NCBI GenBank assembly: GCA_046317855.1
Contig: JBKCVM010000147.1
Location: 3,956-67,955 of the forward strand
DNA: 64,000 bases
DNA from: Oligoflexia bacterium
GTDB lineage: Bacteria > Bdellovibrionota > UBA1018
Reading direction: 5' to 3'
The translations under genes were made by a program, and so were the position numbers. Each line of letters opens with the position of its first letter. Within the stretch, counting starts at the first letter, position 1. A model generated the notes under the pieces. The model worked only from the letters and a program-made list of their open reading frames with translations, made no database searches and was not told the origin of the DNA. Positions 1 through 64,000 of this stretch are shown piece after piece.

Positions 1-1
1 T

Positions 2-4181
<4,180 letters not shown>

Positions 4182-4196
4182 GAAGTCTTGGCCCGC

Positions 4197-4286
4197 GGAG
4201 AGGTGGCAGAGTGGTCGAATGCGCCGGTTTTGAAAACCGGAGTGGGGGCAACCTCACCGGGGGTTCGAATCCCTCCCTCTCCGCCA
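4197..4286 (+). tRNA. tRNA-Ser (anticodon UGA), 90 nt with long variable arm and encoded CCA
   Basis: Acceptor GGAGAGG pairs with CCTCTCC. Anticodon stem CCGGT/ACCGG with loop TTTGAAA gives anticodon TGA. T-loop TTCGAAT; discriminator G plus CCA. Lies 15 bp downstream of serS. Confidence 0.85.
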
Positions 4287-4339
4287 CTTTGGGGTGTTGG
4301 ACACCTTTTACTTAAGCGCCGCGTCATTGAGTTAAAACT

Positions 4340-5068
4340 ATGTGGCTTTTGCTGGCGGGCCTGATGGCCGGACTCATGGATTCGATCGCGGGTGGCGGGG
4401 GGCTGATCACTCTGCCGACTCTGCTGCTCCATGTCGGGCCCGGCGCCCACGCCATCGGCAGCAACAAGATTCCGGGTTTCATAGCAGCGTTCACTGCGCT
4501 GGTGGTTTACGCTCGCAAGGGACATTTGGACTGGCGCGGGGGGATCGCGTTTTCGGTGGCGTGTGCTGTCGGAGCCTTCGGCGGGTCTCAGGCAAGCCCC
4601 CACATTCCGCCTGAGTTTTTCAGGTACCTTCTGGCCGCTACTGTGCCGCTTATATTGGGGTTCGTTTTTTTCGGAAATCTTCTGCGCCGCAAGCTCGCTC
4701 ACGAGCACATTGCTCCGCAGTTTGGCCGGATCATCACAACCGGGCTTGTCGTGGGTTTTTACGACGGCGCCTGGGGCCCGGGCGGCGGCACCTTCATGCT
4801 TCTTGGCCTCATGGGCGTTGCGGGAATGGGACTGTTGCCGGCAATTGCGACTTCAAAGTTGGCCAATTCGTTCTCGGCGCTTTTTTCGGGAATTGGTTAC
4901 TGGAGCGCGGGGCTAGTGCGCGTCGAAGCAGGAGTTGCCGTCGCGGCCGGCGCCGTGATCGGCGCAACCATTGGTGCGCGAATGGCCTCGGCCAGAGCCG
5001 AGCGCGTAGCGCGGCCGGCGCTGGTGGCGGTGGCGATGCTGCTTCTGTGGCGCGTCTGGGCCATGTAA
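4340..5068 (+). CDS. TauE/SafE family (DUF81) sulfite/anion exporter-like membrane protein
   Basis: 242 aa, highly hydrophobic, with two Gly-rich internal repeats (GGGG..L..P.L, GAWGPGGGTF) typical of the TauE/SafE family. Confidence 0.7.
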   Translation: MWLLLAGLMAGLMDSIAGGGGLITLPTLLLHVGPGAHAIGSNKIPGFIAAFTALVVYARKGHLDWRGGIAFSVACAVGAFGGSQASPHIPPEFFRYLLAATVPLILGFVFFGNLLRRKLAHEHIAPQFGRIITTGLVVGFYDGAWGPGGGTFMLLGLMGVAGMGLLPAIATSKLANSFSALFSGIGYWSAGLVRVEAGVAVAAGAVIGATIGARMASARAERVARPALVAVAMLLLWRVWAM

Positions 5069-5146
5069 ACAGATTTTTCTTTTCCTCAGGCATCGGCCGT
5101 TTGTAGATTGCGTCGGCAAACCATCAACTCAATAAAGGAGGCTATT

Positions 5147-5764
5147 ATGAAGACTTTCAAGATGTCCCTCACCCTCGCATTCTCCCTGGCCCTCGCGGCC
5201 TTGTTCTCCCTTCCGGCAATGGCCAGCACGGCAGCGACCGCGAAGACCTATAAAATCGACGCTGCCCACTCGAGCGCCAGCTTCAAGGTTAAGCACCTGA
5301 TGAGCAAGACGGCTGGCAACTTTCAGGATTTCAGCGGTTCTTTTACTTTTGACGAGAAAAACCCCAAGAGCTTTTCGGGTTCGTTCACGATCCAGTCGAA
5401 GTCGATTTTTACTAATAACGCCAAGCGCGATGAGCATCTTCGCGGAGCAGATTTTTTCGACGTGGCAAAGTTTCCGACCCTGACTTTCGAGGCCAAAGAA
5501 TTCAAGGCAGCTGGCAAGGGCAAGTACAAGCTGGCCGGCGACCTCACCATGCACGGCGTGACCAAGCCCGTGAGCTTTGACGTCGAGTACCTGGGCGGGG
5601 GCAAGGATCCGTGGGGTAACGAAAAGGTCGGGTTTACGGCCGCCACCAAGGTCAACCGCAAGGATTTTGGCCTCACCTGGAACAAGGTCCTTGAGGCCGG
5701 CGGCCTGCTCGTGGGTGAAGAGGTCGAAATCGAAGTCCAGATCGAAGCCGACGCCACCAAGTAA
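5147..5764 (+). CDS. YceI-like periplasmic protein
   Basis: Signal peptide, then YKIDAAHSSASFKVKHLM...GNFQDFSG (YceI family signature region). RBS AAAGGAGG lies 6 nt upstream of the ATG at 5147. Confidence 0.8.
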   Translation: MKTFKMSLTLAFSLALAALFSLPAMASTAATAKTYKIDAAHSSASFKVKHLMSKTAGNFQDFSGSFTFDEKNPKSFSGSFTIQSKSIFTNNAKRDEHLRGADFFDVAKFPTLTFEAKEFKAAGKGKYKLAGDLTMHGVTKPVSFDVEYLGGGKDPWGNEKVGFTAATKVNRKDFGLTWNKVLEAGGLLVGEEVEIEVQIEADATK

Positions 5765-5855
5765 GTGAACTGGTCCCCGTCGCTATGAAGCGCCGGTTCA
5801 TATTGAAAACCGCCCGGGTGGCTGTTAGGTTCTGGCCCAATTGACCCGGGCGTGC

Positions 5856-5945
5856 GGAGAGATGGCCGAGTGGTCGAAGGCACACCCTTGCTAAGGGTGC
5901 AGGGGAGAAATCCCCTCGAGAGTTCGAATCTCTCTCTCTCCGCCA
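5856..5945 (+). tRNA. tRNA-Ser (anticodon GCU), 90 nt with long variable arm and encoded CCA
   Basis: Acceptor GGAGAGA/TCTCTCC; anticodon stem CACCC/GGGTG with loop TTGCTAA gives anticodon GCT; T-loop TTCGAAT; discriminator G plus CCA. Confidence 0.85.
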
Positions 5946-6056
5946 TTTTTCAAATAGCCCAGGCGCCTCTCTGTCAAAAACTTGCCGTCCCTCCGCGTTT
6001 GACAACCCGAACGCCGGCTGCACACAATGTAAAGGCAGAGGGGGAGCTGTTCAGCC

Positions 6057-7103
6057 ATGAGCGCATACGCCAATCCACAAAATCAGTCCCAAGCCGCCTC
6101 AGGCCTTGGGCAACTGGAGGGCTTGGCCGGAACGCTACGGGCCTTGGAGTCAGCTCTTCATCAAGAAAAAGAAAAATCCCGCAAGCTGGCTGCTGATTTA
6201 GCAGCCCAGTCGAATGCACAAGAGCAGGCCCTCCAAGAGCTGCGCACCCGCAATCGAGAGCTCGAGCTCAACCAAGAAAAATATAAAGCCGCGGTGTCGC
6301 TTCACCTCGAAAATGAAAACAAGATTTCCCAGCAGTACAAAGGTCTCAACGCGGAGTATCTGCGTCTGAGGGACGAGCTCAATCAGTACCGCGCTGCTTG
6401 GGCCGAGGTCCTTCAGCGTGAAAAAGAGGCAAAGCTCATCATTGCAGAGGGGGATAAGGCCCGAGAGCGAATTCGAGACCTCGAAAGGCAGCTGGACTCT
6501 GCTCTCGGGGAACAGGCCGAGTCCAGAAAACGCATTGAGCAACTGGAGCGCCACTCTAAGAGCTATCAAGAGGAGCTGCAGGCTGCGCTCATCCGTCTTC
6601 ATAGCGCTGAGAGTAAGTTTTCAGAGCTATCAAAAGAGTACGAGACTTTTAGGGCTTCAAAGCGAAACATGGACGAAGAGTTAGCCAAGATTGAAGCCAC
6701 GATGAGCGAGCGCATGCAGTGGGCTGCACTCAAAGAGCGTGAAAAGATTAGGACTGAGCTTGAGAAAGAGGCGGCCCAGGACCGCGAAAAATCGCGAGAA
6801 GCCTTTCACGAAATTCGCATCTCACTTGAGGCGCAGTTGGCCCGTCTTACGCAGAGTGTGATGGCAGAGGAGCGCCGCTCTCAGCAGCTCAGTAGCGTCT
6901 TGATCACAGAAAAAGTGCGGCATCAGGATGAGCTCTCCTTGTTGCAAGAAGAAGTACTAGGAATGCGCAAGATCCTGATTGAGGCCGTGGATTCGGAGGT
7001 CGATTTGGAGCTTGTGCTGGAGCAGCTCGACCAACAGCAGCAGCGCATCGCCGCAGCAAGAGCTAAGGCCACCGTGATGGCGCAGCCGGATGCGTCAATT
7101 TGA
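6057..7103 (+). CDS. Coiled-coil protein (Gln/Glu/Leu/Arg-rich, 348 aa), function unknown
   Basis: Heptad-type composition over essentially the whole length, with no enzymatic motifs. The 3' end overlaps the downstream GIY-YIG gene by 14 bp. Confidence 0.5.
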   Translation: MSAYANPQNQSQAASGLGQLEGLAGTLRALESALHQEKEKSRKLAADLAAQSNAQEQALQELRTRNRELELNQEKYKAAVSLHLENENKISQQYKGLNAEYLRLRDELNQYRAAWAEVLQREKEAKLIIAEGDKARERIRDLERQLDSALGEQAESRKRIEQLERHSKSYQEELQAALIRLHSAESKFSELSKEYETFRASKRNMDEELAKIEATMSERMQWAALKEREKIRTELEKEAAQDREKSREAFHEIRISLEAQLARLTQSVMAEERRSQQLSSVLITEKVRHQDELSLLQEEVLGMRKILIEAVDSEVDLELVLEQLDQQQQRIAAARAKATVMAQPDASI

Positions 7104-7947
7104 TCAGAAGTTTGGAGCCCAATTCTTAGCCGGCGTTCCTTTGCTTCCCGGGATTTATCGCTTTTTCGATAGAGACGGTGAGCTCATCTACGTGGGCAAG
7201 GCCATTCGGCTAAGGAGAAGGCTACAGCAGTACCGCAACTCCACACGACTCAGGCGCCACAAAAAGATGCGCAAGATTCTCAAGGAAGCTACGCGGCTTG
7301 AGTTTGAAGTGTGTGCCTCACATCGGGAGGCCTGCCTTCTTGAGCTCGATCTGATCCAGCGTTTGAGACCTCGTCTTAACGTGAGCGGCGCATATTCGTT
7401 TCTGTACCCCATGGTGGGAGTTTCGTACGACGTTGGATCATCGAGGCTTGTGCTCTCGCTAGCGGGTCGGGCTCCGGAGCAGAGTGCCAGTGCGGGATCG
7501 GCGTCTTGCGTCCGGTGGCATGGGTGTTATCGCTCGCGCGCGTGGACTCGCGAGTTCTTTTTTTCGCTCGTTGAGCTTCTTGAATTCTCGGCTCATCGTG
7601 AACCGACCCGCTCAGTGATGTCTGCACCGCAAGGGCGAGAGCGCAGTGTGGTGCGGATTGGGTTTAGGCAGGTTGACCGCGACTGGGTTGAAGGACTTGA
7701 GCGACTCCTTCGAGGAGAGGAGGCTGAGGAATTTTTATCTCGATGGATTCTTCAGCTTGTGGACAATGCGGGGGCTCGCGCTCGGAGTGCCTGGGTCCAA
7801 GATCAAATCAAAATCATGACAGCATTTTACCGGCGAGAGTGCCTCAGCTTGAAGCGCGCGCGTGAGCAGTCGGATTTTCACCAGTACCCAGTAGCCAGAG
7901 AACTCAGAGATAGGATCTTTCTTGAGGCACGGCTCCGACTTCAATGA
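7090..7947 (+). CDS. Cho-like excinuclease (UvrC N-terminal homolog, GIY-YIG nuclease, 285 aa)
   Basis: PGIYRFFDRDGELIYVGKAIRLRRRLQQY matches the UvrC/Cho GIY-YIG motif. REACLLELDLIQRLRPRLN matches the UvrC/Cho second conserved block. Size is similar to E. coli Cho (295 aa). Confidence 0.7.
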   Translation: MRQFDQKFGAQFLAGVPLLPGIYRFFDRDGELIYVGKAIRLRRRLQQYRNSTRLRRHKKMRKILKEATRLEFEVCASHREACLLELDLIQRLRPRLNVSGAYSFLYPMVGVSYDVGSSRLVLSLAGRAPEQSASAGSASCVRWHGCYRSRAWTREFFFSLVELLEFSAHREPTRSVMSAPQGRERSVVRIGFRQVDRDWVEGLERLLRGEEAEEFLSRWILQLVDNAGARARSAWVQDQIKIMTAFYRRECLSLKRAREQSDFHQYPVARELRDRIFLEARLRLQ

Positions 7948-8020
7948 GGGGTTTAGCCTCGAGACGGTTTAGGCGGCAGGGGCTCGGGGAGATTTTCCTG
8001 CAGTCTGTGACGCAGGTTCT

Positions 8021-9271
8021 TTACTTCGAGGCAGATTTCTTTGGGCCGTCAATGGCAACCGACAAGGTCATGTCTGAAAGCACATTGGTGACCGAGCGAG
8101 CTCGACCCAAGATCCAGTCGACCGAAAGCAGCAAAGGGAGGTTTTCGATTGGGAGGCCAACTGCTGTAAGCACGAGTGAAAGTGAAATGAAGCCAGCGTC
8201 TGGAACTCCGGCCACGCCCATTCCGGTCAGCATGCAAAGCACGGCCGCGGATAGCTGCTGTGAAAGGGTGAGATCCATTCCCATTGCCTGGGCCACTGTT
8301 AAAAAAGCCATTCCCTCATAGAGCAGAATTCCGTCGTTATTGAGGTTCGTACCCACGCACGCGCCCAGAGCTGAAGCTTGTCTCGAGACACCAAGGCGAT
8401 CGAGCGCTCGAAGCGTAAAAGGCAGAGTCGCAAGGCTTGAGTTGGTGCCGATGGACTGCACGACCGGAGTCCGGGCTTCACTCCAAAACTGTAAAAGGCT
8501 ACGCTTACAAATCAGCCGAATCCAGCCTTGGTAGGTGATCAAAATGTGGAGCGTGAGTCCCAAGAGGGCAACTCCAAGGTACGGAAAAAGACCTGACAGC
8601 GGACCGTAGCCAAAGCGAGCCACTGCTGAACTCACTGCGCCAAAAACGGCAAATGGGATGGCTCGCGTGATAAAGAAAAGAATTCGCTCCGAAAGCCGCT
8701 GCCCCAGCGCCAGGGTGTTCGAAAAGCGGGTGAGTGCATCTTCTTCTTCTTTTGGATGAGCCTGGCGGGCCTGGTGCTTGCGCTCACCCCGGATGGCTAA
8801 GCCCAACAGCAGGGCTAAGAGAATGACTGGGATCACTGCATTATCCACAAATGGCTTTAGGGTGCTATCCGGGATCCAGCTGCCTAAGTTTTTCATCCAG
8901 TCCAACTTAAGATCGTTTGCAGTGGGAGTGGTCGCAGAAATCGCCGACATCAGATCACCCGAAAGCCCTGTCCTCCAGAGCTCGCGCAGGGCGTCGCCGG
9001 GTCTCAGCCAGTGTGAGAGGAGAATTCCGATGGTGAGCGCTAGGGTTGCGTTGATCGCAGCGATCCCCACCATACGAAGCCCACTCTTGAGCCTAACCTC
9101 AGTGGAGTGAACAGCGTTGACCACGGCAAAAAAAAGAAGCGGCACAGCCACGGCCTTGATGAGTTGAACCACCCATTTGGAAACTTCAGAAAGGAGGGGG
9201 GCGACCGGTCCGGCAAATGGACCTGCCACGAGTCCCAGTAAAAGCCCAATGATGAGTGGAAGGGTTCCCAT
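8021..9271 (-). CDS. Dicarboxylate/amino acid:cation symporter (DAACS/GltP family)
   Basis: 416 aa polytopic membrane protein with conserved symporter segments (GxxxNxDG region; GVPDAGFISLSLVL hairpin-loop-like motif). Confidence 0.8.
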   Translation of the reverse strand: MGTLPLIIGLLLGLVAGPFAGPVAPLLSEVSKWVVQLIKAVAVPLLFFAVVNAVHSTEVRLKSGLRMVGIAAINATLALTIGILLSHWLRPGDALRELWRTGLSGDLMSAISATTPTANDLKLDWMKNLGSWIPDSTLKPFVDNAVIPVILLALLLGLAIRGERKHQARQAHPKEEEDALTRFSNTLALGQRLSERILFFITRAIPFAVFGAVSSAVARFGYGPLSGLFPYLGVALLGLTLHILITYQGWIRLICKRSLLQFWSEARTPVVQSIGTNSSLATLPFTLRALDRLGVSRQASALGACVGTNLNNDGILLYEGMAFLTVAQAMGMDLTLSQQLSAAVLCMLTGMGVAGVPDAGFISLSLVLTAVGLPIENLPLLLSVDWILGRARSVTNVLSDMTLSVAIDGPKKSASK

Positions 9272-10905
9272 TAGGCTCGCCGGTCCAAGTACTCATTGTA
9301 AGTGCCTTCGTAAACGCGGAGCTCGCCCTTACCGAGTTCGAAGACTTTGTTAGTCACTTGGCGCAAAAAGTGGCGGTCATGACTTACGAGGAGCACAGTT
9401 CCCTCAAAGCCTTTGAGGGCTTCGAGCAGCATCTCGCGCGAGCGAATGTCGAGATGGTTGGTGGGCTCATCCAAAATTAAAAGATTGTTGGGTCGCGCCA
9501 GGAGAGTGGCTAGAACGACGCGGCTTTTTTCTCCGCCGGAGAGGACTGCAACTTTCTTGTAAACGTCATCACCGCTGAATAAAAATGCGCCCAAAAGATT
9601 TCTGACATAGCCAATGGTGGCTTCAGGAATGCGGTCGTGGATTTCGTCAAAAATCGTCTTGTTGGGATTCAGGACGTCGAGGGCATGTTGACTGAAATAC
9701 CCAATGTTGATGCCGGCTCCCACTGACAGGTCGCCTGCCGTGGGCTCGGCTTGACCCGCTACGAGTTTGAGGAAGGTGGATTTTCCGGCGCCGTTGACTC
9801 CCACCACTGCGACACGGTCCAGGCGTTTGACGAGTCCGGTGGCGCCCGCAAACACAGTGTGGTCCGTTCCGTTTTCTTTTTTCCAAATCTTCTGAAGCTC
9901 TTTGAATCGGACAACGTCGTTTCCTCCCCGTGGTGGAACAGGAAATTCAAACGACACGGACCGCTCCTCAGTCGGAATCTCAACGCGGTCGATCTTCTCA
10001 AGCTTTTTGATACGCGACTGAACTTGGGCGGCGTGCGACGCACGGGCTGCAAAGCGAGCGATGAACTCTTCTTCTTTTGCCAACATGTCTTGCTGCTTTT
10101 TGTGCTGAGCAAGCAGCTGTTCACGGCGGATTTCACGCTCGCGCTCGTAAAAGTCATAATTTCCCGAGTAGCTGGTGACTGTCTGATTGGCGACCTCGAC
10201 AACTCGCGAGACGATGCGGTTCATGAACTCACGGTCATGGCTTGTCATGACGAGTGCGCCCTTGAAGTTGCGGAGCCACTCTTCCAGCCAAAGGATGGAT
10301 TCTAAGTCCAGATGGTTAGTGGGCTCGTCCATCAGCAGTACATCAGGCTGGAGTACGAGCATCTTGGCGAGTTCGATCCGCATTTTCCAGCCACCGCTGA
10401 AGCTCTCGACACGGGCAGAATGGTCATCCGGCCCGATACCAAGCCCCGTGAGGACTTCACGCGCGCGGGATTCGAGCGTGTAGCCGCCGCGGCTCTCAAA
10501 TTCGAGCTGCAGTTCGCCCATGCGCTCGATGACGGTATTCATGCGTTCCATCGATGCTTCGTCATCCATTTTGGAAGAGAGCTCTGTGAGCTCGTCTTCG
10601 AGCGCTTTGAGGCGGCTAGCCAGCTCTGAAACCTTGCCCGCTCCGGCCATGACTTCTTCAAGGGCCGTGCGGCCCTTCATTTCACCAACCTCTTGTGAAA
10701 AATACCCGATCACCCACTTGTCCGGGCGGGTCACCGTGCCAGAGTCAATGCCCTGCTCGCCCATGATGATTCGAAAAATGGAAGTCTTGCCGGCGCCATT
10801 GGGGCCCACGAGGCCGATCTTTTCTCCGGGTTTGATCTGCAAGCTTGCGCCCTTGTAGAGGACCTTCGAGCCGTACTGCTTATGGATGTCGGATAGGGCG
10901 ATCAC
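9271..10905 (-). CDS. ABC-F family ATPase (two tandem ABC domains, no transmembrane domain)
   Basis: Two Walker A motifs (GPNGAGKTS, GVNGAGKST), two ABC signature motifs (LSGGEKSRV, FSGGWKMRIELA), and an inter-domain linker. Confidence 0.85.
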   Translation of the reverse strand: MIALSDIHKQYGSKVLYKGASLQIKPGEKIGLVGPNGAGKTSIFRIIMGEQGIDSGTVTRPDKWVIGYFSQEVGEMKGRTALEEVMAGAGKVSELASRLKALEDELTELSSKMDDEASMERMNTVIERMGELQLEFESRGGYTLESRAREVLTGLGIGPDDHSARVESFSGGWKMRIELAKMLVLQPDVLLMDEPTNHLDLESILWLEEWLRNFKGALVMTSHDREFMNRIVSRVVEVANQTVTSYSGNYDFYEREREIRREQLLAQHKKQQDMLAKEEEFIARFAARASHAAQVQSRIKKLEKIDRVEIPTEERSVSFEFPVPPRGGNDVVRFKELQKIWKKENGTDHTVFAGATGLVKRLDRVAVVGVNGAGKSTFLKLVAGQAEPTAGDLSVGAGINIGYFSQHALDVLNPNKTIFDEIHDRIPEATIGYVRNLLGAFLFSGDDVYKKVAVLSGGEKSRVVLATLLARPNNLLILDEPTNHLDIRSREMLLEALKGFEGTVLLVSHDRHFLRQVTNKVFELGKGELRVYEGTYNEYLDRRA

Positions 10906-10926
10906 GCCCCGGGATCTACCCCAGAA

Positions 10927-11460
10927 TCAGGGGTGCGCAAAGGTGGATTCGCCCCGCACTGCGGCCCAGGCGGCAAGCACGGCACCCGCCAGCCAGAGGG
11001 CGCTAAAAACAGCCGAAGCCGAGTGCAAGTGTCCGTTCTGCAAGCCTGCCCACATCAAAAGCGCCCACGAAAGGGCCATGATTGGCGTGAAGATCCAAAA
11101 CCCCATTCGCACCGAGACCCTCCGCTCGTCACGCGACAAGAACGTGCGCGCCGCAAGCCCGGTAAGCAGGCTGAAGGCCACCCCGCAGCCCAGGCCGCAC
11201 ACGGCATCGCCATAGGATGCCAAAAAGGCGAGCGGATCAAACTCAAGGCCCAGCGGATGAAAGCCGAACTGCGGGCAGACCAGTAGCGACAGAGCCGCGG
11301 CTACTGAGTGAATGCCGAGCACCTTGAAAAGAAGCAAAAGGTAACTGGGCTCAAGCTCCTGCCTCACGAGGGTCTGCAGTTCATCTCGAATGATGGGTGA
11401 GGGCTGGAGCTCCGGTGATTGAACAATCGAGTCCCAGGAGTCATCGTGCACGGGCTTCAT
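10927..11460 (-). CDS. Putative membrane-bound anti-sigma factor (177 aa, several TM helices)
   Basis: Overlaps the upstream ECF sigma gene by 4 bp (translationally coupled). Hydrophobic TM segments and no ZAS motif. Assignment is by position only. Confidence 0.4.
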   Translation of the reverse strand: MKPVHDDSWDSIVQSPELQPSPIIRDELQTLVRQELEPSYLLLLFKVLGIHSVAAALSLLVCPQFGFHPLGLEFDPLAFLASYGDAVCGLGCGVAFSLLTGLAARTFLSRDERRVSVRMGFWIFTPIMALSWALLMWAGLQNGHLHSASAVFSALWLAGAVLAAWAAVRGESTFAHP

Positions 11461-12029
11461 CGAACGTTCCCTCCCGAAAGCGAGCGGAGCTTTTTTACTG
11501 CGCGGCTCACGCGCTGGCGTGCTGAGGCGGACGAGATGCCCAGGCGCGCGGCAATGGCTTCGAAGGAAAACTCACGCAGGTACCTGAGCTCAAGCACTTC
11601 ACGATGTGGGGGCTCCAGCCGGTCGAGCAGGGGCTGGGCCAGCACGGGGTCTTGTCCGGTACCTGGCGGGTTCTCGGCTTGCGGCTCCGAAAGGGTCTCG
11701 AGCACCGCTTCGGGAGCCTCATGGCCGGGCCGGGCCGGGTTCTTGAATTCACGCCGGAGCGCGTCAATGAGCTGGGTGCGGATGAGCGAAAAAAACCACG
11801 GCCCGAAGGGTTGGCTGGGATGGTACTGGTGGCGGGCCCGGTGCAGCTTTAAAAAAACGGCCTGTAAAATCTCTTCGGCTCGAGCACGGTCACCAATCCG
11901 AGTGACGAGGTACCCCAGCACCTGCCCAGAGTGGCGGGCGTAGAGTGTATTAAAGGCATGGGCGTCGCCGGATTGGTAAAGCTTCATGAGGGACTCATCG
12001 TTTGGTTCCGTTTTTGCCTTCTCCGTCAT
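11457..12029 (-). CDS. ECF-family RNA polymerase sigma factor (sigma-70 regions 2 and 4)
   Basis: DESLMKLYQSGDAHAFNTLYARH aligns with the ECF region 2.1/2.2 pattern (compare RpoE LVERVQKGDQKAFNLLVVRY). C-terminal region 4 HTH (FEAIAARLGISSASARQRVSRA). ATG at 12029 is chosen; the ORF-track TTG at 12047 is an extension. Confidence 0.8.
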   Translation of the reverse strand: MTEKAKTEPNDESLMKLYQSGDAHAFNTLYARHSGQVLGYLVTRIGDRARAEEILQAVFLKLHRARHQYHPSQPFGPWFFSLIRTQLIDALRREFKNPARPGHEAPEAVLETLSEPQAENPPGTGQDPVLAQPLLDRLEPPHREVLELRYLREFSFEAIAARLGISSASARQRVSRAVKKLRSLSGGNVR

Positions 12030-12036
12030 GAATGAA

Positions 12037-12090
12037 TACGCTCTCAAAAAATAATTTGTGACCAGTCACAAGGCATCCTGGCCCTTCGTA
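12037..12090. promoter_or_regulatory. Palindromic back-to-back ECF-type promoters: GTCACA-N16-CGTA on both strands sharing a TGTGAC-CA-GTCACA core
   Basis: Plus strand: GTCACA at 12065-12070, a 16-nt spacer, then CGTA at 12087-12090, upstream of the Cys-rich ORF. Minus strand: GTCACA (complement of 12057-12062), a 16-nt spacer, then CGTA (complement of 12037-12040), 7 nt before the sigma ATG. This resembles the TGTCACA-N16-CGTC class of ECF promoters. Confidence 0.4.
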
Positions 12091-12130
12091 CCTTTCAATG
12101 ACAGGCCATCACTAAAAGGAGATTTTGACC

Positions 12131-12349
12131 ATGAATTCATTCAAGAAATCAATTTACGGCGCCCTATTTGCCCTCTCGGCTGCCGCCATTTCGACCCCAC
12201 CGGCCCTGGCTGCCGGCAAGGAGTGTGCATGTGATTCGAAGTGCATGGAGAGCTGTGCCAAGGGAGACACCAAGAGCTGTTCGTGCAAGACCTGCGATTG
12301 CTCCAAGGACAAGGGCTGCAGTCACGATAAGTGCAATCACAAGCGCTGA
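12131..12349 (+). CDS. Secreted Cys-rich mini-protein (72 aa; signal peptide plus about 45 aa with 12 Cys in CxC/CxxC arrays), metallothionein-like
   Basis: RBS AAAGGAG lies 10 nt upstream of the ATG. Signal peptide ...PPALAAG, then KECACDSKCMESCAKGDTKSCSCKTCDCSKDKGCSHDKCNHKR. Confidence 0.55.
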   Translation: MNSFKKSIYGALFALSAAAISTPPALAAGKECACDSKCMESCAKGDTKSCSCKTCDCSKDKGCSHDKCNHKR

Positions 12350-12415
12350 GCCGGTTGACTCGAGTACGAAATATGCGACACCCTCCTGAGCGGGCGACAG
12401 CCAGGGGGGTGTTTC

Positions 12416-12739
12416 GTGAAGAGTTCAGTGCTTGGGAGTATTTTCGCTTTAGGTGCTCTGCTTTCTGTCCCGGCTTTTTGTGAGGAGTCGGCGGCAGGTG
12501 TCAATCTCAGGTTCAAGGCCGTGGATGTCTGCACGATGTGGGGCAGCTTTCAGGACCGCGACGGCAGGCCCTTTCAGGGCTGCACTCTTTACCCGCGTCG
12601 CATGGAAATCGTCGACTCCTTCAGCCTGCAACAGGAACTGACGGCGCTCGAGCGCCGAATTGAGAAGCTCGAGGCCCTGATCCAGAGGATCGAGGAGCTC
12701 GAAAGTTTGGCTCTTCTCAAGTCCAAGTCCTTCCCCTAA
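12416..12739 (+). CDS. Secreted hypothetical protein with C-terminal coiled-coil (107 aa)
   Basis: GTG start, signal peptide, C-terminal LTALERRIEKLEALIQRIEELE heptads. Confidence 0.35.
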   Translation: MKSSVLGSIFALGALLSVPAFCEESAAGVNLRFKAVDVCTMWGSFQDRDGRPFQGCTLYPRRMEIVDSFSLQQELTALERRIEKLEALIQRIEELESLALLKSKSFP

Positions 12740-12750
12740 AGTGCCGCGTC

Positions 12751-13506
12751 ATGAGTGCGCAGCCCGGTAGTTCGTCAGGTCCTTCCCTTAAGCCCCACAT
12801 CCGCCTAGCGGCCGATCCCCGCTTCAAGCGAGCGGTTGTCTGTGGCGCTCCGGAGCGAGCCGCGCTGATTGCAAGCCAGCTCGAAAATCCGCAGGAGCTG
12901 GCCAAGAACCGTGAGTATCATTCGTACATCGGAAAGCACAAAGGCGTCGAAGTGATGGCCATCTCCCATGGAGTGGGCGCTGCCGGCGCCACGATCTGCT
13001 TTCAGGAGTTGATCGATGTGGGTGTGCAGTCGATCATCCGAGTAGGGACGGCAGGGGGTCTGCAGGACGAAGCGCAGATCGGCGATGTGGCGCTTGCCGT
13101 TGCAGCGGTCCGGCAGGAGGGTGTGACCCCGCTCATGGTGCCGATGGGTTTTCCGGCCGTGGCCGACTCGGCACTGACCGCCGGTCTTGCAGGCGCCCTG
13201 CTCGAAAAAGGCCGCAAGTTCCATCGCGGCGTCGTGCTCACGAGCGATGTGTTTTACCCGGGAATTTTGGACACCGACCTCAGGCTCTACCAAAAGGCCG
13301 GTTGCGTTGCCGTGGAGATGGAGTGCTCGGCGCTTTTTGTTACGGCACTGCTCAGGCGCGTGCGCGCGGCCGGCGTGCTAGCGCTCGATGGTAATCCGCT
13401 TAAGTGGGCTGAAGGAAACTATAATCCTACCGCAGGATCGCTCGACCAGGCGCTTCGCGCCGCAATCGCGGCCGCGCTCGACGCCATCGTGCTGCCGGTT
13501 GAGTGA
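12751..13506 (+). CDS. Nucleoside phosphorylase, PNP/UDP family 1 (purine nucleoside or uridine phosphorylase-like)
   Basis: SHGVGAAGATICFQELIDVGVQSIIRVGTAGGL and VEMECSALF are family-1 nucleoside phosphorylase motifs. Confidence 0.7.
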   Translation: MSAQPGSSSGPSLKPHIRLAADPRFKRAVVCGAPERAALIASQLENPQELAKNREYHSYIGKHKGVEVMAISHGVGAAGATICFQELIDVGVQSIIRVGTAGGLQDEAQIGDVALAVAAVRQEGVTPLMVPMGFPAVADSALTAGLAGALLEKGRKFHRGVVLTSDVFYPGILDTDLRLYQKAGCVAVEMECSALFVTALLRRVRAAGVLALDGNPLKWAEGNYNPTAGSLDQALRAAIAAALDAIVLPVE

Positions 13507-14273
13507 GTTTTTCAAAGCACCCCATCTTATTCGAAGACGCCGACCTGGTGCTGGTGGACAAACCGGCTGGCGTGCTCTCGCACCCCAACCCCGGCGCCAA
13601 GGCCGCGCCAGGCTCCTGCGCCTTTGAGGGAAAGTACGATTTCAACGCCAAGACCTTTGCCACGCCCTCGGGCACGCTCTGGCTTTTGCACCGGCTTGAC
13701 CAAGACACTTCGGGCGTGTTGCTTGCCGCTCGAACCGAAAAGGCTGCGCGCGCGTTGCGCGAAGCCTTTGATGCCGGGCGCGTGGCCAAGCACTACCTTG
13801 CACTGGTGCGCGGGATTGCCGACGAAAAGGGAGTGTGGCGCGACCACCTTGAGTCGTCTCGAGAGGGGCGCGGGGGGCGTGACGGCTCGCGCGTTCGCAC
13901 GCGCGTGGTGCGCGGTCGCGCTGCCAATGCCGAGCTCAAGTTTGTGCGACGCGAGGTTTTTGCCGCGCAGCGGGTGAGCCTGCTTGAGATTGAGCTCGTC
14001 ACCGGGCGCACGCACCAGATCCGTGTTCAGGCCGCCTCACGCCAGCACCCGATTGCTGGCGATGACCTTTACGGCGATTTTGCCTGGAACAAGCGTCTGC
14101 GCAAGGAGTGGGGCCTTAAGCGCTTGTTCCTCCACGCTGCATCGCTTGAGTTTGTGCACCCCGGCACCAGGCGGCGCGTTTGCATCGAGTCTGCGCTGCC
14201 GGGGGAGCTGGAGCGGGTCAAGGGGGACACATCCCCTCTCGTGAAAAGCGTCAACACGTCCACCCCATGCTAG
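13503..14273 (+). CDS. RluA-family pseudouridine synthase
   Basis: HRLDQDTSGVLL catalytic Asp motif and TGRTHQIRVQ motif; 4-bp overlap with the upstream gene. Confidence 0.8.
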   Translation: MSFSKHPILFEDADLVLVDKPAGVLSHPNPGAKAAPGSCAFEGKYDFNAKTFATPSGTLWLLHRLDQDTSGVLLAARTEKAARALREAFDAGRVAKHYLALVRGIADEKGVWRDHLESSREGRGGRDGSRVRTRVVRGRAANAELKFVRREVFAAQRVSLLEIELVTGRTHQIRVQAASRQHPIAGDDLYGDFAWNKRLRKEWGLKRLFLHAASLEFVHPGTRRRVCIESALPGELERVKGDTSPLVKSVNTSTPC

Positions 14274-14282
14274 ACTCAAAGG

Positions 14283-15551
14283 ATGGTTCGTGGGGTGTTC
14301 AGTGCGCGGCGTTGGGACCGCAGCCGTGGCCAGAGCCTGGTCGGGGTATTGAGCGCGATGGCGGGATCGCTCGTGCTCTTTGCTGTCTCTGCACAGCTCA
14401 TGATTCAGATGAATCGTATCAAGTCAGACGATGAGCTGGAGAGCTCCTTTCAGCAGATGACCCAGCTCGTGGGCCTGAGCTTGGCAAATCCGGGCTCCTG
14501 CGGTGAGTTCTTTGCCAATCAGCAGATCACCTACCAGGCGGGGGCTGGCCAAGGAGGGGCTGGATGGCAACATGTTGCAGATCCTGCAAGGCCCCTGGTC
14601 TTGGGTGTATTGGCGCCTCCCACCAGTACCCCTCAGCGGTTTGGGCCTTGGGCCGTTCAGAGTTTGAGTCTGCAGATCGAAGACTGCAAGGTGTGGGATG
14701 CCTCCACCGGTTCTCACGTTTCCTGCATCGGTGCGCAGGCAGGTCAGCCGCTCTCTCAACCCACCGAGTTGGTTGGAACTCTGTCTGTCACCGTCAACTC
14801 AACCCGGCCCTCGACCGGCGTGGCAGTGGTTCGGACGACAGAAAAGTTTCCGTTTTTAGTTCGTACTCCGACTGGTCCCAGCCCTCTGGCTCCCGGAGTT
14901 TCATCGTATGTTTTGCCAGCACAAGGTGCCTGCGGGCTCCAAGGGCCATCCGGGGGACAGCCGCCAGCAAATCTGCGCCAACTGCTCTGTAATTCGCTCT
15001 GCATTTCTCCTTCGGCCATGGTTTCAAGAACGGGTTGTTGGGATCCGATCACCGAGCAGTGTGACTTATCCTATCAGACTTGCGATGCGCTTAGGGTTTC
15101 GCGCGCGGGTGTTAATCGGTGTGAGAAAACAAACTTCCGAAATGAATTTGTTCGTGGCGGTTACATTGGGGCTTCGCAAAATCCTTGCCCTGCAGACGAG
15201 GCGGCCGTTGGATTTAGGCTCAAGTATCCGTCGCTGCACTCTTCTGCAGACTCTCAAATGATCTGCCGTCCCTACGGTCCGGCTCCTACGAACCCTCCTG
15301 AGTCCTGCCCCAGTTGCGCAGTGAGGGTTGAGCGTGCGCCTCCGCCAGCACCAAGCACTCGGGCGGCACAGTGCCTCAATTATTGTGTGGGATTGAGCCC
15401 ACCCTCGGGCCAGTTGACGGCTTGGCTGCATACTGGGGCCAATGCTCAGCCAGTCAGTGGTGGGGGAGTCTCGGCGTTCTGTTCTTGCGGGACTCCTAAG
15501 GCAGGGTTTGAGTTCTGTAGACAACCCAGAACAGGGTGTACCGGACTATGA
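14283..15551 (+). CDS. Large Cys-rich pilin-like protein 1 (prepilin-type N-terminus lacking Glu5, GspK/PilX-like)
   Basis: Basic leader ...RWDRSRG, then hydrophobic QSLVGVLSAMAGSLVLFAVSA. The C-terminal 250 aa carries about 20 Cys and is Gly/Pro/Ser-rich. Confidence 0.5.
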   Translation: MVRGVFSARRWDRSRGQSLVGVLSAMAGSLVLFAVSAQLMIQMNRIKSDDELESSFQQMTQLVGLSLANPGSCGEFFANQQITYQAGAGQGGAGWQHVADPARPLVLGVLAPPTSTPQRFGPWAVQSLSLQIEDCKVWDASTGSHVSCIGAQAGQPLSQPTELVGTLSVTVNSTRPSTGVAVVRTTEKFPFLVRTPTGPSPLAPGVSSYVLPAQGACGLQGPSGGQPPANLRQLLCNSLCISPSAMVSRTGCWDPITEQCDLSYQTCDALRVSRAGVNRCEKTNFRNEFVRGGYIGASQNPCPADEAAVGFRLKYPSLHSSADSQMICRPYGPAPTNPPESCPSCAVRVERAPPPAPSTRAAQCLNYCVGLSPPSGQLTAWLHTGANAQPVSGGGVSAFCSCGTPKAGFEFCRQPRTGCTGL

Positions 15552-16717
15552 GCACCCTTTTGCAAACAATGGTGGTGGCACTCATGGTGCAAGGGACGAT
15601 GCTTGGAGTCATGAGTAACCGGCTCTCGCAAAAAAATGCGCATATGAACCAAATGGTGATGGCAGATCGAGATGCGTTTCAGGGCCAAATCCAAAAGGCT
15701 CTTGCTGCGCCCGAGACGTGTTGGCAGATGCTGCAAAAGGTTGATTTTTCGACTACCGGCACGGCTGCAGGGCTGGTGCTGATGGTTCCAGGAGACTCTG
15801 AGAGCTCAAGTCCGTGGGTCCGGCCAGATATGTCTTGGAATAGCCTACTCATCCAAGAGATCTCGGTAAACACGCAGGACTGCGATTCAAACACCGATCC
15901 ACTTTGCGGTACCTCAGCCAATTACACAAAGAAAGCGACCTTAGTATGGGAAGGTCAGGCCCGCGCTGGGAGCGCCAGAAAAATTGGCGGCACGATCGGC
16001 CCCATTTATGCCGATTACGATAACAAGACCTGTGCGTTGATGCTGCAAGGCACAAGTACGGGTTCGGCCTCTGGCGTAGATTGCCAGAGTTTTGGGGGAG
16101 ACTGTGGCGGAAGCAGAACTCTGCAGCTCACGCTGCGAAATTCTGGCTTTAGTTCCTATCCATTTGCTTCGATTCCGCTAGAAGAGCTCTCGGCTCTGTC
16201 GGGATGGGAGATGTCAACCGAGCTTCGAGCTGCCACAGTGGGCGGATGTCCAGTGGGCTATGCAGTGTCTCAGGTTAACAATGAATCTTGGGCAGTAACT
16301 GGAGCGGCCAATTTTAATTGCGTGCCGCTTGTCCCAAATCTTGGAACACCTAACAACGGCTGCGCGCGGTTAAACTACCAAACTTGCTATTATCAGGGTC
16401 CCTCTCACTTTTACGGACTCTGCCCGGATGGGAGTACCACTCTTAGCTATTACGCTATTTTTACGGGTAACGTCCTTCAAGGGCAGGAGTTTCGTTGCGG
16501 CCCGCCGGTCGGTTTGCAGCCTTGTGATAGTGTGACTTACACACAGCCTTCACTTCCTCCTTCAAACCCTGATTTTTCCGACTTCTTTGGGGTCGAACCC
16601 ACGGCGGGTATTCCAGATCCCGGAAATAACCCAGCCAATCCCATCGGCCATCCCGTCAATGGTGCCTCTTGCAGAACGGGATGTATTCACCTTCCAGGGA
16701 CCACCGCATGTCAGTAA
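15536..16717 (+). CDS. Large Cys-rich pilin-like protein 2 (N-terminal hydrophobic helix, non-canonical leader)
   Basis: N-terminal TLLQTMVVALMVQGTMLGVM helix. C-terminal half is Cys/Gly-rich like its neighbours. The start is uncertain (GTG 15536 or ATG 15548). Confidence 0.45.
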   Translation: MYRTMSTLLQTMVVALMVQGTMLGVMSNRLSQKNAHMNQMVMADRDAFQGQIQKALAAPETCWQMLQKVDFSTTGTAAGLVLMVPGDSESSSPWVRPDMSWNSLLIQEISVNTQDCDSNTDPLCGTSANYTKKATLVWEGQARAGSARKIGGTIGPIYADYDNKTCALMLQGTSTGSASGVDCQSFGGDCGGSRTLQLTLRNSGFSSYPFASIPLEELSALSGWEMSTELRAATVGGCPVGYAVSQVNNESWAVTGAANFNCVPLVPNLGTPNNGCARLNYQTCYYQGPSHFYGLCPDGSTTLSYYAIFTGNVLQGQEFRCGPPVGLQPCDSVTYTQPSLPPSNPDFSDFFGVEPTAGIPDPGNNPANPIGHPVNGASCRTGCIHLPGTTACQ

Positions 16718-17877
16718 CTCCGATCAAACTTAGAGCGGGAATGGGACTTGTGGAGGTCATGGTCGCTGCGTCTGTGATTGCAGCTTCGGTGCTTGGGGGG
16801 TTGGGAGCGGCTGAGTATTATGCCCGTTCGTCTGTCAGCCAAGCCCAAGATCAAGCGCTCTTGCGCCTTTTTAGAGGGATTGAATTGATTTTGAGTAGCC
16901 CCTCAACGTGCGATGCCAATCTCAAGGGGCAGGATGTAGGATCTTCGGGGCGATTTTCACTCAGTGAGTTGAGTGTGTCGGGTTCTGTGGCCGGAAGTGT
17001 GGCAAGCCCCTTTGTGCGCGTCGTGACTCATCAGCAGGGCAGTCAGCCGGCAAACGCCTTTCCACTGGGCGCCTCTGGATCAAGAGCCATCTGGGTCACG
17101 GGTCTTGAGTTTAATCGGGTTGGGCAAGTCGCTACGATTCAGCGTTATGAATTTAGAATCAGTGTGCAGATGCCCAGTGGTGCTGGAATGGTTCGAACTC
17201 TCAATCCGGCAACCGCCACGAGGACCCTTCAAGTTTATCTGGAGGTCAACTCTAACAACCGAGTGAGTCGCTGCGTGACTCCCAGTGCGAGCGGTGCTGC
17301 AGCTCCGCCCACCACGGCTCAGTCGGCCTGTGAGTCTTTGGGGGGTCAATGGGTGCGGGATCCTTCTCCTTCTGCCCTGGGCGAGTGGTGCATTCTTTCT
17401 AGGGTGGTCTGCCATGGGTGGAATCTCAGATACGATCCGGTCTCTCGTCACTGTAATATGGACGACGTCTACAAGGCCGGAGGCTTGGCGATGATCGCAA
17501 CCGGTCCGTGTCCAGAGGGTCAATCTCTTCGGAGTTTAGCGCCGGATGGGACCCCCCTTTGCGACTCACCTCGAAACCCTCAGCCGCCAGTGGTGGGAAA
17601 AGACGCACTCGGTTTAGAGCCCACGGTGACTGCAAACTGCGGTGATTGCTGGATGGATAGCGCCGTAGATTGCTACGCCCACAATCCGGCGATCCAACCC
17701 CCGGCTGAGCCATATGAGAGGCGGATGCGGTTCATGGTTTTCAAGCGAGGTCAGTTTCACAGCTCTACTTGCGCCCTGGGTCCTCCGCCCGGACTGAATA
17801 AGTGTGTTTCGTTTGAGCCAGGCACTGATGCTTGGGATGTGCCTTTTAAAGGTCGGCCCTGCGCCCCATCTCCGTAG
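16708..17877 (+). CDS. Large Cys-rich type IV pilin / pseudopilin-like protein 3 (canonical prepilin cleavage/methylation motif)
   Basis: MSVTPIKLRAG|MGLVEVMVAASVIAASVL: G at -1, E at +5, hydrophobic helix. About 18 Cys in the C-terminal domain. The ORF-track start at 16669 may be an extension. Confidence 0.55.
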   Translation: MSVTPIKLRAGMGLVEVMVAASVIAASVLGGLGAAEYYARSSVSQAQDQALLRLFRGIELILSSPSTCDANLKGQDVGSSGRFSLSELSVSGSVAGSVASPFVRVVTHQQGSQPANAFPLGASGSRAIWVTGLEFNRVGQVATIQRYEFRISVQMPSGAGMVRTLNPATATRTLQVYLEVNSNNRVSRCVTPSASGAAAPPTTAQSACESLGGQWVRDPSPSALGEWCILSRVVCHGWNLRYDPVSRHCNMDDVYKAGGLAMIATGPCPEGQSLRSLAPDGTPLCDSPRNPQPPVVGKDALGLEPTVTANCGDCWMDSAVDCYAHNPAIQPPAEPYERRMRFMVFKRGQFHSSTCALGPPPGLNKCVSFEPGTDAWDVPFKGRPCAPSP

Positions 17878-17897
17878 CCATGACGCGGTGCTTAAGT

Positions 17898-17935
17898 AAA
17901 AGGTGTCGGACACCCTGGGGTGTCCGACACCTTTT
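17898..17935. terminator. Bidirectional intrinsic terminator between convergent genes
   Basis: Perfect 16-17 bp inverted repeat AAAAGGTGTCGGACACC / GGTGTCCGACACCTTTT with a 4-nt loop, flanked by A-tract/T-tract on both sides. Confidence 0.6.
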
Positions 17936-17942
17936 AGACCTT

Positions 17943-18887
17943 TTAGATCTTGATGACCTCAATCCCCTTCTGCCGCTCCCTTGGGAGCTCTGCCGGTAGC
18001 GCAGCCTGTACCTGAACTGCCAGGGCTTCAAGAATGGGCTGCTTGTACTGGGTGCGCCGGTACACCAGGCTCACCTCGCGGCTCGGGACTGGTCGCGTAA
18101 AGGGTTTGAGCAGTTCGCGCCGGTGGCGCGAGAGCGAGCGCGTCGCGAGTAGCGGTAGAAGCGTGTAGCCGTATCCCTGCTCGACGAGATGGATCACCGT
18201 CTCGAGGCTTCCGCTTTCAAAGCGTACGTTCGAAAAAATACCGGGTTTTCCTCGAAGCGAGCAAATCCGCACGATTTGATTTCTGAGGCAGTGCCCCTCC
18301 GAGAGAAGCCAGAGATCGCGCCCGTCGAGTTTGTCTTCGTTGATGGTTTCTAACTTTGCCATTGGATGGCCCGCGCTTACAAAAAGACTGAAGGGCTCAT
18401 AGTAAAGCGGACGCTCCACCAGGCTCTCGACCTCAAGCGGGGTGGCCAAAATTCCCGCATCGATGCGATCCTGCTCGAGCGCCGCGATGATGTTTTCTGT
18501 CGTCATCTCTTCGATCAGTAGCTTGACCTCGGGGTAGCGCGTCGCAAAGTCACCTAAGAAAAGCGGCAACAGGTACGGCGCAATGGTCGGAATCAGCGCC
18601 AGCCTGAAATCTCCCGTGGGTTCGTTTTTGCGATTGCGGCAAAGGTGGTCGAGTTTTCCAACTTCACGCAACACCGACTTGGCCTGCTCGATCACCGCAA
18701 GTCCTTGTTGCGTTGGAAGAATAGGTTGTTTGCTGCGGTCAAAAAAAGTGAGTCCGTACTCTTCTTCGAGTTTGTGCAGCTGCATGCTGAGCGTCGGCTG
18801 AGAGACGTGGCAGGCCTTGGCCGCCTTGCCAAAATGCCGGTGCCGGTCAACCGCAATCAAGTATTCGAGCTGCGTGAGGGTAGCCAT
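17943..18887 (-). CDS. oxyR: LysR-family peroxide-sensing regulator OxyR
   Basis: N-terminus MATLTQLEYLIAVDRHRHFGKAAKACHVSQPTLSMQLHKLEEEYG is close to E. coli OxyR. Conserved redox Cys region (GHCLRNQ) is present. Divergent from ahpC. Confidence 0.85.
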   Translation of the reverse strand: MATLTQLEYLIAVDRHRHFGKAAKACHVSQPTLSMQLHKLEEEYGLTFFDRSKQPILPTQQGLAVIEQAKSVLREVGKLDHLCRNRKNEPTGDFRLALIPTIAPYLLPLFLGDFATRYPEVKLLIEEMTTENIIAALEQDRIDAGILATPLEVESLVERPLYYEPFSLFVSAGHPMAKLETINEDKLDGRDLWLLSEGHCLRNQIVRICSLRGKPGIFSNVRFESGSLETVIHLVEQGYGYTLLPLLATRSLSRHRRELLKPFTRPVPSREVSLVYRRTQYKQPILEALAVQVQAALPAELPRERQKGIEVIKI

Positions 18888-18891
18888 AACG

Positions 18892-18928
18892 ATAGTTTAT
18901 ATCTATCACACGATCAAAACAATCGATT
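18892..18928. promoter_or_regulatory. OxyR-box-like operator in the oxyR-ahpC divergent region
   Basis: ATAG-N7-CTAT (perfect half) followed by the degenerate second half TCAA-N7-GATT with the same 7-nt spacing (consensus ATAG-N7-CTAT-N7-ATAG-N7-CTAT). Confidence 0.4.
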
Positions 18929-18979
18929 TTAGCTTTTGGCGGCCTTGAGGCAGAGTCGAACCATAAGGAGAATTCAAAA

Positions 18980-19546
18980 ATGGCAACTCTGATCAATAGC
19001 AAAATCCCAGACTTTAAGGCCGAAGCGTACCACAACAACGCCTTCAAGACCGTGACTCAGAACGATCTGCGCGGAAAATGGTCGGTCCTCTTTTTCTATC
19101 CCGCCGACTTCACCTTCGTGTGTCCCACGGAGCTGGGCGACATGGCCGACAAGTATGATGCCTTCCAGAAGATGGGCGTCGAAGTCTACTCGGTGAGCAC
19201 CGACACGCACTTCACCCACAAGGCCTGGCATGACACTTCTGAGACGATCAAGAAGATCCGCTACCCGATGCTGGCTGACCCCACGGGCCACCTGACCCGT
19301 GCTTTCGGCGTGCACATCGAAGAGGCCGGCCTGTGCTACCGCGGCACCTTCGTTGTGGATCCCGAAGGCAAGATCAAGATCGCTGAAATCCATGACAACG
19401 GAATTGGCCGCAACGCCGATGAGCTGCTCCGCAAGGTGCAGGCTGCGCAGTTCGTGGCATCGCATCCGGGCGAAGTTTGCCCCGCTAAGTGGACTCCAGG
19501 GGCAAAGACCCTGAAGCCCGGTCTCGACCTGGTCGGCAAGATCTGA
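18980..19546 (+). CDS. ahpC: Alkyl hydroperoxide reductase C (typical 2-Cys peroxiredoxin)
   Basis: FTFVCPTEL peroxidatic Cys motif and resolving Cys EVCPAKW near the C-terminus; RBS AAGGAGA. Confidence 0.9.
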   Translation: MATLINSKIPDFKAEAYHNNAFKTVTQNDLRGKWSVLFFYPADFTFVCPTELGDMADKYDAFQKMGVEVYSVSTDTHFTHKAWHDTSETIKKIRYPMLADPTGHLTRAFGVHIEEAGLCYRGTFVVDPEGKIKIAEIHDNGIGRNADELLRKVQAAQFVASHPGEVCPAKWTPGAKTLKPGLDLVGKI

Positions 19547-19592
19547 GGAATCTTACGCTGAGGCCCGGCGCCTCGGCGGAGATGTTTTCGTC

Positions 19593-19620
19593 GGGGGAAG
19601 GGGGCGTTCCCTCTTCCCCC
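19593..19620 (+). terminator. Stem-loop in the ahpC-ahpF intergenic region (possible partial terminator/attenuator)
   Basis: GGGGGAAGGGGG-cgtt-CCCTCTTCCCCC (12-bp stem, one mismatch); a T-tract follows only after 16 nt. Confidence 0.35.
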
Positions 19621-19655
19621 GACTTCTTGGCCCCGATTTTTTACGGAGGTGCACC

Positions 19656-21284
19656 GTGAGTGACGCAGGCGGCTTGGATCTCGAAATGCTGGAGCAGCTC
19701 AAGGGCGTGTTTGCGCGCCTTGAAAACCCCGTCACGCTTCGAATTGAAAAGGGTGGGGACGAAAATCCCCAAAGCGCAGAGCTTGAGCAAATGCTCAAGG
19801 CCGTCGCTTCCGCTTCTCCCAATGTAAAGGTCGAGCACGGACCCCGCGTTTCTCCTGGCACCGCTCCCGCATTCGAAATCTTGCGCGGCACTCCCGGTGT
19901 GCTGCGCACCGGCATTCGGTTTCGTGCGATTCCGGGCGGGCACGAGTTCAGCTCGCTTGTGCTTGCCATTTTGCATGCCGACGGCAAGGGCAAGCTTCCG
20001 GACGAAGCCGTCACCCAGCGCATTCGCGCGCTTCGCGGGCCGATCCGGCTTCGCACCTACATGTCGCTTTCGTGCGAAAACTGCCCCGAAGTGGTGCAGG
20101 CCCTGAACCTCATGGCAGCCCTGCACCCGGACTTTGAGCACGAAACCATCGATGGCGCGCTTGCGCAGCAGGAAGTCACGGCACTCGCAATCCAGGGCGT
20201 GCCTGCAGTGGTTGCGCCGGGAGCGTTCGAAAGCGAGTGGAACCTTCTGCACTCGGGCAAGATCGCCCTGATCGACCTGCTCGCAAAGCTCGAGGCCCGT
20301 TTTGGAAAAAACGAGGCGGCGGTGACCACCCCAAAAGATCTCGGCCGCTTTGATGTCGTCGTGGTGGGCGGGGGTCCGGCGGGAGCCTCGGCTGCCATCT
20401 ATTCGGTGCGAAAGGGCCTGAGCACGGTCGTGCTTGCCGAACGGTTTGGTGGACAACTGCAAGACACCAAGGGCATCGAGAACATGATTTCGAAATCGTA
20501 CACCGAGGGCGTGCGCCTTTCGGCCGAACTTGCCGAGCACCTGGGCAAGTATCCGGTACGACTTCTTGAGCATAGGCGCGTGAATCGCGTGGGCCCACGT
20601 GACGGCGATGGGTATCGGCGCGTGGATCTGGAGAGCGGCGAGACGCTCGAGGCGCGAACGCTGATCGTGGCCACGGGCGCCAAGTGGCGGGAGCTCGGCG
20701 TGCCTGGAGAGAAAGAACACATCGGGCAGGGGGTTGCGTTTTGCGCGCACTGCGACGGGCCATTCTACAAGCAAAAGCGAGTGGTCGTCGTGGGTGGCGG
20801 AAATTCAGGTGTCGAGGCGGCGATCGATCTCTCTGCCATTGCAACCCATGTGACGCTGCTGGAGTTTAACACCGAACTCAAGGCCGACGGCGTGCTCGTT
20901 GAAAAGCTCAAGACCCTCGGCAATGTGGTGGTCCATACCGGCGCCCGCACCACGCGTGTGCTGGGTGAAGGTGGAAAGGTGGTTGGCCTTGAGTACGAGG
21001 ATCGCGAAAGCGGCCAAGTGAAGCGGCTCGATGTGGATGGAGTGTTCGTCCAGATCGGGCTTCTTCCGAACTCGCAGTTCGTCAAAGGCATCGTTGAAAC
21101 CACGCCCTACGGCGAAATCGTGGTCGACTCCAAGGGCCGCACCAACGCTCCGGGCATTTACGCTGCGGGCGATGTGACCACCGTGCCCTTTAAGCAAATC
21201 GTCATTGCGATGGGCGAGGGCGCCAAGGTGGCGCTCGCCGCATTTGAAGATCGGATGCGCGAAGCCCCTACGCCGCCAGTTTGA
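19656..21284 (+). CDS. ahpF: Alkyl hydroperoxide reductase subunit F
   Basis: N-terminal thioredoxin-like double domain with CENCPE, FAD/NAD(P) binding GGGPAG, redox-active CAHCDG. GTG start preceded by GGAGG. Confidence 0.9.
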   Translation: MSDAGGLDLEMLEQLKGVFARLENPVTLRIEKGGDENPQSAELEQMLKAVASASPNVKVEHGPRVSPGTAPAFEILRGTPGVLRTGIRFRAIPGGHEFSSLVLAILHADGKGKLPDEAVTQRIRALRGPIRLRTYMSLSCENCPEVVQALNLMAALHPDFEHETIDGALAQQEVTALAIQGVPAVVAPGAFESEWNLLHSGKIALIDLLAKLEARFGKNEAAVTTPKDLGRFDVVVVGGGPAGASAAIYSVRKGLSTVVLAERFGGQLQDTKGIENMISKSYTEGVRLSAELAEHLGKYPVRLLEHRRVNRVGPRDGDGYRRVDLESGETLEARTLIVATGAKWRELGVPGEKEHIGQGVAFCAHCDGPFYKQKRVVVVGGGNSGVEAAIDLSAIATHVTLLEFNTELKADGVLVEKLKTLGNVVVHTGARTTRVLGEGGKVVGLEYEDRESGQVKRLDVDGVFVQIGLLPNSQFVKGIVETTPYGEIVVDSKGRTNAPGIYAAGDVTTVPFKQIVIAMGEGAKVALAAFEDRMREAPTPPV

Positions 21285-21645
21285 AGGTCACTTCTTTATA
21301 CTCGACCTGCGGCTGTCGAACGGTACGCCCGGAAACCTTGGCCTTCTTGACCCGGATTACGCCAACTTCTTCGAAGAATCGGATGACCTTGTTCAGGTTG
21401 GAGATGTCGGTGCCGGTGAGCTTGGCCAGTTCGTAGATTGAACGGGGCTTGTAGGCGATGATTGCGGACAGAATTGGAATGTTCCGAACAAAGCGATTGA
21501 AGTCCGTCTTGTTGTCAAAGCTCACCTCAAATTCGGCTTCGCCCCGAAATGTCCCCTTCTGGACCGAGCGGGCTGCTCGCTTGAAGTCTTCAAACACCTG
21601 GTCTGCCGTCTTGCACGAAACTACGAGTCTTTTCACAGGGCTCAT
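21268..21645 (-). CDS. Winged-HTH DNA-binding protein (125 aa), downstream member of a TA-like pair
   Basis: HTH segment SIYELAKLTGTDISNLNKVIRFFEEVGVI. Start overlaps the stop of the upstream 70-aa ORF (ATGA, 4 bp). 3' end overlaps the ahpF 3' end convergently by 17 bp. Confidence 0.5.
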   Translation of the reverse strand: MSPVKRLVVSCKTADQVFEDFKRAARSVQKGTFRGEAEFEVSFDNKTDFNRFVRNIPILSAIIAYKPRSIYELAKLTGTDISNLNKVIRFFEEVGVIRVKKAKVSGRTVRQPQVEYKEVTFKLAA

Positions 21646-21854
21646 ATGGATACTCCCATGGTTTCTTTGACCAGGCTCCGAAAGTCAGCCACCAGTTGGT
21701 CAAGGTCGGTAAATCGGTAGGGCAGCTCAGTGTCGTCGACATGAATATGCGGCCCCTTGGGGTGATGGTTGTCCATTAGGATCCGCTTGTTGCCCGCCTG
21801 ATCAATGCAAACAAGGCCCCACTTCAGTCCGTCCGGGTAACGCTCAGTGCCCAA
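21642..21854 (-). CDS. Small protein with HHP...PHIH motifs (70 aa, TTG start), possible DUF6516/TumE-like toxin-type component, possibly N-terminally truncated
   Basis: ILMDNHHPKGPHIHVDD. Only a TTG start is available, and an in-frame stop lies 8 codons upstream. Translationally coupled to the wHTH gene. Confidence 0.4.
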   Translation of the reverse strand: MGTERYPDGLKWGLVCIDQAGNKRILMDNHHPKGPHIHVDDTELPYRFTDLDQLVADFRSLVKETMGVSI

Positions 21855-21891
21855 AACCTCATGTATACGTCCGTGGGGTCAAATGGCGCGG

Positions 21892-23163
21892 CTAATGGCG
21901 CCACCGTCTGGGCCTGCTACGGCGCTGCTGGCCGGGTTGGGCATGGCCGTTGGGTCGTGCGGGAGCGGGCTTCGCTCCGGCCGGCGCAGATCGAGGGGCG
22001 GACGCAGCAGCCACCAGTGCCGGAGCTTTTCCGCCAATGAGCTTTTGGATGCGCCCCCACATTTCGCGGTCTTCGGGCCCGAGGATGCTCACGGCTTCGC
22101 CCTCGGCTCCGGCTCGCGCCGTGCGGCCGATGCGGTGCACGTAGTCTTCGGGGACCTGCGGCAGGTCGTAGTTGATCACATGTCCGATGTGCGAAATATC
22201 GAGTCCGCGTGCCGCGATATCAGTTGCAACGAGGATTCGAAACTCACCAGAGCGAAACCCGTCCATCGCGCGGTTGCGCTGGCCTTGGGTGCGATCGCCG
22301 TGGATTCTGGCAACGGGCAGGTTGTACTGCCCTAGAAATTTTGCCACGCGATCGGTGCGGTGCTTGGTGCGCGTAAAGATAATGATCGAGCCCGGGCGCT
22401 CGTTGATGAGGTCCAGCAGCACATCATTTTTGTTTGCGGGCTTACCTCCGGCCTTGGGCTGCGCCCCTAGCTGCACGATCGATTGCTGGATTTTTTCGAC
22501 CGGACGCGAGACGGCGCCAATCGACACGCGCGTGGGCTGGTGGAGCATCTGCACGGCAAGTTTTTCGATTTCTGGGGCAAGAGTCGCTGAAAAGAGCAGG
22601 GTCTGCCTCTTTTTTGGAAGGTGCCTCAGGATCTGATTGAGCTGCGGTGCAAAGCCCATGTCGAGCATGCGGTCTGCTTCATCCAGGACCAGCGTGGACA
22701 CGTGCGACAGGTTGACGCCGCGCTCCTTGAGGTGGTCGCAGAGTCGGCCCGGAGTGGCGATGATGATCTGGGGGCGTGACATCAGCGCGCGAGTCTGCTT
22801 GTGCATCGGGGCCCCTCCGATGATGAGTGCAGCCTTGATCTGAGGGCAGAACTGCGCAAGTTCGCCCAGCACTTCGGTGACCTGTTGCGCCAGCTCACGA
22901 GTGGGAACCAAAATGAGCGCCGAAGGACCTAAGGGCTTCTGCTGCTCCAAAAGGTGCGTGATCAGCGGAATTCCAAATGCTGCTGTCTTGCCCGTGCCCG
23001 TCTGTGCGCAGGCAATCAGGTCGTGCCCCTCGAGGGCCACCGGAATGGACTGGGCTTGTACGGGAGTGGGGATTTTGAATTCCATGGCATGGAGTGCACG
23101 GTTCAGGCGCTCAGGAAGTTCGAGGGAGTCAAAAGAGGTCAGCGGGGAAGAGTTGGTAGTCAT
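21892..23163 (-). CDS. DEAD-box ATP-dependent RNA helicase
   Basis: Q motif (PTPVQ), Walker A AQTGTGKT, DEAD, SAT, and HRIGRTARAG motifs. Arg/Gly/Pro-rich C-terminal tail. Start ATG 23163 (MTTNSSPLTSFDSLEL) or GTG 23220. Confidence 0.85.
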   Translation of the reverse strand: MTTNSSPLTSFDSLELPERLNRALHAMEFKIPTPVQAQSIPVALEGHDLIACAQTGTGKTAAFGIPLITHLLEQQKPLGPSALILVPTRELAQQVTEVLGELAQFCPQIKAALIIGGAPMHKQTRALMSRPQIIIATPGRLCDHLKERGVNLSHVSTLVLDEADRMLDMGFAPQLNQILRHLPKKRQTLLFSATLAPEIEKLAVQMLHQPTRVSIGAVSRPVEKIQQSIVQLGAQPKAGGKPANKNDVLLDLINERPGSIIIFTRTKHRTDRVAKFLGQYNLPVARIHGDRTQGQRNRAMDGFRSGEFRILVATDIAARGLDISHIGHVINYDLPQVPEDYVHRIGRTARAGAEGEAVSILGPEDREMWGRIQKLIGGKAPALVAAASAPRSAPAGAKPAPARPNGHAQPGQQRRSRPRRWRH

Positions 23164-23418
23164 ATGAATTGGTCGGGTATAGCAGCGTTTGTGGGACAAA
23201 GATAGTCTGGTTTTCCACACTGACCAAACCGATCCCTGTTTTTGAACGAATCTTGGGCTCTCAAGCCCCGGTAGTTCAAAGTTCAGATCAATGCTCAGGC
23301 CTAAATTATTGCTTCATAGGGGCAGGGAGCAGTTCAGGATTTTCACTTGCTGCCCGCAGCCGCCAAAGGTACCACCGCCGTCAACTATCTCCTGATCTAA
23401 AATAGGAACTTTTTTTCG

Positions 23419-24423
23419 ATGTCATTACTCACTAAAGCGGTTGCACCTTTTTTGTTTAGTATTGCGCTTGCTCCTATGGCTCATGCTGCGCCGGCCCCGT
23501 CATTATCTAATGTCGGGCCTGGAGTTGGATCTGGATCTTCAAGCCTGCCTCCCAGCTCGTCCGGAACCTCGATGGGAACTTCAACCTCGTCGCGTCCGAC
23601 GTCGGGCATCGGCCGATTCTTGGGCTTGAGCTATATGTCTTTTTTCAATGGCCCAGCCCTCAACGGAGATTTTTGGAAAAGTCCGGGCGCCACGGGCCGG
23701 CCGAGTGATTTGGGTTGGACGCTCAATAACAACGCGTCCGTTAAGTATAAGTTTAGTCAAAATTATGCCTTCGATGTGCAGTTTCGTTTTCAGGGGGTGC
23801 TGTCCAATCAATTTGGTGCTCGCTGGCAGGGTGCGCGTGTCGGGATTTCAGGTCTCTTAGGCAGAATCGAAGCGCAGAGTTTTCAGCTGATTTGGACCGG
23901 TGCCGTTAATACCGACGTTCCAGGAATGGGCCAGATCAATCAGGACCGTACCGTGATCATGAATCCCGGGCTCTTTTCAAATCTCACGGTGCGTCCGCGA
24001 GGAAGTCGCTGGTCTTTGTACACTTTCTTGTCGCCCAGAGTATTTCTCTACCGAGATAACCTCGCAATGGAGCCTCAGGCAGCCATGATGGGCATGAACC
24101 CCGGCGATAAGCCGCAGATCGCGTTTTTTGCGATTCCTTCGGTAAACTACGACATCTCTGAAAACACTGCTCTGCGTTCAGGCATCACGATCAACATTTC
24201 TAAGAATGCAAACTCATCCAGCTTTCGCCGGTGGTTTGCGCCGATCGACTTTGGAATCTCTCACAAGTTCAATCAAGCTCTGAGCATCTATCCCAACGTT
24301 TCGGTATCAGGGCCCTGGGATGATGGCATTAGGCAGGACATGGCAGCCCGGCGGGGGAGCTCGGTCATGGATTGGACCAAGACAGCGAGCGTGGGCCTCT
24401 GGCTCAGCGGAACTATCCTATAA
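23419..24423 (+). CDS. Secreted or outer-membrane protein with Ser/Gly-rich N-terminal linker and probable beta-barrel
   Basis: Signal peptide ...PMAHA; low-complexity SSSLPPSSSGTSMGTSTSS; alternating hydrophobic beta-strand pattern; C-terminal aromatic residue. Confidence 0.45.
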   Translation: MSLLTKAVAPFLFSIALAPMAHAAPAPSLSNVGPGVGSGSSSLPPSSSGTSMGTSTSSRPTSGIGRFLGLSYMSFFNGPALNGDFWKSPGATGRPSDLGWTLNNNASVKYKFSQNYAFDVQFRFQGVLSNQFGARWQGARVGISGLLGRIEAQSFQLIWTGAVNTDVPGMGQINQDRTVIMNPGLFSNLTVRPRGSRWSLYTFLSPRVFLYRDNLAMEPQAAMMGMNPGDKPQIAFFAIPSVNYDISENTALRSGITINISKNANSSSFRRWFAPIDFGISHKFNQALSIYPNVSVSGPWDDGIRQDMAARRGSSVMDWTKTASVGLWLSGTIL

Positions 24424-24452
24424 TAAAGAGCAGTTGGATTTGAGGGGTCAAT

Positions 24453-24530
<78 letters not shown>

Positions 24531-24561
24531 TTTTATCTATCCGGAGAACACTAGGGCGTAT

Positions 24562-26292
24562 CTAGGGAGTATCTATGAAGGGTGCGGTGTAACCTTCGCG
24601 CGCAAGGGCTTCGCGAATTAGTGAGACATGGTCTTGGCTAAATGAGCGCTCTGAGCGAGTTCTCAAAAAGACGCCGACCGATGCTGGCCCTCTTTCTCTA
24701 GGGCGAAAGTCGATCGCAATCAGTGTTTCATTTAGTTGCTCTCTCGAGACGAAACCTTTCATTGTCCTGCGTAGTAGCTTTTCGAGTCTTTCGGCCTCGA
24801 CAATGAGGCTCGAGCGCAGCTCTGTGGGAATCATTGCCGGGGTCATGGCCGGGGTTATGGCTTCTGGTCCTTCATAAATCGACGGTACAAACGTAATTCT
24901 AAAGCTATCTGGGGGGGCCTGAGCCATTAAGTTCGTCAAAAAGACCTTCTTGTCGTCATCGTTGAGGGGGCGCTGAGGCATAAAGATGCCATCATCACCA
25001 AAAAAGGAGGCGCCCTTTTGGCTTGGAAAAGTCTGCTCAATGGCAGCATCAAAGCTACGCTTAGTGGCTTCAAAGTGGAGCGTTGCTTTGACTTCACCTG
25101 CGCGAACTGCGCGGATCGTTGCACTTAGGTCTTGCCCGTAAGTATCTGCTAGCGCGCGAGCGGTTTGCTCTATATTGCGCGCGTTCTGCCCTTTTATATC
25201 AGCCGATATGATGCCGAGCTGCGCCTGGGAGAGATCGACCCCTTGGTGCTTTTCGATGAAGATCCCAGGCGAGAACTGATCGATCTCAGCCAAGTAGTTT
25301 TGAAGTCGAAGCGCTTGGTCAGAGCTCAGTCGTAGGCCAAAGGCCTTTTCAAAATCGGTCTGCAGCGAGGCAGTGAAACGATCGGGCGTGGTACTTTCGG
25401 GGGCAACTTTGCGAATGACTTCGATTGCTTCGGCCGAAAGGGTTTGAGCACCACTGCCATCGGTTGATGTTGGAGTCAGTGCGCCCGGGACTGTGCGCAG
25501 AAATTGGATAATTTCTTTTCGGTGGGCCTCACTCTGGGCTGCAGCTGCGCTGAGTGTCTGTCTCACATCTCCAAAGTACTGGATCGGGGGAGGTGTGTTG
25601 CTTTGGATTTGTTTTCTTGCCTGGCGGGCTGCCAGCCCCGCTTCGTCCGGGGTGCTGCCCATTCCACCAAGAAACCAGGTAGAGGGGGCTCGTGCGACCT
25701 TTCTTTTTTCAGAACTCCAAATGGAGACGAGCCCCGGAGAGCGCAGTTCTTGCTCGAAAAGCTCGTTTGTTTTTTGAAGGAGCCGATCGAGCCTCTTCCG
25801 AAACTCGGGATCGCTCCTTTGATTGTTTCTCTGAAAGCAGAGCCGTACTGATTTGAAATCTGAATATTGTCCTAAAAGAGATTTTTGGAGCTCCGGGTCC
25901 TCTGAAAGGGCCTGCCACAAGAGAGACTTGTGGAGATTGGTGAGGGCAGTGACCAGATCCTTATCGCGGACCACACTGTCATTGAGCTCCTTCATCAGGG
26001 AGTTCTGAATATCGATAAAGAGGGCGCCAGGCGGCCCGTCTCCTTGGTTGGCCTTTTTAGAGAGTGCGATGAAGGCCCGATTGTCGGCCTCACCGATATC
26101 AGGGAAGTTGCTAAAGTGACGGCGTAGCGTCACTGCGTTTAGCTGACGGGGATGGGTCTGAACGGCGCGGTTAGCACCAAGGCGACTGAAGTAGGACTCA
26201 CAGCTAGTTCGGAGCTGCGCATGGACAGAGGGAGTTGCCCCCGGGAGCAGAAAGGCGGCGAGGACCCCAAAATGAATCAGCCAAGATTTCAT
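24562..26292 (-). CDS. Secreted hypothetical protein (about 575 aa)
   Basis: Signal peptide MKSWLIHFGVLAAFLLPGATPSVHAQ and no recognisable catalytic motif. The ORF-track start at 26343 is a likely extension. Confidence 0.45.
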   Translation of the reverse strand: MKSWLIHFGVLAAFLLPGATPSVHAQLRTSCESYFSRLGANRAVQTHPRQLNAVTLRRHFSNFPDIGEADNRAFIALSKKANQGDGPPGALFIDIQNSLMKELNDSVVRDKDLVTALTNLHKSLLWQALSEDPELQKSLLGQYSDFKSVRLCFQRNNQRSDPEFRKRLDRLLQKTNELFEQELRSPGLVSIWSSEKRKVARAPSTWFLGGMGSTPDEAGLAARQARKQIQSNTPPPIQYFGDVRQTLSAAAAQSEAHRKEIIQFLRTVPGALTPTSTDGSGAQTLSAEAIEVIRKVAPESTTPDRFTASLQTDFEKAFGLRLSSDQALRLQNYLAEIDQFSPGIFIEKHQGVDLSQAQLGIISADIKGQNARNIEQTARALADTYGQDLSATIRAVRAGEVKATLHFEATKRSFDAAIEQTFPSQKGASFFGDDGIFMPQRPLNDDDKKVFLTNLMAQAPPDSFRITFVPSIYEGPEAITPAMTPAMIPTELRSSLIVEAERLEKLLRRTMKGFVSREQLNETLIAIDFRPRERGPASVGVFLRTRSERSFSQDHVSLIREALAREGYTAPFIDTP

Positions 26293-26466
26293 TTCGGTGG
26301 CCTGATTGCAGGATTTCTCGCCAGATATCAAGGGCCGTATCATTAGGATTCTATTCGGTAAAAGAACAGAGCGGGTTCAGTTTTTCTAAACTGATTCAGA
26401 TCTCAGGATGGGTCTGAATTTTTGATTTCCGGCGCTTGAGAGTCCTAAATTCGGTCTAAAAGAGCC

Positions 26467-27279
26467 CTAGAGCGAACCCAGGGCCTCTAAAAACCGGTCG
26501 CCCACCCGCTCAAGCTCCTGTGGATGGGCCCGATAGTGCTCAGCGGCTGGGCCCGAGAGGATGAGGCCCGGCTCGGGCTTGAGTTCAATCGTCAATTGCG
26601 TGTCGCTTCGGGCTCCTAGCAATGCCTTGACGTTGGCAAAAACCGATAGGCCTCCGGGTTGAGCCACCGTGCCGTCAGGATTGAGTCTGGGACCAAAGAA
26701 AGTACCAAATACTGCGGGCTTGCCCTGCTGATCGCGCAAAAATACCTGTGAAACCATAAGGTCCGTCGGAAAGTTCTCGTCCACGGCCTTGATCAACGTT
26801 GCCATCCCCAACCAACGAAGACTTCGGATGTCGAGGTAAGCAAGAAACTGAGCGTTTCGAGAAAACGCCACTCCCGCGTTGACCTGAACTAGCGGCACAT
26901 CGGTTCCAAGCGGCATGCCGTTTGGCAGAGTGCTCGTGGGCTCCATTTGAACGTACTCGTTGTCGTAGAGCACGCTCATATTGAGATTGAAGCCAGCTTG
27001 AAAGGGTTGGGAACCCTGTACGAACGGGAGCGTGTAAAGAGTGCCATAATCTTTGATAGCAAATTCGTTCGAGAAATTGGCTCGCACTCGCTGGGTGAAC
27101 ACGAGAGAGACCTTGGCAGTGTTGAGGTCAGGAGAAATTTCAAAGACTGCTTTGTCGATATATTTTTTAGTGAACTTGCACCCTGAGCCGGTCAGGGCAA
27201 ACGAGGCCAGCAGGGCAGCAACTGCAAAAGATGCTAAGGGTGCGCAAGACTTAAAGGAGCGTAGAATTTTCATAGTCAT
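26467..27279 (-). CDS. Lipoprotein, hypothetical
   Basis: Signal peptide plus lipobox LTGSG|C after MTMKILRS. Start is trimmed from 27420 to avoid overlap with the upstream gene. Confidence 0.45.
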   Translation of the reverse strand: MTMKILRSFKSCAPLASFAVAALLASFALTGSGCKFTKKYIDKAVFEISPDLNTAKVSLVFTQRVRANFSNEFAIKDYGTLYTLPFVQGSQPFQAGFNLNMSVLYDNEYVQMEPTSTLPNGMPLGTDVPLVQVNAGVAFSRNAQFLAYLDIRSLRWLGMATLIKAVDENFPTDLMVSQVFLRDQQGKPAVFGTFFGPRLNPDGTVAQPGGLSVFANVKALLGARSDTQLTIELKPEPGLILSGPAAEHYRAHPQELERVGDRFLEALGSL

Positions 27280-27307
27280 AAAAGTATCTGGCCTGTGCCT
27301 TTTGTCG

Positions 27308-28147
27308 TCAATCGTGCTTTGGGGCTGCAGGAGCCGCGCCACGAACAAATGCGTCAACCTCACCCAGCACTTGTCGCAACGTGTCTTGAAGAGACGCAAA
27401 CTCTTGGGGCTTAGCCTCACGCGTTGATTCGTTCATGTAAAGCGCGCGATTTAGCTCGATTTGCACCGTGTGGTGCCCTTGGGCTGGCTTTCCGTAACGC
27501 TGTGTGATGCGACCGCCCTTGTACGGCCAATTAATCGAAACTCTTAATCCCGCTCTTGTAAAAGCCTGGACGATGAGAGCAACAAAATCGGGCCGCGAGG
27601 ATTTACCTTCAAAGTCTGAGATCACCACATCGGGTCGGCGAGCGCCGGTGTCGGCGTGGGCCGCAGTGCCCTGGCTGGGCATGCTATGGCAATCCAGGTG
27701 AAAAATCTGTCGCTTGGGGTCGTTGGCTCGGGCCTGGTTCACCAGTCGGGAGATTTCTAAATGAAATGGGTCATTGTAGAGCTCAATCAGCTTTTGGTGC
27801 AGCTCCATCGACAGAGGTGCATTGAGAATGGCCTGTCCTTGAGTGGTCTTGGCCCAGTGAAAGCCCTTGGTGTGAGTGCCCTCGACGAGCGGTGCACCTT
27901 GGACAGTGCCCGCATCAATATCATCGGGCGTTCTGTTGAGGTCCACTGCGTACCGGTGAGCTCGCGCGACCACGTTTGCAACTTTGAATTCTTGTAGGGC
28001 GGGAGCAAAAAGGCGGTCGACAAAGCGGTCGACATCCATCAGCAAAACCGATGGCGAAAGAGATTTGAGCCAAAAGGCCTCAGGCGGGATCCACTCGCCC
28101 GAGTGAGGAATGGTTGCGATCAGCGTTGCCGGCACGGCCTGCTGCAT
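27308..28147 (-). CDS. N-formylglutamate amidohydrolase family (HutG-like zinc hydrolase)
   Basis: IPHSGEWIP N-terminal motif, HSMP motif, and overall FGase-family layout. Confidence 0.55.
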   Translation of the reverse strand: MQQAVPATLIATIPHSGEWIPPEAFWLKSLSPSVLLMDVDRFVDRLFAPALQEFKVANVVARAHRYAVDLNRTPDDIDAGTVQGAPLVEGTHTKGFHWAKTTQGQAILNAPLSMELHQKLIELYNDPFHLEISRLVNQARANDPKRQIFHLDCHSMPSQGTAAHADTGARRPDVVISDFEGKSSRPDFVALIVQAFTRAGLRVSINWPYKGGRITQRYGKPAQGHHTVQIELNRALYMNESTREAKPQEFASLQDTLRQVLGEVDAFVRGAAPAAPKHD

Positions 28148-28197
28148 AGCCTTTAGGCTAGCGCAAACAGAGCCGTGCCGGCCACGAAAAACCCTCT

Positions 28198-28950
28198 CTA
28201 CTTAATCTCGATCACTTTGTTAATGGCTTGTCCGTTCAATGAGCGAACATGAAATAAGGTTTGGCCTTTCCACGGGGACTTAAAAGGCACCTGTCGCTCA
28301 AAAGGGACGAGATTCTGAACACAAGAGGTAGCGCCCGGATGAGTCACTTCAGCAACCGGAAGCACCTCGACAATATTAGCCTTACGCGCCAGGATTTGGA
28401 TCTCTTTGAGTTTGACGCAGTCGCCCGGGAGTTTGCCCTTTAGAGTCACGGTCCCATTCTCGTAACTGAAGTCATCTACGATGGCGTAAAATTTTTCATC
28501 CGGGCTGTTTGGAGATTCTCCCGGTGTCTCTCGTGCGCGAGAAATAGGCATCAGACCGAACTCTTTTTCTTTGGCTTGATCGGTCCGGATTTTGACTGAG
28601 TAATTGCCGGCAGGCAGCATCCCCACATCCACGACCGAAGTGTAAGGGATCATCACTTGTAAGCACCAAGGGGTGTCTAGAACATACGCTTGCTGAGTCA
28701 CGTGAATCGTGCGGGTCTCATGCTCGACTTCGGCTTTGGTGGGGCCCACTTTGAAGCAAGTGTTGATGAAGCTTCCGCTTAAAACGACTTGAGCGTGGTC
28801 ATTGGAGTCAAAGCCGGGAGGTGCAAAGACGGCTTCAGGAATATCTCGGATGATAGATACGCCGCCCTGTGCAAAGGCCAACGGAGCAGCGGCTGATGCG
28901 ACAGTGAGTGCAGTTGCCAGGCTAAAAAGTTTTTTTGAGAGGGTCTTCAT
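28198..28950 (-). CDS. Secreted hypothetical protein
   Basis: Strong RBS AAAGGAGA; signal peptide MKTLSKKLFSLATALTVASAAAPLAFAQ. Confidence 0.45.
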   Translation of the reverse strand: MKTLSKKLFSLATALTVASAAAPLAFAQGGVSIIRDIPEAVFAPPGFDSNDHAQVVLSGSFINTCFKVGPTKAEVEHETRTIHVTQQAYVLDTPWCLQVMIPYTSVVDVGMLPAGNYSVKIRTDQAKEKEFGLMPISRARETPGESPNSPDEKFYAIVDDFSYENGTVTLKGKLPGDCVKLKEIQILARKANIVEVLPVAEVTHPGATSCVQNLVPFERQVPFKSPWKGQTLFHVRSLNGQAINKVIEIK

Positions 28951-29155
28951 GAGCGATTCTCCTTTGATGGACAGCTGATATACCGCGTGAATAGCAGGCG
29001 GCATGCCAAAGGGAAAGAACTTGGATCATTTCAAGTGTGTTTCGAAAACACCTGCAGATAGGCTCATTTTTGAAGAGGGACCCCAAAGAGCCCATCCTTT
29101 GATCAAGGGCGGGCGAGGCACCTTGACTCACGGGTTGGGCTTTTTTGTCTCGGGC

Positions 29156-29860
29156 TCACGCCGCACGATCTGCACTCTCGCCTGATGCCTCGATCCACTT
29201 GCCAAGAGCTTCGAGAGAAGCGGATGCGACTTGCCCAAACGCTATTCGAGAACGCGCTGCGCCAGGGCGATCAGACTCAGTGAGTACTGAGCCAGTAAAG
29301 ACAAACTTATTGGTGGAGTTGGGCTCCGAGAGAAAAATAGTGCACTCCGCTCCAATTAAGTGTTCTGGGATAGCGCGTTCGAGCGCCATGCCACCCATCG
29401 AGATATTTTTGGTGAAGGTTCGAAAAGCATGTTTGTCAGAAATCAGGACAACCTGAAGTTTGATGTTTTTGCGGGGATACTGGCGACGATCGGCCCAGCT
29501 TCTTCTGTCCACACCAGCGCCTCGCCTTTCGCCATCTGATGGAGTGACAGGGCGAGCTTGCCCCAGTGAGCGGACTTGCCCCGCTGAGGGATCGAGAGCA
29601 ACTGTGAGATACTTCTCGAGCCAAGCGATTTGAGCGGACGACATTGCCAGCTCATTGGGAATGGGTGGAAGGCCAAACTTTCGTAACTTGAATGCCGGAA
29701 TCTCAGCACAAGAAAACCACTCTGGCCGGTCCGAGCGGCAAGCCAGCCAGCGCGTCAGCTCTACGGGCTCAAGAGCCGACAGAAAATTGACGAGCTCAGC
29801 ATCGGTGAGCTGTTCTCTCATCTCTCCTGTGGCCGAGTTTTTAGCGCTCCAATAGAGCAT
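29156..29860 (-). CDS. PilZ-domain protein (c-di-GMP receptor-like), about 235 aa
   Basis: C-terminal PilZ signature RRQYPRKNIKLQ ... NISMGGMAL (RxxxR ... D/NxSxGG). Start ATG at 29860 with RBS AAGGAG 12 nt upstream. The longer ORF-track version would overlap the divergent OMP gene by 320 bp. Confidence 0.55.
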   Translation of the reverse strand: MLYWSAKNSATGEMREQLTDAELVNFLSALEPVELTRWLACRSDRPEWFSCAEIPAFKLRKFGLPPIPNELAMSSAQIAWLEKYLTVALDPSAGQVRSLGQARPVTPSDGERRGAGVDRRSWADRRQYPRKNIKLQVVLISDKHAFRTFTKNISMGGMALERAIPEHLIGAECTIFLSEPNSTNKFVFTGSVLTESDRPGAARSRIAFGQVASASLEALGKWIEASGESADRAA

Positions 29861-29930
29861 GAGCAGCGCAATCTCCTTAGTCACTGTTTCGGCATGCAGG
29901 CCAGAAATTTTGAGGCTATCCTTAGAAGTA

Positions 29931-30614
29931 ATGCGGAACCATGGAAGGTGCAGTCTATTTTCGATTATTCTTTTCTTGGCGCTTTGCGCGAGCACACTGA
30001 CTTCGAGTGCTAATCCAGCGCAGGAGGCGCTTGAACGGGATGCCCCCGTGGTTTTCAAAGACATGGGAGTGGTCCAGAACAAGGCAATGAACAAGGGGGG
30101 ACGCTTTCTCTTTGCCCCAGCTTTTTCGTTCGATTTCTCGGATGGTCCGTACACTATGTATTCTGTGGGTGCACGCATCGGTTATGCGCTTTCTGATTTT
30201 TGGGAAGTGTACCTCGTTGCAAATCCCAAATTTATTGCCAACAAGCGCGGGTTCTTCAGTTCTCTCGAAAGAATCACTGCCAATAACAACATTGATTTAG
30301 ATTTAGAGGGCTCCATCGCTCAGGGTGAGTACGGCATACAGCTGCTCTGGGCGCCTTTATACGGCAAGGACAGCCTAGGTATTTCTCGAATTTTGCGCAG
30401 TGATACTTTCCTTCGCTTTGGGGCCTCCCGCATTGCCTATGACGGAGCCTTTGGAGTCAAGTTGGGTCTAGGTATCGGAAAGACCTTCTTTCTCTCTAAG
30501 TGGGCGGGGCTGAGGGCGATCGTTGAGACCTCACTTACCCAGACGATCTACTCAGGGGTGAAAGAGTTCACGCCGATCACTTACGTTGAATCCGGGCTGG
30601 TGTTTTATCTGTAA
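29931..30614 (+). CDS. Small outer-membrane beta-barrel protein (OmpA-N/OmpW-like barrel, about 227 aa)
   Basis: Signal peptide MRNHGRCSLFSIILFLALCASTLTSSA; alternating amphipathic strands; C-terminal ...GLVFYL aromatic terminus. Confidence 0.5.
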   Translation: MRNHGRCSLFSIILFLALCASTLTSSANPAQEALERDAPVVFKDMGVVQNKAMNKGGRFLFAPAFSFDFSDGPYTMYSVGARIGYALSDFWEVYLVANPKFIANKRGFFSSLERITANNNIDLDLEGSIAQGEYGIQLLWAPLYGKDSLGISRILRSDTFLRFGASRIAYDGAFGVKLGLGIGKTFFLSKWAGLRAIVETSLTQTIYSGVKEFTPITYVESGLVFYL

Positions 30615-30638
30615 CCAAAATCTCAATTCGATGGAGCA

Positions 30639-31292
30639 ATGACTGTGAATCAAACGGGTGGCGTTTTTGAAGTCCTCATTCTGCATGGTGGAATCGGAAC
30701 CTGGCTGATCTTTGCCTCTGCTGCTGTTTTGATAGTGATCGGCGCGGAGAGGCTCTTTGCCCTATTTGTCGGGCTTTCATTTCGAACAAACGCCGCTGTT
30801 GAGCAGATTCGTTCTGCGATCTTGGCGCATAACTACACAGATGCGATTCAGGTCTGTAATGCTAAGGCTGCCGCACCCGATCTCCAAGTCGTCAAGGCCG
30901 CGCTCATGGCTGCCGAAAACGGTAGGGAGGCCATGCGCGCATCGCTGGGGGCGTCGCTCCTTGAGGTCACGCATCGGTGTGAAGCCAGGTTGTCTTACAT
31001 TGCTCTCCTTGCCAACGTAGCCACATTGCTTGGGCTTTTTGGAACCATCACGGGTTTGATCAAGACTTTCTCCGCGATGGCCAATGCCGATCCCAGCGAT
31101 AAGGCGCGACTGCTCGGAATGGGGATCTCAGAAGCGATGTACGCAACAGCTGCAGGTCTTGCGGTGGGGATCGCAGCGATGGTGGTTCATACTCTCTGTA
31201 CTGCCAAGGCTGACTCGATTGTTGGGCAGGCTCAAGATGTCGGCTTTAAAGTCATGACTTGGATTGAGCAGGCCGAGCGCAAGCATGGATGA
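30639..31292 (+). CDS. MotA/TolQ/ExbB family proton-channel protein (AglR-like)
   Basis: Three TM helices; conserved C-terminal LLGLFGTITGLIKTF...GISEAMYATAAGLAVGI. Confidence 0.8.
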   Translation: MTVNQTGGVFEVLILHGGIGTWLIFASAAVLIVIGAERLFALFVGLSFRTNAAVEQIRSAILAHNYTDAIQVCNAKAAAPDLQVVKAALMAAENGREAMRASLGASLLEVTHRCEARLSYIALLANVATLLGLFGTITGLIKTFSAMANADPSDKARLLGMGISEAMYATAAGLAVGIAAMVVHTLCTAKADSIVGQAQDVGFKVMTWIEQAERKHG

Positions 31293-31782
31293 TTTTTTTG
31301 AAAGGCCGCAACGAAAGCCGGTCCGCGATCTGAACTTAGTGCCCGTTATTGATATGTTAACGACGGTCCTTTTCTTTTTGCTGCTATCGACGAGTTTTTA
31401 TGGCTTTACGAAACTGACCGTTCCGCCGTCCAAGGTGAGCGTCAATACTGATCCCTTGGTGCCGCCGCCGTTGTCGGCGCGCTTATTGGTGGGCCCAGGC
31501 CCGGAGGGAAATCTCTCTGTGGTAATGAGCTGGGTGGGCGCTGAGCCTGGCAAGCTTGAAGCCACTGCAACCCAGGAGACGCTTGAGCCCAAGGTGAAGG
31601 GCTTGGTTGAACAGTTCTCGCAAAAGCACCCAATGGAGCGCACCGTCCAGCTCGGGCTAGCACCCGGTGTGAATTATCAAGCGCTGATTTGGGCGATGGA
31701 TGGGGCACGCCAAAAACTTCCTGACATCGTCCTCATCTCTCCAGAGGACGCCTTGGCCCGGTTGGGCTCGGGGGGTGGATGA
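31285..31782 (+). CDS. ExbD/TolR family protein 1 (AglQ/S-like)
   Basis: LNLVPVIDMLTTVLFFLL single TM helix typical of ExbD/TolR; 8-bp overlap with the upstream gene. Confidence 0.75.
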   Translation: MDDFFERPQRKPVRDLNLVPVIDMLTTVLFFLLLSTSFYGFTKLTVPPSKVSVNTDPLVPPPLSARLLVGPGPEGNLSVVMSWVGAEPGKLEATATQETLEPKVKGLVEQFSQKHPMERTVQLGLAPGVNYQALIWAMDGARQKLPDIVLISPEDALARLGSGGG

Positions 31783-32267
31783 AACTCTCGTTACTTCCCA
31801 AAAAAAAGCACAGGCATGTTTTAGATCTGCAGCTCACTGCGATGATCGATATCTTTTCTCTGATTGTGATCTTTCTGATTAAAGGGGCGGTTTTTGGCGC
31901 GTCCGATTTACCACTCGATCCATCCGTGAAGCTTCCGGAGAGCAAGAGTAAAGAAATGCTCGACACCGCTCCTCATGTTCAGCTCGTGAGTGGCCGAGTT
32001 CAGTTTTCTGGGGGCAAGTCAGAAGAATCCAAAGCAGGAGTTCCACTTTCGGAGATGGCGGGGGGTCCGGGTTCACAGCTCTTGCTACTTGAGGTGAAAA
32101 ACTACCTTGCCACGCTTGCTCCCGAAGCAAAGAGTTCCGGAGTGCTGCTCAGCTTTATTGCTGACCGAGCCACTCCCTACGCGGATGTGTTTAAAGTGGT
32201 AAAGTTTTTCAGAGAGTCCGGTTTTGACAGCATCCTTTTTGTTGCGTCGGGAAGGGATGGGGCATGA
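31779..32267 (+). CDS. ExbD/TolR family protein 2
   Basis: LDLQLTAMIDIFSLIVIFLI TM helix; 4-bp overlap with the upstream gene. Confidence 0.75.
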   Translation: MKLSLLPKKKHRHVLDLQLTAMIDIFSLIVIFLIKGAVFGASDLPLDPSVKLPESKSKEMLDTAPHVQLVSGRVQFSGGKSEESKAGVPLSEMAGGPGSQLLLLEVKNYLATLAPEAKSSGVLLSFIADRATPYADVFKVVKFFRESGFDSILFVASGRDGA

Positions 32268-33379
32268 CTTTGGGACGGGCTCAGTGGTTGTTAGTGGCCT
32301 ATGCAGCCTTCATGGCTCTACCTTTTTCGGTGCGGGCCGATGGGGTACTACAATCCAGGATCGATCATGATGATCGACTGGGTGCCAGGGTTCGTGTGCG
32401 TGAGATCGCATCGGGCAAACTCGATGCCAAGACTTGGAGATGGCTGGATCTGCAGGTTGCTGCGCATCCCGAATGGGGCGAGGACCTGACGACGCTTGTG
32501 ATCGATAAGGCAGCTGAAGGCCGAGGATGGACTGAGCCACTGAGTGCTCAAGAAAGCTTGGTGGCGGGTGATGAGGCCATGCAAGCCAAACGGTTTAATG
32601 AGGCGGCTCAAGCCTACCGTGCAGTCTTGAATGGCGCTCAGGCGGCTGAGCTTTTACCGGGGCTCGTATGGCATACCCGACTGGCTCTGGCTCGTGCGTT
32701 GTACGCAGCCAAGCGGTTCGATGAAGCTTATGTGGAAGCAAAGAAGATACCTGCAAAGTTTTCTCGGTACCGACATGTGCTTTTTATTAGAATGTGGGCT
32801 GCTTTCAGGGCAGGTCGAGTGGAGCTCGCGCTCGGAGAAATCGCAGCACAGAAGTCTGATTATTTTGGGCCGACGCTGGAGCCCGAGTCATCTCTTCTTT
32901 TGATCTATCTCTTAAAGCGACTTTGTCGTGAAGCTGAAGCTCTTGATGTCATTACTCAGATGGATCAAGTGCTCTCCGACCTAAAGTCCAGGAAGTTCGG
33001 ATTCAAAGACTGGGCAAAGCTAGAGGTTGGAACCCGAACCTTTTTAGAGATCTTGAATCAGCCTGACCCCTCACGAATCCAGTCGAAATCCATGCCGGCT
33101 CGGCAGCGCGAGCGAGCCTGGATTCAGCGGCTGTTGGAATCGAGCTTCGAAAAGAAGCGAGCCCAGTGGATCGACGAGCTTCCTCGAGTGATTGCCTATT
33201 CGAGGCTAGCGATCACCCCAGGGATGGGGTCAGCTCTCAAACCGATCGAAAAAATTAGTAGCCGTGAAAAGCTTCTAGAGCAGGGATATGAGGTTTGGCC
33301 GCTTCAAGGCGAGGAGCAGTGGCTCGATGAGCTCAACAGCTATCGCTATCTTGGGGACTCAGCGTGCGCGCAAAAATGA
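32264..33379 (+). CDS. Secreted TPR-repeat protein (371 aa)
   Basis: Signal peptide; TPR-like helices; 4-bp overlap with the upstream gene. Confidence 0.55.
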   Translation: MTLGRAQWLLVAYAAFMALPFSVRADGVLQSRIDHDDRLGARVRVREIASGKLDAKTWRWLDLQVAAHPEWGEDLTTLVIDKAAEGRGWTEPLSAQESLVAGDEAMQAKRFNEAAQAYRAVLNGAQAAELLPGLVWHTRLALARALYAAKRFDEAYVEAKKIPAKFSRYRHVLFIRMWAAFRAGRVELALGEIAAQKSDYFGPTLEPESSLLLIYLLKRLCREAEALDVITQMDQVLSDLKSRKFGFKDWAKLEVGTRTFLEILNQPDPSRIQSKSMPARQRERAWIQRLLESSFEKKRAQWIDELPRVIAYSRLAITPGMGSALKPIEKISSREKLLEQGYEVWPLQGEEQWLDELNSYRYLGDSACAQK

Positions 33380-36300
33380 ATTGGCGTTCTGCTGCTGTTT
33401 GCTGGGTCATGGCCGCGCCGCTCACCTTGGCATCAGCGGACTCACGAAAGGCGCTCGAGGAGCCGGCGCAGATTTCACATCAGTCGCCTGAGCAGCTCAG
33501 GGCTGCCGCTGAATCGATTGATGGCCTTAGAAAAGAGCTTGAAAGTCAGAATCGCCGCGCAAAGCCTGCTCGGGAGTCTCTGAGTCGCCAGATTCAGCTC
33601 ACCCTACAAGAGGCCAAGGTCCTGATCGCGCTGGGGCAAGCACTTTCGATCGCCCCAGCTGGTCAAACGCGTCCCAAGAAATCTTCACCCCAAGACGTTT
33701 CATCTGCTGACCAGCAGGCTCTTCAGCGAGCAGGCGCTCTACTGACTGATCTGTTAAATCATCCGGCGGCTGGGGCTGCTCTCTCGCCTACTCAGCGGGG
33801 AGTAGTGTTTCGGCTCAGAGGTACAGCAGCTTACGCCCTCTCTGATTACGCAGCTGCCCTCAAAGATTTTGAGCGCTCTCTCGAAAACGATCCGAGTTCT
33901 TCCGAGTCGGGTTGGACTGCGTTCATGGCAGCTGAAGAGTATTTTGAAATTTCTCAGTTTTCTCGTTCTGCTGAGTTGTATCAGCTTGCCCAGTCTCGCA
34001 GCCAGCCGGGGTCCCGCACTTGGGAGTTGTCCCGCTATAAATTGGCTTGGTGTTGGGTAAATCTAGAAAAAATCTCTGACGCCGAGAGAACTTTTTTAGA
34101 AATGATTCGCAACTCAAAGGACGAGCTATTGGCGCAAGACTCCGCTCGGGACCTGGCCTTTGTCTTGGCGCGAGTTCGAAATGAAAAGCAGCTGCTGGAA
34201 ATTTATGAACAGAAACTTTCAAAGACAGGGGCCAGAGGGTTAGCCTTTTTGAGAAAGGCGCTGGCCACCTTGGAGCGCCAGGGGCAGCTGGGAGCACGCT
34301 CAAGATTGAGAGATCGTGTGCTGGAGCTTACGGCTGACCCCGCCGCACGAGTGGCCGTTCTCTTGGACTCTGTGCAAGGTGTTTCTCGAGAGTACGCGTC
34401 TAAGGCCCATGCGCAACGTACCCTTGAAGTTTTGAAGGTAGTCGAAGCACTTCAAAAAACTGAGCCCCTCTCTTCTGAAATCCTCGAGCCGCTTGAGGCA
34501 GCGAGTGAGAGAGTCTGCAAGGTCTTTTCTGAAACCTATGCAGGTCGGACAAAAACTCCGGAGAACTTTACGAAATCAGAACTTGCTCATCAGCTTCAGG
34601 CCCTCTTTCAGGAACATTTGCGTGTTTTTGCAGCGAGCACCAAGAAAGCAAAGCTCCAAGAGTTCTGGCTTGAAGTGTGTGAACTTGAAAACGATACGCG
34701 CTGTTTGATGGCGTTGTCAGAGCAAATGATCCGGGACGATCAGTACCCAGAAGATCAGTTGCAGGCAGTCCGCCAGAGGGCCAAAGACGCACAACTTGTA
34801 GCCCTCGAGCGATTGCAATCGGCCAATGGTGGTTCCTATCGCTTGCAATACAAAAAAGCCCTGACAGAGCGTCTTGCAGATCCTCATGCACAGCGAGGCG
34901 CCGTTGCGGGTGCTAAACTAGCGCAGCTCCAGGTCGAAGAAAAAGATTATGCGGGCGCTGTCCAGACGTTAGGCCAGGTTCTCAAACGTGAGCCCAGTCA
35001 TTTATATTGGTATAGTTACAAATGGGCGCAACTTCAGGCGGGAGATTTTTTGGGTGTGATGGCTGGCCCGGAGGCCCTTGAGCTCAAAAATCTTTCTGGA
35101 GCTCCCGATCCAAGGCTCAGGGCCGTCCTTGCAGAAGCCTCGCTCAAGCTGGCTTCGGGGGCACGAAACTCTGATGATTTCAAAGCCATGGCGGCTCATT
35201 TACAAAAATTTGAGCAGCTTTCAGATGATTTGGCAAAAGTTCATTCAGCACGCGATGAGTGGGTTGCGGCTCTCTTGAGTAAGAAACTTCATGGAGAAGC
35301 GATCCGGAAAATTTCTGAGTTTCCTCTCGCTTGGCAGCAACGCTCAGAGGCGGGACAGTTGAAGTCGAGACTTCTTTTGCAGGTGATTGAAGAGGGGGAG
35401 TTTGGTCTTTTTGGAAAATGGATGCTCCACGTTCAGGATCCTAATGTGGCTCTCTTGGGGCTGCTTTACTGGGGAGGGGCCAAGTCGATTGGATTTGACC
35501 GGGTGAAGGCACTGGACTCAACTCAACGCTCACTTTGGTTGGGTGCGGCTGTTTTAACAAATCCCGACTGGGTGGACCGCTATTTTACGAAGTATCCTGG
35601 CGGCGATCGTCCGATTGCCGATCTGGCCAGGCGTTTTCTCGGCAAGCCTCCCTTGGGTGGGTCGAACGCTCCAGGGAACTCTCCTCTCACAGAGTATGAA
35701 AAGTCGGCGGCCAGGGTATCGCTCGGTAGGCCTCAGCGCGGAGCTCAGAGCGTCAAGCTCACTCAAAAAGTCATTGAAGCCGTCAAGCTGCACAGAAAGA
35801 AAATGGTTGCCGCTCTCAAGGGGCAGCTGCCCCGATCGCAAGTTCGTATTTTATCAGCACAGCGTCGACTCGAGGAGGGTGCTGTGCAATTGATCCTGCA
35901 GTCACCCGTCCCCAAGGGTCTTAGGCCAGAGCAATTGGCCGAGTACCAGGAGGGCTTAAAGCAGCTTGCAAGCGATCACTCTGCGCAGATCCAACAGCTC
36001 GAGGAGGCCCGGGTAAAAATCGAGCTAAAGGCAGATGAACAGAAAAGGGCGCAAGAGGCAGAAGATGCAGCAAAAACACTTCCGGCGCTCAGCGCCCCTG
36101 ATCGAATTGTCCCTTCAGCTCAATTGCGGCCCGAGGCCACTGCAAAGAACGTGGTGAGGATGGTGCGCGCTTGGAATCTTTGGGGGGCGCTGATGGAACT
36201 CGAGAGGCTGAAAGCCAAAAAAGCGGTGGACGGAGAGGACTATTGGAGGCTCCGGGCATGGGTGATTGCCTCACCGAGAGGGCCGGGGGCTGCGCCTTTT

Positions 36301-36387
36301 CAGCAGGATATTTTATTTCGATATGTTCATGACGAATTGACGGATGCCGGAATGCAGCGAGTGATTGAGGACTGGAAAAAGAAATGA
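33364..36387 (+). CDS. Large secreted TPR/coiled-coil protein (1007 aa), AgmU/GltD-like by architecture
   Basis: Signal peptide; TPR-like repeats throughout; 16-bp overlap with the upstream gene. Confidence 0.55.
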   Translation: MRAKMNWRSAAVCWVMAAPLTLASADSRKALEEPAQISHQSPEQLRAAAESIDGLRKELESQNRRAKPARESLSRQIQLTLQEAKVLIALGQALSIAPAGQTRPKKSSPQDVSSADQQALQRAGALLTDLLNHPAAGAALSPTQRGVVFRLRGTAAYALSDYAAALKDFERSLENDPSSSESGWTAFMAAEEYFEISQFSRSAELYQLAQSRSQPGSRTWELSRYKLAWCWVNLEKISDAERTFLEMIRNSKDELLAQDSARDLAFVLARVRNEKQLLEIYEQKLSKTGARGLAFLRKALATLERQGQLGARSRLRDRVLELTADPAARVAVLLDSVQGVSREYASKAHAQRTLEVLKVVEALQKTEPLSSEILEPLEAASERVCKVFSETYAGRTKTPENFTKSELAHQLQALFQEHLRVFAASTKKAKLQEFWLEVCELENDTRCLMALSEQMIRDDQYPEDQLQAVRQRAKDAQLVALERLQSANGGSYRLQYKKALTERLADPHAQRGAVAGAKLAQLQVEEKDYAGAVQTLGQVLKREPSHLYWYSYKWAQLQAGDFLGVMAGPEALELKNLSGAPDPRLRAVLAEASLKLASGARNSDDFKAMAAHLQKFEQLSDDLAKVHSARDEWVAALLSKKLHGEAIRKISEFPLAWQQRSEAGQLKSRLLLQVIEEGEFGLFGKWMLHVQDPNVALLGLLYWGGAKSIGFDRVKALDSTQRSLWLGAAVLTNPDWVDRYFTKYPGGDRPIADLARRFLGKPPLGGSNAPGNSPLTEYEKSAARVSLGRPQRGAQSVKLTQKVIEAVKLHRKKMVAALKGQLPRSQVRILSAQRRLEEGAVQLILQSPVPKGLRPEQLAEYQEGLKQLASDHSAQIQQLEEARVKIELKADEQKRAQEAEDAAKTLPALSAPDRIVPSAQLRPEATAKNVVRMVRAWNLWGALMELERLKAKKAVDGEDYWRLRAWVIASPRGPGAAPFQQDILFRYVHDELTDAGMQRVIEDWKKK

Positions 36388-36665
36388 TTGGCCTAAGAGT
36401 GATGGTCTTATCGCTGGGTATTGGTTTGGCTTTTGGTGCGCCCGCGCAGGCACAGAAACGCGTCAATAAGCCCGGAAACTTTTTGGACTTCGAGGCTGAT
36501 GTGATTGAGGGAGAGAAGCGTCGACCCGACCTATTTATTCAAATGGAGGGCGGAAGCGAGAGTTTGGACTCGGTGCTTTACTCCCGAGAAGACTTTAACG
36601 ATTACCATGAACAGGACCGCAAATGGCGCCCTAAGGCTCGACGTTTCAAGGGAGATAAAAAGTGA
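36384..36665 (+). CDS. Small secreted protein (93 aa) embedded in the operon
   Basis: Signal peptide ...APAQAQ; charged C-terminus; 4-bp overlaps with both flanking genes. Confidence 0.45.
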   Translation: MIGLRVMVLSLGIGLAFGAPAQAQKRVNKPGNFLDFEADVIEGEKRRPDLFIQMEGGSESLDSVLYSREDFNDYHEQDRKWRPKARRFKGDKK

Positions 36666-38380
36666 GGCAGCTCAAGATCTCTAGAAATGGACTTGAGCTT
36701 GCGGCCGTGAGCCTTGCGCAGCCCGTATCCACGTTAGGCAGATCGCCTTCTTGCGACGGAGTGCTGAGGGCTCCTGGGGTCAAACCGGTTCACTTCTTAT
36801 TGGAGGCTCAAGGGTCAGATTCAGGTCAATGGGTTCTGTTCGACATTTCAAACGACAGTGGCGAAGGCGTAGTGCTCGAGACTGGCAAGACAGAATTTAA
36901 GGGTTTCTTTTTTGAACTTTCAGAAGGCGTTCTCGACTCACCTGAAGAGATGGGTGGTGCGATCAGACGTAACCTGCAGGGACAGGGTGGCACTCAGCAG
37001 AGGGCGCAACAGCGGTTGAGCTTGGTTGAAGCCGTCCGAATTCGTCGTGATTCAGGAGCAGTTCAAGAGGTTTCTCATCTGCCTATTTCGGGTCCGTCTT
37101 TTTTGAGAGTTCGAAAATTGCGGCCTTTTGAAGAGATCGCGGGGCTCAAGCTTCTGTATCGAAAAGGGGGAGTTGCGATAGAATTTCAGGCGACTCGAGG
37201 CGGCCCTCAGCGCGTGACTCTCATCAAAAACTCAAATCCTGGAGAAGTGCTTCCGGGTGCGTCGGTTGAACTGGGAAAGTCGGACTGGATACGAATGGAG
37301 TACGGTCCTGACGATCTTTACTTTAGGTGGGTTTCGCCTGTACCTCGGGCTCCGATTCCTAGAGAAGTGGTTGGCAATCCCATCCTGCGCATTGGCTTTC
37401 TCGTGGGGTTTCTGGTCGCAGGGGGAACCGCTTCTTGGGTTGCATACAAGATCAAGAATCCTTCGGAGGCCATTCAGATGCCACCTCCCCGAATTGCAAA
37501 GATCGAAGTCAAAGAGGCCCCTCCGCCGCCACCCGTGTCCGAGTCGCTGAGTAGACCTAAGTCCGCTCAGTCAGAGGCCGCCGGTCCTTCGGCTGCTCCT
37601 CGAGTGGCCCCAAAAGGGGTGGCTAAAACCCGAGCGTTGCCCACTCGACCCGGATTGGTTGCGCCAGTGGCGCCAACCGATGTGAATCAGCTCGGTCTTT
37701 TGGGCGCACTCAAGTCAAAAGCTCCAAAGCAGGGCGAGGGAGTCCGAGCGGATCAGATTTTTGATGAAGGGATGGTAAGCCAGGCTGCAGGCGCTAAGAC
37801 CGGAAGTATTGCGCTTAAGACGCCGCCCTCTGGAGCGCTTGATCTTTCAAAGGCCGGCGGTCAGAAAACTGCGCAGGGTGATGGGCTTCAAGCGCTGGCG
37901 ACGACTCTTTCTGGCAAAGCTAAATACTCCCCTTCGAACGTGGGTGCAGTGGTCTCGGGCTCGGGGGGTAAGCTTCTTGGCTCAGGGCTTGAAGGTCTCG
38001 GAAAAAACTCTTCCTTGGCTTCGGGTAAGGGTGGAGGCGAAAGCTTAGGTTTAGATGATGGCAGCGATAGCGAAGTGCAGGGCGGCTTGGATCGTGAAAC
38101 AGTCCGTCGCGTCATTAAGTCCAATCGAGGAAAGATCCGAGCTTGTTATGAACGCGCATTGCTGAGCCAACCTCAGCTGGCCGGTCGAGTCGTCACCCTC
38201 TTTGAGGTGAGCGCCAAAGGAACGGTTCTTTCTGCATCAGTAAAAGCGTCAGATGTCCAATCGCAAACTCTAGAGAGCTGTCTCGTCGAAGTGGTGCGTG
38301 GAATGGCGTTTCCTTCCTCTCCCACTGGCGCATCTACGAAGGTCAGCTATCCGTTTGTATTCCAGGCCCGCGGCAACTAA
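36662..38380 (+). CDS. FHA-domain protein with Pro-rich linker and C-terminal AgmX/PglI-type (TonB-C-like) domain
   Basis: N-terminal FHA-like TLGRSPSCDGVL...VHFLL; central TM helix; PPPPPV and AP-rich linker; C-terminal LDRETVRRVIKSNRGKIRACYERAL...VSYPFVF resembling the TonB/AgmX C-terminal fold. Confidence 0.6.
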   Translation: MRQLKISRNGLELAAVSLAQPVSTLGRSPSCDGVLRAPGVKPVHFLLEAQGSDSGQWVLFDISNDSGEGVVLETGKTEFKGFFFELSEGVLDSPEEMGGAIRRNLQGQGGTQQRAQQRLSLVEAVRIRRDSGAVQEVSHLPISGPSFLRVRKLRPFEEIAGLKLLYRKGGVAIEFQATRGGPQRVTLIKNSNPGEVLPGASVELGKSDWIRMEYGPDDLYFRWVSPVPRAPIPREVVGNPILRIGFLVGFLVAGGTASWVAYKIKNPSEAIQMPPPRIAKIEVKEAPPPPPVSESLSRPKSAQSEAAGPSAAPRVAPKGVAKTRALPTRPGLVAPVAPTDVNQLGLLGALKSKAPKQGEGVRADQIFDEGMVSQAAGAKTGSIALKTPPSGALDLSKAGGQKTAQGDGLQALATTLSGKAKYSPSNVGAVVSGSGGKLLGSGLEGLGKNSSLASGKGGGESLGLDDGSDSEVQGGLDRETVRRVIKSNRGKIRACYERALLSQPQLAGRVVTLFEVSAKGTVLSASVKASDVQSQTLESCLVEVVRGMAFPSSPTGASTKVSYPFVFQARGN

Positions 38381-38433
38381 CAGGACATCCTTGTTGATGT
38401 TCTGATCAATTGCAGCTAACCAACGGATAGGGG

Positions 38434-39321
38434 TTGGGAAAAATGCGGCTTTCATTTCTGCTCTGCGCTTTCAGTTTGGCTTTTGCTTGGCATCCTTCAT
38501 CGCATGCTGCGTCAACATTGAAAGTACTGACTTATAATGTTTGGGGGTTGCCACGGCCGCTTTCAAAAGATCCGGTGGGTCGGCTCGAGGCCTTTTGTGC
38601 TTTTCTCAAAAAGCAATCTCTGCAGAGCGCTCATCCGTGGGATGTAGTCTTACTCCAGGAGGTTTGGAAGCCGTGGATGGCGCGGGGCCTGAGATATTGC
38701 GGTTACCCTTTTTCTGCCCGGCTAGACAAAAAAAGCTTTGGCACGGGTTTGATGATTTTGAGTCTGCATCCAGTGACGAGTGCCAACCAATTCAATTTTG
38801 AAAATGAGCCGTCCTGGTGGGACTCTCTGACGACTGGAGAGGCCTTCTCGGATAAAGGCGTTCTCTCGGCAACGATTGAACACCCCGACTTTGGACCGAT
38901 CTTTTTTGCTAATACGCACTTGGTGGCCAATTATGGCCTCTATAAAACTTTCGAAGACGAGAGGCGCGGGCAATTCAGAGAGCTTGCAGCTCATCTGTAT
39001 GATCGTGCGCGCGGCATCCCTCAGATTTTGGGAGGTGATCTAAACGTCGCTCCGTATGGACTCAAGTACACTTTGCTTTGGGAAGAGCTTCATTTCTTAT
39101 TCCCAGGATTTCGACGTTTTATGTCGATGCTCCCGGTGAGCACTCGCTCACTGAGTAATCCTTTTTCTAATGAAGAAGAAGGGCACATTGACCATCTTTT
39201 TGGTCTAAACGGCGCTAAGCCAATCAAGGGTTCTGTGGTCTTGGATGGTCGGCGCGAGATTTTCTCTGACCACTATGGCTGGGAAACTTCTTTCGAGGTA
39301 GAGCCCCTCAACTTAGACTGA
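38434..39321 (+). CDS. Secreted endonuclease/exonuclease/phosphatase (EEP) family hydrolase
   Basis: Signal peptide; LKVLTYNVWGLP N-terminal EEP motif; catalytic His/Asp near the C-terminus (SDHYG). Confidence 0.65.
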   Translation: MGKMRLSFLLCAFSLAFAWHPSSHAASTLKVLTYNVWGLPRPLSKDPVGRLEAFCAFLKKQSLQSAHPWDVVLLQEVWKPWMARGLRYCGYPFSARLDKKSFGTGLMILSLHPVTSANQFNFENEPSWWDSLTTGEAFSDKGVLSATIEHPDFGPIFFANTHLVANYGLYKTFEDERRGQFRELAAHLYDRARGIPQILGGDLNVAPYGLKYTLLWEELHFLFPGFRRFMSMLPVSTRSLSNPFSNEEEGHIDHLFGLNGAKPIKGSVVLDGRREIFSDHYGWETSFEVEPLNLD

Positions 39322-39374
39322 TCGCGGTTGGATTCGATTCAGTCTCAGCAAAATCCGATGGTCCTGGTTTCCTG

Positions 39375-39767
39375 TTGTGCTGCCGAGGTGATTTCAACGT
39401 GATTTCAAGAAACAAAGTTCTGCGTGTTTTTTATTTTATCGCCGCTCTTTTTGTTGGGACACAGAGCCCGCTAGCGCAGGGGAGTGATCTGAGTGAATTT
39501 GCCGAAGGACTCTTTTCTGTTGAAGTGGTTTTCGAGCCCGGAGTGTTTCATTTTCGCTCCAGGCCTACTCTTGCGCGAGTGATTGCCTCCATGCTCGAAC
39601 GGGAAGGTGTCAGTGCGTTGGTCCCTCGCACTCGCGTGAACGTGGATATGGAGGGCGGCGTCTACGCTGTTTTGATGCTTGAAACCGAATCCAGCCTACT
39701 TCAGTTGAAATCGATCTTTACGGAGGCAGGTTATCCGCCCAGTAAGGTCGAGCCCGTCATCCGGTAG
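39375..39767 (+). CDS. Small secreted hypothetical protein
   Basis: N-terminal hydrophobic signal-like segment; no recognisable motifs; start uncertain. Confidence 0.3.
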   Translation: MCCRGDFNVISRNKVLRVFYFIAALFVGTQSPLAQGSDLSEFAEGLFSVEVVFEPGVFHFRSRPTLARVIASMLEREGVSALVPRTRVNVDMEGGVYAVLMLETESSLLQLKSIFTEAGYPPSKVEPVIR

Positions 39768-40533
39768 ACCAGCCGCCGTCCACGACGATTTCGGTTCCCA
39801 CCACAAAGCCTGCCAGGGGATTGCACAGCCAAAGCACTGCATCTGCAATTTCTTCGGGTCGGCCCATGCGCTTAATGGGAGCCCCGGAGGCCAAAACTTG
39901 GGCGGCCTTTTCGTCGCCTCCAGTAAACCGATCGATCATTGGAGTGTGAATCACCCCGGGGCAAACAGCATTGATTCGAATGTTTTTCGAGGCGTAGTCC
40001 AGAGCGGCAGACCGAGTGAGGCCCACCACTCCGTGCTTACTCGCAACATAGGCTGCCATCGCGGCAAAGCCATTGATCCCTGCGATTGAAGAGCAGTTGA
40101 CGATATTTCCGGAGCCCTGTCGCTCCATGACAGCCAGTTCTTCTTTCATGCACCAGTAGACGCCAGAAAGGTTGATTGCGAGTGTCCGGTTCCAGTTTTC
40201 TTCACTCGACTGCGCCAATGGGGCGGACGAACCCTCAACTCCAGCGTTATTAAAGGCGTGATCGATCCGGCCAAACTTTTCGACCGCTCGCGTTATGAGT
40301 CTCCGATCCTCTTCGGGTTTTGAGACATCGCATCCCACGAAAATTGCTTCGCCACCCTGTCCGGCAATCAGATCTACGGTCTCGATTCCGGATCTTTCTT
40401 GGGTGTCGGACACCACAACGCGCGCGCCCTGGCGCGCAAAGGCAATTGCTGTGGCGCGACCGATTCCGGAGGCAGCGCCGGTGACGAGGGCAACCTGGTT
40501 TTTAAAGGGGCTGGAGATTGAGTGCGTGTTCAT
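39757..40533 (-). CDS. SDR-family oxidoreductase
   Basis: VALVTGAASGIGRATA cofactor-binding motif; catalytic YVASK; NAG motif. Confidence 0.8.
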   Translation of the reverse strand: MNTHSISSPFKNQVALVTGAASGIGRATAIAFARQGARVVVSDTQERSGIETVDLIAGQGGEAIFVGCDVSKPEEDRRLITRAVEKFGRIDHAFNNAGVEGSSAPLAQSSEENWNRTLAINLSGVYWCMKEELAVMERQGSGNIVNCSSIAGINGFAAMAAYVASKHGVVGLTRSAALDYASKNIRINAVCPGVIHTPMIDRFTGGDEKAAQVLASGAPIKRMGRPEEIADAVLWLCNPLAGFVVGTEIVVDGGWSTG

Positions 40534-40628
40534 GGGGTTTCAATTAGCCGGAGAGCTGAGGGGGCGCCACTAGTTAGGGTGAGCTTATCTGTTTCTTAAC
40601 CTAAATAGGGCGGGGGGGTTGACGCCCG

Positions 40629-40657
40629 GGCCTTGTTTTCACTAGAACAATCGATGG
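40629..40657 (+). promoter_or_regulatory. Sigma-70-like promoter candidate upstream of the 40680 ORF
   Basis: TTGACG, a 17-nt spacer, then CTAGAA; about 22 nt upstream of the start codon. Confidence 0.25.
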
Positions 40658-40679
40658 GTTTTCAATCCAGGGGGGTTTC

Positions 40680-41303
40680 ATGCAACGTCGTTCTATCGTC
40701 TACGTGCTCACTTCATTGGTTTCGTTGGTTTCGTTATCGGGCACCCAAACAGCGTTTGCGCAGTCGATGCGCTCTGAGCTTTCGCAAGAATTTGTTTCTG
40801 ACTACGCTGGCAGGCCTGCCGACTACGCCACCTTCATCAAGAGTGGGCTGATTGGCGCAGCCACTCAATGTGGCTTTGAGCTTTTAGATGGGCGAGATCA
40901 GCGTCTTCCGAGTGCGGTGCTTTCGCGTGACGTTGAGCAGGTGCTGGCTCGCGTGAAAGAGAATGGTAAAGTGATCCCTCACGTACTTTTTGACACTTTG
41001 GTCAGTCAGAACCGTCGAGACGTGACTTCGTTTGTCTGGAAAAAGAACGGAGGCCAGATCCTTGAAATGTCCGTGAACACTGACTTCAACGACATTGCCG
41101 TCCAGGCCCACTTGGGAGGACGAGTTGCTTTCTCTCGGAGCTCACGCGGTAATCACGAAGTCCGAACCGAGTGGCGCGTGCGCGCTCCGAACGGAGGTGT
41201 CAAGAAGGTCACTGAAGACGAATTCCGTGACTATCTGAAGACGAGGGTCGTGGATTTTTACGGCGAGCGCATTTGTAGAGATCTCTACCGACCTGCAAAT
41301 TAA
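40680..41303 (+). CDS. Secreted hypothetical protein (207 aa)
   Basis: Signal peptide ...SGTQTAFAQ; no recognisable motif. Confidence 0.4.
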   Translation: MQRRSIVYVLTSLVSLVSLSGTQTAFAQSMRSELSQEFVSDYAGRPADYATFIKSGLIGAATQCGFELLDGRDQRLPSAVLSRDVEQVLARVKENGKVIPHVLFDTLVSQNRRDVTSFVWKKNGGQILEMSVNTDFNDIAVQAHLGGRVAFSRSSRGNHEVRTEWRVRAPNGGVKKVTEDEFRDYLKTRVVDFYGERICRDLYRPAN

Positions 41304-41320
41304 GTGAGTTCACTGCGGGG

Positions 41321-41737
41321 GTGCTCATGAGTCGGTGCCGGGTTTGGACTTTTCTGTTTCGTCTGTCACTCTGTCTCTTTTCTGTGGCTAGCCCCCACGC
41401 TCTGGGTTCTGTCCCAAGAGAAGACGAGTGGCGAGATGTTCCGTCAAGCTTGGAGTCGCCTCATCCCTATCCAAACCGGGCTAACCTGTTGTTTGAGGCC
41501 AGTGTTCCTGGGGCAAGATGGATGCGGGTGGTGTTCTCAAAAATCGAAACTGAGTTTTTCTACGACAAGATCACGATCGAAAATCCAGGCGGGCATGTTT
41601 TTGATTCGTTCACGGGTTTTCCAAAAAATCTGGTCAGCCTACCCGTGCCCGGGGAAGTGCTGATGATCCGACTTCGGTCAGACCGCACGACCCGGGGCTA
41701 CGGATTTTCAGTGGCTAAGTTGCAATACTCCTTGTGA
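41321..41737 (+). CDS. Small secreted protein with Cys-less CUB-like domain
   Basis: After the signal peptide: LESPHPYPN...W.RVVF..IETEFFYDKITIENPGG...LMIRLRSDRTTRGYGF. This mirrors the CUB blocks (SPnYP; W.I; yDyveI.DG; F.SD.s...GF) but without the four Cys. Confidence 0.4.
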   Translation: MLMSRCRVWTFLFRLSLCLFSVASPHALGSVPREDEWRDVPSSLESPHPYPNRANLLFEASVPGARWMRVVFSKIETEFFYDKITIENPGGHVFDSFTGFPKNLVSLPVPGEVLMIRLRSDRTTRGYGFSVAKLQYSL

Positions 41738-41742
41738 GCTCC

Positions 41743-42549
41743 TCAGAGCCTCAGGCGTCGCCCCCGGCGGGACAACTCCTGCATGAAATGATTGAGCCGT
41801 ACGGCCTGCGACCTTGAGAGAGAGCGTTGTGATTTGAATTCAAGCTGCGAGGGTTCGGTGGCGTTGGCAATCAGGCTTGTCATCATGCGCGGCGATACTT
41901 GCTGAAGCGCAGGCCCTACATCGACAAACACGGCCAGTCCGCTCTGACCGCTTTCTGATGAACTAAAAAGCCCAGCCACTCCACGAATTCCATGATCTCC
42001 AGTAAATGGAAAAAAGAGATCGGTACCGCCGATGGCTGATGCAAGGCGGTCAAATTCGCGGATGACGACCGCTGTTCCGACTAGGGCAGTTCTCTCTCCA
42101 AAGGCGACATAGGCACGGCTTCGTTCTTGAATAGGAATCGCCACGGCCGTGACGCCGGTAGGCAAAGCAACAGGAATGGGTTTGCCGTTGGGGAGCTGCG
42201 ATGAGTCCACTGATCCGTTCAAGCCAGGGATCTCATCTAGATGAATGCGCACACCGAGTTCAGTGCCGATGCCCAGGGCGTCTCTCATTGAAATCGCACC
42301 GTAAAAACGTCCAGGTTCTTTGGGGTCGGCAATCGGGACAACAAATGAAGGGAGCTGAACGCCGGACGTGTTCAGCATCAGCTTAAGATCTCCAATGAGC
42401 TGTCCATTTTCTTCAGAGGTTTGAAACTTGGCCTGAGTGACAAAGCTTCCGGCCCCTTTCTTTCCGCAACCTGCGGCGTTCAGCGTCAGGGCAAAGAGGG
42501 CAGAAGAGAGAGCAAAAAGACGGGTTTGAGAATTGAGGGACTGGTTCAC
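41743..42549 (-). CDS. Lipoprotein, hypothetical
   Basis: Signal peptide plus lipobox LNAAG|C. Confidence 0.45.
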   Translation of the reverse strand: MNQSLNSQTRLFALSSALFALTLNAAGCGKKGAGSFVTQAKFQTSEENGQLIGDLKLMLNTSGVQLPSFVVPIADPKEPGRFYGAISMRDALGIGTELGVRIHLDEIPGLNGSVDSSQLPNGKPIPVALPTGVTAVAIPIQERSRAYVAFGERTALVGTAVVIREFDRLASAIGGTDLFFPFTGDHGIRGVAGLFSSSESGQSGLAVFVDVGPALQQVSPRMMTSLIANATEPSQLEFKSQRSLSRSQAVRLNHFMQELSRRGRRLRL

Positions 42550-42676
42550 GAGAAACTCCTTTCGGTACTGCCAGGGGTGGCTCGAGATTAGTTAATAATT
42601 TTTAACAATAATAAAAAATAAACGCCAGTTTTTTATGGGCGCCTATAAAAACAAATAAAATCAAATATTTAACGAT

Positions 42677-43270
42677 TTACCAACTTTTGGATCGAATTGC
42701 TCCGGTGTCCTCGTCCACGCCACTAGCCGGCTGGCGCTGAGAGGGGGTGCTTGGAGTTTGGGCCGAGCGAGCTGGACTCGCAGTCTCTGAGCGCTCGGCC
42801 AGAGCGGGATGACCGTCGGGATAGAGTTGGGTAGGGGGCGCCTCGAGCGCGTACGAAACAAATGCTTTTTCGGGGGCGCCGTTTGTTACGATCCACTTGT
42901 CATACTCGGCTCCGCTCTGAGGGTCTTGGTAAACTTTGAACCCTTCGGCAATGGGGATCCCAAGAATGGCGCGACGAATCAGTTGCTCTTTGGGATTGGT
43001 CTTAAAGCGATATCCAATCACCATCACTTTTCCACCGTGTTTGGCGTCATCTAGCTGAAGTGCCAGACCTTGAAGCGCCCCCGCCGGGTATACGTGGATT
43101 TCGAGATTATCTTTCCACTCGATCACGTTCACTTTGGCGCGTGACCTTCCGCGGCCATCCAGTCGGTCATAGTCATCGGCAAGGCCCCAAGAAATACTCG
43201 AAGAAATACTGAGAGCACCCATCGTAGCTGCCGATAAAAGAACACTCACCCATACAAAAGATTTCTGCAT
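42677..43270 (-). CDS. Secreted hypothetical protein (197 aa)
   Basis: Signal peptide; Pro/Ser/Thr-rich C-terminus. Confidence 0.4.
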   Translation of the reverse strand: MQKSFVWVSVLLSAATMGALSISSSISWGLADDYDRLDGRGRSRAKVNVIEWKDNLEIHVYPAGALQGLALQLDDAKHGGKVMVIGYRFKTNPKEQLIRRAILGIPIAEGFKVYQDPQSGAEYDKWIVTNGAPEKAFVSYALEAPPTQLYPDGHPALAERSETASPARSAQTPSTPSQRQPASGVDEDTGAIRSKSW

Positions 43271-43456
43271 GTCCTACTGATCGGCAGGCGGGTGCAGGCT
43301 CTCTACTGTGTCCAGAAAGACAATTTGAAAGAAATGAGGGGCTCCCCCTAAATCCTGGGGAGGATTCAATTTGGGGTGTAGTCTCTCGTGGGCGGTGGCT
43401 GAGAAATCAGCGAGGATTGTCGCAACCCCCCAGTTCAAAATGAAGGGAGTCGCAGG

Positions 43457-43756
43457 ATGATCTATGAAGTGAACATTAAAGTAGAGTCGCAAATTGCAGC
43501 TCAATATGCGGAGTTTTTAAAGAACCACATCCCAGAGCTACTCAAGATCGACGGCTTTGAATCGGCGGAGTGGTGGACTGAAGTCGATGCGGATCTGACC
43601 TCTGTCTTGTGGGTGATTCACTATCGGGTCAAGAGCCGGGCCCTGCTTGAGCGCTACCTTGCCGAGGACGCTCCGAGGATGCGAGCTGAGGCGATTGCTC
43701 GATTTGGTGAGCGTTTCTCTATTCGTCGTAGGATTTTGAGCCCTTATCGTCCGTAA
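43457..43756 (+). CDS. Small cytoplasmic hypothetical protein (99 aa), DUF4286-like
   Basis: MIYEVNIKVE...FLKNHIPELL pattern; no signal peptide. Confidence 0.35.
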   Translation: MIYEVNIKVESQIAAQYAEFLKNHIPELLKIDGFESAEWWTEVDADLTSVLWVIHYRVKSRALLERYLAEDAPRMRAEAIARFGERFSIRRRILSPYRP

Positions 43757-44553
43757 GGACCACTGTGGCAGGATACGCAGGCCTGGCCTAGATTTCGTGA
43801 CTTCTCAAAAGCGTTAGGATCCCTGCGATGAGCGACGGTCAACACCGCTTTGACATCATTTTTAAGAGCGCCAATCAGGTCACCATTTCCATGAAACACT
43901 CCGGTGGCTTCGAGAGCCTCAGAAATTCGAAGCATTTCAGTCGCGCTGAGTGAGAGGGCATCATAGTTTTCTCGTTGAGCCTCAAAACCAGTGACCAGAA
44001 AGTTATAACTGCTCGCGAGCCCGTGCATGTTCTTGCATAAGAAAGGGTTACGCCCAGGCTTGTTGCAGGCAGTGTGCACCACCTCCCAGTTGTAATTGGC
44101 AATATCGGTCCAAAGGTGTCCGCTTGCGGCACCTGTTCCCTGACCCGTATGACAGGCGGCGCATTGGGCCTTGATCTGGTTTGCCGTAACGAGCGCATTT
44201 GGGCTGGATTTTGTGGCCTCCGCAGCTAAGCGTGTAGTCTTCTCGATCACTGCTTTGAGCGGACTCAAGTGATTTTCAGGTGCGCCGCTCGCCGATTCTT
44301 TGAGCGCATCTTGTGCCACCGCGGCCATGTCTAACCCAAGAGCCGCAAGTAAAGGATAGTTGACCTGCAACAGCTCGCGTTGGGCTTCTAAGAAGTTGAG
44401 CCCGCTGCGCAGATGGTTCATCTGGCGGCAAAGTTTCTGGTTGCGCACGGGGTCATCGCACAGGCCTGCCCTTGCAGAAGCCGGCATGAGGATTTGAGAG
44501 CCCAGCAGTACAGTAGCGCCAACCCAGAGGATGATTCCTTTTTGCTTTGTCAT
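43744..44553 (-). CDS. Periplasmic diheme c-type cytochrome
   Basis: Signal peptide; two CxxCH motifs (CAACHTG, CVSCHSG). Confidence 0.6.
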   Translation of the reverse strand: MTKQKGIILWVGATVLLGSQILMPASARAGLCDDPVRNQKLCRQMNHLRSGLNFLEAQRELLQVNYPLLAALGLDMAAVAQDALKESASGAPENHLSPLKAVIEKTTRLAAEATKSSPNALVTANQIKAQCAACHTGQGTGAASGHLWTDIANYNWEVVHTACNKPGRNPFLCKNMHGLASSYNFLVTGFEAQRENYDALSLSATEMLRISEALEATGVFHGNGDLIGALKNDVKAVLTVAHRRDPNAFEKSRNLGQACVSCHSGPYGR

Positions 44554-44624
44554 GGCGATCTTCTCCGCTGGAAGGGCTTGCCACTCCAGTCAAGTTTTTG
44601 CAAACCCCTGAGAAAAAACACGGC

Positions 44625-45848
44625 TCAGAGAGGTCTCAGGGCTTGAAAATCGAACTCTGTGGTCACCATGAAGTGATCGGAGGGGTCGGTTTTGCGTCTG
44701 CGAAAGCTCTGAGGAACGGGCTTGGGTTTTCCGTGTGTATCGAGATACGGGATGATTTGGGCTTGCTTGATCCATTCGGTTGAATTTGGGCCTCCCGAGA
44801 CCAAGATCGCATCCAGCTGCAAGAAGACGGGGGCCTCTTCTGCTGGAAAATAAGTGTGAGTGATCCGCTCTTCGATCGGGACGCTTTTAGTCTGAGGAGC
44901 GAGATCAAAAGTGTCTTTTAATTTAGCCAGTTCTCGAAGGGGTTGAAAAGCTGCTGCGTTACGAACGTCGTCATTAAAATCAGCTGCAAAGAATATTGGA
45001 ACTTGGTCTCCAAACTGATGACGATAGTGGGCAATCACTTGGGCTGCAGTGAGGGCTTCTTGCGCGCGGATTGCTGCAGTGTCCTGGCCTGCGCTGTCTA
45101 GCCGTTTAGATTTAAAGTGGGAGCCGGCCACTAAGAAGCGTGGAGGATCGCTCGGCTTTGAGCCAATTTCTCGGATGATAGCAACTGCGAGGTCTCTAGA
45201 AAAAACAGTTCTTTCTAGGGATGGATCTAGGGATGGATGCGCGATATTTCTAAAGCTTTGGATTTCAATTTCGAACGGGAGATCTTTTTTAAAGAGAAAA
45301 CCGACCTGAATGAACGGGTCGTTTCCCTCGATGACGGCCGGAACGTATTTTCCGTTCAAGTGATGGAGGTTGAGGTGATCTAAGAGCGCATGGCTTTCGA
45401 CCTCTTGAATGACGAGAATGTCTGGATTGGCCCGAAGAATCGTAGAAGCGATTCTTTGAACGTCGTGAAGAGGTTTGGCAATTTGCCCATCCGGAGCGCC
45501 TGCAGAAAACGAGAGTGCCTCGGTGCCCGGATCTCGGAGTAGACGTTCTTTTGCTGCTGGACTCACGAGATTGTGAACGTTGTACTGGCCCAATGTCAGG
45601 GTTGAAATACTGCGATTTGGGCCCAGCGACAGAGTGACTCTGGGACCCCAGTCTGGCAAGCGATTAGGTTTTTTGAGGCCGGCGATGGGTTCACTGAGCC
45701 CTGGCGCAAGGGGGTGTTTGGGTGTGGCCACAAAGGCCAGAAGCATCTTTGGGCAGTTGGGCCCGCCCGCTAGAGTCAGGTTAGGGGCCAAGAGCGACAG
45801 GGCCGCTGCTTTGAGAAGAGCTATAGAATAGCCTTTAAGACCAAGCAC
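44625..45848 (-). CDS. Secreted EEP-family hydrolase (nuclease/phosphatase-like, 407 aa)
   Basis: Signal peptide; EEP motifs TLGQYNVHNL, ILVIQEVE, and a C-terminal DHF catalytic-His region. Confidence 0.6.
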   Translation of the reverse strand: MLGLKGYSIALLKAAALSLLAPNLTLAGGPNCPKMLLAFVATPKHPLAPGLSEPIAGLKKPNRLPDWGPRVTLSLGPNRSISTLTLGQYNVHNLVSPAAKERLLRDPGTEALSFSAGAPDGQIAKPLHDVQRIASTILRANPDILVIQEVESHALLDHLNLHHLNGKYVPAVIEGNDPFIQVGFLFKKDLPFEIEIQSFRNIAHPSLDPSLERTVFSRDLAVAIIREIGSKPSDPPRFLVAGSHFKSKRLDSAGQDTAAIRAQEALTAAQVIAHYRHQFGDQVPIFFAADFNDDVRNAAAFQPLRELAKLKDTFDLAPQTKSVPIEERITHTYFPAEEAPVFLQLDAILVSGGPNSTEWIKQAQIIPYLDTHGKPKPVPQSFRRRKTDPSDHFMVTTEFDFQALRPL

Positions 45849-45920
45849 TTGAAACCCCTCACCTCGAATTCTTGGCAGAACTTCCCAGTTTCTGCCCGAT
45901 TCGATACACTGAAGGGAGGT

Positions 45921-46586
45921 ATGAAGTCGAGCCGGGACTATCGCGGCTATCGCGACTATAAAGATGCTCTTTTGGAACGTCTCCTGCGCATTCCGAGGTT
46001 CAATTTTTTGGAAAACGCCGGCGGTTTTAGCTTGATAGAGCTCATGGTCAGCGTGGCAGTGATTGGGGTACTGGCCGCCGTTGCCGTCCCTAAGTTCCAG
46101 AATTTTCAGCGTAAAGCTAAGGCCGTCGAAGCCAAGATTCAGCTTGGGGCGGCCTTTCGGTCTGAGAAGATTTTTTTTACCTCCTCGGGGCAGTACTCAG
46201 TTTGCTTGGCTGAACTGGGGTTTTCTCCGGGGTCAGGTCGTCGCAGATTTACTGTAGGCTTTATGCCGAGCGGCAATTTTGACTCCTTTAAGGGAGGCTT
46301 GACCTGCACGCAAGGCGAGGGGGCTACTTTTTTTCAGCCGCTGGGGGGGCCTGCGCCTTCGTTGATGACTTGGACGGATATTAATGCATCGGGCTTTAGG
46401 ATTGGGGCTCTTGGAAATCTGGACTTGGCCTCCCTCGGGCTCTTTAACACTGCTTGGGCACAGGAAATGGGTTCTGCTGGCCAATCGTCGGGACCGATTG
46501 ATGGCTTTCAAGTAGACCAAGAGGGTAGCATCACCGAGGTTAGTGAGGCGTTGATAAGAGGTCCTTTACAGGGTGCATCCTTCTAG
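45921..46586 (+). CDS. Type IV pilin-like protein with unusually long charged leader
   Basis: ...ENAGG|FSLIELMVSVAVIGVLAAVAVP canonical prepilin motif (G at -1, E at +5). The leader MKSSRDYRGYRDYKDALLERLLRIPRFNFLENAGG is 35 aa long when counted from the ATG at 45921 through the cleavage-site Gly. GGGAGG lies immediately before the ATG. The ORF-track TTG at 45849 would abut the divergent gene. Confidence 0.5.
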   Translation: MKSSRDYRGYRDYKDALLERLLRIPRFNFLENAGGFSLIELMVSVAVIGVLAAVAVPKFQNFQRKAKAVEAKIQLGAAFRSEKIFFTSSGQYSVCLAELGFSPGSGRRRFTVGFMPSGNFDSFKGGLTCTQGEGATFFQPLGGPAPSLMTWTDINASGFRIGALGNLDLASLGLFNTAWAQEMGSAGQSSGPIDGFQVDQEGSITEVSEALIRGPLQGASF

Positions 46587-46619
46587 AAAAATTTTGTTTT
46601 CTGAAGCAAGACTCTGCCT

Positions 46620-47831
46620 ATGTCTGCAGGCTTGCTCTCGCACCTCCAAGATTGGCTAAGTTTGTCTCTGCGCTGGGTTCACCTGGTGGCCGGTATTTCG
46701 TGGATCGGAAGTTCGTTTTACTTTATGTGGCTGGATGCCAGCCTCGAGCCGCCTGAGGCCACCGATACTGAAGCTCAAAAACGGGTCGAAGGTCAGCTTT
46801 GGATGGTCCACAGCGGTGGCTTTTATCAGGTTCAGAAAAGAAAAATTCGTCCGGGCGAAATGCCCAAGACCCTGCACTGGTTCAAGTGGGAGGCCATGTT
46901 CACGGTCCTCACGGGTCTGGCCCTACTAGTGAACCTCTACTACCTTACGGGCGGAGTTTATCTGCTCGACTCGAACGTCTCGAGCATCTCACTTGGTGCA
47001 GCGTCTGCACTGGGGCTCGGGATTCTGGCGGTCTCGTGGTTTGCTTATGACGCTCTCTGGAATTCTAACTTTGCCCAATCCCGCTCGGGTCTTGCGACCA
47101 CACTTTGCTACGTGGCGCTTGTGGCGATGGTCATAGGCCTCTGCAAGACTCTGAGCGGCAGAGCGGCATTCATCCATGTGGGCGCGGTGATGGGCACAAT
47201 CATGGTGCTCAACGTCTGGGTGCGCATTCTCCCCGCGCAGCAGAAGATGATTGATGCAACGGCCGAGGGCAAGATCCCTGATTATGGCCATGGTCTGGCT
47301 GCCAAGCGCCGCTCCGTTCACAATAGCTACATGACCTTTCCTGTGCTCTTTGTGATGCTGAGTAACCACTACTCTATGACTTTTGGTCATGCGCAAAACT
47401 GGCTCATATTGCTCCTGCTTATTTTTGCAGGTGCGGCGATCCGTCACGTGATGATCGGAAAATCGGCAAACGCCAGGTGGGCCGCGCTTCCGGCTGCAGC
47501 AGCCCTTCTTGGGGTGATCGGGATGACTGCGCCCGCTGGGGCATTGCAATCAGCAGAGCTCGGTGAGCCTATAGCGTATTCTGAGGTCCATTCTATTATT
47601 GAGCGGCGTTGTACTCAGTGCCACTCGTCGCAGCCGACAGATGATGTATTCAAGGTAGCTCCCAATGGCGTGATGTTTGATGCACCAGAAAAAGTAAAAG
47701 CAATGGCTGAAAAAATTCAGTTTCGTGTGGTGATCACCAAGACCATGCCTATGAATAACAAGACAGGCATCACTGATGATGAGCGAGAGGTTCTCTCAAA
47801 ATGGATCAGGCAGGGGGCTAAACTTCAGTGA
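46620..47831 (+). CDS. puuD: Urate hydroxylase PuuD (membrane cytochrome-c type)
   Basis: N-terminus LRWVHLVAGISWIGSSFYFMWLD typical of PuuD; multiple TM helices; C-terminal CTQCHS heme-binding site. Confidence 0.7.
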   Translation: MSAGLLSHLQDWLSLSLRWVHLVAGISWIGSSFYFMWLDASLEPPEATDTEAQKRVEGQLWMVHSGGFYQVQKRKIRPGEMPKTLHWFKWEAMFTVLTGLALLVNLYYLTGGVYLLDSNVSSISLGAASALGLGILAVSWFAYDALWNSNFAQSRSGLATTLCYVALVAMVIGLCKTLSGRAAFIHVGAVMGTIMVLNVWVRILPAQQKMIDATAEGKIPDYGHGLAAKRRSVHNSYMTFPVLFVMLSNHYSMTFGHAQNWLILLLLIFAGAAIRHVMIGKSANARWAALPAAAALLGVIGMTAPAGALQSAELGEPIAYSEVHSIIERRCTQCHSSQPTDDVFKVAPNGVMFDAPEKVKAMAEKIQFRVVITKTMPMNNKTGITDDEREVLSKWIRQGAKLQ

Positions 47832-49195
47832 GTCTTTTAGCGGAAAAAAATCATTTCTGGGTCCGCGGCTCACAAGTAGTGCTGCCGTTTTCAAGCGCTC
47901 CAAAGCCGGCAGCTTTTGAGGTCCGAGACGGAAAAATAATTCAAGTGCTTGCCTCTGACACTTCGGTCCCAGATCAGAGTCTGCCTGTCCTGAGTATCAA
48001 GCGCGCGCTGGTGCTGCCGGGTCTTGTCGATACTCATGCCCACATCAATGAGCCGGGGCGCACTGAGTGGGAAGGATTTGAAACCGCGACTCGTGCTGCA
48101 GCAGCTGGCGGAATTACAACCGTGATTGATATGCCGCTGAATTCAATTCCGGCAACCACTTCTCTAGCAGCACTCGAGGCAAAGGCGGCTGCGGCTGTGG
48201 GCAAGTGCCAGATTGATTATGGATTTTGGGGAGGAGTGGTTCCAGGCAATGCGTCTGAGCTGGAGCCCATGGTTCGTGCAGGGGTTTTTGGGTTTAAGTG
48301 TTTTTTGTGTCCCTCGGGTGTGGATGAGTTTGAGCATGTCGTTGAGAAAGACCTCACAGTAGCGATGCCGATCCTTGCACGGCTGGGGGTTCCGCTTCTT
48401 GTTCATGCCGAGATCGAATCACCCGTCATGCAGTCCAAGAAAGATCCACGGACCTATCGAAGCTTTTTGGAATCCCGGCCCCAAAAGTGGGAGGTCGATG
48501 CGATTCGTATGATGATCAAGCTGGCGCGACAAACCGGTTGTCGAACTCACATCGTGCACCTTTCGGCATCGGATGCCCTGGCGGATCTGGCTGAGGCGCG
48601 GCGGGCCGGAGTTCCAATCACTGCTGAAACTTGCCCTCATTATCTTGCGTTCAGTGCCGAAGAAATTCAGGACGGTGCCACCCACTTTAAGTGCTGTCCT
48701 CCGATTCGTGAGGCCTCGAATCGTGAAGAACTTTGGAAGGGGCTCACCCGTCGTGACATTGAGTTCGTGGTCTCGGATCACTCGCCGTGCACACCCTCGC
48801 TCAAGCTGAGTGAAACCGGAGATTTTGCAAAAGCCTGGGGTGGAATTTCGGGGCTTCAGTTTGGCCTTCCGGTTGTTTGGACTGAGCTTAGGTCACGCGG
48901 TTTTTCTGCTGGTGATCTGGCTCAGTGGATGAGTTCGCGCACCGCAGCCTTTTTAGGACTGGGTAGGCGCAAAGGTGCGATTGCCCCGGGTATGGACGCC
49001 GACTTCGTGGTCTTTGATCCGGAGGCAGAAAGCTCGATTGATGAAACCCAGGTGCTGCATCGCCACAAGCTCACGCCGTATTCAGGCCGTCAGGTGCAAG
49101 GCAGGGTGCTCCAGACTTTTCTGGGTGGGGTGGAGATCCTGCCCGGGAGCGCTCCTCGGGGGCAGCAGCTTAAGTTTGAAAGGCAGGACAAATGA
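47828..49195 (+). CDS. allB: Allantoinase (cyclic amidohydrolase)
   Basis: DTHAHINEPGRTEWEGFETATRAAAAGGITTVIDMP metal-binding His pair and the DHSP/HxH blocks of allantoinase/dihydropyrimidinase-type amidohydrolases; 4-bp overlap with the upstream gene. Confidence 0.7.
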   Translation: MSLLAEKNHFWVRGSQVVLPFSSAPKPAAFEVRDGKIIQVLASDTSVPDQSLPVLSIKRALVLPGLVDTHAHINEPGRTEWEGFETATRAAAAGGITTVIDMPLNSIPATTSLAALEAKAAAAVGKCQIDYGFWGGVVPGNASELEPMVRAGVFGFKCFLCPSGVDEFEHVVEKDLTVAMPILARLGVPLLVHAEIESPVMQSKKDPRTYRSFLESRPQKWEVDAIRMMIKLARQTGCRTHIVHLSASDALADLAEARRAGVPITAETCPHYLAFSAEEIQDGATHFKCCPPIREASNREELWKGLTRRDIEFVVSDHSPCTPSLKLSETGDFAKAWGGISGLQFGLPVVWTELRSRGFSAGDLAQWMSSRTAAFLGLGRRKGAIAPGMDADFVVFDPEAESSIDETQVLHRHKLTPYSGRQVQGRVLQTFLGGVEILPGSAPRGQQLKFERQDK

Positions 49196-50247
49196 ACGCG
49201 ACCGTATCGGCGGCCCCGCAGGGCAGTCACCAGCATTTTTTCGTCCCATTTACCGAGCTTTTGGATCTTGCGTCTGAAAAAGTGGGTGGAAAGGCGCTCT
49301 ACGCCAACGATGATTTTTTTGCCCCGAAAGAGAATTTACTCAAAGCCGAGCCGCCAGTTTTTATTGCGGACAAATACACCGAGTTTGGAAAGTGGATGGA
49401 CGGCTGGGAGAGCCGTCGCAAACGCAACATCGGCCCTGGAAATGATCGCGATACGTGCATTATCCGATTGGGTATCGCTGGGAGCATCAGCGGTTTGGAT
49501 GTCGACACTTCTTTTTTCACTGGCAACTACCCAGAATACTGCTCGATTGACGCGATAGAGTGTGTTTTGGACGAGCAGGCGCTTGATGCCGGTGCAAAGT
49601 GGATTTCTTTGGTGAGCAAGTCCAAGCTTCAGGGCGGCAGCCACAATTTTTTTTCCGTCAATGACGGTCGACGGTTCACGCATCTGAGGCTCACGATTTT
49701 TCCGGATGGGGGAGTGGCGAGGTTGCGAGTGCATGGGCGTCCTGCGGTGGATTTCAAGACCGCTGGGCAGTTGGACCTGGCTGCCGCAGCAAACGGCGGT
49801 AGCGTCGTGTCATGTAACGATAGTTTCTTTGGTCCCAAGGATAATCTGATCCTCCCAGGGCGTGCTCGGAACATGGGCGAAGGGTGGGAAACCCGCCGTA
49901 AGCGCGGTCCCGGAAACGACTGGATCATCGTGAGGCTTGCCACATCAGGTCGGATTCAAAAAATTGAGGTGGATACCAACCACTTCAAAGGGAACTTTCC
50001 GGAGTCCTGCTCCGTGGACGCTTGCTGGGTTGAGGGAGAACCCTTGCTGCCTGCGGACTTTAGAGATCGGAAGGACATTCAGTGGGTTGAGGTGCTTTCG
50101 CGCACCCAGCTTCAGGCTCACCATCAGCACTTTTTTGAAAAGGAGCTCTCAGCGGCGGCAGGTTCTGGAAAGTTTAATTATGTCAGACTCAACATCTACC
50201 CGGATGGGGGTGTGAGTCGCCTCAGAGTTTATGGAGTGCGGGCGTGA
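49192..50247 (+). CDS. alc: Allantoicase (two allantoicase repeats)
   Basis: Two internal repeats, each with DDFFAPKENLL / DSFFGPKDNLI and GWETRR motifs. Confidence 0.8.
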   Translation: MNATVSAAPQGSHQHFFVPFTELLDLASEKVGGKALYANDDFFAPKENLLKAEPPVFIADKYTEFGKWMDGWESRRKRNIGPGNDRDTCIIRLGIAGSISGLDVDTSFFTGNYPEYCSIDAIECVLDEQALDAGAKWISLVSKSKLQGGSHNFFSVNDGRRFTHLRLTIFPDGGVARLRVHGRPAVDFKTAGQLDLAAAANGGSVVSCNDSFFGPKDNLILPGRARNMGEGWETRRKRGPGNDWIIVRLATSGRIQKIEVDTNHFKGNFPESCSVDACWVEGEPLLPADFRDRKDIQWVEVLSRTQLQAHHQHFFEKELSAAAGSGKFNYVRLNIYPDGGVSRLRVYGVRA

Positions 50248-50750
50248 CGCTTGATGAGTTCAATCGTCTCTCTGAGAGGGAGGCCGTTGAGGGCCTGATG
50301 CTGTGTTGTGGTTCCAAAGCTTGGTCAGAACAAATGGCGCGTCGCAGGCCGTTCCGTGTCATCGACGCGCTATTTGAAGCGGCCGACCAGGTTTGGTTCT
50401 CTCTTTCAAAATCTGATTGGCTCGATGCTTTTTCACATCATCCTCGCATTGGTGAAACACAGTTGCGCCAAAAGTTTGCTGCTACGGCTGCATGGGCCTC
50501 ACAAGAACAACAGGGAACTGCCAACGCTTCTGAAAACATTTTGAAAGCGCTTGCTGTTGGAAATGCTGAGTATGAAAAGCAGTTTGGGCATGTGTTTTTG
50601 ATCTGCGCGACCGGTAAATCTGCAGAAGAAATGCTTTTAGCCTTGGACCAGCGCATGAATAACGGGCCTGAGCGCGAGCTCAAAATTGCGGCGGGAGAGC
50701 AGGCCCGCATCACTCAGCTCAGGCTCAAGAAATGGTTGGGAGTCCAATGA
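50244..50750 (+). CDS. uraD: OHCU decarboxylase
   Basis: 168 aa; FSHHPRIGE signature. Confidence 0.8.
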   Translation: MTLDEFNRLSEREAVEGLMLCCGSKAWSEQMARRRPFRVIDALFEAADQVWFSLSKSDWLDAFSHHPRIGETQLRQKFAATAAWASQEQQGTANASENILKALAVGNAEYEKQFGHVFLICATGKSAEEMLLALDQRMNNGPERELKIAAGEQARITQLRLKKWLGVQ

Positions 50751-51103
50751 TGAATCCACGAAGTCCAATCACCACTCATGTCCTTGATTTAAGCTTGGGT
50801 CAGGCGGCTCAGGGAGTTCCTGTGCAGCTCGAACGTTCGGACGGAAAAGGGGGTTGGATGGTCCTCAAGTCGGCCACAACTAACTCGGACGGGCGGGTTG
50901 AAGATCTCATGGCACGCGGCTCTCGGGCCCAGGCGGGCGTCTATCGGCTAACCTTTAACATTCAGGCCTATTTTTTGGAGCGCGGAGTGGCCACGTTTTA
51001 TCCTGAAGCTGCGATTGTTTTTGAAATCACTCAGCCCGCTGAACACCACCACGTACCTTTGCTTCTCAGTCCATTTGGCTATTCGACTTACCGAGGGACC
51101 TAA
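50747..51103 (+). CDS. uraH: 5-hydroxyisourate hydrolase (transthyretin-like)
   Basis: THVLD N-terminal motif and C-terminal YRGT tetrapeptide (YRGS-type signature); ATGA overlap with uraD. Confidence 0.85.
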   Translation: MMNPRSPITTHVLDLSLGQAAQGVPVQLERSDGKGGWMVLKSATTNSDGRVEDLMARGSRAQAGVYRLTFNIQAYFLERGVATFYPEAAIVFEITQPAEHHHVPLLLSPFGYSTYRGT

Positions 51104-51105
51104 AA

Positions 51106-52464
51106 ATGACGATTCAACTCTCACTAGACACTGCAGCTCTCGAGGCCATTCGAGTCCCTTTGCGTGCAGCCAATCAACAATTTGCTCTGCAAAATCCCGG
51201 GCCTTGGCAGGGAAGGCAGCCCGCGCACACAGTATACGGTGGGGCCCAGCTCTTTAGGGCAGATACCGCTCGTAAGATGGGCGAGACTGCGTTGCGGTCA
51301 CTGGAGGAGTACGCGCCCAGTTCAGACCGTTTAGCCGCAGCATTGGGGCAGAATTCTTCTGATCTTTGGAAAACGGTTTATGGGCGAGTGGTTTCGAAGC
51401 TTAAGCGAGAGGCGGTCGAGGACTTTCGAATCGACTTCGAGGACGGATACGGCACGCGGCCAGATGCTGAAGAAGATGCAGACGCCGCACGCACGGCAGG
51501 CGAAGTGGCGCAGGGAATCAAGGACGGAACACTGCCGCCTTTCATCGGAATTCGCGTCAAGCCATTCAGTGAAGAGTGCGTGCCGCGTGCGGTGCGGACG
51601 TTGGATATCTTTCTAACCACGCTTTTTTCTAAGACCGGCGGGCGCTTGCCATCTGGCTTTGTGGTGACTTTGCCCAAGATCACCCATGTGGCGCAGGCCG
51701 AGGCCCTGGCCTCCTGCCTCGATGCTATCGAAAAAAAGTGCGGCGTGGCCGCGGGCACGATCCAGTTTGAGATCATGGTCGAGATGACCCAGGCTATCAT
51801 CGGGGCGGATGGGGTGGTGCCTTTGAGGGCGTTCGTGGCGGCGGGCCGCGGTAGGTGCATCGGAGCCCATTTTGGTACCTACGATTACACTGCAGGCTGC
51901 GGCATCACCGCGACCTACCAGTACATGGCAAACCCGGTCTGTGATTTTGCAAAGCACGTGATGCAGGTGTCGCTTGCCGGAACTTCCGTTATGCTCTCCG
52001 ACGGAGCCACCAACATCATGCCTGTGGGTCCGCACCGCGCACCCCAGGGTGGAACCCTCTCCGCCCAGCAAAAGGCTGAAAATGAGCAGGTCGTCCACCG
52101 GGCTTGGAAGCTTAGCTTTGATCATATCCTGCATTCCTTAGAGACGGGCTATTATCAGGGATGGGACCTTCACCCAGCGCAACTTCCGATTCGTTATGCT
52201 GCTGTTTATTCTTTTTTCTTGGAGAGCCTTGAGCCCGCAAGCGCGCGCTTGAAGGCCTTTGTTGAAAAAGCCGCAAAGGCAACGCTTTTGGGCGATGTGT
52301 TCGACGACGCGGCGACGGGACAGGGGCTGCTCAATTACTTTTTGCGTGGAATCGCCTGCGGCGCGATCACCGAGGAAGAGGCTCGGGCTACCGGCCTCAC
52401 CCTCGATGAGATTCGTGGCCGATCCTTCATGAAGATCGTGCAGGGCAGGACGGCGGGCAAGTAG
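51106..52464 (+). CDS. Uncharacterised 452-aa enzyme, possibly of the HpcH/HpaI-aldolase / citrate-lyase-beta / malate-synthase-like TIM-barrel superfamily
   Basis: DFRIDFEDGYG resembles the D-x-E-D divalent-metal/substrate motif of that superfamily. Lies immediately after uraH in the same orientation. Assignment is weak. Confidence 0.3.
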   Translation: MTIQLSLDTAALEAIRVPLRAANQQFALQNPGPWQGRQPAHTVYGGAQLFRADTARKMGETALRSLEEYAPSSDRLAAALGQNSSDLWKTVYGRVVSKLKREAVEDFRIDFEDGYGTRPDAEEDADAARTAGEVAQGIKDGTLPPFIGIRVKPFSEECVPRAVRTLDIFLTTLFSKTGGRLPSGFVVTLPKITHVAQAEALASCLDAIEKKCGVAAGTIQFEIMVEMTQAIIGADGVVPLRAFVAAGRGRCIGAHFGTYDYTAGCGITATYQYMANPVCDFAKHVMQVSLAGTSVMLSDGATNIMPVGPHRAPQGGTLSAQQKAENEQVVHRAWKLSFDHILHSLETGYYQGWDLHPAQLPIRYAAVYSFFLESLEPASARLKAFVEKAAKATLLGDVFDDAATGQGLLNYFLRGIACGAITEEEARATGLTLDEIRGRSFMKIVQGRTAGK

Positions 52465-52465
52465 C

Positions 52466-53404
52466 TTAAAGAATTTTAGGTTCTCGGATGTACGCTAGAA
52501 ACAGCACCAATATGGCAGCAAAAAGCAGCCATGCCTTGAACGTTGTCCGGTTAGAAGGCATGAGTGCATGCCAGGAGCCAAAGAGTCGGTCTGGACTTGC
52601 GCCCTCGATCCAAGCGCCCAGCTTGGCTGAAAAATCAGTTAGCTCTTCTGAACTTTGCTCCTGCGCTCGAGCGGGATCGGCTCTTGAGGGATCGCCCCAG
52701 TAACCCCATCGCCGATTACGCCAGCGCTCAAGCATTCGAGAGATGCGCGAGCCCGTAAGCGGAAATGCAGGAGGAAGCGGCTCACGAGGCGCGCGCGCCG
52801 TATCTTGATAGAGCCACATTGCAACTCCAGTGTCTCGCTCTCCCCCGTGTTGCGAAGGATCCACGCCCAGGGCAGAGGTCCAAATATCTGAAGGTTTGGA
52901 CCCTCCCGAGCGCCCGGAGACAAGCGAGGGGGGGCCGTATTGCGAACTTTTCAAGAATTCAAAGAGTCGCATTCGCGCCCTCTTTGCCCTGCGCGAGAGG
53001 ATTCGACCAGCCTCCTCTATGGCTACTAGTGAACGAGGGCTCTGAGTGCCTGAAAAGCACACTAAAAAACGAAATCCCTGTCTTAGCCAGGTCGAGCCTA
53101 CGTCGACCAAGTAGTCTTTAAGAACATAGCCGCGTACGCCAAAGGCCCAAGCCCGCGTATTGGGATCGACCCCCAGAGGTGAGCGCGGGGCAATCACTCC
53201 AACCCAGCCTTTGCGCTCGTCCTCGAGCCGCTCAGCAGCCAATCGACACAGTACTTCGGCTTCATCCAAGTCTAATCCCACGGGCAAATGGGGTCCGTGG
53301 TCTTCGATCACACCCACCGGAAAAAACACGACCGTTGTTCCGCGTGGAAGGGCTTCGATCTCGTCAGCCGTCATGCGCTCAAGCCATCGCGGCATCGACT
53401 CCAC
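52466..53404 (-). CDS. Creatininase-family amidohydrolase with C-terminal membrane anchor
   Basis: VVFFPVGVIEDHGPHLPVGLD matches the creatininase-family metal-binding block (PvGs.EQHGpHLP..tD); C-terminal hydrophobic helix. Confidence 0.55.
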   Translation of the reverse strand: MESMPRWLERMTADEIEALPRGTTVVFFPVGVIEDHGPHLPVGLDLDEAEVLCRLAAERLEDERKGWVGVIAPRSPLGVDPNTRAWAFGVRGYVLKDYLVDVGSTWLRQGFRFLVCFSGTQSPRSLVAIEEAGRILSRRAKRARMRLFEFLKSSQYGPPSLVSGRSGGSKPSDIWTSALGVDPSQHGGERDTGVAMWLYQDTARAPREPLPPAFPLTGSRISRMLERWRNRRWGYWGDPSRADPARAQEQSSEELTDFSAKLGAWIEGASPDRLFGSWHALMPSNRTTFKAWLLFAAILVLFLAYIREPKIL

Positions 53405-54332
53405 CCAGCAAAAGTTTCAGTGCGTTTCCGCCCAAGATCTTGTCTGCGTCATCTTGTGAGTAGACTCCGCCAGTGACGCCTTCTTCGATTCGCTTTTTTC
53501 CGACCGCGAGATTGCCCCCCACAAACGGCCAGTCGGTGCCAAAGAGCACTCGGTCTGCGCCGAGTCTGCGAACTGCCTCACCGATGATCTCAGCAGGCTG
53601 CCACGAAGTGTCGACCAGGATGTTCGAGTGGAGCTCACCCAGTTGGAGTGCTTTCTCGGGCTCATGAAAATTCATGTGCGCTAGCACAAAGCGGATTCTT
53701 CGATAGGCCTCAAACCAAGGCTCAAAGATTTCTACTTTTCCGAGTGAAGGGTTCTTATAAAAAACTCTATTTTGAATGCAGCCCGTATGAAGAATGACCG
53801 GCAGACTCTTGGATTGGGCCACTTCAAGTAACTCTCGGTAACGCGGACTTTCAGGGCCTTCTCCATCTGCTGAAGCATGGATCTTGAGTCCGCGAGCGCC
53901 CTTGTCAATCAAGTCCTCGAGCAGCTGACCTGGTTTTTCTGTTCCTGGAGGGACATTCATCACAGGGATGAGTCGGTCCGAGCTTTGAGAACAAGTTTCG
54001 AGTACCCACTCGTTTGATGCAAAGGGGGGATGCGCAATTACGACGGCGCGGTCGACCCCTGAGGCGTCCATCGCTTCGATCAAATCCGCGGGAGTCGACT
54101 CAATGAGGAGCCGGGGCAGGGTGCTCAGGCCGCCCATTTGATCGAGTCCTGCACGAGCAAGTTTGGGCAAGAGCCGCATCCATACTTGAGCTTGATGCAT
54201 TTTTTCTTGGGTGGGCTCGAGGAGATGGCGAACCGTTCGACGCGCTTGTTCGATCATGGGGGCAAGAGAGCCCGGCAAGACCTTCTCCATCGGATTTGGA
54301 AAGACATGCACATGAAAATCGATCGTGGACAT
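53379..54332 (-). CDS. Amidohydrolase-2 family TIM-barrel metal-dependent hydrolase
   Basis: MSTIDFHVHVFP N-terminal HxH and ACMSD-like layout; overlaps the downstream creatininase gene by 26 bp. Confidence 0.55.
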   Translation of the reverse strand: MSTIDFHVHVFPNPMEKVLPGSLAPMIEQARRTVRHLLEPTQEKMHQAQVWMRLLPKLARAGLDQMGGLSTLPRLLIESTPADLIEAMDASGVDRAVVIAHPPFASNEWVLETCSQSSDRLIPVMNVPPGTEKPGQLLEDLIDKGARGLKIHASADGEGPESPRYRELLEVAQSKSLPVILHTGCIQNRVFYKNPSLGKVEIFEPWFEAYRRIRFVLAHMNFHEPEKALQLGELHSNILVDTSWQPAEIIGEAVRRLGADRVLFGTDWPFVGGNLAVGKKRIEEGVTGGVYSQDDADKILGGNALKLLLGGVDAAMA

Positions 54333-54373
54333 AGGACTTCCAGTCTACCCGAAGGTGTGCGAAAAACGAGAGT

Positions 54374-54889
54374 ATGCAAACCGAAATGGAAAAAGACATT
54401 GATCTGGTCGCACCTTGGCTCAGAAAAGATCCAACCCGCTGGGCGGCTGGAGGTCTTGCGGGAGCTTTTGGTGGACTGGTGGCCTTAGTTCTTGCGGCAA
54501 TCTATTGCCAGCTGCAGGGAACCGAGGCGCTTTTTCCGGTCAAAGTCATGGCTCTTCCGATTCTTGGGAGTGAGGCGACGGCAGTGGGTGCTGGAATGCT
54601 GTCGATCATAACGGGTCTATTGGTTTTCGAAGCACTTTGCGCATTTTTAGGGGCAGTATTTGCTCACTTTACGTTTACGAATGCTCCTGGACCTCTGCTT
54701 GGAATGGGTTTCACTTGGGGAGCGTTCAGCTGGATTTTTATCAACAATCTTTTTAGTCCTTCTTTTTTGGCGGTTCGTGCAGCTGAACTTTCGCGTGGCG
54801 CAGGATTTGGCTTCTGGATGGCATTTGGACTCTCACTGACATCGGTGGCGTTCTTTGACCGGATGCTTCGGGGCAGCAAGACCTCCTGA
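54374..54889 (+). CDS. Small polytopic membrane protein, hypothetical
   Basis: Four predicted TM helices; no motif. Confidence 0.35.
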   Translation: MQTEMEKDIDLVAPWLRKDPTRWAAGGLAGAFGGLVALVLAAIYCQLQGTEALFPVKVMALPILGSEATAVGAGMLSIITGLLVFEALCAFLGAVFAHFTFTNAPGPLLGMGFTWGAFSWIFINNLFSPSFLAVRAAELSRGAGFGFWMAFGLSLTSVAFFDRMLRGSKTS

Positions 54890-54965
54890 GTTCAAGTTTT
54901 TAGGGTCAAAATTTTGACAACTAAAACTTGTCCGGTTCTCCGGACACAGCTATACGCCCTTTTGG

Positions 54966-55373
54966 GTGAAAGTTCTTATTTTAGAAGATCACGACGGGGT
55001 CCGTGAATCCATTGAGCTTCTGCTTGAGGTTGAAGGGTGCACGGTCGTTTCGTTTGCGAGTGCCACGGCTGCTCTAAAGTACCTTGAATCTGAGTTTGTG
55101 GACTTAGCGATTATTGACTGGAACCTTCCTGAAATGTCGGGAGGGGAGTTTCTGGTAAAAGCGCGTGGGGTGCTTTTGCCCTTGTTCACACCCCAGCTGG
55201 TGCTTTTCTCCGGTGACTTTCGAGTGGCAGATCGGGCCCAAGAGCTCGGAGCAGATGCGTTCTTAGCTAAGCCCTTCAAACCCAATGCACTCAGTGAGCT
55301 TGTTCGATCCCTAGCAAAGCAGCATCCCGTAGTGGGAGCTCCGGTCAGGGACGGCTTTTCAGTTGTAGCTTAG
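54966..55373 (+). CDS. Single-domain response regulator (receiver domain)
   Basis: LILEDHDGV acidic pocket; phospho-acceptor Asp in AIIDWNLP; LAKPF near the C-terminus. Confidence 0.6.
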
Positions 55374-55857
55374 CCTTTTTGTTTATTTTCTCGACGATGG
55401 CCGTCGTGCTTTTTCCGGAAACAAACTTCAAGCTCTTGGCTTGTCCACCCCAGGATTGGACTTCTTTTGCCCCGACCATTTGAGAGGGCTTCCAGTCACC
55501 ACCCTTCACGAGCACCCGAATGCGCTTTCCAAGTTGCTGGATCAGCTCAAGAGGTGTGTCGTGCTCAAACCAAGTGACATAGTCTACACATTCAAGCCCA
55601 GCCAGAACGGCCATCCGGTCTTCGAGACGGTTTACGGGCCGACCAGGTCCTTTAAGTTTGCTCACGGAGGCATCTGAGTTGAGGGCCACTATCAAAGTGT
55701 CCCCTTGCGCCCGGGCTTGCTCTAGGTAGGCCACATGGCCAGGATGCAGCAGATCAAAACAACCATTGGTGAAAACTGCCCTGTTGCTCTTAGCAAGAGC
55801 GCGCTTGAGGGCCGCAGGAGTCTTGATTTTGGATTGTGAGCTGCGTGGTTTCTTCAT
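55345..55857 (-). CDS. RfaE domain II-like cytidylyltransferase (D-glycero-beta-D-manno-heptose-1-phosphate adenylyltransferase-like)
   Basis: [21 protein letters not shown] (HxGH nucleotidyltransferase motif). Confidence 0.75.
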
Positions 55858-56510
55858 CTTCTGGCGCGCACTGGCTGGACGTCAGCAGCAAGGTCATGCC
55901 AGCAGCGGCGATTTCGATTGAACAGCGCCCAGAGGATCCCAAGACCCATGAAAAGGACGCTTGGGATAAAAAAGAAAGATCGCATGAAGATGGCGGCTGC
56001 ACTTCCATTGAGTCGCAATCCCACCATGCGCTTTCCCGGGGTGGATCCTAGGACTACTTCTTGGGCTACGACCAGCGCCCAGCTCAGTGAAATGGCAAAG
56101 AGGAGAGCAAATTCAATCACCCCGGGTTCAAAGAGCACGAGGAGCTCATGGCCTAAAAAAGACATCACGCCAAAAAGCACCAGCAGCGAAAAAGCAAAGT
56201 GAGCAATGCTGTCTGTAAAAAACGCTAACAATCGGAGCATTAAATAGCCCAATCCAAACTTCTCTTGCTCCAGTGGCTCGACGGCTTCTGGTTGGACTGG
56301 AAGCTGAGCCAAGGGCTTGCCCCGAATCAATGGGGTGGTGGGAGCTAAGGGCACAACCGGCGGAGCGATTCGGATCGGGCCTGCAACAGTGGCTCCCGTG
56401 GAGGGAGAGTTTGGGGCGTAGGGGAGGCCCTCCGAAAACGGATGAAATCCGAGCCCTTTGTGGACCGGCTTAAACTGGATCTCAGAACTCTTAGGCGTAC
56501 TTAGGTCCAT
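55854..56510 (-). CDS. RDD-family membrane protein
   Basis: Three TM helices with conserved Arg/Asp positions (RMVGLRL, RRCWHDL). Confidence 0.45.
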
Positions 56511-56540
56511 GCTTCTTTGTCGCTCGAGGTGTTGCGCTGG

Positions 56541-57326
56541 TCAAGTACGGGTAGCAAGAGCATGGCTCATTGCCTGGCTCATGGTAAAGACAGCTGCAGT
56601 CTCAGCTCTCAGGATCAGGGGGCCAAAGGTCGCGGCAAGGAGATTTCCCATCCGGATTTCTGCAGCAAAAATGGTGCATTCGGCCGGGCTCCATCCACCC
56701 TCAGGACCTATGAGCACATGGGTCAAAGACTCAGGCTGGTACTCAAACTCAATCGGCTGAGCTTCTTGAAAACCTGCTCCCGGCTCTACCGCGACCCAAC
56801 GACGGGCAACTTTCTGCTGCAGCACTTGAGAGAGGGGCAGTGGAGGATCCACTTGAAGTCGATGCAGTCGTTCGCATTGCTTAAGCGCTTGATCTGCAAT
56901 GCGCTGCCAGCGCTCGACAAAATGTTGCGAGCCTTTTCGGCTGGTTTCGACCACGCCAAAATCGCATTCAACCGGTACGATCTTGTTTACTCCCAACTCG
57001 ACGGCTTTTTCGATCACCCAGCTCATGGCATCTCCTTTGAGGATCGCCATTTCTAGAACTAAGCCAGTGGTCTCGGCTTGGAACAAACGGGTTTGGATAG
57101 GCGCCGTCGAGTCAGTTTCGAGCCAGAGTGCCTTGTCTCGATGGCGGATCCGTGCAGAAACCTCTGAGCCTCGGCCATTCAGTGCAATGACCCCATCACC
57201 TTCTCTGAGCCGAAGCACCTGCTGCAAGTGGGCGGCCTCTTCGGAGCTCACCATGACAGGAGCTTTTTCTTGCGGAAGCGCGTCACATAGAACGCGGGGA
57301 ATTCGATTGGAGCGGCGTTGAGTCAT
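56541..57326 (-). CDS. rsmE: 16S rRNA (uracil1498-N3)-methyltransferase RsmE
   Basis: PRVLCDALP N-terminus, PUA-like N-domain, C-terminal VLIGPEGGWSPAE...GPLILRAETA. Start at 57326 with RBS AAGGA; the ORF-track extension to 57497 overlaps the neighbouring gene. Confidence 0.75.
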   Translation of the reverse strand: MTQRRSNRIPRVLCDALPQEKAPVMVSSEEAAHLQQVLRLREGDGVIALNGRGSEVSARIRHRDKALWLETDSTAPIQTRLFQAETTGLVLEMAILKGDAMSWVIEKAVELGVNKIVPVECDFGVVETSRKGSQHFVERWQRIADQALKQCERLHRLQVDPPLPLSQVLQQKVARRWVAVEPGAGFQEAQPIEFEYQPESLTHVLIGPEGGWSPAECTIFAAEIRMGNLLAATFGPLILRAETAAVFTMSQAMSHALATRT

Positions 57327-57369
57327 AAAGAGTCCTTGAGAGAAGTCATTGAAGCTTGGGAAGTGTGCG

Positions 57370-58914
57370 TCAATGAACTTGAAACAGGGGCGCCAGGGCT
57401 CCGCTTCGAGACAACTGATGGGGCGAAAGACTTCCCAGCGTTTTCGTATAGAGCACAGCATTCTTCCAAAACCAAAGAGGAAAGTAAGGTAGATCAAGCA
57501 TCATCTGTTCCTGCAGCTCTTGCAGTGCAATGTGTCGTCTGCTCGGGTTGGACTCCGCGGCAACGAGGTCAAGTAGAGCATCCACTTTTGAGTTAGAATA
57601 GCCTGAGCGATTGGATGAGCTGCCAGAGCGCAGTGAGCGCTCAAGAATCGATGCATCTGCGACGCCAATCCACCGTCCTAGAGATAACTGAAACGCTCCG
57701 CGCCTAACAGAGGCCAGAAAAACAGCCTGTTCCACGACTTCAATTTGAAGCTGGATTCCAATCTTTTTCCAAGCGTCTTGAATGATTCTAACGATTTCTT
57801 GCCCTTCTCGAATTGGCGTCGTCTTGAAAGAAAGCTTTAAACCCTGCCGCCAGCCCGTTTGCGGATCTCGCAGAAATCCTGCTTCGTCCAAAAGTTGCGT
57901 AGCCTGGGCCGGGTCATAGGGGATTCTGGCAGGTGAGTGCGCTTCTGGTAAAAAGGGCGCTAAAAAGCTAGTTGCTGGATCGGCCATTCGCGCAAGGCGA
58001 TTTTGAATGATCGAATCGACAGGGATGGCCATAGCTAGCGCACGGCGCACGCGCAGGTCCTTCAAGAAGGGGTCGCGGAGATTGAAGGCAAGGTAACTGA
58101 CGTTGACTCCCGGCGCCTCAACAAGATGAAAACGCTCCGGATGCCTGTTGTGAAGCCAACGCGTCCTCTGTGGGGAGAATCCATTCTGTACGATCGACGC
58201 TTCACCTCTCAGAAGGCGAAGTGTGCGGGTGGTTTCATCTCTTATGATCAGGAGGCGGCCAGCGGGTTCGAACGATCCTTGAGGAGTGCGGCGTTCGAGG
58301 TTCAACTCATTTGTGGGAGTGAGAGAAAACGGCTGAGCACGAAAGCTGCCGCTCGCGATGATCGGCTTTTCAGGCTTTGGGTCCGAACATGGAGTTTGGC
58401 CTTCTTGCCGAAAGTACCTCAGTAGGGTGACGTTTCTGGAAAACCAAGGGTCGCCCCGCAAAAGCTCAAACGTCAGCGTGTCCTTTGTTGCAGAGAGTTT
58501 TTTTATCTCAGGAAGTGCTTGGACTGCCAGCGCCCTGGGCTTACCGGACGAATATTGTGAAAAGCATTGAATCAGGTCTTGAGCGGTGATGGGTCGGCCG
58601 GAATGGTCGGTAGCGCCAGGATGAATTTGAAAGACCCAGCGTCGATACGAGTCTTTGTGGCTCCAGCGGGTGGCTAGGTCTGGAAGGACCTCGAGGCTTG
58701 GACCCATTCGAGTAAGTGCCGCAAAAAGGAGAGCATTGATCCGCTGGCCCGAGGCGTCCAGCGTCATTCTTGGATTAAGGGTAGTTGGAGGCTGATCGAT
58801 GAGGGCGATCACTCTGGGCGTCTCGCTTGCAAAGACCAGTGGGGTCATTTGTGTGGCCAGAGAGATCGCCCAGCACAAAGCCATTTCTTTGACGGTTTTT
58901 TCTTTTCTGATCAT
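57370..58914 (-). CDS. ABC transporter substrate-binding protein, family 5 (peptide/nickel type)
   Basis: Signal peptide; length and layout typical of OppA/DppA-like SBPs (WRVFQIHPGATDHSG..., ...YFPLWF). Confidence 0.65.
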   Translation of the reverse strand: MIRKEKTVKEMALCWAISLATQMTPLVFASETPRVIALIDQPPTTLNPRMTLDASGQRINALLFAALTRMGPSLEVLPDLATRWSHKDSYRRWVFQIHPGATDHSGRPITAQDLIQCFSQYSSGKPRALAVQALPEIKKLSATKDTLTFELLRGDPWFSRNVTLLRYFRQEGQTPCSDPKPEKPIIASGSFRAQPFSLTPTNELNLERRTPQGSFEPAGRLLIIRDETTRTLRLLRGEASIVQNGFSPQRTRWLHNRHPERFHLVEAPGVNVSYLAFNLRDPFLKDLRVRRALAMAIPVDSIIQNRLARMADPATSFLAPFLPEAHSPARIPYDPAQATQLLDEAGFLRDPQTGWRQGLKLSFKTTPIREGQEIVRIIQDAWKKIGIQLQIEVVEQAVFLASVRRGAFQLSLGRWIGVADASILERSLRSGSSSNRSGYSNSKVDALLDLVAAESNPSRRHIALQELQEQMMLDLPYFPLWFWKNAVLYTKTLGSLSPHQLSRSGALAPLFQVH

Positions 58915-58959
58915 TTTGCGTCTCGTTCTTGTCTCGATCGCAGGGGAGCCCTACCATAA

Positions 58960-60309
58960 GTGGCCATGCTCAGTGTTGTGTCTCGTCGGGTGCCGCTGCT
59001 GTTTTTCTCCCTGCTTGGGTACTGTGCGTTTCTTGGGTGGATCGACGCATTGACGGCGCATAAAGTCCACGCTCGCGGCGGGGCAAGACCGGTCGTTGAG
59101 CGCAGCGAGCAAGTCGGTGGGGCTTTAGAGCCAGACGAAGTGCTCCCCCCTAAAATCGAAACCTCTGTCCAAGGGGTGGATCCTGGATTCGTTGTGGTTC
59201 CGCAGCTCAAAAGGCAAGTTGAGTTTTGGAAGCGCATTTATGGCCAGTATGACACGCGACAGGCAGTGGTGCACGACAGTCGTTACATTGACCTCGTTTA
59301 TGAGGTCCTTCGCTACGCTCCAGAAGACTCGCCCCGTGACATCAGTAGAAAGAGCAAAGCCTCAAGAGCGCGCTGGCGCAATGCGCTTTTGGGTCTCCAT
59401 CGCAAGCTCGATGAGCCCTCGAGCTGGAGCGAGGATGAAAAATACGTTTTCAAACTTTTTGAAGGGATTGAAGAGCCCAATAAGTTTCTGAATGCTGCTC
59501 ATCGAAAGCGACTCCGGACTCAGCTCGGTCAAAAAGATCGGTTTCGAGAAGGGTACATTGCCTCGGGAAAATACCTTCCATACATGGAAGCGATTTTCAA
59601 AGCGGAGGGTCTGCCGCTTGAGCTCACTCGGCTTCCGTTCGTAGAGAGCAGCTTCAACCTGAGAGCTAGGTCAAAAGTCGGAGCAAGCGGCATTTGGCAA
59701 TTTATGCGTTCTACGGGCAGGCTCTACCTCAAGATTAAGGGCGGTCTTGACGAGCGCAATGACCCTATTCGTGCCACTGAGGCCGCTGCTCAGTTGCTCA
59801 GGCATAATTACGAATCTCTTGGAAATTGGCCTCTGGCTGTCACCGCTTACAACCACGGACGAATGGGGCTGATGCGGGCGGTGAGGCAAACCGGCTCCGA
59901 TCAATTAGAGGATATTCTTTGGAATTACAGGAGCCGGAGCTTTGGATTTGCAAGTAGCAACTTTTTTGCCTGCCTTCTTGCTGCGATCGATATTGAGCGT
60001 AATGCCGAAGTGATTTTTGGAAAACTCGAGCGCGATCCGCCGCTTCGGTTTTACGAAGTGGAGATTCCGCACTCCATTGCGCTCACTGAGCTAGATCGCT
60101 ATCTCAAGCTGGGCATGGACTCGATCGAGGAATTCAACCCCGGCCTTTCGGCTGCCCATTTTAAGGGGCGGGAGCGGGTCCCGGCCGGCTATCGCCTCAG
60201 ACTCCCGCTGCCCCCAGACACGACTCCAGATCGTGAGTCGCGATTGTTTCTGGTGGGCTATGAGATGATTCCTAAGGTTCTCAAGGGCCCGGCAGTGAAA
60301 ACGCGGTAG
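58960..60309 (+). CDS. Lytic transglycosylase domain protein (MltD-like)
   Basis: Signal peptide; SLT catalytic block LPFVESSFNLRARSKVGASGIWQFM with catalytic Glu. Confidence 0.65.
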   Translation: MAMLSVVSRRVPLLFFSLLGYCAFLGWIDALTAHKVHARGGARPVVERSEQVGGALEPDEVLPPKIETSVQGVDPGFVVVPQLKRQVEFWKRIYGQYDTRQAVVHDSRYIDLVYEVLRYAPEDSPRDISRKSKASRARWRNALLGLHRKLDEPSSWSEDEKYVFKLFEGIEEPNKFLNAAHRKRLRTQLGQKDRFREGYIASGKYLPYMEAIFKAEGLPLELTRLPFVESSFNLRARSKVGASGIWQFMRSTGRLYLKIKGGLDERNDPIRATEAAAQLLRHNYESLGNWPLAVTAYNHGRMGLMRAVRQTGSDQLEDILWNYRSRSFGFASSNFFACLLAAIDIERNAEVIFGKLERDPPLRFYEVEIPHSIALTELDRYLKLGMDSIEEFNPGLSAAHFKGRERVPAGYRLRLPLPPDTTPDRESRLFLVGYEMIPKVLKGPAVKTR

Positions 60310-60347
60310 GCCCAGGCAGGGGGCTGTGTTAGCTTCCAATCCCGAGC

Positions 60348-60947
60348 ATGTTCTTGGTTGGAATCGCCGGAGGCTCCGGCTCGGGTAAGACGACTTTTGC
60401 TAATAAGATCCTTCAGCGGGTCACTGACCCCGGCGTGGCACTGCTACATCAGGACAGCTATTATCTCCCTTCTCTGCCCGAGGGTGCAAACTTTGACCAC
60501 CCTGACGCATTTGACTGGCCGCTCCTGAGGAACCATCTCGAAGCCCTCAAGCAGGGCTTAACAGTCCAAGTGCCTGTTTACGATTATCGTACCAACCGGA
60601 GAACGTTACAAACTCAGCCGGTCGGTCCAAGCAAGGTGATTGTACTCGAGGGCATCTTCACTTTGTGGGATCCGCCGCTCAGGAGTCTTTTTGATCTTAA
60701 AATTTATCTACACGTCGAAGCAGACATCCGGTTTATCCGTCGACTTCACCGGGACGTACGAGAACGAGGAAGAAGTCTCGATGGGATTATTCGACAGTAC
60801 TACGATACGGTCCGGCCGATGCATCATGAGTACTTGGAGCCCACGCGGCAGTATGCCGACATTTCAGTGGGTGAAGAAACAGACGTTGCGGCTGAAGTGA
60901 TTGCGGCCCGGATCCTCTCTGCAACTAGCGGAGCACCTGTTGAATGA
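60348..60947 (+). CDS. udk: Uridine kinase
   Basis: Walker A GIAGGSGSGKTT; uridine-kinase layout; 199 aa. Confidence 0.85.
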   Translation: MFLVGIAGGSGSGKTTFANKILQRVTDPGVALLHQDSYYLPSLPEGANFDHPDAFDWPLLRNHLEALKQGLTVQVPVYDYRTNRRTLQTQPVGPSKVIVLEGIFTLWDPPLRSLFDLKIYLHVEADIRFIRRLHRDVRERGRSLDGIIRQYYDTVRPMHHEYLEPTRQYADISVGEETDVAAEVIAARILSATSGAPVE

Positions 60948-62614
60948 CCGATTCAGCCTTAAAAGTTCTGCCCTTGGGGGGCCTGGGTGAAATTGGTATG
61001 AACTGCATGGTCCTCGAGTTTAACGACGAAATCATCGTCGTGGACTGCGGGCTGCTCTTTTCTGATTTGGACCATTTTGGCGTGGAATTTGTCATTCCAG
61101 ATTTCACTTATTTGGTCGAGCGCCGAGACAAGGTTAGGGCCATCGTCCTCACTCATGGCCACGAGGACCACATTGGAGCGTTGCCTTTCTTGCTCAAGGC
61201 AGGAGTACGCGCTCCAGTTTTTGCCTCAAATTTTACTTCTCTCATGGTCAGGCACAGATTGCGTGAGCACGGGCTTGAGGACTCCACAGACCTTCGTATT
61301 CTCAAAATGCGTGAGCGTGTAGAGCTGGGAAGGTTTGCAATCACCGCTGAATCCGTCAACCACAGTATTGTCGATGCAGCCGCAATTTTTATTGAGACTC
61401 CGCTTGGAAAAGTGGTGCACACCGGCGACTTTAAAATTGATCCGACACCTTTTTATGGCTCAATGCTGGATCTGGGCGCGTTTGGAAAAATTGGAGACGA
61501 AGGGGTTCTTTTGCTCCTCTCTGACTCAACGAACATCGAGCGCTGTGATCCCAGTCTGAGTGAGTCGCGGATTTACGAGCGTTTTGAGGAACTTTTTTCT
61601 AGAGCTCAAGGGTTAACCATCGTGGCCATGTTTGCTTCGAATGTGGCAAGGATGGGCCAGATTTTGCAGATTGCGGAGAAACAGGGCAAGCGTGTGGTTC
61701 TCTCGGGCCGCAGCATGGAGGGCAACGCAAACCTCGCCGTTGAGGCAGGTTATCTCAAAAATGCGGCAAAAGTATTGATCTCGCTCGATCAGATCGATGA
61801 ATTTGATCGGAGCCAAGTGGTCGTGATTTCGAGCGGATCACAGGCTGAGCACGGCGCCGCTCTTCAGCGCATGGCACATGGCGAGCACCGTCAGCTCAAG
61901 ATCACCCCGGGAGATACGGTTCTTTTGAGTTCTCGGTATATCCCCGGAAATGAAAAGGCCATTGGCCGTATGATCAACGAACTATTTAAGCAGGGTGCTG
62001 AGGTTCTTTACGAGACGGTTCACGACATCCACACTTCAGGGCATGCAACTCGACCCGAACTTAAAAAGATGATTGAGACCGTCAGACCTCGGTTCTTTGT
62101 TCCGATCCACGGTGAGTACAGGCACCTGGTGCATCATGCCCGCCTAGCAAGAGAGTGTGGGCTGCGCGAGGACCAGGTCCTAGTAGCAAGCAACGGAGAC
62201 GTCATTGAAATCACTCCAGACCAGATCGAAGTAGTCGAGAAACTGGAGGAACCACGGGTTCTCATAGAGGGTCGTGAGGGTAATGACGTTTCTAAATTAG
62301 TGCTCAAGGATCGAAGACAGCTCGGTGAAAAGGGTGTGGTCTTTGCGCTTCTGGTGCGCAACGCAGAGAGTAGGCGCATTCTGACAGCCCCTGAGATCAT
62401 GACCAAGGGGCTAGCCAGTGAGCAGGTCGAGCAGTGGCTCGTTGAAGAGGCAAAAAACCTCGTCAAAAGGCTGGTCAGGGAGTACGAGCTCCAAGTTTCA
62501 ACTCAGGGAATAGAGTCCGATCTCCAAGAGAACATCCGTATTGAGCTCAGGAGATTTTTTCTATCCAATTTGGGCAAGAAGCCCACTGTGATGCCAATTA
62601 TTTTGGATCTTTAG
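60944..62614 (+). CDS. rnj: Ribonuclease J (metallo-beta-lactamase / beta-CASP)
   Basis: HGHEDHIGALP motif; 556 aa; beta-CASP and C-terminal domain. Confidence 0.85.
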   Translation: MTDSALKVLPLGGLGEIGMNCMVLEFNDEIIVVDCGLLFSDLDHFGVEFVIPDFTYLVERRDKVRAIVLTHGHEDHIGALPFLLKAGVRAPVFASNFTSLMVRHRLREHGLEDSTDLRILKMRERVELGRFAITAESVNHSIVDAAAIFIETPLGKVVHTGDFKIDPTPFYGSMLDLGAFGKIGDEGVLLLLSDSTNIERCDPSLSESRIYERFEELFSRAQGLTIVAMFASNVARMGQILQIAEKQGKRVVLSGRSMEGNANLAVEAGYLKNAAKVLISLDQIDEFDRSQVVVISSGSQAEHGAALQRMAHGEHRQLKITPGDTVLLSSRYIPGNEKAIGRMINELFKQGAEVLYETVHDIHTSGHATRPELKKMIETVRPRFFVPIHGEYRHLVHHARLARECGLREDQVLVASNGDVIEITPDQIEVVEKLEEPRVLIEGREGNDVSKLVLKDRRQLGEKGVVFALLVRNAESRRILTAPEIMTKGLASEQVEQWLVEEAKNLVKRLVREYELQVSTQGIESDLQENIRIELRRFFLSNLGKKPTVMPIILDL

Positions 62615-62644
62615 TTCAGGCTTTTGGAAAAAGAAGGAAGTCCC

Positions 62645-63181
62645 ATGGCGCGTCATCTTTGGCACGATCTCTCTCCCGGAAAAAAGGTCCCACACGAAGT
62701 GTGCGCGGTAGTAGAAATCCCGCAAGGCTCGCGATCTAAGTTTGAAGTGGATAAAGAGTCTGGCCTCATTAAGCTTGATCGACTGCTCTATGGGTCGATG
62801 CACTATCCAGTTAATTACGGGATTATTCCTCAGACTTTGGGTGAAGACGGAGATCCCCTCGACATTTTGGTGATGACTCAGGCCCAGCTCTTTCCGGGTT
62901 GTTTGATTGAGGCGCGGGTGATCGGGGTCATGCACATGCTGGATCAGGGCCAAGTAGATGACAAGATCATCGCCGTGGCCAGTAGGGATGTGACCCTCTC
63001 ACACATTCAAAAGATCGACGACCTTCCGCCCAGCTACCGAGTAGAGCTCGACCATTTTTTTGAGCACTACTCAGAGCTTGAGGGCAAGAAGGTCACGATC
63101 TCTGGCTTCGAAGATCAAGAAGCAGCGGAACAAATCATTCTTCAGGCGTTGAGAGCCTACGTTGAACGTAGACCTCAGTAA
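62645..63181 (+). CDS. ppa: Inorganic pyrophosphatase (family I)
   Basis: 178 aa; DGDPLDILV and conserved Asp cluster; RBS AAGGAAG 8 nt upstream of the ATG. Confidence 0.9.
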   Translation: MARHLWHDLSPGKKVPHEVCAVVEIPQGSRSKFEVDKESGLIKLDRLLYGSMHYPVNYGIIPQTLGEDGDPLDILVMTQAQLFPGCLIEARVIGVMHMLDQGQVDDKIIAVASRDVTLSHIQKIDDLPPSYRVELDHFFEHYSELEGKKVTISGFEDQEAAEQIILQALRAYVERRPQ

Positions 63182-63190
63182 CGTTGAGTT

Positions 63191-64000
63191 CTAGTTTTTT
63201 GACCAGTACTTGGAAGTCTCTGCCTGAGGCTGGATATAGTTCTTTAAAAAACCGGTCGGAGCTGAGGAGAGGGCTCGATACGGATCATTAGCTAAGTCCA
63301 GCAGATACAGCATTGGCTTGAGATTGTCGTTGAATGCTTTGTCGACCATCTTGGGACCTGGATAAAATCCTCCGGCACCGAGAGAATTGGCAGGCGAAAG
63401 TTCAAAAGTGAACGAGAAGATCCCCAGCTGTCCGTAGGACCAGTCCGTGGTGTCGCCGCTGGCAATGTAAAGGTCGCTGGACTGTTGCGGAGTGTATTTG
63501 TTCCAGCTGGCCATGGTTCGGGCCATCTTCTCGTAGACTTTTAGGTCTTCTTGTTTGGGGATCGAGTCATGAGTGTGACCCCAGGGATACAAAATCAGCT
63601 CACTGAAGGTGTGAAAAGAGAGCAGGATCTTGGCGTTGGTTCGCGCCTCGACAAAAGTCTTGAAGAGCTGCGTTTCGGGTTCCGAAAAGGGTTGGGTCCC
63701 CATGTACACGTCGCTTGAAGTGTTGGTTGATGAACCACCCGTTCCCCATTGAAAGCCGTAGTTTCTATTGAGGTCTACTCCAAAGGTTCCGTCTCCGTTG
63801 TTGCGCCGATTCTTGCGCCAGTACTGGTAACGGCCAGTTGCGATATCAAACTCAACACCATCTGGGTTGAGCATGGGTACGATCCAGATGTCTCGAGTGT
63901 CGAGAAGAGTCGCAATCTCAGGTTGGTTTCTGTTCTGGAGCAGATATTGAGCAAACATGAGGGGAACCTCAGCGCTCAGGTGCTCGCGGGCATGATGGTT
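63191..64000 (-). CDS. M14 zinc carboxypeptidase, 5'-partial (N-terminus beyond window end)
   Basis: The reverse-strand frame stays open to position 64000. HAREH zinc-binding motif is encoded at 63971-63985. The rest shows M14 family layout. Confidence 0.65.
   Translation of the reverse strand, partial: NHHAREHLSAEVPLMFAQYLLQNRNQPEIATLLDTRDIWIVPMLNPDGVEFDIATGRYQYWRKNRRNNGDGTFGVDLNRNYGFQWGTGGSSTNTSSDVYMGTQPFSEPETQLFKTFVEARTNAKILLSFHTFSELILYPWGHTHDSIPKQEDLKVYEKMARTMASWNKYTPQQSSDLYIASGDTTDWSYGQLGIFSFTFELSPANSLGAGGFYPGPKMVDKAFNDNLKPMLYLLDLANDPYRALSSAPTGFLKNYIQPQAETSKYWSKN

Follow-up and report, generated by a model that had tools for sequence, protein, structure and literature searches.

Two short genes lie on the reverse strand of the window, the 64,000-nt stretch of Oligoflexia bacterium DNA analysed here, directly downstream of the end (position 21892) of a helicase gene on the same strand (Table 1). 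On their other side they meet ahpF, which is convergent with them and overlaps the 3′ end of the second gene by 17 nt. The helicase gene is outside this two-gene module and ahpF is context only. No second copy of either protein was found in the 64-kb window, an Rfam scan of the window returned three tRNAs and nothing else, and neither protein was matched by any NCBIfam model.

Table 1. Features of the tumE remnant locus and its neighbours (positions in the window).
Feature	Position	Strand	Basis or remark
ahpF, alkyl hydroperoxide reductase subunit F	19656..21284	+	Pfam Pyr_redox_2 and related families
Partner ORF, HVO_A0114 family, 125 aa	21268..21645	-	ATG start within ATGA (21642-21645)
tumE remnant ORF, 70 aa, TTG start	21642..21854	-	ORF list, Pfam TumE, alignment to 96-aa homologues
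Stretch colinear with intact tumE (codons 24-96 and stop)	21642..21863	-	blastn of L065 against the window
Shine-Dalgarno-like GGGAG, 7 nt 5′ of the partner ATG	21653..21657	-	Read from sequence
Deletion junction	21863..21864	-	blastn: two segments contiguous here but separated by 88 nt in L065
-35 hexamer TTGACC, left over from the tumE promoter	21877..21882	-	Sequence; compared with L065 and with 34 intact loci
DEAD-box RNA helicase gene (RhlE-type)	21892..23220	-	Pfam DEAD and Helicase_C

The first gene is the 70-aa, TTG-initiated ORF with HHP and PHIH motifs described in the original prediction; it includes ILMDNHHPKGPHIHV and, as described there, shares an ATGA with the start of the 125-aa gene. 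Its proposed membership of the DUF6516/TumE family was supported by a Pfam PF20126 match of 28.3 bits (cut-off 23.4) covering profile positions 18-80 of 81, and NCBI already holds the exact 70-aa protein as 'MAG: DUF6516 family protein [Oligoflexia bacterium]'. The second product had been likened to HVO_A0114-type regulators with a C-terminal HTH, and it matched Pfam PF25212 at 35.4 bits (cut-off 27.6) over profile positions 8-84 of 84. At E ≤ 1e-3 we retrieved 89 homologues of the small protein, most of those listed being 96 aa long, and 277 of its partner; given these numbers and the Pfam matches above cut-off, neither ORF is a chance ORF.

The AF2 model of the 125-aa protein (pLDDT 79.8) shows an N-terminal β-α-β region at about residues 6-43 and a winged HTH at residues 46-123, in which helices 46-54, 56-65, 70-77 and 81-94 are followed by a β-wing (97-123). 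In Foldseek searches this model matched ArsR, TFE-alpha and MarR winged helices with a probability of about 1.0 and E of about 0.01, and PADLOC gave a weak Csa3-like HTH match only. The protein is 70-88% identical to its 122-aa homologues and retains every invariant residue. Since a GGGAG stands upstream of its ATG, it could be translated independently of the ORF before it. No mention of HVO_A0114 was found in the literature searched.

Alignment to homologues identified the 70-aa ORF as residues 27-96 of an ancestral 96-aa TumE that has lost its N-terminal 26 residues. A 96-aa homologue (P0002; 32.0 bits to PF20126) was modelled by AF2 with a pLDDT of 95.3 as six strands and one helix, residues 4-13 forming β1 and residues 17-25 β2. 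The remnant keeps DNHHPKGPHIH, strands β3-β6 and the C-terminal helix, and the residues spanning this core (D54-H64) are invariant in 45 homologues, as are K10 and E20. The complete α+β fold of TumE is not encoded by the window copy, in which residues 1-23 are gone, or 1-26 if the TTG is the start. There is no ATG, and a GAGG lies just 2 nt upstream of the TTG; the in-frame stop noted earlier upstream of it is a TGA at 21879-21881, inside the TTGACC hexamer.

The short length of the ORF had suggested a decaying copy, and comparison with a near-identical strain proves it to be one. A metagenome contig (L065), 98.4% identical over 1209 bp, carries an intact 96-aa gene (30.5 bits to PF20126), the length of the close homologues, between the same flanks, and the ahpF/partner junction is identical in arrangement. 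Aligned by blastn, the window differs from L065 by a single clean 88-bp deletion (L065 nt 29-116; junction 21864|21863), and neither microhomology nor a flanking repeat was found at the junction. With these 88 bp went the -10 element TAAAAT, the greater part of the operator palindrome, the start codon ATG and codons 1-23 (MKAALVRHQKFLIRGRFLVEISV). Since these codons specify β1, the larger part of β2 and the two invariant residues K10 and E20, no functional toxin can be produced. A frameshift was considered as the cause and rejected, because three-frame translation upstream of the TTG showed the N-terminus to be absent, in no other frame; the lesion is a loss of the promoter and 5′ end by deletion. 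Over its remaining 222 nt, tumE has 0 mismatches to L065; one synonymous mismatch in 378 nt sets the partner genes apart, leaving their proteins identical. The deletion is therefore recent.

In intact loci, a sigma-70-type promoter (TTGACA, a spacer of about 17 nt and a TATAAT-like hexamer) lies upstream of tumE, embedded in a palindrome, ATATTGGT-N7-ACCAATAT, that abuts the ATG. Promoter and palindrome are conserved in 34/34 intact loci, the palindrome spanning the -10 element and the ATG; the L065 version of this region is ATAGTGGTAAAATTTTACCTAT. In the window, no -10 element follows the leftover TTGACC. Promoter prediction over 21100-23500 returned 0 sites, terminator prediction over the same interval returned none, hence none between the helicase gene and the module, and an operator-like palindrome had 0 matches at ≤3 mismatches in the 64-kb window. 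With the toxin promoter and first 23 codons deleted and the partner gene intact, the locus is an ordinary decaying copy and no new system. We regard it with high confidence as a toxin-null deletion allele of the TumE/HVO_A0114 cassette, a known module type.

The survey covered some 46 related, independent loci, almost all of them from Bdellovibrionota, and 33 intact pairs were analysed in detail. The pairing suggested by the original prediction is conserved: in 33/33 intact loci the TumE gene (96 aa, in one locus 93) immediately precedes the HVO_A0114 gene (120-125 aa) and overlaps it by 4 nt, and two alphaproteobacterial plasmids carry the same arrangement. Across the 33 intact loci, sequence identity in one protein tracks that in the other (r=0.90), indicating co-evolution. 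The 125-aa protein of the window resembles HVO_A0114 (PF25212) proteins in its above-threshold match, in a winged HTH like those of ArsR, MarR, TrmB and TFE, and in being paired with TumE as in the plasmid relatives. This TumE subfamily sits at the weak edge of PF20126 (28-32 bits), with P0041 and P0084 failing to reach significance at E<0.1. The plasmid relatives have TumE proteins above the Pfam threshold and HVO_A0114 proteins scoring 60-96 bits, against 33-35 in the Bdellovibrionota clade.

The genomic contexts of intact loci vary and are unrelated to one another; many are mobile or carry numerous toxin-antitoxin genes. One locus (L005) has a resolvase and PemK as neighbours, two (L007 and L059) have integrases, and another (L069), accompanied by VbhA and IS6, lies on a conjugative plasmid. 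The abortive-infection or stress function once considered for the pair found no support, as PADLOC gave no TumE match and a search for phage carriage found no relatives on viral contigs.

Damage limited to tumE was found independently in five other lineages, which with the window makes six loci. It takes the form of a 19-bp tandem duplication with frameshift (L060-64; protein P0015), an in-frame 22-codon deletion of the WGL..DNHHPK core (L025), 5′ degradation (L008/L014), a frameshift (L038) and almost complete deletion (L054); in one further locus (L041) both genes are decayed. Among the surveyed loci, which were retrieved through the partner protein and are biased against loci without it, no case was seen of an intact tumE with a damaged partner; point lesions of the partner would still have shown. 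Were each gene hit in proportion to its length, six tumE-only lesions out of six would be expected with a probability of (291/660)^6, about 0.007. This asymmetry fits a toxin-antitoxin pair. Separately, a recurrent breakpoint near residue 18, suggested by 74-79-aa protein calls, was discarded: for P0009 (L059) the start site of a full-length gene had been miscalled, whereas P0015 owes its length to the 19-bp duplication frameshift.

Within the TumE-TumA toxin-antitoxin superfamily, the cassette family forms a toxin-first branch. Experiments on six gammaproteobacterial pairs of that superfamily demonstrated toxicity and its neutralisation (Durairaj et al., Nature 2023, PMC10584680). Translation inhibition was demonstrated there by metabolic labelling for the Allochromatium tepidum TumE only, with RNase activity left unproven (PMC10584680). 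In the validated pairs (subcluster 1a, Gammaproteobacteria) the antitoxin gene comes first and the synthetic toxin genes measured 398-461 bp including flanks; the TumE fold was described as an antiparallel sheet packed by helices, with seven strands and two helices, and a RelB-like partner was reported within cluster 1 (PMC10584680). Our structural search, like that of the same authors, found no solved structure resembling TumE (PMC10584680). The cassette described here shares with these pairs the match to the TumE model, the His-rich core and a bicistronic arrangement with a predicted DNA-binding partner. It differs in its toxin-first order, in an HVO_A0114 winged-helix partner unrelated to the antitoxins of the validated pairs, and in a shorter toxin of 96 aa modelled with six strands and one helix; the window copy is, in addition, 5′-deleted.

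Toxin-first type II systems with an HTH antitoxin are exemplified by HigBA and MqsRA. The likeness to these lies in the leading toxin gene, the DNA-binding domain of the antitoxin and the presumed repression at a promoter-overlapping palindrome; it is one of organisation alone, without kinship in sequence or fold. Orphan antitoxins and degraded toxin-antitoxin loci, in which the toxin gene is inactivated and the antitoxin gene intact, offer a second comparison. The window agrees with them in having lost tumE beside an intact partner, as recurs in five other lineages. Unlike the usual degraded locus, it has an ancestral allele known from the sister strain (L065), which defines the event to the base.

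By analogy with the tested relatives, the intact module probably works as a toxin-antitoxin pair, the mechanism outlined here being inferred for the toxin-first subfamily. One promoter would drive both the 96-aa TumE and the overlapping winged-helix protein of 122-125 aa, and it lies so near the ATG that the mRNA may be leaderless or nearly so. By homology, TumE would block protein synthesis, possibly as an RNase, and the winged-helix protein would neutralise it by binding. A dimer of the latter is predicted to bind the palindrome over the -10 element and start codon and so to repress its own operon. The 125-aa protein is thus most likely a TumA-type antitoxin and autorepressor, both roles being putative. 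In the strain with the 88-bp deletion, the partner would be transcribed solely by read-through from the helicase gene, which is plausibly its only source of transcription.

Among the other readings, the one that fares best, which we nevertheless consider unlikely, is that the cassette is not a toxin-antitoxin system but a small enzyme or ligand-binding protein with a dedicated transcription factor, the window then recording the loss of a dispensable accessory gene. It would accommodate the greater conservation of the partner (mean pairwise identity 66%, against 57% for TumE) and the lack of a structural match to any known toxin fold or of a match to any defence-system model. It sits poorly with the above-threshold homology to experimentally toxic TumE proteins and with the strictly one-sided lesions, six in tumE only against zero in the partner only. 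The 4-nt overlap and the palindromic putative operator over the promoter are usual hallmarks of toxin-antitoxin systems, and the scattered, mobile contexts, with PemK, VbhA and conjugative plasmids nearby, point the same way. In many type II systems the order of conservation is the reverse of that seen here.

We give slightly less weight still to the idea that the partner has been kept in use after toxin loss, either as an orphan antitoxin against incoming tumE elements or as a regulator sharing a transcript with the RhlE-type helicase, or, more broadly, that the partner may be the main functional unit with TumE as its modulator. Were this last version true, the branch would be mechanistically distinct from the validated TumE-TumA pairs.

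That the deletion is an artefact of assembly or consensus calling, the organism itself having an intact module, appears improbable. The window comes from a MAG and the deletion allele is seen in this one assembly only; an exact 20-mer scan of metagenome contigs gave two chance, unrelated matches and no second copy of either allele, and did not recover L065 itself. Against an artefact, however, there is no repeat or microhomology able to collapse an assembly graph, the deletion is clean and its flanks match perfectly, and other lineages have independently acquired natural lesions of a similar kind, one of which is present in at least five contigs, each from a different one of five sequencing runs; a minority variant would, moreover, still be a real population allele.

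It is very improbable that the 70-aa ORF is a naturally short, functional TumE toxin in an intact working module: it is open, above the Pfam threshold, retains the His-rich core, C-terminal helix and ATGA overlap, and is annotated at NCBI as a protein rather than a pseudogene, but it derives by deletion from the 96-aa gene of a near-identical strain, lacks two of six β-strands with K10 and E20, has no ATG, a TTG start with GAGG only 2 nt upstream and no predicted promoter, and stands apart from intact survey loci, which carry a 92-96-aa gene, the other short calls examined being a start-site miscall (L059) or lesions (L060, L008). The public annotation (70 aa, 'DUF6516 family protein') is better read as a 5′-truncated pseudogene or remnant.

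Read as a toxin-null allele of a probable toxin-antitoxin cassette, the locus leaves the current understanding of toxin-antitoxin biology unchanged. The toxin-first TumE/HVO_A0114 branch to which it belongs is widespread in predatory Bdellovibrionota and occurs also on alphaproteobacterial plasmids. Its testable features are a near-leaderless promoter lying in a conserved palindrome with the start codon at its end, and the repeated one-sided loss of tumE. The intact locus of L065 and the 88-bp-deleted locus of the window form a natural matched pair of alleles, one defined event apart, which provides a control for testing the putative toxicity.

The two overlapping ORFs abutting the convergent ahpF in the original prediction were recovered in the ORF list, with the ATG of the 125-aa partner overlapping the TGA of the 70-aa ORF in an ATGA at 21642-21645. 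The families proposed from sequence alone were also confirmed, as both proteins exceeded the Pfam cut-offs: the 70-aa ORF, a putative toxin gene (tumE), matched TumE/DUF6516 (PF20126) at 28.3 bits against 23.4, and the partner, a putative antitoxin, matched HVO_A0114 (PF25212) at 35.4 bits against 27.6. The former match spanned only profile positions 18-80 of 81. NCBIfam contained no model for either protein, and NCBI already holds an identical 70-aa protein ('MAG: DUF6516 family protein [Oligoflexia bacterium]'). A profile search (E<=1e-3) placed 421 cluster representatives in the wider family, in which full-length relatives are typically 95-110 aa; the subfamily lies at the weak edge of PF20126, and some of its members (P0041, P0084) do not reach E<0.1. 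The tumE/partner remnant abuts the 3' end of a classical oxidative-stress cluster (17943-21284).

Coordinates of features in the window and of lesions in loci retrieved for comparison (L-numbers)
Locus	Feature	Position	Strand	Remark
Window	70-aa ORF (tumE)	21642..21854	-	TTG start; contains ILMDNHHPKGPHIHV
Window	125-aa ORF (partner)	21268..21645	-	ATG start
Window	ahpF	19656..21284	+	convergent; 17-nt overlap with partner 3' end
Window	DEAD-box helicase gene	end at 21892	-	immediately upstream of 70-aa ORF, same strand
Window	LysR/OxyR-like regulator	17943-18887	-	divergent from ahpC and ahpF
Window	ahpC	18980-19546	+	oxidative-stress cluster
Window	-35 hexamer TTGACC	21877-21882		survives deletion
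Window	GGGAG motif	21653-21657		7 nt ahead of partner ATG
Window	tRNA-Pro(CGG)	24453-24530		~2.6 kb from module
Window	two tRNA-Ser (TGA, GCT anticodons)	4197-4286, 5856-5945		farther from module
L060 (also L061-L064)	19-bp tandem duplication (CACGAGAAATTCATAGTTC, twice)	157-300		frameshift after tumE codon 13
L025	in-frame 22-codon deletion	2714-3001		TumE core WGL...MDNHHPK gone; promoter and partner intact
L008 / L014	tumE 5' end degraded	1-368 (L008)		in-frame stop
L038	tumE frameshift	2714-2760		near codons 11-14
L054	tumE deletion	2950-3065		only last few codons (..EHMGV*I) left ahead of partner
L041	decay of both genes	2990-3290		lone truncated partner, no tumE

Most of the listed matches (89 homologs in all) are 96 aa long and 60-76% identical, and their first 26 residues are missing from the window protein. 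Upstream of the TTG, homology persists for only about four codons, ending at the deletion junction 21863/21864; another five codons upstream lies the in-frame stop already noted, a TGA (21879-21881) internal to the surviving -35 hexamer. The suspicion that the short ORF was a decaying copy was borne out by L065, a 1325-bp metagenome contig (JGI sample 3300042368) found by look-up of P0091, a predicted 109-aa protein whose sequence matches the partner exactly. L065 is 98.4% identical to the window over 1209 bp, and 100% over the 28 bp adjoining the helicase stop; it represents this locus as carried by a nearly identical strain. It encodes a full 96-aa TumE, from which the window differs by a single clean 88-bp deletion (L065 nt 29-116 missing from the window), whose flanks contain no microhomology. 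The deleted segment consists of GTGGTAAAATTTTACCTAT followed by the ATG and codons 2-23, so that the -10 TAAAAT, most of a palindrome, the start codon and residues MKAALVRHQKFLIRGRFLVEISV were lost. The remaining 222 nt of tumE show no mismatches to L065, and the partner shows one synonymous change in 378 nt, versus 18 mismatches in ~630 nt of the adjoining ahpF segment; the deletion is therefore recent. SNP density across 20655-21863 is highly uneven, with 1 mismatch in the ~600 nt of the module and 13 of the 18 ahpF mismatches between 20735 and 20880, a pattern suggestive of a recombination tract within ahpF or of later shared ancestry of the module. The deletion allele is known from one MAG assembly only; a scan of metagenome contigs turned up no others.

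The consequences were mapped on an AlphaFold2 model of the 96-aa homolog P0002 (45-sequence alignment; mean pLDDT 95.3), which comprises β1 (4-13), β2 (17-25), β3 (36-44), β4 (50-56), β5 (60-65), β6 (68-71) and a helix (77-92). The deletion removes β1, nearly all of β2, and K10 and E20, two of the 15 invariant residues. The remnant has no ATG, its TTG is preceded by GAGG just 2 nt upstream, and no promoter-like or terminator-like site was predicted within 21100-23500. On these grounds, we conclude that functional TumE is not made from the window copy. The partner is complete, retains every family-invariant residue, and is probably transcribed solely by read-through from the helicase gene. It begins MSPVKRL (21634-21645), as in L065, rather than the MKRL of most homologs, with ~9 additional nt after the ATGA overlap accounting for its 125 rather than 122 aa; a GTG at the position homologous to the usual start could be an alternative start.

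Retrieval through both TumE homologs and the partner yielded ~46 independent loci, nearly all in Bdellovibrionota MAGs (Bdellovibrionales, Bacteriovoracales, Oligoflexia). All 33 intact loci showed the expected conserved pairing, in which tumE (93-96 aa) shares 4 nt with the HVO_A0114 gene (120-125 aa). The two proteins diverge in step, their pairwise identities being correlated at r=0.90, and the partner is the more conserved (mean pairwise identity 66% vs 57%). Flanking genes vary and are frequently mobile or toxin-antitoxin genes; for example, L005 has a resolvase, HTH_3 and PemK, while L007 and L059 have integrases. The toxin-first order is also found in distant relatives on plasmids of alphaproteobacteria, which score higher in Pfam (TumE 46-48 bits; HVO_A0114 60-96 bits). 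In one case, on a conjugative plasmid of Sinorhizobium meliloti, the pair adjoins genes for a VbhA antitoxin and an IS6 transposase. The apparent 79-aa short form P0009 (L059:2950-3240) was rejected as a start-site miscall: its frame stays open as far as an ATG farther upstream, and from that start the protein has its normal 96 aa, the gene being preceded by the usual promoter and palindrome. Further 74-79-aa database entries may be similar miscalls.

Upstream of tumE, all 34 intact copies examined (L001:3930-4003, L003, L009, L010 and 30 other loci) carry a TTGACA-like -35, a ~17-nt spacer and a TATAAT-like -10 lying within the inverted repeat ATATTGGT-N7-ACCAATAT, which ends on the first two bases (AT) of the start codon (34/34). 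This promoter/palindrome element has no counterpart in the window. Because the -10 lies ~8 nt from the ATG and no Shine-Dalgarno precedes intact tumE, its mRNA probably has little or no leader. The partner model (pLDDT 79.8) combines an N-terminal β-α-β region of lower confidence with a winged HTH resembling those of ArsR, MarR, TrmB and TFE. The definition of TumE-TumA comes from Durairaj et al. (Nature 2023; PMC10584680), who found six gammaproteobacterial DUF6516 proteins to be toxic in E. coli, each neutralized by the product of the adjacent gene; one lowered the incorporation of 35S-methionine, and a proposed RNase activity was left unproven. The present subfamily, toxin-first with an HVO_A0114 partner, differs from the validated pairs in gene order and partner type. 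The intact module most likely works as a type II system, in which the partner would bind and neutralize TumE, a partner dimer at the palindrome would repress the operon, and unbound TumE would inhibit translation.

Besides the window, independent lesions confined to tumE occur in five lineages. Five sequencing runs yielded at least five contigs with the identical duplication (L060-L064), which is therefore a circulating allele; the partner is intact wherever covered. L025 is labelled 'MAG: Streptomyces griseus', yet it is an AT-rich contig with a Bdellovibrionota-type module and is probably mis-binned. No damaged partner beside an intact tumE was found among the surveyed loci, most of which were retrieved by short partner peptides, so that partner-less loci would be missed while partner frameshifts or stops would show. 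If lesions were proportional to gene length, six of six in tumE would have a probability of (291/660)^6, or ~0.007. This pattern points indirectly to TumE as the harmful member of the pair.

The window locus thus adds a new, degraded member to a pairing already defined in Pfam. It has been captured shortly after the 88-bp loss of promoter, operator and toxin 5' end that left an orphan winged-helix partner. The matched intact (L065) and deleted (window) alleles, the conserved operator with its near-leaderless promoter, and the recurring one-sided decay across Bdellovibrionota are by-products of possible use.

What the first reader, a model, noticed from the sequence alone, without database searches (positions are those of the whole stretch)
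30639..38380. Eight-gene TolQ-ExbD-ExbD-TPR-TPR-small-FHA/AgmX operon: a gliding-type (Agl/Glt-like) envelope motor cluster rather than classical Tol-Pal or TonB
All eight genes are tightly coupled, with 4- to 16-bp overlaps between adjacent genes. The cluster has one MotA/TolQ/ExbB channel and two ExbD/TolR paralogs. These are followed by two secreted TPR proteins (371 and 1007 aa), a 93-aa secreted protein, and a protein combining an FHA domain, a Pro-rich linker and an AgmX/PglI-type TonB-C-like domain. There is no tolA, tolB or pal, and no TonB-dependent receptor. That argues for an Agl motor plus Glt-complex-like machine of the kind described in Myxococcus xanthus (aglRQS, gltD-G / agmU-aglT-pglI-agmX) and Bdellovibrio. 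The FHA fusion to the TonB-like module implies control by phospho-threonine signalling. The combination of one TolQ-like and two TolR-like genes in a single operon with the Glt-like genes, at this compactness, is not a textbook arrangement.
Basis: partly seen in the sequence, partly recalled or inferred. Interest (0 to 1): 0.6.

Follow-up and report, generated by a model that had tools for sequence, protein, structure and literature searches.

The report
Agl-Glt-type gliding motor gene cluster
This is a compact operon from an uncultured Bdellovibrio-like bacterium that encodes a proton-driven envelope motor and its periplasmic and outer-membrane partners, of the kind that powers gliding in Myxococcus; such clusters have been described in Bdellovibrio since 2011, so it is a new example and not a new kind of system.

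Summary
Only seven ORFs lie in 30639-38380. The eighth gene of the conserved unit is an outer-membrane beta-barrel gene just upstream (29931-30614). The order is GltB-like OMP, AglR (TolQ-like), two TolR-like stators, GltC-like TPR, GltD-like 1007-aa helical protein, GltF/CglF (93 aa), GltG (FHA-like, TMH, Pro-rich linker, AgmX/PglI C-terminal domain). This order is kept in about 23 Bdellovibrionota MAG loci, down to 26% GltG identity. A canonical c-di-GMP-type PilZ gene lies next to the block in 20 of these loci and in the window.

Single-locus aglRQS+glt "core complexes", and four expanded sets in B. bacteriovorus, were published in 2011 (Luciano et al.). A PilZ gene at the 5' end of one Bdellovibrio gliding operon was noted in 2012. 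The FHA domain is an ancestral feature of GltG/PglI, not a new fusion. Here it lacks the Ser and Asn that bind phosphothreonine, so phospho-control is not implied.

Verdict: new member of a known kind, differing in gene order, the absence of GltE and a degenerate FHA. Interest is low to moderate.

The parts
29156..29860 (-). PilZ-domain protein (234 aa), transcribed divergently from the operon; predicted c-di-GMP receptor
   Evidence: PF07238 PilZ on the 99%- and 60%-identical contigs. RxxxR (RQYPR, residue 126) and NxSxxG (NISMGG, residue 152) motifs are 26 aa apart. The same motif pair occurs in all 20 PilZ neighbours of related loci. A PilZ gene lies next to the block in 20 of the related loci.
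29861..29930 (.). 70-bp divergent intergenic region; presumed promoter region for both the PilZ gene and the operon (inferred)
   Evidence: Sequence read. The consensus scan found no sigma-70-like site here, and counts over the whole region are at chance level.
29931..30614 (+). GltB/GltA-like outer-membrane beta-barrel protein (227 aa, N-terminal signal peptide by eye); first gene of the conserved block
   Evidence: TIGR04565 OMP_myx_plus 50.6 bits (cutoff 60). 20/20 orthologues hit it, best E 7.7e-16. It is always the first gene of the block. Its size matches the GltB homologues of HD100, 235-278 aa.
30639..31292 (+). AglR-like MotA/TolQ/ExbB proton-channel subunit (217 aa)
   Evidence: PF01618 86.5 bits. 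TolQ equivalog 53 bits (cutoff 221) and ExbB 36 bits (cutoff 206), so it is neither. 49-80% identical in 23 related loci. 36% identical to the AglR of a Bd0828-type cluster, L034.
31285..31782 (+). First TolR/ExbD-like stator subunit (165 aa), AglQ/AglS-type
   Evidence: PF02472 29.0 bits against a cutoff of 25.4. The TMH Asp (VIDML) is invariant in 24 sequences. Best match is the first ExbD of L034.
31779..32267 (+). Second TolR/ExbD-like stator subunit (162 aa), AglQ/AglS-type
   Evidence: PF02472 39.6 bits. The TMH Asp (MIDIF) is invariant in 24 sequences. 27% identical to the first paralogue. Best match is the second ExbD of L034.
32264..33379 (+). Short GltC-like periplasmic helical/TPR protein (371 aa, signal peptide by eye)
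   Evidence: NF033756 gliding_GltC E 1.1e-8 for residues 128-241 against model positions 317-430. 21/21 orthologues hit it, best E 9.9e-13, all far below the equivalog cutoff of 450. No orthologue hit the GltE model.
33376..36387 (+). GltD-like large periplasmic all-helical/TPR protein (1003 aa; 1007 aa from the GTG at 33364)
   Evidence: AF2 model is all-alpha, mean pLDDT 82. hhalign of the family profile against the GltD-position protein of L034 gives probability 93.8%, E 1.7e-7 over 526 columns. It sits directly upstream of gltF-gltG, as in M. xanthus and Bd1474-1481. No orthologue hit the GltE model. No NCBIfam GltD model appeared in any search, even for the GltD-position proteins of L034 and L037.
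36384..36665 (+). GltF (= CglF) homologue, 93-aa secreted protein with the motif LDFEADVIEGE..RPD
   Evidence: NF033764 gliding_CglF E 0.003. 23/25 orthologues hit it, best E 3.4e-8. CglF is GltF (PMC4488436). BLASTP to the GltF of L037 gives E 7e-5.
36662..38380 (+). GltG/PglI-type transducer (572 aa): degenerate FHA-like domain (1-88), second beta domain (121-224), TMH (235-265), Pro-rich conserved-motif linker (278-467), AgmX/PglI TonB-CTD-like domain with two invariant Cys (468-570)
   Evidence: NF033768 91.6 bits (cutoff 40). GltG model E 1.2e-30. FHA 22.0 bits. AF2 domain layout. Foldseek hits to TonB-CTDs (TM 0.6-0.65) and FHA domains. C495 and C540 are invariant.

Best explanation
The locus is an 'expanded core' Agl-Glt cluster of an uncultured Bdellovibrionota (Oligoflexia) bacterium. 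It is one operon of eight genes (29931-38380) plus a divergently transcribed PilZ gene.

Shown by homology:
- An AglR-type TolQ-like channel and two TolR-like subunits, each keeping the membrane Asp. This is the makeup of a proton-driven 5:2-type stator.
- A GltG-type bitopic protein with a cytoplasmic FHA-like domain, a second beta domain, one TMH, a long periplasmic linker and a TonB-CTD-like AgmX/PglI domain.
- Secreted GltD-like, GltC-like and GltF proteins.
- A GltB-like outer-membrane barrel.

Inferred by analogy with the M. xanthus data and models:
- The stator acts on the TMH and membrane-proximal domain of GltG.
- The GltG linker, which carries conserved linear motifs, wraps the GltD scaffold. 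GltF bridges GltG and GltD to GltC.
- GltC docks on the outer-membrane barrel, so proton flow is turned into movement of an outer-membrane or surface component.

The most likely output is surface gliding, as in Bdellovibrio. The adjacent PilZ protein is the probable input for cyclic dinucleotide control.
For: Domain and family hits.

Family-wide model hits: GltC 21/21, CglF/GltF 23/25, OMP_myx_plus 20/20.

GltD-like: hhalign probability 93.8% to the protein upstream of bona fide GltE-GltF-GltG in L034.

GltG layout by AF2 and Foldseek matches the published M. xanthus GltG layout of FHA, second FHA, TMH, disordered linker and TonB-CTD.

The TMH Asp is invariant in both TolR-like paralogues.

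The eight-gene order is kept in about 23 loci down to 26% GltG identity, with 4-8-bp overlaps in the window.

The part list equals the one Luciano et al. gave for Bdellovibrio clusters and for 'potential gliders', minus GltE and GltA.

All 21 PilZ proteins examined (window plus 20 loci) have both c-di-GMP motifs. Bd1482 PilZ at the 5' end of a Bdellovibrio gliding operon, and DgcA control of gliding, are published.

The predicted-disordered GltG linker holds conserved motifs such as GLLGALK. This fits the published model in which it binds GltD.
Against: - No experiment exists for this clade, and the organism is known only as a MAG.
- Luciano et al. stress that the core complex alone does not drive motility and occurs in non-gliders.
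- GltE, GltA, GltH, I, J, K, CglB, AglZ and MglA were not found in the window. The rest of the genome is unseen.
- All Myxococcus equivalog cutoffs are missed by a wide margin (GltG 107 vs 650; GltC 34 vs 450; CglF 17.5 vs 90).
- The GltD assignment rests on one profile comparison plus position and size.
- Which of the several Bdellovibrio clusters actually powers gliding has not been settled genetically in the papers I read.
Confidence: 0.65

Rival explanations
1. The machine is the same Agl-Glt-type motor but its job is not locomotion. It could move or assemble a surface polymer or coat (as Agl-Nfs does in Myxococcus sporulation), maintain the envelope, or serve a predation step such as prey entry or exit.
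For: Luciano et al. note that paralogous clusters in M. xanthus have non-motility roles and that the core complex occurs in non-gliders. Agl-Nfs transports spore-coat polymer (PMC3858216, listed). Bdellovibrio carries four or more such sets, which suggests specialisation. This cluster lacks GltE, and the window holds no adhesin such as CglB.
Against: The part list (R, Q/S, B, C, D, F, G) is the one Luciano et al. tied to 'potential gliders', and it includes GltF and GltB, which are restricted to Myxococcales and Bdellovibrionales. PilZ adjacency parallels the Bdellovibrio gliding operon Bd1474-1482.
Confidence: 0.28
2. A divergent TonB-ExbB-ExbD energy-transduction system for outer-membrane uptake.
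For: It has a MotA/ExbB and ExbD gene set. The C-terminal domain has a TonB-CTD-like fold (TM 0.6-0.65). There are weak TonB_C and TIGR01352 hits.
Against: TonB_C scores 15.5 bits (cutoff 24.6) and TIGR01352 24.7 (cutoff 27.1). The ExbB equivalog scores 36 (cutoff 206) and ExbD 13 (cutoff 153-216). The domain passes the AgmX/PglI model instead and has two invariant Cys. No TonB-dependent receptor or Fur was found in the flanks covered or in about 45 scanned ORFs. The block is obligately linked to GltC, GltD, GltF and GltB-like genes.
Confidence: 0.03
3. A divergent Tol-Pal system, with the 1007-aa TPR protein acting like CpoB/YbgF.
For: There is a weak TolQ hit (53 bits). The TPR region of the 1007-aa family hits YbgF/CpoB in 18/21 members. 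TolA-CTD appears among the fold matches.
Against: TolQ scores 53 (cutoff 221), TolR 17.8 (cutoff 127) and YbgF 25.8 (cutoff 90). No TolB or Pal was found in the block or in any of about 23 syntenic loci. There are two different TolR-like genes where Tol-Pal has one. The specific GltC, GltF and GltG model hits point elsewhere.
Confidence: 0.03

Closest known systems
B. bacteriovorus HD100 'expanded core' Agl-Glt clusters, especially Bd1474-1482 (PilZ-AglR-AglQ-AglS-GltD-GltF-GltG-GltB-GltC) and Bd0413-0420 (Luciano et al. 2011, PMC3169522; Hobley et al. 2012, PMC3271064)
   Same: Same phylum. Same part list in one locus (AglR, two TolR-like, GltD, GltF, GltG, GltB, GltC). No GltE in three of the four HD100 sets. 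Similar protein sizes (GltD 987-1237 aa, GltB 235-278 aa, one GltC of 355 aa). A PilZ gene sits at the 5' end of Bd1474-1481.
   Different: Gene order: here B-R-Q/S-Q/S-C-D-F-G, against R-Q-S-D-F-G-B-C. GltG here is 572 aa, and 546-628 aa in the related loci. The HD100 homologues are 376, 408, 488 and 707 aa. I could not obtain HD100 sequences, so orthology to any one HD100 set is untested.
M. xanthus Agl-Glt gliding machinery (aglRQS MXAN_6860-6862; G1 gltD-J MXAN_4870-4862; G2 gltK/B/A/C MXAN_2538-2541)
   Same: Homologous AglR and AglQ/S-type stator. GltG with FHA, second beta domain, TMH, linker and TonB-CTD-like domain. GltF/CglF. GltC. A GltB/GltA-type barrel. A large periplasmic GltD-type helical protein. 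The D-F-G gene order is kept locally.
   Different: Here there is one operon where M. xanthus has three loci. The window has no GltE, GltA, GltH, GltI, GltJ, GltK or CglB. GltC is 371 aa against 673 aa. The FHA lacks the Ser and Asn of the phosphopeptide site, whereas a Myxococcota-type GltG (L037) keeps SRxH and NG. All Myxococcus equivalog cutoffs are missed.
Ancestral 'core complex' aglRQS + gltD, E, G, C in Gammaproteobacteria, Geobacter and Fibrobacter (Luciano et al. 2011)
   Same: A single-locus, probably single-operon, union of the TolQR-like motor with GltD, GltG and GltC.
   Different: The window adds GltF and a GltB-like barrel, genes the authors found only in Myxococcales and Bdellovibrionales. 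It lacks GltE and the extra gene seen in those core clusters.
Tol-Pal and TonB-ExbBD systems
   Same: The same stator superfamily (MotA/TolQ/ExbB plus TolR/ExbD with a membrane Asp). A bitopic, Pro-rich transducer ending in a TonB/TolA-like C-terminal fold.
   Different: No TolB, Pal or TonB-dependent receptor. Two non-identical TolR-like subunits. A cytoplasmic FHA-like extension on the transducer. All equivalog cutoffs are missed.

Membership tests
Agl-Glt machinery / expanded core complex (Luciano 2011) | TolQ-like AglR plus two distinct TolR-like subunits (AglQ, AglS) with the membrane Asp | tested here: met
   PF01618 86.5 bits; PF02472 29.0 and 39.6 bits. The paralogues are 27% identical. 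The Asp is invariant in both across 24 sequences.
Agl-Glt machinery / expanded core complex (Luciano 2011) | GltG: cytoplasmic FHA, one TMH, Pro-rich linker, AgmX/PglI TonB-like C-terminal domain | tested here: met
   NF033768 91.6 bits (cutoff 40). GltG model E 1.2e-30 but only 107 bits (equivalog cutoff 650), aligned only over residues 399-571. FHA 22.0 bits (cutoff 20.7). AF2 and Foldseek agree on the layout.
Agl-Glt machinery / expanded core complex (Luciano 2011) | GltD: large secreted TPR/helical scaffold encoded next to gltF/gltG | tested here: inconclusive
   All-alpha AF2 model, pLDDT 82. hhalign 93.8%, E 1.7e-7, to the GltD-position protein of L034, but only a short motif (E 0.054) to the Myxococcota-type L037. 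No NCBIfam GltD model surfaced in any search. M. xanthus and HD100 GltD sequences were not obtainable.
Agl-Glt machinery / expanded core complex (Luciano 2011) | GltC: periplasmic TPR connector | tested here: met
   NF033756 hit in 21/21 orthologues, best E 9.9e-13. The match is partial (model positions 317-430) and far below the equivalog cutoff, so this is homology, not equivalog membership.
Agl-Glt machinery / expanded core complex (Luciano 2011) | GltF/CglF small secreted protein | tested here: met
   NF033764 hit in 23/25 orthologues, best E 3.4e-8. BLASTP E 7e-5 to the GltF of L037. Below the equivalog cutoff of 90.
Agl-Glt machinery / expanded core complex (Luciano 2011) | GltB/GltA outer-membrane beta-barrel | tested here: inconclusive
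   TIGR04565 50.6 bits (cutoff 60); 20/20 orthologues hit. Size and linkage fit GltB. No direct comparison with MXAN_2539/2540 was possible.
Agl-Glt machinery / expanded core complex (Luciano 2011) | GltE TPR lipoprotein | tested here: not met
   NF033758 exists and hits the GltE of L034 and L037. Neither TPR family of this cluster hits it. Three of the four HD100 clusters also lack GltE.
M. xanthus-type complete gliding apparatus | GltA, H, I, J, K, CglB, AglZ, MglA/MglB present in the genome | not testable with these tools
   None found in the window, but only 64 kb of the genome is available. Bdellovibrio also lacks GltH, I, J and K.
M. xanthus-type complete gliding apparatus | Gliding phenotype dependent on the genes | not testable with these tools
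   Uncultured MAG.
TonB-ExbB-ExbD | Bona fide TonB C-terminal domain, ExbB/ExbD equivalogs, TonB-dependent receptor partner | tested here: not met
   TonB_C 15.5 (cutoff 24.6); TIGR01352 24.7 (cutoff 27.1); ExbB 36 (cutoff 206); ExbD 13 (cutoff 153-216). No receptor found in the window ORFs scanned.
Tol-Pal | TolQ/TolR equivalogs with TolA, TolB, Pal and CpoB | tested here: not met
   TolQ 53 (cutoff 221); TolR 17.8 (cutoff 127); YbgF 25.8 (cutoff 90). No TolB or Pal in the block or in the syntenic loci.
Phosphothreonine-binding FHA domain | Conserved Arg (GR), Ser (SRxH) and Asn (NG) of the phosphopeptide site | tested here: not met
   GR and His are invariant. The Ser position is K/R/A/E followed by Pro/Ala/Ser, and the NG loop is variable in length and sequence across the clade. 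The Pfam match covers only model positions 2-41 of 67. The residue roles come from established FHA structural knowledge.
c-di-GMP-binding PilZ domain (neighbour gene) | RxxxR and (D/N)xSxxG motifs | tested here: met
   RQYPR, then NISMGG 26 aa downstream. Both motifs are present in 21/21 sequences. Pfam PilZ on near-identical contigs. Ligand binding itself was not tested.

The most novel reading that the evidence does not exclude
This conserved eight-gene-plus-PilZ module would be a separate, self-contained Agl-Glt lineage, not orthologous to any of the four B. bacteriovorus HD100 sets. In it the Myxococcus cytoplasmic platform (GltI, GltJ, AglZ, MglA) would be replaced by a PilZ protein that binds the degenerate, phosphate-blind FHA-like domain of GltG. 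A cyclic dinucleotide would then directly clutch a minimal trans-envelope motor. That would make it the smallest complete Agl-Glt machine and a tractable target for structural work.
Probability: 0.12. Interest if true: 0.55.

Novelty: new member of a known kind. Interest (0 to 1): 0.25.

Why it matters
It extends the known Agl-Glt family to uncultured freshwater Bdellovibrionota. It shows one fixed, very compact arrangement of motor, GltB, C, D, F and G, with a c-di-GMP-type PilZ neighbour, kept across deep divergence. The practical value is as a minimal, co-transcribed parts list for modelling or reconstituting the motor-to-outer-membrane force path, and as a lead on how cyclic dinucleotides reach the gliding motor in Bdellovibrio-like predators. 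It does not change current understanding of these systems.

Tried and rejected
The second, narrower alignment found only Bdellovibrionota MAGs. Direct sequence comparison with Bd and MXAN proteins was therefore impossible. I used two metagenomic proxy loci instead: L034 (Bd0828-type order) and L037 (M. xanthus G1-type order).
- A fold search of the GltD-like model against afdb50 was not available on the machine, so the GltD test fell back on hhalign.
- Profile searches of the large protein database with the GltD-like and GltC-like families returned only close, unnamed relatives.
- The loci around P0052 and P0058, whose shorter GltG-like proteins share only the C-terminal domain, showed other cluster variants without a recognisable motor on the contig. 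I did not pursue them.
- The promoter and terminator scan gave counts at chance level and no operon boundary signal.
- I considered reading the 371-aa TPR protein as GltE on the basis of its position. I rejected this because all 21 orthologues hit the GltC model and none hit the GltE model.
- TonB and Tol-Pal readings were rejected on curated cutoffs and the absence of partner genes.

Full report
**What is in the sequence**

The + strand between 29931 and 38380 carries eight co-oriented ORFs. They are 29931-30614 (227 aa from the Met that begins a signal peptide), 30639-31292 (217 aa), 31285-31782 (165 aa), 31779-32267 (162 aa), 32264-33379 (371 aa), 33376-36387 (1003 aa; 1007 from an upstream GTG), 36384-36665 (93 aa) and 36662-38380 (572 aa).

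The junctions overlap by 8, 4, 4, 4 (or 16), 4 and 4 bp, and 24 bp separate the first two genes. Gene calls on a 99%-identical JGI contig give the same starts and overlaps.

A 234-aa PilZ gene (29156-29860, minus strand) diverges from the operon across a 70-bp spacer. Consensus promoter and terminator scans were at chance level and say nothing about transcript ends.

**Origin**

The 371-aa product is 100% identical to an NCBI protein from an 'Oligoflexia bacterium' MAG. All 33 related loci found among GTDB species representatives are Bdellovibrionota or Oligoflexia MAGs. The closest has 61% GltG identity.

The rest of the window looks like ordinary chromosome: seryl-tRNA synthetase, RNase J, a DEAD-box helicase, OxyR/AhpC-like genes and a purine-catabolism set.

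**Identity of each product**

- The 217-aa protein is a MotA/TolQ/ExbB channel (86.5 bits). It misses the TolQ (53 vs 221) and ExbB (36 vs 206) equivalog cutoffs.
- The next two products are ExbD/TolR-family (29.0 and 39.6 bits) and are 27% identical to each other. Each keeps the transmembrane Asp in all 24 sequences examined.
- The 371-aa protein hits the NCBIfam GltC model, and so do all 21 orthologues tested (best E 9.9e-13). None hits the GltE model.
- The 93-aa family hits the CglF model in 23 of 25 members. CglF is another name for GltF (PMC4488436). It shares the motif DFE-D-v-G...RP with the GltF proteins of two comparator loci.
- The upstream OMP family hits TIGR04565, a beta-barrel domain model (OMP_myx_plus), in 20 of 20 members, slightly below the cutoff.
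- The 572-aa protein passes the AgmX/PglI C-terminal domain model (91.6 vs 40). It matches the GltG model at E 1.2e-30 over its last 170 residues and has a marginal FHA hit.

The AlphaFold model of the 572-aa protein shows five parts:
- a beta domain at 1-88;
- a better-defined beta domain at 121-224;
- a TMH at 235-265;
- a disordered stretch at 278-467;
- a confident C-terminal domain at 468-570.

Foldseek matches this model to TonB and TolA C-terminal domains and to FHA domains. This is the layout published for M. xanthus GltG: FHA, second FHA, TMH, disordered linker, TonB-CTD-like domain (PMC11761067).

The 1007-aa protein is a confident all-helical solenoid. No member of its family hit the GltE model. 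No NCBIfam GltD model surfaced in any search, even for the GltD-position proteins of the comparator loci. Its family profile aligns with 93.8% probability (E 1.7e-7, 526 columns) to the protein that sits upstream of bona fide GltE-GltF-GltG in locus L034. I therefore call it GltD-like, with moderate confidence.

**Conservation**

In every related locus with enough flank (about 23), the order OMP, AglR, ExbD, ExbD, GltC-like, GltD-like, GltF, GltG is unchanged, down to 26% GltG identity. A relative with 60% GltG identity keeps the block while its downstream genes differ.

A PilZ gene lies next to the block, upstream-divergent or just downstream, in 20 of the related loci. All 21 PilZ proteins (the window's plus those 20) carry RxxxR and (D/N)xSxxG motifs at canonical spacing. 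The conserved unit is thus eight genes plus a PilZ neighbour.

**How it probably works**

What homology shows is a proton-channel stator with two different TolR-like plugs, a bitopic transducer, three secreted partners and an outer-membrane barrel.

What I infer from M. xanthus genetics, two-hybrid data and structural models is the following force path:
- The stator engages the TMH and the membrane-proximal beta domain of GltG.
- The long GltG linker wraps the GltD scaffold. The linker is predicted disordered yet holds invariant motifs such as GLLGALK.
- GltF bridges GltG and GltD to GltC.
- GltC docks on the barrel, carrying proton-driven movement to the cell surface.

Gliding is the most likely output. 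Bdellovibrio glides, carries such clusters, and regulates gliding through DgcA/Bd0367 signalling, with a PilZ gene (Bd1482) at the head of one gliding operon. A non-locomotory use of the same machine is a serious rival. Paralogous sets in Myxococcus do other jobs, and the bare core complex occurs in non-gliders.

The FHA domain is not a new fusion. It is part of PglI/GltG in M. xanthus. In this clade the GR pair and the His are invariant. The Ser of SRxH is replaced by K/R/A/E, followed by Pro, Ala or Ser, and the NG loop is not conserved. A Myxococcota-type GltG (L037) keeps both. By established knowledge of FHA structure, those residues contact the phosphothreonine. No kinase or phosphatase domain turned up in the flanks or in the ORFs scanned. 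Phospho-threonine control is therefore not implied.

The claim that motor and Glt genes in one compact operon is unusual is contradicted by Luciano et al. 2011. They described exactly that as the ancestral core complex and listed four expanded sets in B. bacteriovorus HD100 with the same components.

**Differences from the known examples**

- Gene order: here it is B-R-Q/S-Q/S-C-D-F-G. Bd1474-1482 runs R-Q-S-D-F-G-B-C.
- GltE is absent.
- GltC is short (371 aa).
- GltG is 572 aa here and 546-628 aa in the related loci, with a degenerate FHA. The HD100 homologues are 376-707 aa.

I could not obtain HD100 or M. xanthus sequences. Whether this clade is orthologous to one HD100 set or forms a further lineage is open.

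**Rejected readings**

TonB-ExbBD and Tol-Pal fail their curated cutoffs. They also lack partner genes, both in the window and in the syntenic loci.

**Verdict**

The feature is real and correctly recognised as Agl-Glt-like, but it is a new member of a kind described since 2011. Interest 0.25.

Noticed in passing
window 29156-29860 (-), and PilZ genes in L003-L030: A PilZ-domain gene with intact c-di-GMP motifs is adjacent to the Agl-Glt block in the window and in 20 related loci. It sits upstream-divergent in some and immediately downstream in others. This linkage is much wider than the single Bd1482 case noted in the literature.
   Followed up: partly
window 38434-39321 (+) and 44625-45848 (-): Two endonuclease/exonuclease/phosphatase-family genes. 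The first carries a signal peptide (by eye) and starts 53 bp after gltG. A 60%-identity relative has one about 4.5 kb downstream, but more distant loci gave no match to it.
   Followed up: partly
window 14283-17877 (+): Three consecutive, slightly overlapping ORFs of 422, 393 and 402 aa with no Pfam match at E<=0.01. They may be an uncharacterised operon.
   Followed up: no
window 24562-26343 (-), 26467-27420 (-), 40680-44553: Several sizeable ORFs (593, 317, 207, 268, 197 and 269 aa) with no Pfam match. The 268-aa ORF at 28198-29004 matched only PF27154 ORF11_beta on the near-identical contig.
   Followed up: no
window 45849-46586 (+): A 245-aa protein with a prokaryotic N-terminal methylation (type IV pilin-like) motif, directly upstream of a purine-catabolism set: urate oxidase N-terminal domain protein, amidohydrolase, allantoicase, DUF6986.
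   Followed up: no
L034 (Logan SRR33696287) 3-7194; L037 (JGI 3300037478): Metagenomic loci with other Agl-Glt layouts. L034 runs GltD-GltE-GltF-GltG-AglR-ExbD-ExbD and is followed by lptC/lptA-lptB-rpoN. L037 runs GltD-GltE-GltF-GltG. L038 and L040 show further variants around shorter GltG-like proteins, with no motor gene on the contig.
   Followed up: partly
window 36662-38380, residues 330-470 of the product: The periplasmic linker of GltG is predicted disordered (pLDDT below 50) yet contains invariant or near-invariant short motifs across 13 sequences (GL(N)..., DVNxxGLLGALK, PPSG, TTLxG). This fits folding upon binding to a partner.
   Followed up: partly

What the first reader, a model, noticed from the sequence alone, without database searches (positions are those of the whole stretch)
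51106..52464. Orphan 452-aa enzyme closing the ureide cluster: candidate novel glyoxylate/ureidoglycolate-processing step
The ORF starts 3 bp after uraH, so it is probably co-transcribed. It has no obvious match to known purine-catabolic enzymes (it is not AllA, UGHY, AAH, Gcl, GlxR or AllD by size or motifs). The DFRIDFEDGYG segment resembles the D-x-E-D metal/substrate motif of HpcH/HpaI aldolases, CitE/malyl-CoA lyases and malate synthases. A malate-synthase-like condensation of glyoxylate would complete carbon assimilation from urate. At 452 aa it fits none of these families cleanly.
Basis: inference. Interest (0 to 1): 0.5.

Follow-up and report, generated by a model that had tools for sequence, protein, structure and literature searches.

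The report
Likely bacterial ureidoglycolate lyase, malate-synthase fold
The last gene of this urate-breakdown operon belongs to a large uncharacterised family (DUF6986) with a malate-synthase-like fold, and it most likely performs the one pathway step for which these bacteria have no known gene: splitting ureidoglycolate into glyoxylate and urea.

Summary
The ORF is real: 51106-52464, 452 aa, 2 bp after uraH. It ends a tightly packed six-gene operon, puuD-allB-alc-uraD-uraH-X. It is not an orphan. It matches Pfam DUF6986 over its full length (E 1e-180), and about 2,400 clusters at 50% identity match it across the database (642 at E<=1e-30).

Gene context is the strongest evidence. In 80 genomes from many bacterial lineages, 50 have uraH and 39 have allantoicase within 10 kb. 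Actinobacterial homologues sit beside allantoicase, PuuE allantoinase, ureidoglycine aminohydrolase or urease. The classical ureidoglycolate lyase AllA is absent from all 167 such neighbourhoods, yet it directly follows alc in 4 of 5 proteobacterial clusters.

A malate-synthase-like protein is already proven to be the animal ureidoglycolate lyase (PNAS 2023).

Best reading: a bacterial, non-AllA ureidoglycolate lyase (about 0.6). Rival: a small malate synthase or malyl-CoA lyase acting on glyoxylate (about 0.2).

The parts
46620..47831 (+). puuD-type (membrane) urate hydroxylase, first gene of the operon
   Evidence: Pfam PF06181 Urate_ox_N, E 4e-104. Found in the same position in relatives.
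47828..49195 (+). allB, allantoinase
   Evidence: NCBIfam TIGR03178 equivalog, 553.9 bits against a cut-off of 357.85. Pfam Amidohydro_1.
49192..50247 (+). alc, allantoicase (produces (S)-ureidoglycolate + urea)
   Evidence: NCBIfam TIGR02961 equivalog, 419.5 bits against a cut-off of 277.9. Pfam PF03561.
50244..50750 (+). uraD, OHCU decarboxylase
   Evidence: TIGR03180, 177.6 bits against 139.4. PF09349.
50732..51103 (+). uraH, 5-hydroxyisourate hydrolase
   Evidence: TIGR02962, 136.3 bits against 87.45. PF00576.
51093..51098 (+). GAGGGA ribosome-binding-site-like hexamer inside the end of uraH, 7 nt before the ATG
   Evidence: Read directly from the sequence. Function inferred.
51106..52464 (+). 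DUF6986 protein, 452 aa: candidate Mg2+-dependent (S)-ureidoglycolate lyase with malate-synthase/CitE fold
51421..51453 (+). DFRIDFEDGYG (residues 106-116): D110 is the predicted partner of the catalytic Arg; E112/D113 are the predicted second-shell ligands of Mg2+-bound waters
   Evidence: D110, F111, E112, D113 and G116 are >=97% conserved. Aligned to AceB D117-F-E-D120 in global hhalign. Roles taken from MCL Asp42/Glu44/Asp45 (PMC3832036).
51553..51555 (+). Arg150 (GIRVK): predicted catalytic/substrate-binding arginine after barrel strand 2
   Evidence: >=97% conserved. Aligned to AceB R166 in global hhalign. Strand 146-150 in the model. The role is inferred.
51781..51783 (+). Glu226 (MVEMT): predicted Mg2+ ligand
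   Evidence: Aligned to AceB E250, MSG E427 and MCL E141. >=97% conserved.
51883..51885 (+). Asp260 (HFGTYDYTA): predicted Mg2+ ligand
   Evidence: Aligned to AceB D278, MSG D455 and MCL D168. >=97% conserved.
52162..52176 (+). W353-D-L-H-P357 after barrel strand 8, the 'W-x-x-H-P' motif shared with CitE and malate synthase
   Evidence: Aligned with 3r4i 'WSIHP', 5ugr 'WAIHP' and AceB W365-IAHP. D354 is >=97% conserved; W353, H356 and P357 are 90-97% conserved.
52300..52317 (+). F399-D-D-A-A-T404, in a loop between two long C-terminal helices: candidate lid acid/base, resembling malate synthase A M445-E-D447-A-A-T
   Evidence: D400/D401 are 90-97% and A403 >=97% conserved. Lies at a helix-loop-helix junction of lower pLDDT. 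The equivalence to AceB D447 is by eye only; hhalign did not establish it.

Best explanation
The gene encodes a stand-alone TIM-barrel enzyme of the malate-synthase/CitE-like superfamily (Pfam DUF6986). It most likely serves as the ureidoglycolate lyase (EC 4.3.2.3) of this urate-to-glyoxylate operon, replacing the unrelated AllA enzyme. The proposed mechanism is inferred by analogy with malyl-CoA lyase and malate synthase. The carboxylate and C2-hydroxyl of (S)-ureidoglycolate, the product of the allantoicase encoded three genes upstream, chelate a Mg2+ ion held by Glu226 and Asp260. The second shell would be Glu112/Asp113. Arg150, oriented by Asp110, polarises and deprotonates the C2-OH. The C2-N bond then breaks in the same way that the C2-C3 bond of malyl-CoA breaks. 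The leaving ureido nitrogen is protonated by a lid carboxylate, candidate Asp400/Asp401. The products are glyoxylate and the second urea. Shown here: the ORF, the operon, family membership, the fold, conservation of the metal/Arg site, the gene-context association, and the complementarity with AllA. Inferred: the substrate, the reaction and the residue roles.
Against: No biochemical data exist for any family member (0 papers mention DUF6986). Every characterised prokaryotic member of the malate-synthase/CitE clade uses a CoA or ACP thioester. DUF6986 appears to keep the full catalytic set, possibly including the lid Asp, so acetyl-CoA chemistry is not excluded. In Gordonia and Williamsia a hotdog (4HBT/PaaI) thioesterase gene abuts or overlaps the DUF6986 start, which hints at a CoA-ester product. 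A malate synthase inside an allantoin cluster has precedent (yeast DAL7 and Streptomyces aceB1, from my own knowledge). About 30 of the 80 genome loci show no ureide genes within 10 kb. Some loci have DUF6986 with uraD/uraH but no alc nearby, for example L011 and L014. Whole-genome absence of AllA could not be tested. The AllA HMM was built from gammaproteobacterial sequences only.
Confidence: 0.6

Rival explanations
1. DUF6986 is a compact malate synthase or malyl-CoA lyase. It condenses the glyoxylate released at the end of purine breakdown with acetyl-CoA, giving malate or malyl-CoA, so that the toxic aldehyde is detoxified and its carbon assimilated. Ureidoglycolate would be cleaved spontaneously, by allantoicase, or by an enzyme encoded elsewhere.
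Against: This reading leaves the ureidoglycolate step without a gene in many lineages, although AllA normally sits next to alc. It does not explain the direct linkage to urease or to ureidoglycolate-forming enzymes. No isocitrate lyase, glycolate oxidase or other glyoxylate-cycle context was seen in 80 loci. Gordonia p174 already carries malate synthase G. The scores are below the Pfam and NCBIfam cut-offs for these families.
Confidence: 0.2
2. DUF6986 is bifunctional. It cleaves ureidoglycolate and, without releasing glyoxylate, condenses it with acetyl-CoA to malyl-CoA or malate. One protein would then supply both steps missing from the cluster.
For: The clusters lack both a ureidoglycolate lyase and any glyoxylate-consuming enzyme. 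Unlike the eukaryotic enzyme, the family seems to retain the whole malate-synthase catalytic set. The Gordonia and Williamsia operon thioesterase-DUF6986-urease provides one partner for each product.
Against: This is purely inferential. There is no precedent: zebrafish ureidoglycolate lyase has no malate synthase activity, and Nematostella malate synthase has no lyase activity. The thioesterase linkage is seen in only one family-level clade, so it counts as a single evolutionary observation.
Confidence: 0.08
3. DUF6986 is a CoA-independent class-II aldolase/lyase acting on another 2-hydroxy or 2-oxo acid of the pathway. Examples are glyoxylate plus pyruvate giving 4-hydroxy-2-oxoglutarate, or urea elimination from allantoate in clusters that lack alc.
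For: There is a weak HpcH_HpaI hit. Some clusters pair DUF6986 only with an allantoinase and a permease, or have uraD/uraH without alc (L011, L014, L034, L039).
Confidence: 0.07

Closest known systems
Eukaryotic ureidoglycolate lyase UGL / 'malate synthase-like' (Danio rerio MSL; Dembech et al., PNAS 2023, PMC10120013)
   Same: It has a malate-synthase-type TIM barrel and is genomically or evolutionarily tied to allantoicase and uricase. It catalyses (S)-ureidoglycolate -> glyoxylate + urea and keeps the glyoxylate-binding site. It is the best functional analogue of what is proposed here.
   Different: It belongs to the malate synthase A orthogroup (about 560 aa) and is found only in eukaryotes. 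It is metal-independent and has a degenerated acetyl-CoA site with W365M and R276I substitutions. DUF6986 is a separate Pfam family of about 450 aa from bacteria. It keeps both Mg2+ ligands and the Trp (W353), and has T258 at the R276 position. A shared function would be an independent recruitment.
Malate synthases A, G and haloarchaeal H (PF01274; 3cux, 1n8i, 3oyx)
   Different: Identity is only 11-14%. The PF01274 score of 18.5 is below the 26.4 cut-off. The N- and C-terminal domains differ. No CoA site could be verified. The gene context is ureide catabolism, not the glyoxylate shunt.
CitE-like enzymes: malyl-CoA lyase, CLYBL, citrate lyase beta (PF03328; 4l7z, 5ugr, 5vxc, 1sgj)
   Different: These enzymes are about 300-340 aa and form trimers or hexamers, with the lid Asp donated by the neighbouring subunit, and their substrates are CoA or ACP thioesters. 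DUF6986 has about 100 extra residues at each end and scores below the family cut-offs (23.8 against 25).
AllA ureidoglycolate lyase (PF04115, cupin-like, about 160 aa)
   Same: It has the same proposed reaction and the same place in purine-catabolic operons, immediately downstream of alc in Pseudomonas, Moraxella, Vibrio and Caballeronia.
   Different: There is no sequence or fold relationship. The two are never found together in any of the neighbourhoods examined.

Membership tests
Pfam DUF6986 (PF22484) | Full-length match to the family HMM above the gathering score | tested here: met
   601.1 bits against a cut-off of 27; residues 20-444 match profile positions 2-408 of 408.
Malate synthase / CitE-like superfamily (as defined in PMC3832036) | beta8/alpha8 TIM barrel structurally closest to malate synthases, malyl-CoA lyases and CitE | tested here: met
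   [not shown]
Malate synthase / CitE-like superfamily | Absolutely conserved Glu and Asp that coordinate Mg2+ | tested here: met
   E226 and D260 align with MCL E141/D168, AceB E250/D278 and MSG E427/D455. Both are >=97% conserved in 118 family representatives.
Malate synthase / CitE-like superfamily | Asp-x-Glu-Asp after strand 1 (Asp holds the Arg; Glu/Asp hold the Mg2+ waters) | tested here: met
   D110-F-E112-D113 are >=97% conserved and colinear with AceB D117-F-E-D120.
Malate synthase / CitE-like superfamily | Conserved catalytic Arg after strand 2 | tested here: met
   R150 is >=97% conserved and lies at the end of predicted strand 146-150. It aligns to AceB R166 in a global profile alignment of low overall significance.
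Malate synthase / CitE-like superfamily | Catalytic Asp on the C-terminal lid | tested here: inconclusive
   D400/D401 in FDDAAT are 90-97% conserved and resemble AceB MED447AAT. hhalign did not pair them, and no model coordinates were available for superposition.
Malate synthase / CitE-like superfamily | Acyl-CoA (or ACP) thioester binding tunnel | not testable with these tools
   CoA is held mainly by backbone atoms and non-conserved basic residues, so sequence cannot decide. No docking or coordinates were available.
Malate synthase (PF01274) / HpcH-HpaI-CitE (PF03328) as curated families | Score above the Pfam or NCBIfam gathering cut-off | tested here: not met
   PF01274: 18.5 against 26.4. 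PF03328: 23.8 against 25. Malyl-CoA lyase NF041626: 20.6 against 500. CitE TIGR01588: 14.2 against 443.
AllA-type ureidoglycolate lyase (PF04115) | Sequence similarity to AllA | tested here: not met
   No Pfam or NCBIfam hit. E. coli AllA tblastn and the AllA HMM find nothing in the window.
Eukaryotic MS-like ureidoglycolate lyase (UGL group of PMC10120013) | Member of the malate synthase A orthogroup with W365M and R276I substitutions and a degenerate acetyl-CoA site | tested here: not met
   It is not a PF01274 member. W353 is retained and T258 stands at the R276 position. The UGL group is reported to be eukaryote-only. No direct comparison with the zebrafish sequence was possible.
Ureidoglycolate lyase as a functional class (EC 4.3.2.3) | Catalyses (S)-ureidoglycolate -> glyoxylate + urea | not testable with these tools
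   This requires an enzyme assay. Only indirect evidence is available.
Ureidoglycolate lyase as a functional class (EC 4.3.2.3) | Encoded with allantoicase and other ureide genes, and mutually exclusive with the known isofunctional enzyme | tested here: met
   Context. AllA is found in 0 of 167 DUF6986 or Alc neighbourhoods, against 4 of 5 proteobacterial alc loci, which have no DUF6986. Whole-genome exclusivity was not tested.

The most novel reading that the evidence does not exclude
DUF6986 is a new kind of bifunctional enzyme. It cleaves ureidoglycolate to urea and, on the same Mg2+ site, condenses the nascent glyoxylate with acetyl-CoA to malyl-CoA or malate. Purine nitrogen release and carbon salvage would be coupled, and free glyoxylate would never be released. 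This would explain three things: why the clusters lack both a ureidoglycolate lyase and any glyoxylate-consuming enzyme; why the full malate-synthase catalytic set is retained; and why Gordonia and Williamsia flank the gene with a thioesterase on one side and urease on the other.
Probability: 0.08. Interest if true: 0.8.

Novelty: new variant of a known kind. Interest (0 to 1): 0.6.

Why it matters
If the prediction holds, a very widespread domain of unknown function gets a specific role. About 2,400 clusters at 50% identity match it, from Acidobacteriota, Bacteroidota, Bdellovibrionota, Myxococcota, Verrucomicrobiota, Actinomycetota and others. That role is the missing last step of purine and ureide nitrogen recycling in soil and freshwater bacteria, where metabolic reconstructions currently show a gap. 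It would be a third solution for ureidoglycolate lyase, after AllA and the eukaryotic malate-synthase-derived enzyme. It would also be a second, independent case of the malate-synthase/CitE active site being re-used for C-N rather than C-C cleavage. In addition it would correct the database names now attached to these proteins ('citrate lyase beta subunit', 'aldolase', 'phosphoenolpyruvate kinase'). The test is a simple in-vitro assay.

Tried and rejected
1. Literature. 'DUF6986' returned 0 papers. 'phosphoenolpyruvate kinase' plus allantoicase returned 0. Ureidoglycolate combined with citrate lyase, HpcH, CitE or malyl-CoA lyase returned nothing relevant to bacteria.
2. Sequence search of the PDB gave only marginal hits (3r4i at E 0.007; 5ugr at 0.018), so the fold assignment needed the AF2 model.
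3. Profile-profile alignment to E. coli AceB and GlcB was significant only for the strand 3-5 core. The forced global alignment is colinear for the N-terminal and strand-8 motifs. It did not pair the FDDAAT motif with the catalytic MEDAAT, so I do not claim that equivalence.
5. The Foldseek afdb50 library was unavailable.
6. Neighbours of DUF6986 in loci without ureide genes (Bdellovibrio, Corallococcus, Ignavibacteria, a gammaproteobacterial MAG, Pyrinomonadaceae) were unrelated housekeeping genes and gave no alternative context. The Melainabacteria locus L014 has allB-uraD-uraH-DUF6986 but nothing recognisable that replaces alc.
7. The downstream convergent genes in the window (creatininase family, Amidohydro_2) never accompany DUF6986 elsewhere (0 of 80), so I rejected them as parts of the system.
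8. I tried to use large mislabelled 'plasmid' records (Nonomuraea 11.9 Mb, Nocardia 2.7 Mb) as whole genomes to check for AllA. This was inconclusive, because the hit list names only the top organisms.
9. Regulatory or transport roles are rejected on the basis of the fold.
Full report
OBSERVATION. The ORF is exactly as described. It runs from the ATG at 51106 to a stop ending at 52464 and encodes 452 aa. The uraH stop codon TAA is at 51101-51103. Two bases separate it from the ATG, and a GAGGGA hexamer lies 7 nt upstream. The five preceding genes overlap or abut one another. They are a PuuD-type urate hydroxylase, allantoinase AllB, allantoicase, OHCU decarboxylase and HIU hydrolase. All five have Pfam matches, and the last four also score above their NCBIfam equivalog cut-offs. 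The gene after the ORF is convergent: a creatininase-family gene at 52466-53404 on the minus strand. The ORF therefore closes a six-gene operon. The DFRIDFEDGYG segment is at residues 106-116.

NOT AN ORPHAN. The protein matches Pfam DUF6986 (PF22484) over its whole length at E 1.2e-180. It has only sub-threshold hits to HpcH_HpaI (23.8 bits against a cut-off of 25) and to the malate-synthase TIM barrel (18.5 against 26.4). NCBIfam gives only faint malyl-CoA-lyase and CitE hits. More than 8,000 database proteins match at E<=1e-5, and the listed best matches are 54-100% identical. Their database names are 'citrate lyase beta subunit', 'aldolase' or 'phosphoenolpyruvate kinase'. An exhaustive phmmer scan of 1.84 billion 50%-identity representatives finds 2,399 clusters at E<=1e-3 and 642 at E<=1e-30. 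The 150 best are nearly all of at most about 490 aa (the shorter ones look like fragments), one is 532 aa, and no domain fusion is evident. No paper in the searchable library mentions DUF6986.

FOLD AND ACTIVE SITE. An AlphaFold2 model built from 23 homologues has mean pLDDT 84.7 and pTM 0.82. It shows eight barrel strands flanked by N- and C-terminal helical regions.

Profile alignments place E226 (MVEMT) and D260 (HFGTYDY) on the Mg2+ ligands of malyl-CoA lyase, malate synthase A (E250/D278) and malate synthase G (E427/D455). The probability is 93% with a deeper profile. A forced global alignment to AceB is colinear for four further features: D110-F-E-D113 with D117-F-E-D120, R150 with R166, K191 with K215, and W353-x-x-H-P with W365-x-x-H-P.

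According to Zarzycki & Kerfeld (PMC3832036), exactly these residues define the CitE-like and malate-synthase superfamily: the metal Glu and Asp, the Glu-Asp pair holding the metal waters, the Asp that orients the Arg, the Arg itself, and a lid Asp. In 118 diverse family representatives, D110, E112, D113, R150, K191, E226, D260, D299, D354, R363 and R381 are >=97% conserved. W353, H356, P357, D400 and D401 are 90-97% conserved. Actinobacterial homologues at 35-47% identity keep the same set.

A conserved F-D-D/E-A/P-A-T motif (399-404) sits at a helix-loop-helix junction. It looks like the M-E-D447-A-A-T of malate synthase A that carries the catalytic base. No alignment tool confirmed this pairing, so I treat it as a lead only.

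GENE CONTEXT. I fetched 80 loci from different species in the genome collection. They come from Acidobacteriota, Bacteroidota, Bdellovibrionota, delta-proteobacterial MAGs, Myxococcota, Verrucomicrobiota, Melainabacteria, Ignavibacteria/Chlorobi, Elusimicrobia, Planctomycetia and Balneolales. tblastn with the window's own proteins finds uraH within 10 kb in 50 loci, uraD in 45, alc in 39, allB in 38 and puuD in 31.

Clustering all neighbouring ORFs shows which families recur. They are the ureide genes, cofactor-free uricase, xdhA/B/C and guanine deaminase, plus a lineage-specific M49-like peptidase in Pyrinomonadaceae. The typical order is puuD/uricase-allB-alc-uraD-uraH-DUF6986. The closest relatives (86% and 67% identity) carry the identical six-gene unit between unrelated flanking genes, so the gene belongs to the unit.

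I also approached from the other side. Among 80 metagenomic loci chosen for encoding allantoicase, 27 contain DUF6986, and many of the remaining contigs are only 2-5 kb long.

Actinobacterial homologues repeat the pattern with different partners:
- Rhodococcus erythropolis has DUF6986-alc-puuE, with allantoin racemase, an NCS1 permease and a GntR regulator nearby.
- Nocardia farcinica has DUF6986-alc, with uraD and uraH upstream.
- Tsukamurella has xdhABC-guaD-DUF6986, overlapping a gene that passes the (S)-ureidoglycine aminohydrolase equivalog.
- R. opacus and Paenarthrobacter have it beside PuuE and an NCS1 permease.
- A Mycobacterium has an aminotransferase gene overlapping its start, beside racemase, permease and GntR genes.
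- Gordonia and Williamsia have 4HBT thioesterase-DUF6986-ureABCFGD.
- One metagenomic locus has ureC-DUF6986 next to alc.

Loci without ureide genes showed no alternative coherent context.

THE MISSING STEP. The operon converts urate to (S)-ureidoglycolate plus urea and then stops. E. coli AllA, AllC, AllE, AllD, GlxR, GlxK and Hyi give no tblastn hit in the window or the 80 loci. I built an HMM from 86 AllA sequences. It gives no hit at E<=1 in any six-frame ORF of the window plus 86 DUF6986 loci, and none at E<=1e-3 in the 80 allantoicase loci.

As a positive control, the same HMM finds AllA immediately downstream of alc in Pseudomonas, Vibrio, Caballeronia and Moraxella records (E 1e-45 to 1e-71). 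RefSeq annotates these genes as ureidoglycolate lyase where the record is annotated. None of these loci contains DUF6986. In otherwise equivalent gene sets, therefore, DUF6986 and AllA replace one another. No malate synthase A or G is present in the window or in the 160 loci. Gordonia p174 carries a canonical malate synthase G 9 kb from its DUF6986 gene.

PRECEDENT. Dembech et al. (PNAS 2023, PMC10120013) showed that the 'malate synthase-like' protein of zebrafish and other eukaryotes co-evolves with allantoicase and uricase. They showed that it is the long-sought ureidoglycolate lyase. It converts (S)-ureidoglycolate to glyoxylate and urea with kcat/KM 2.7e4 M-1 s-1 and has no malate synthase activity. 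It keeps the glyoxylate site but not the acetyl-CoA site, and it is metal-independent. That group contains only eukaryotic sequences. The malate-synthase active site is thus demonstrably able to perform this C-N cleavage.

INTERPRETATION. The best-supported reading (about 0.6) is that DUF6986 is the bacterial, non-AllA ureidoglycolate lyase. The chemistry parallels malyl-CoA cleavage as described. The 2-hydroxy-carboxylate chelates Mg2+ (E226, D260, with E112/D113 via waters). R150, held by D110, takes the hydroxyl proton. The bond from C2 to the leaving group breaks, and a lid carboxylate (candidate D400/D401) protonates the leaving group, which here is the ureido nitrogen instead of an enolate carbon. 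This reading accounts for the pathway gap, the adjacency to ureidoglycolate-producing enzymes, the urease linkage and the exclusivity with AllA.

It is favoured by the fact that all characterised prokaryotic relatives use CoA esters, by the apparently complete catalytic set, and by the thioesterase neighbour in the Gordonia and Williamsia loci. It leaves the lyase step unassigned and does not explain the urease linkage. A bifunctional lyase/condensing enzyme (about 0.08) would reconcile both sets of clues and is the most novel reading that is not excluded. A CoA-independent aldolase, or activity on allantoate, remains possible (about 0.07).

LIMITS. There is no biochemistry. The AllA HMM is gammaproteobacterial. 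The CoA-binding question cannot be answered from sequence. The Gordonia and Williamsia synteny counts as one evolutionary observation.

VERDICT. This is a specific, testable functional prediction for a large DUF family, and it closes a gap in bacterial purine catabolism. It is a new variant of a known kind: a third, independently recruited ureidoglycolate lyase on a malate-synthase/CitE scaffold. It is not a categorically new system.

Noticed in passing
L087:8468-10155, L178:7561-9257, L179:7549-9248: In Gordonia and Williamsia a hotdog-fold (4HBT/PaaI-type) thioesterase gene abuts or overlaps the DUF6986 start, and the urease operon ureABCFGD follows directly. The thioesterase hints that this clade may handle a CoA ester. 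Nothing in the ureidoglycolate-lyase model explains it.
   Followed up: partly
L177:7838-10200: In Mycobacterium sp. BMJ-28 a class I/II aminotransferase gene overlaps the DUF6986 start by 4 bp, next to allantoin racemase, an NCS1 permease and a GntR regulator. It could convert the glyoxylate product to glycine.
   Followed up: no
window 52466-54332 (- strand): Two overlapping convergent genes lie here, a creatininase-family amidohydrolase (PF02633) and an Amidohydro_2 protein (PF04909). The stop of the first is 1 bp from the DUF6986 stop. Neither accompanies DUF6986 in any of the 80 genome loci, so they look unrelated. Their substrate is unknown.
   Followed up: partly
window 44625-46586: Upstream of the operon there is an endonuclease/exonuclease/phosphatase-family gene on the minus strand. 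A + strand ORF follows with a prepilin-type N-terminal methylation motif at residues 57-79, so its listed TTG start at 45849 is probably too far upstream. Only 33 nt separate it from puuD, so the operon promoter may lie further upstream.
   Followed up: no
L006, L010, L017, L018, L022, L028-L030, L033, L035, L036, L046, L051, L058, L075 (gene directly after DUF6986): In 15 Pyrinomonadaceae/Blastocatellia loci DUF6986 is followed by a ~558-aa HExxH protein with a weak Peptidase_M49 match. In L030 and L035 the ureide operon lies a few kb further on; in others it is not within 10 kb.
   Followed up: partly
L011 and L014 (Melainabacteria/Cyanobacteria MAGs), L034, L039, L080: These clusters have allB and/or uraD-uraH-DUF6986 (with puuD in some) but no allantoicase within 10 kb. 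Either alc is elsewhere, or DUF6986 may also act on allantoate in these lineages.
   Followed up: partly
L097, L104, L106, L128, L130, L135, L153: These are long metagenomic allantoicase loci, most with the full 8 kb fetched on both sides (L097 and L130 have about 2.5-3 kb downstream). They contain neither AllA nor DUF6986. The ureidoglycolate step there is encoded elsewhere or by yet another enzyme.
   Followed up: no
L042:7690-11496, L070:11496-15296: In two Verrucomicrobiota MAGs the gene after DUF6986 is a ~1,266-aa ORF that clusters with the xanthine dehydrogenase molybdopterin subunit. This is apparently a fusion of the small and large XDH subunits.
   Followed up: no
[not shown]
   Followed up: partly
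L085:10260-11081: The Tsukamurella neighbour passes both the (S)-ureidoglycine aminohydrolase equivalog and the NCBIfam 'bifunctional allantoicase/(S)-ureidoglycine aminohydrolase' exception model (NF040771). This suggests an allantoicase-free route to ureidoglycolate in that cluster.
   Followed up: no
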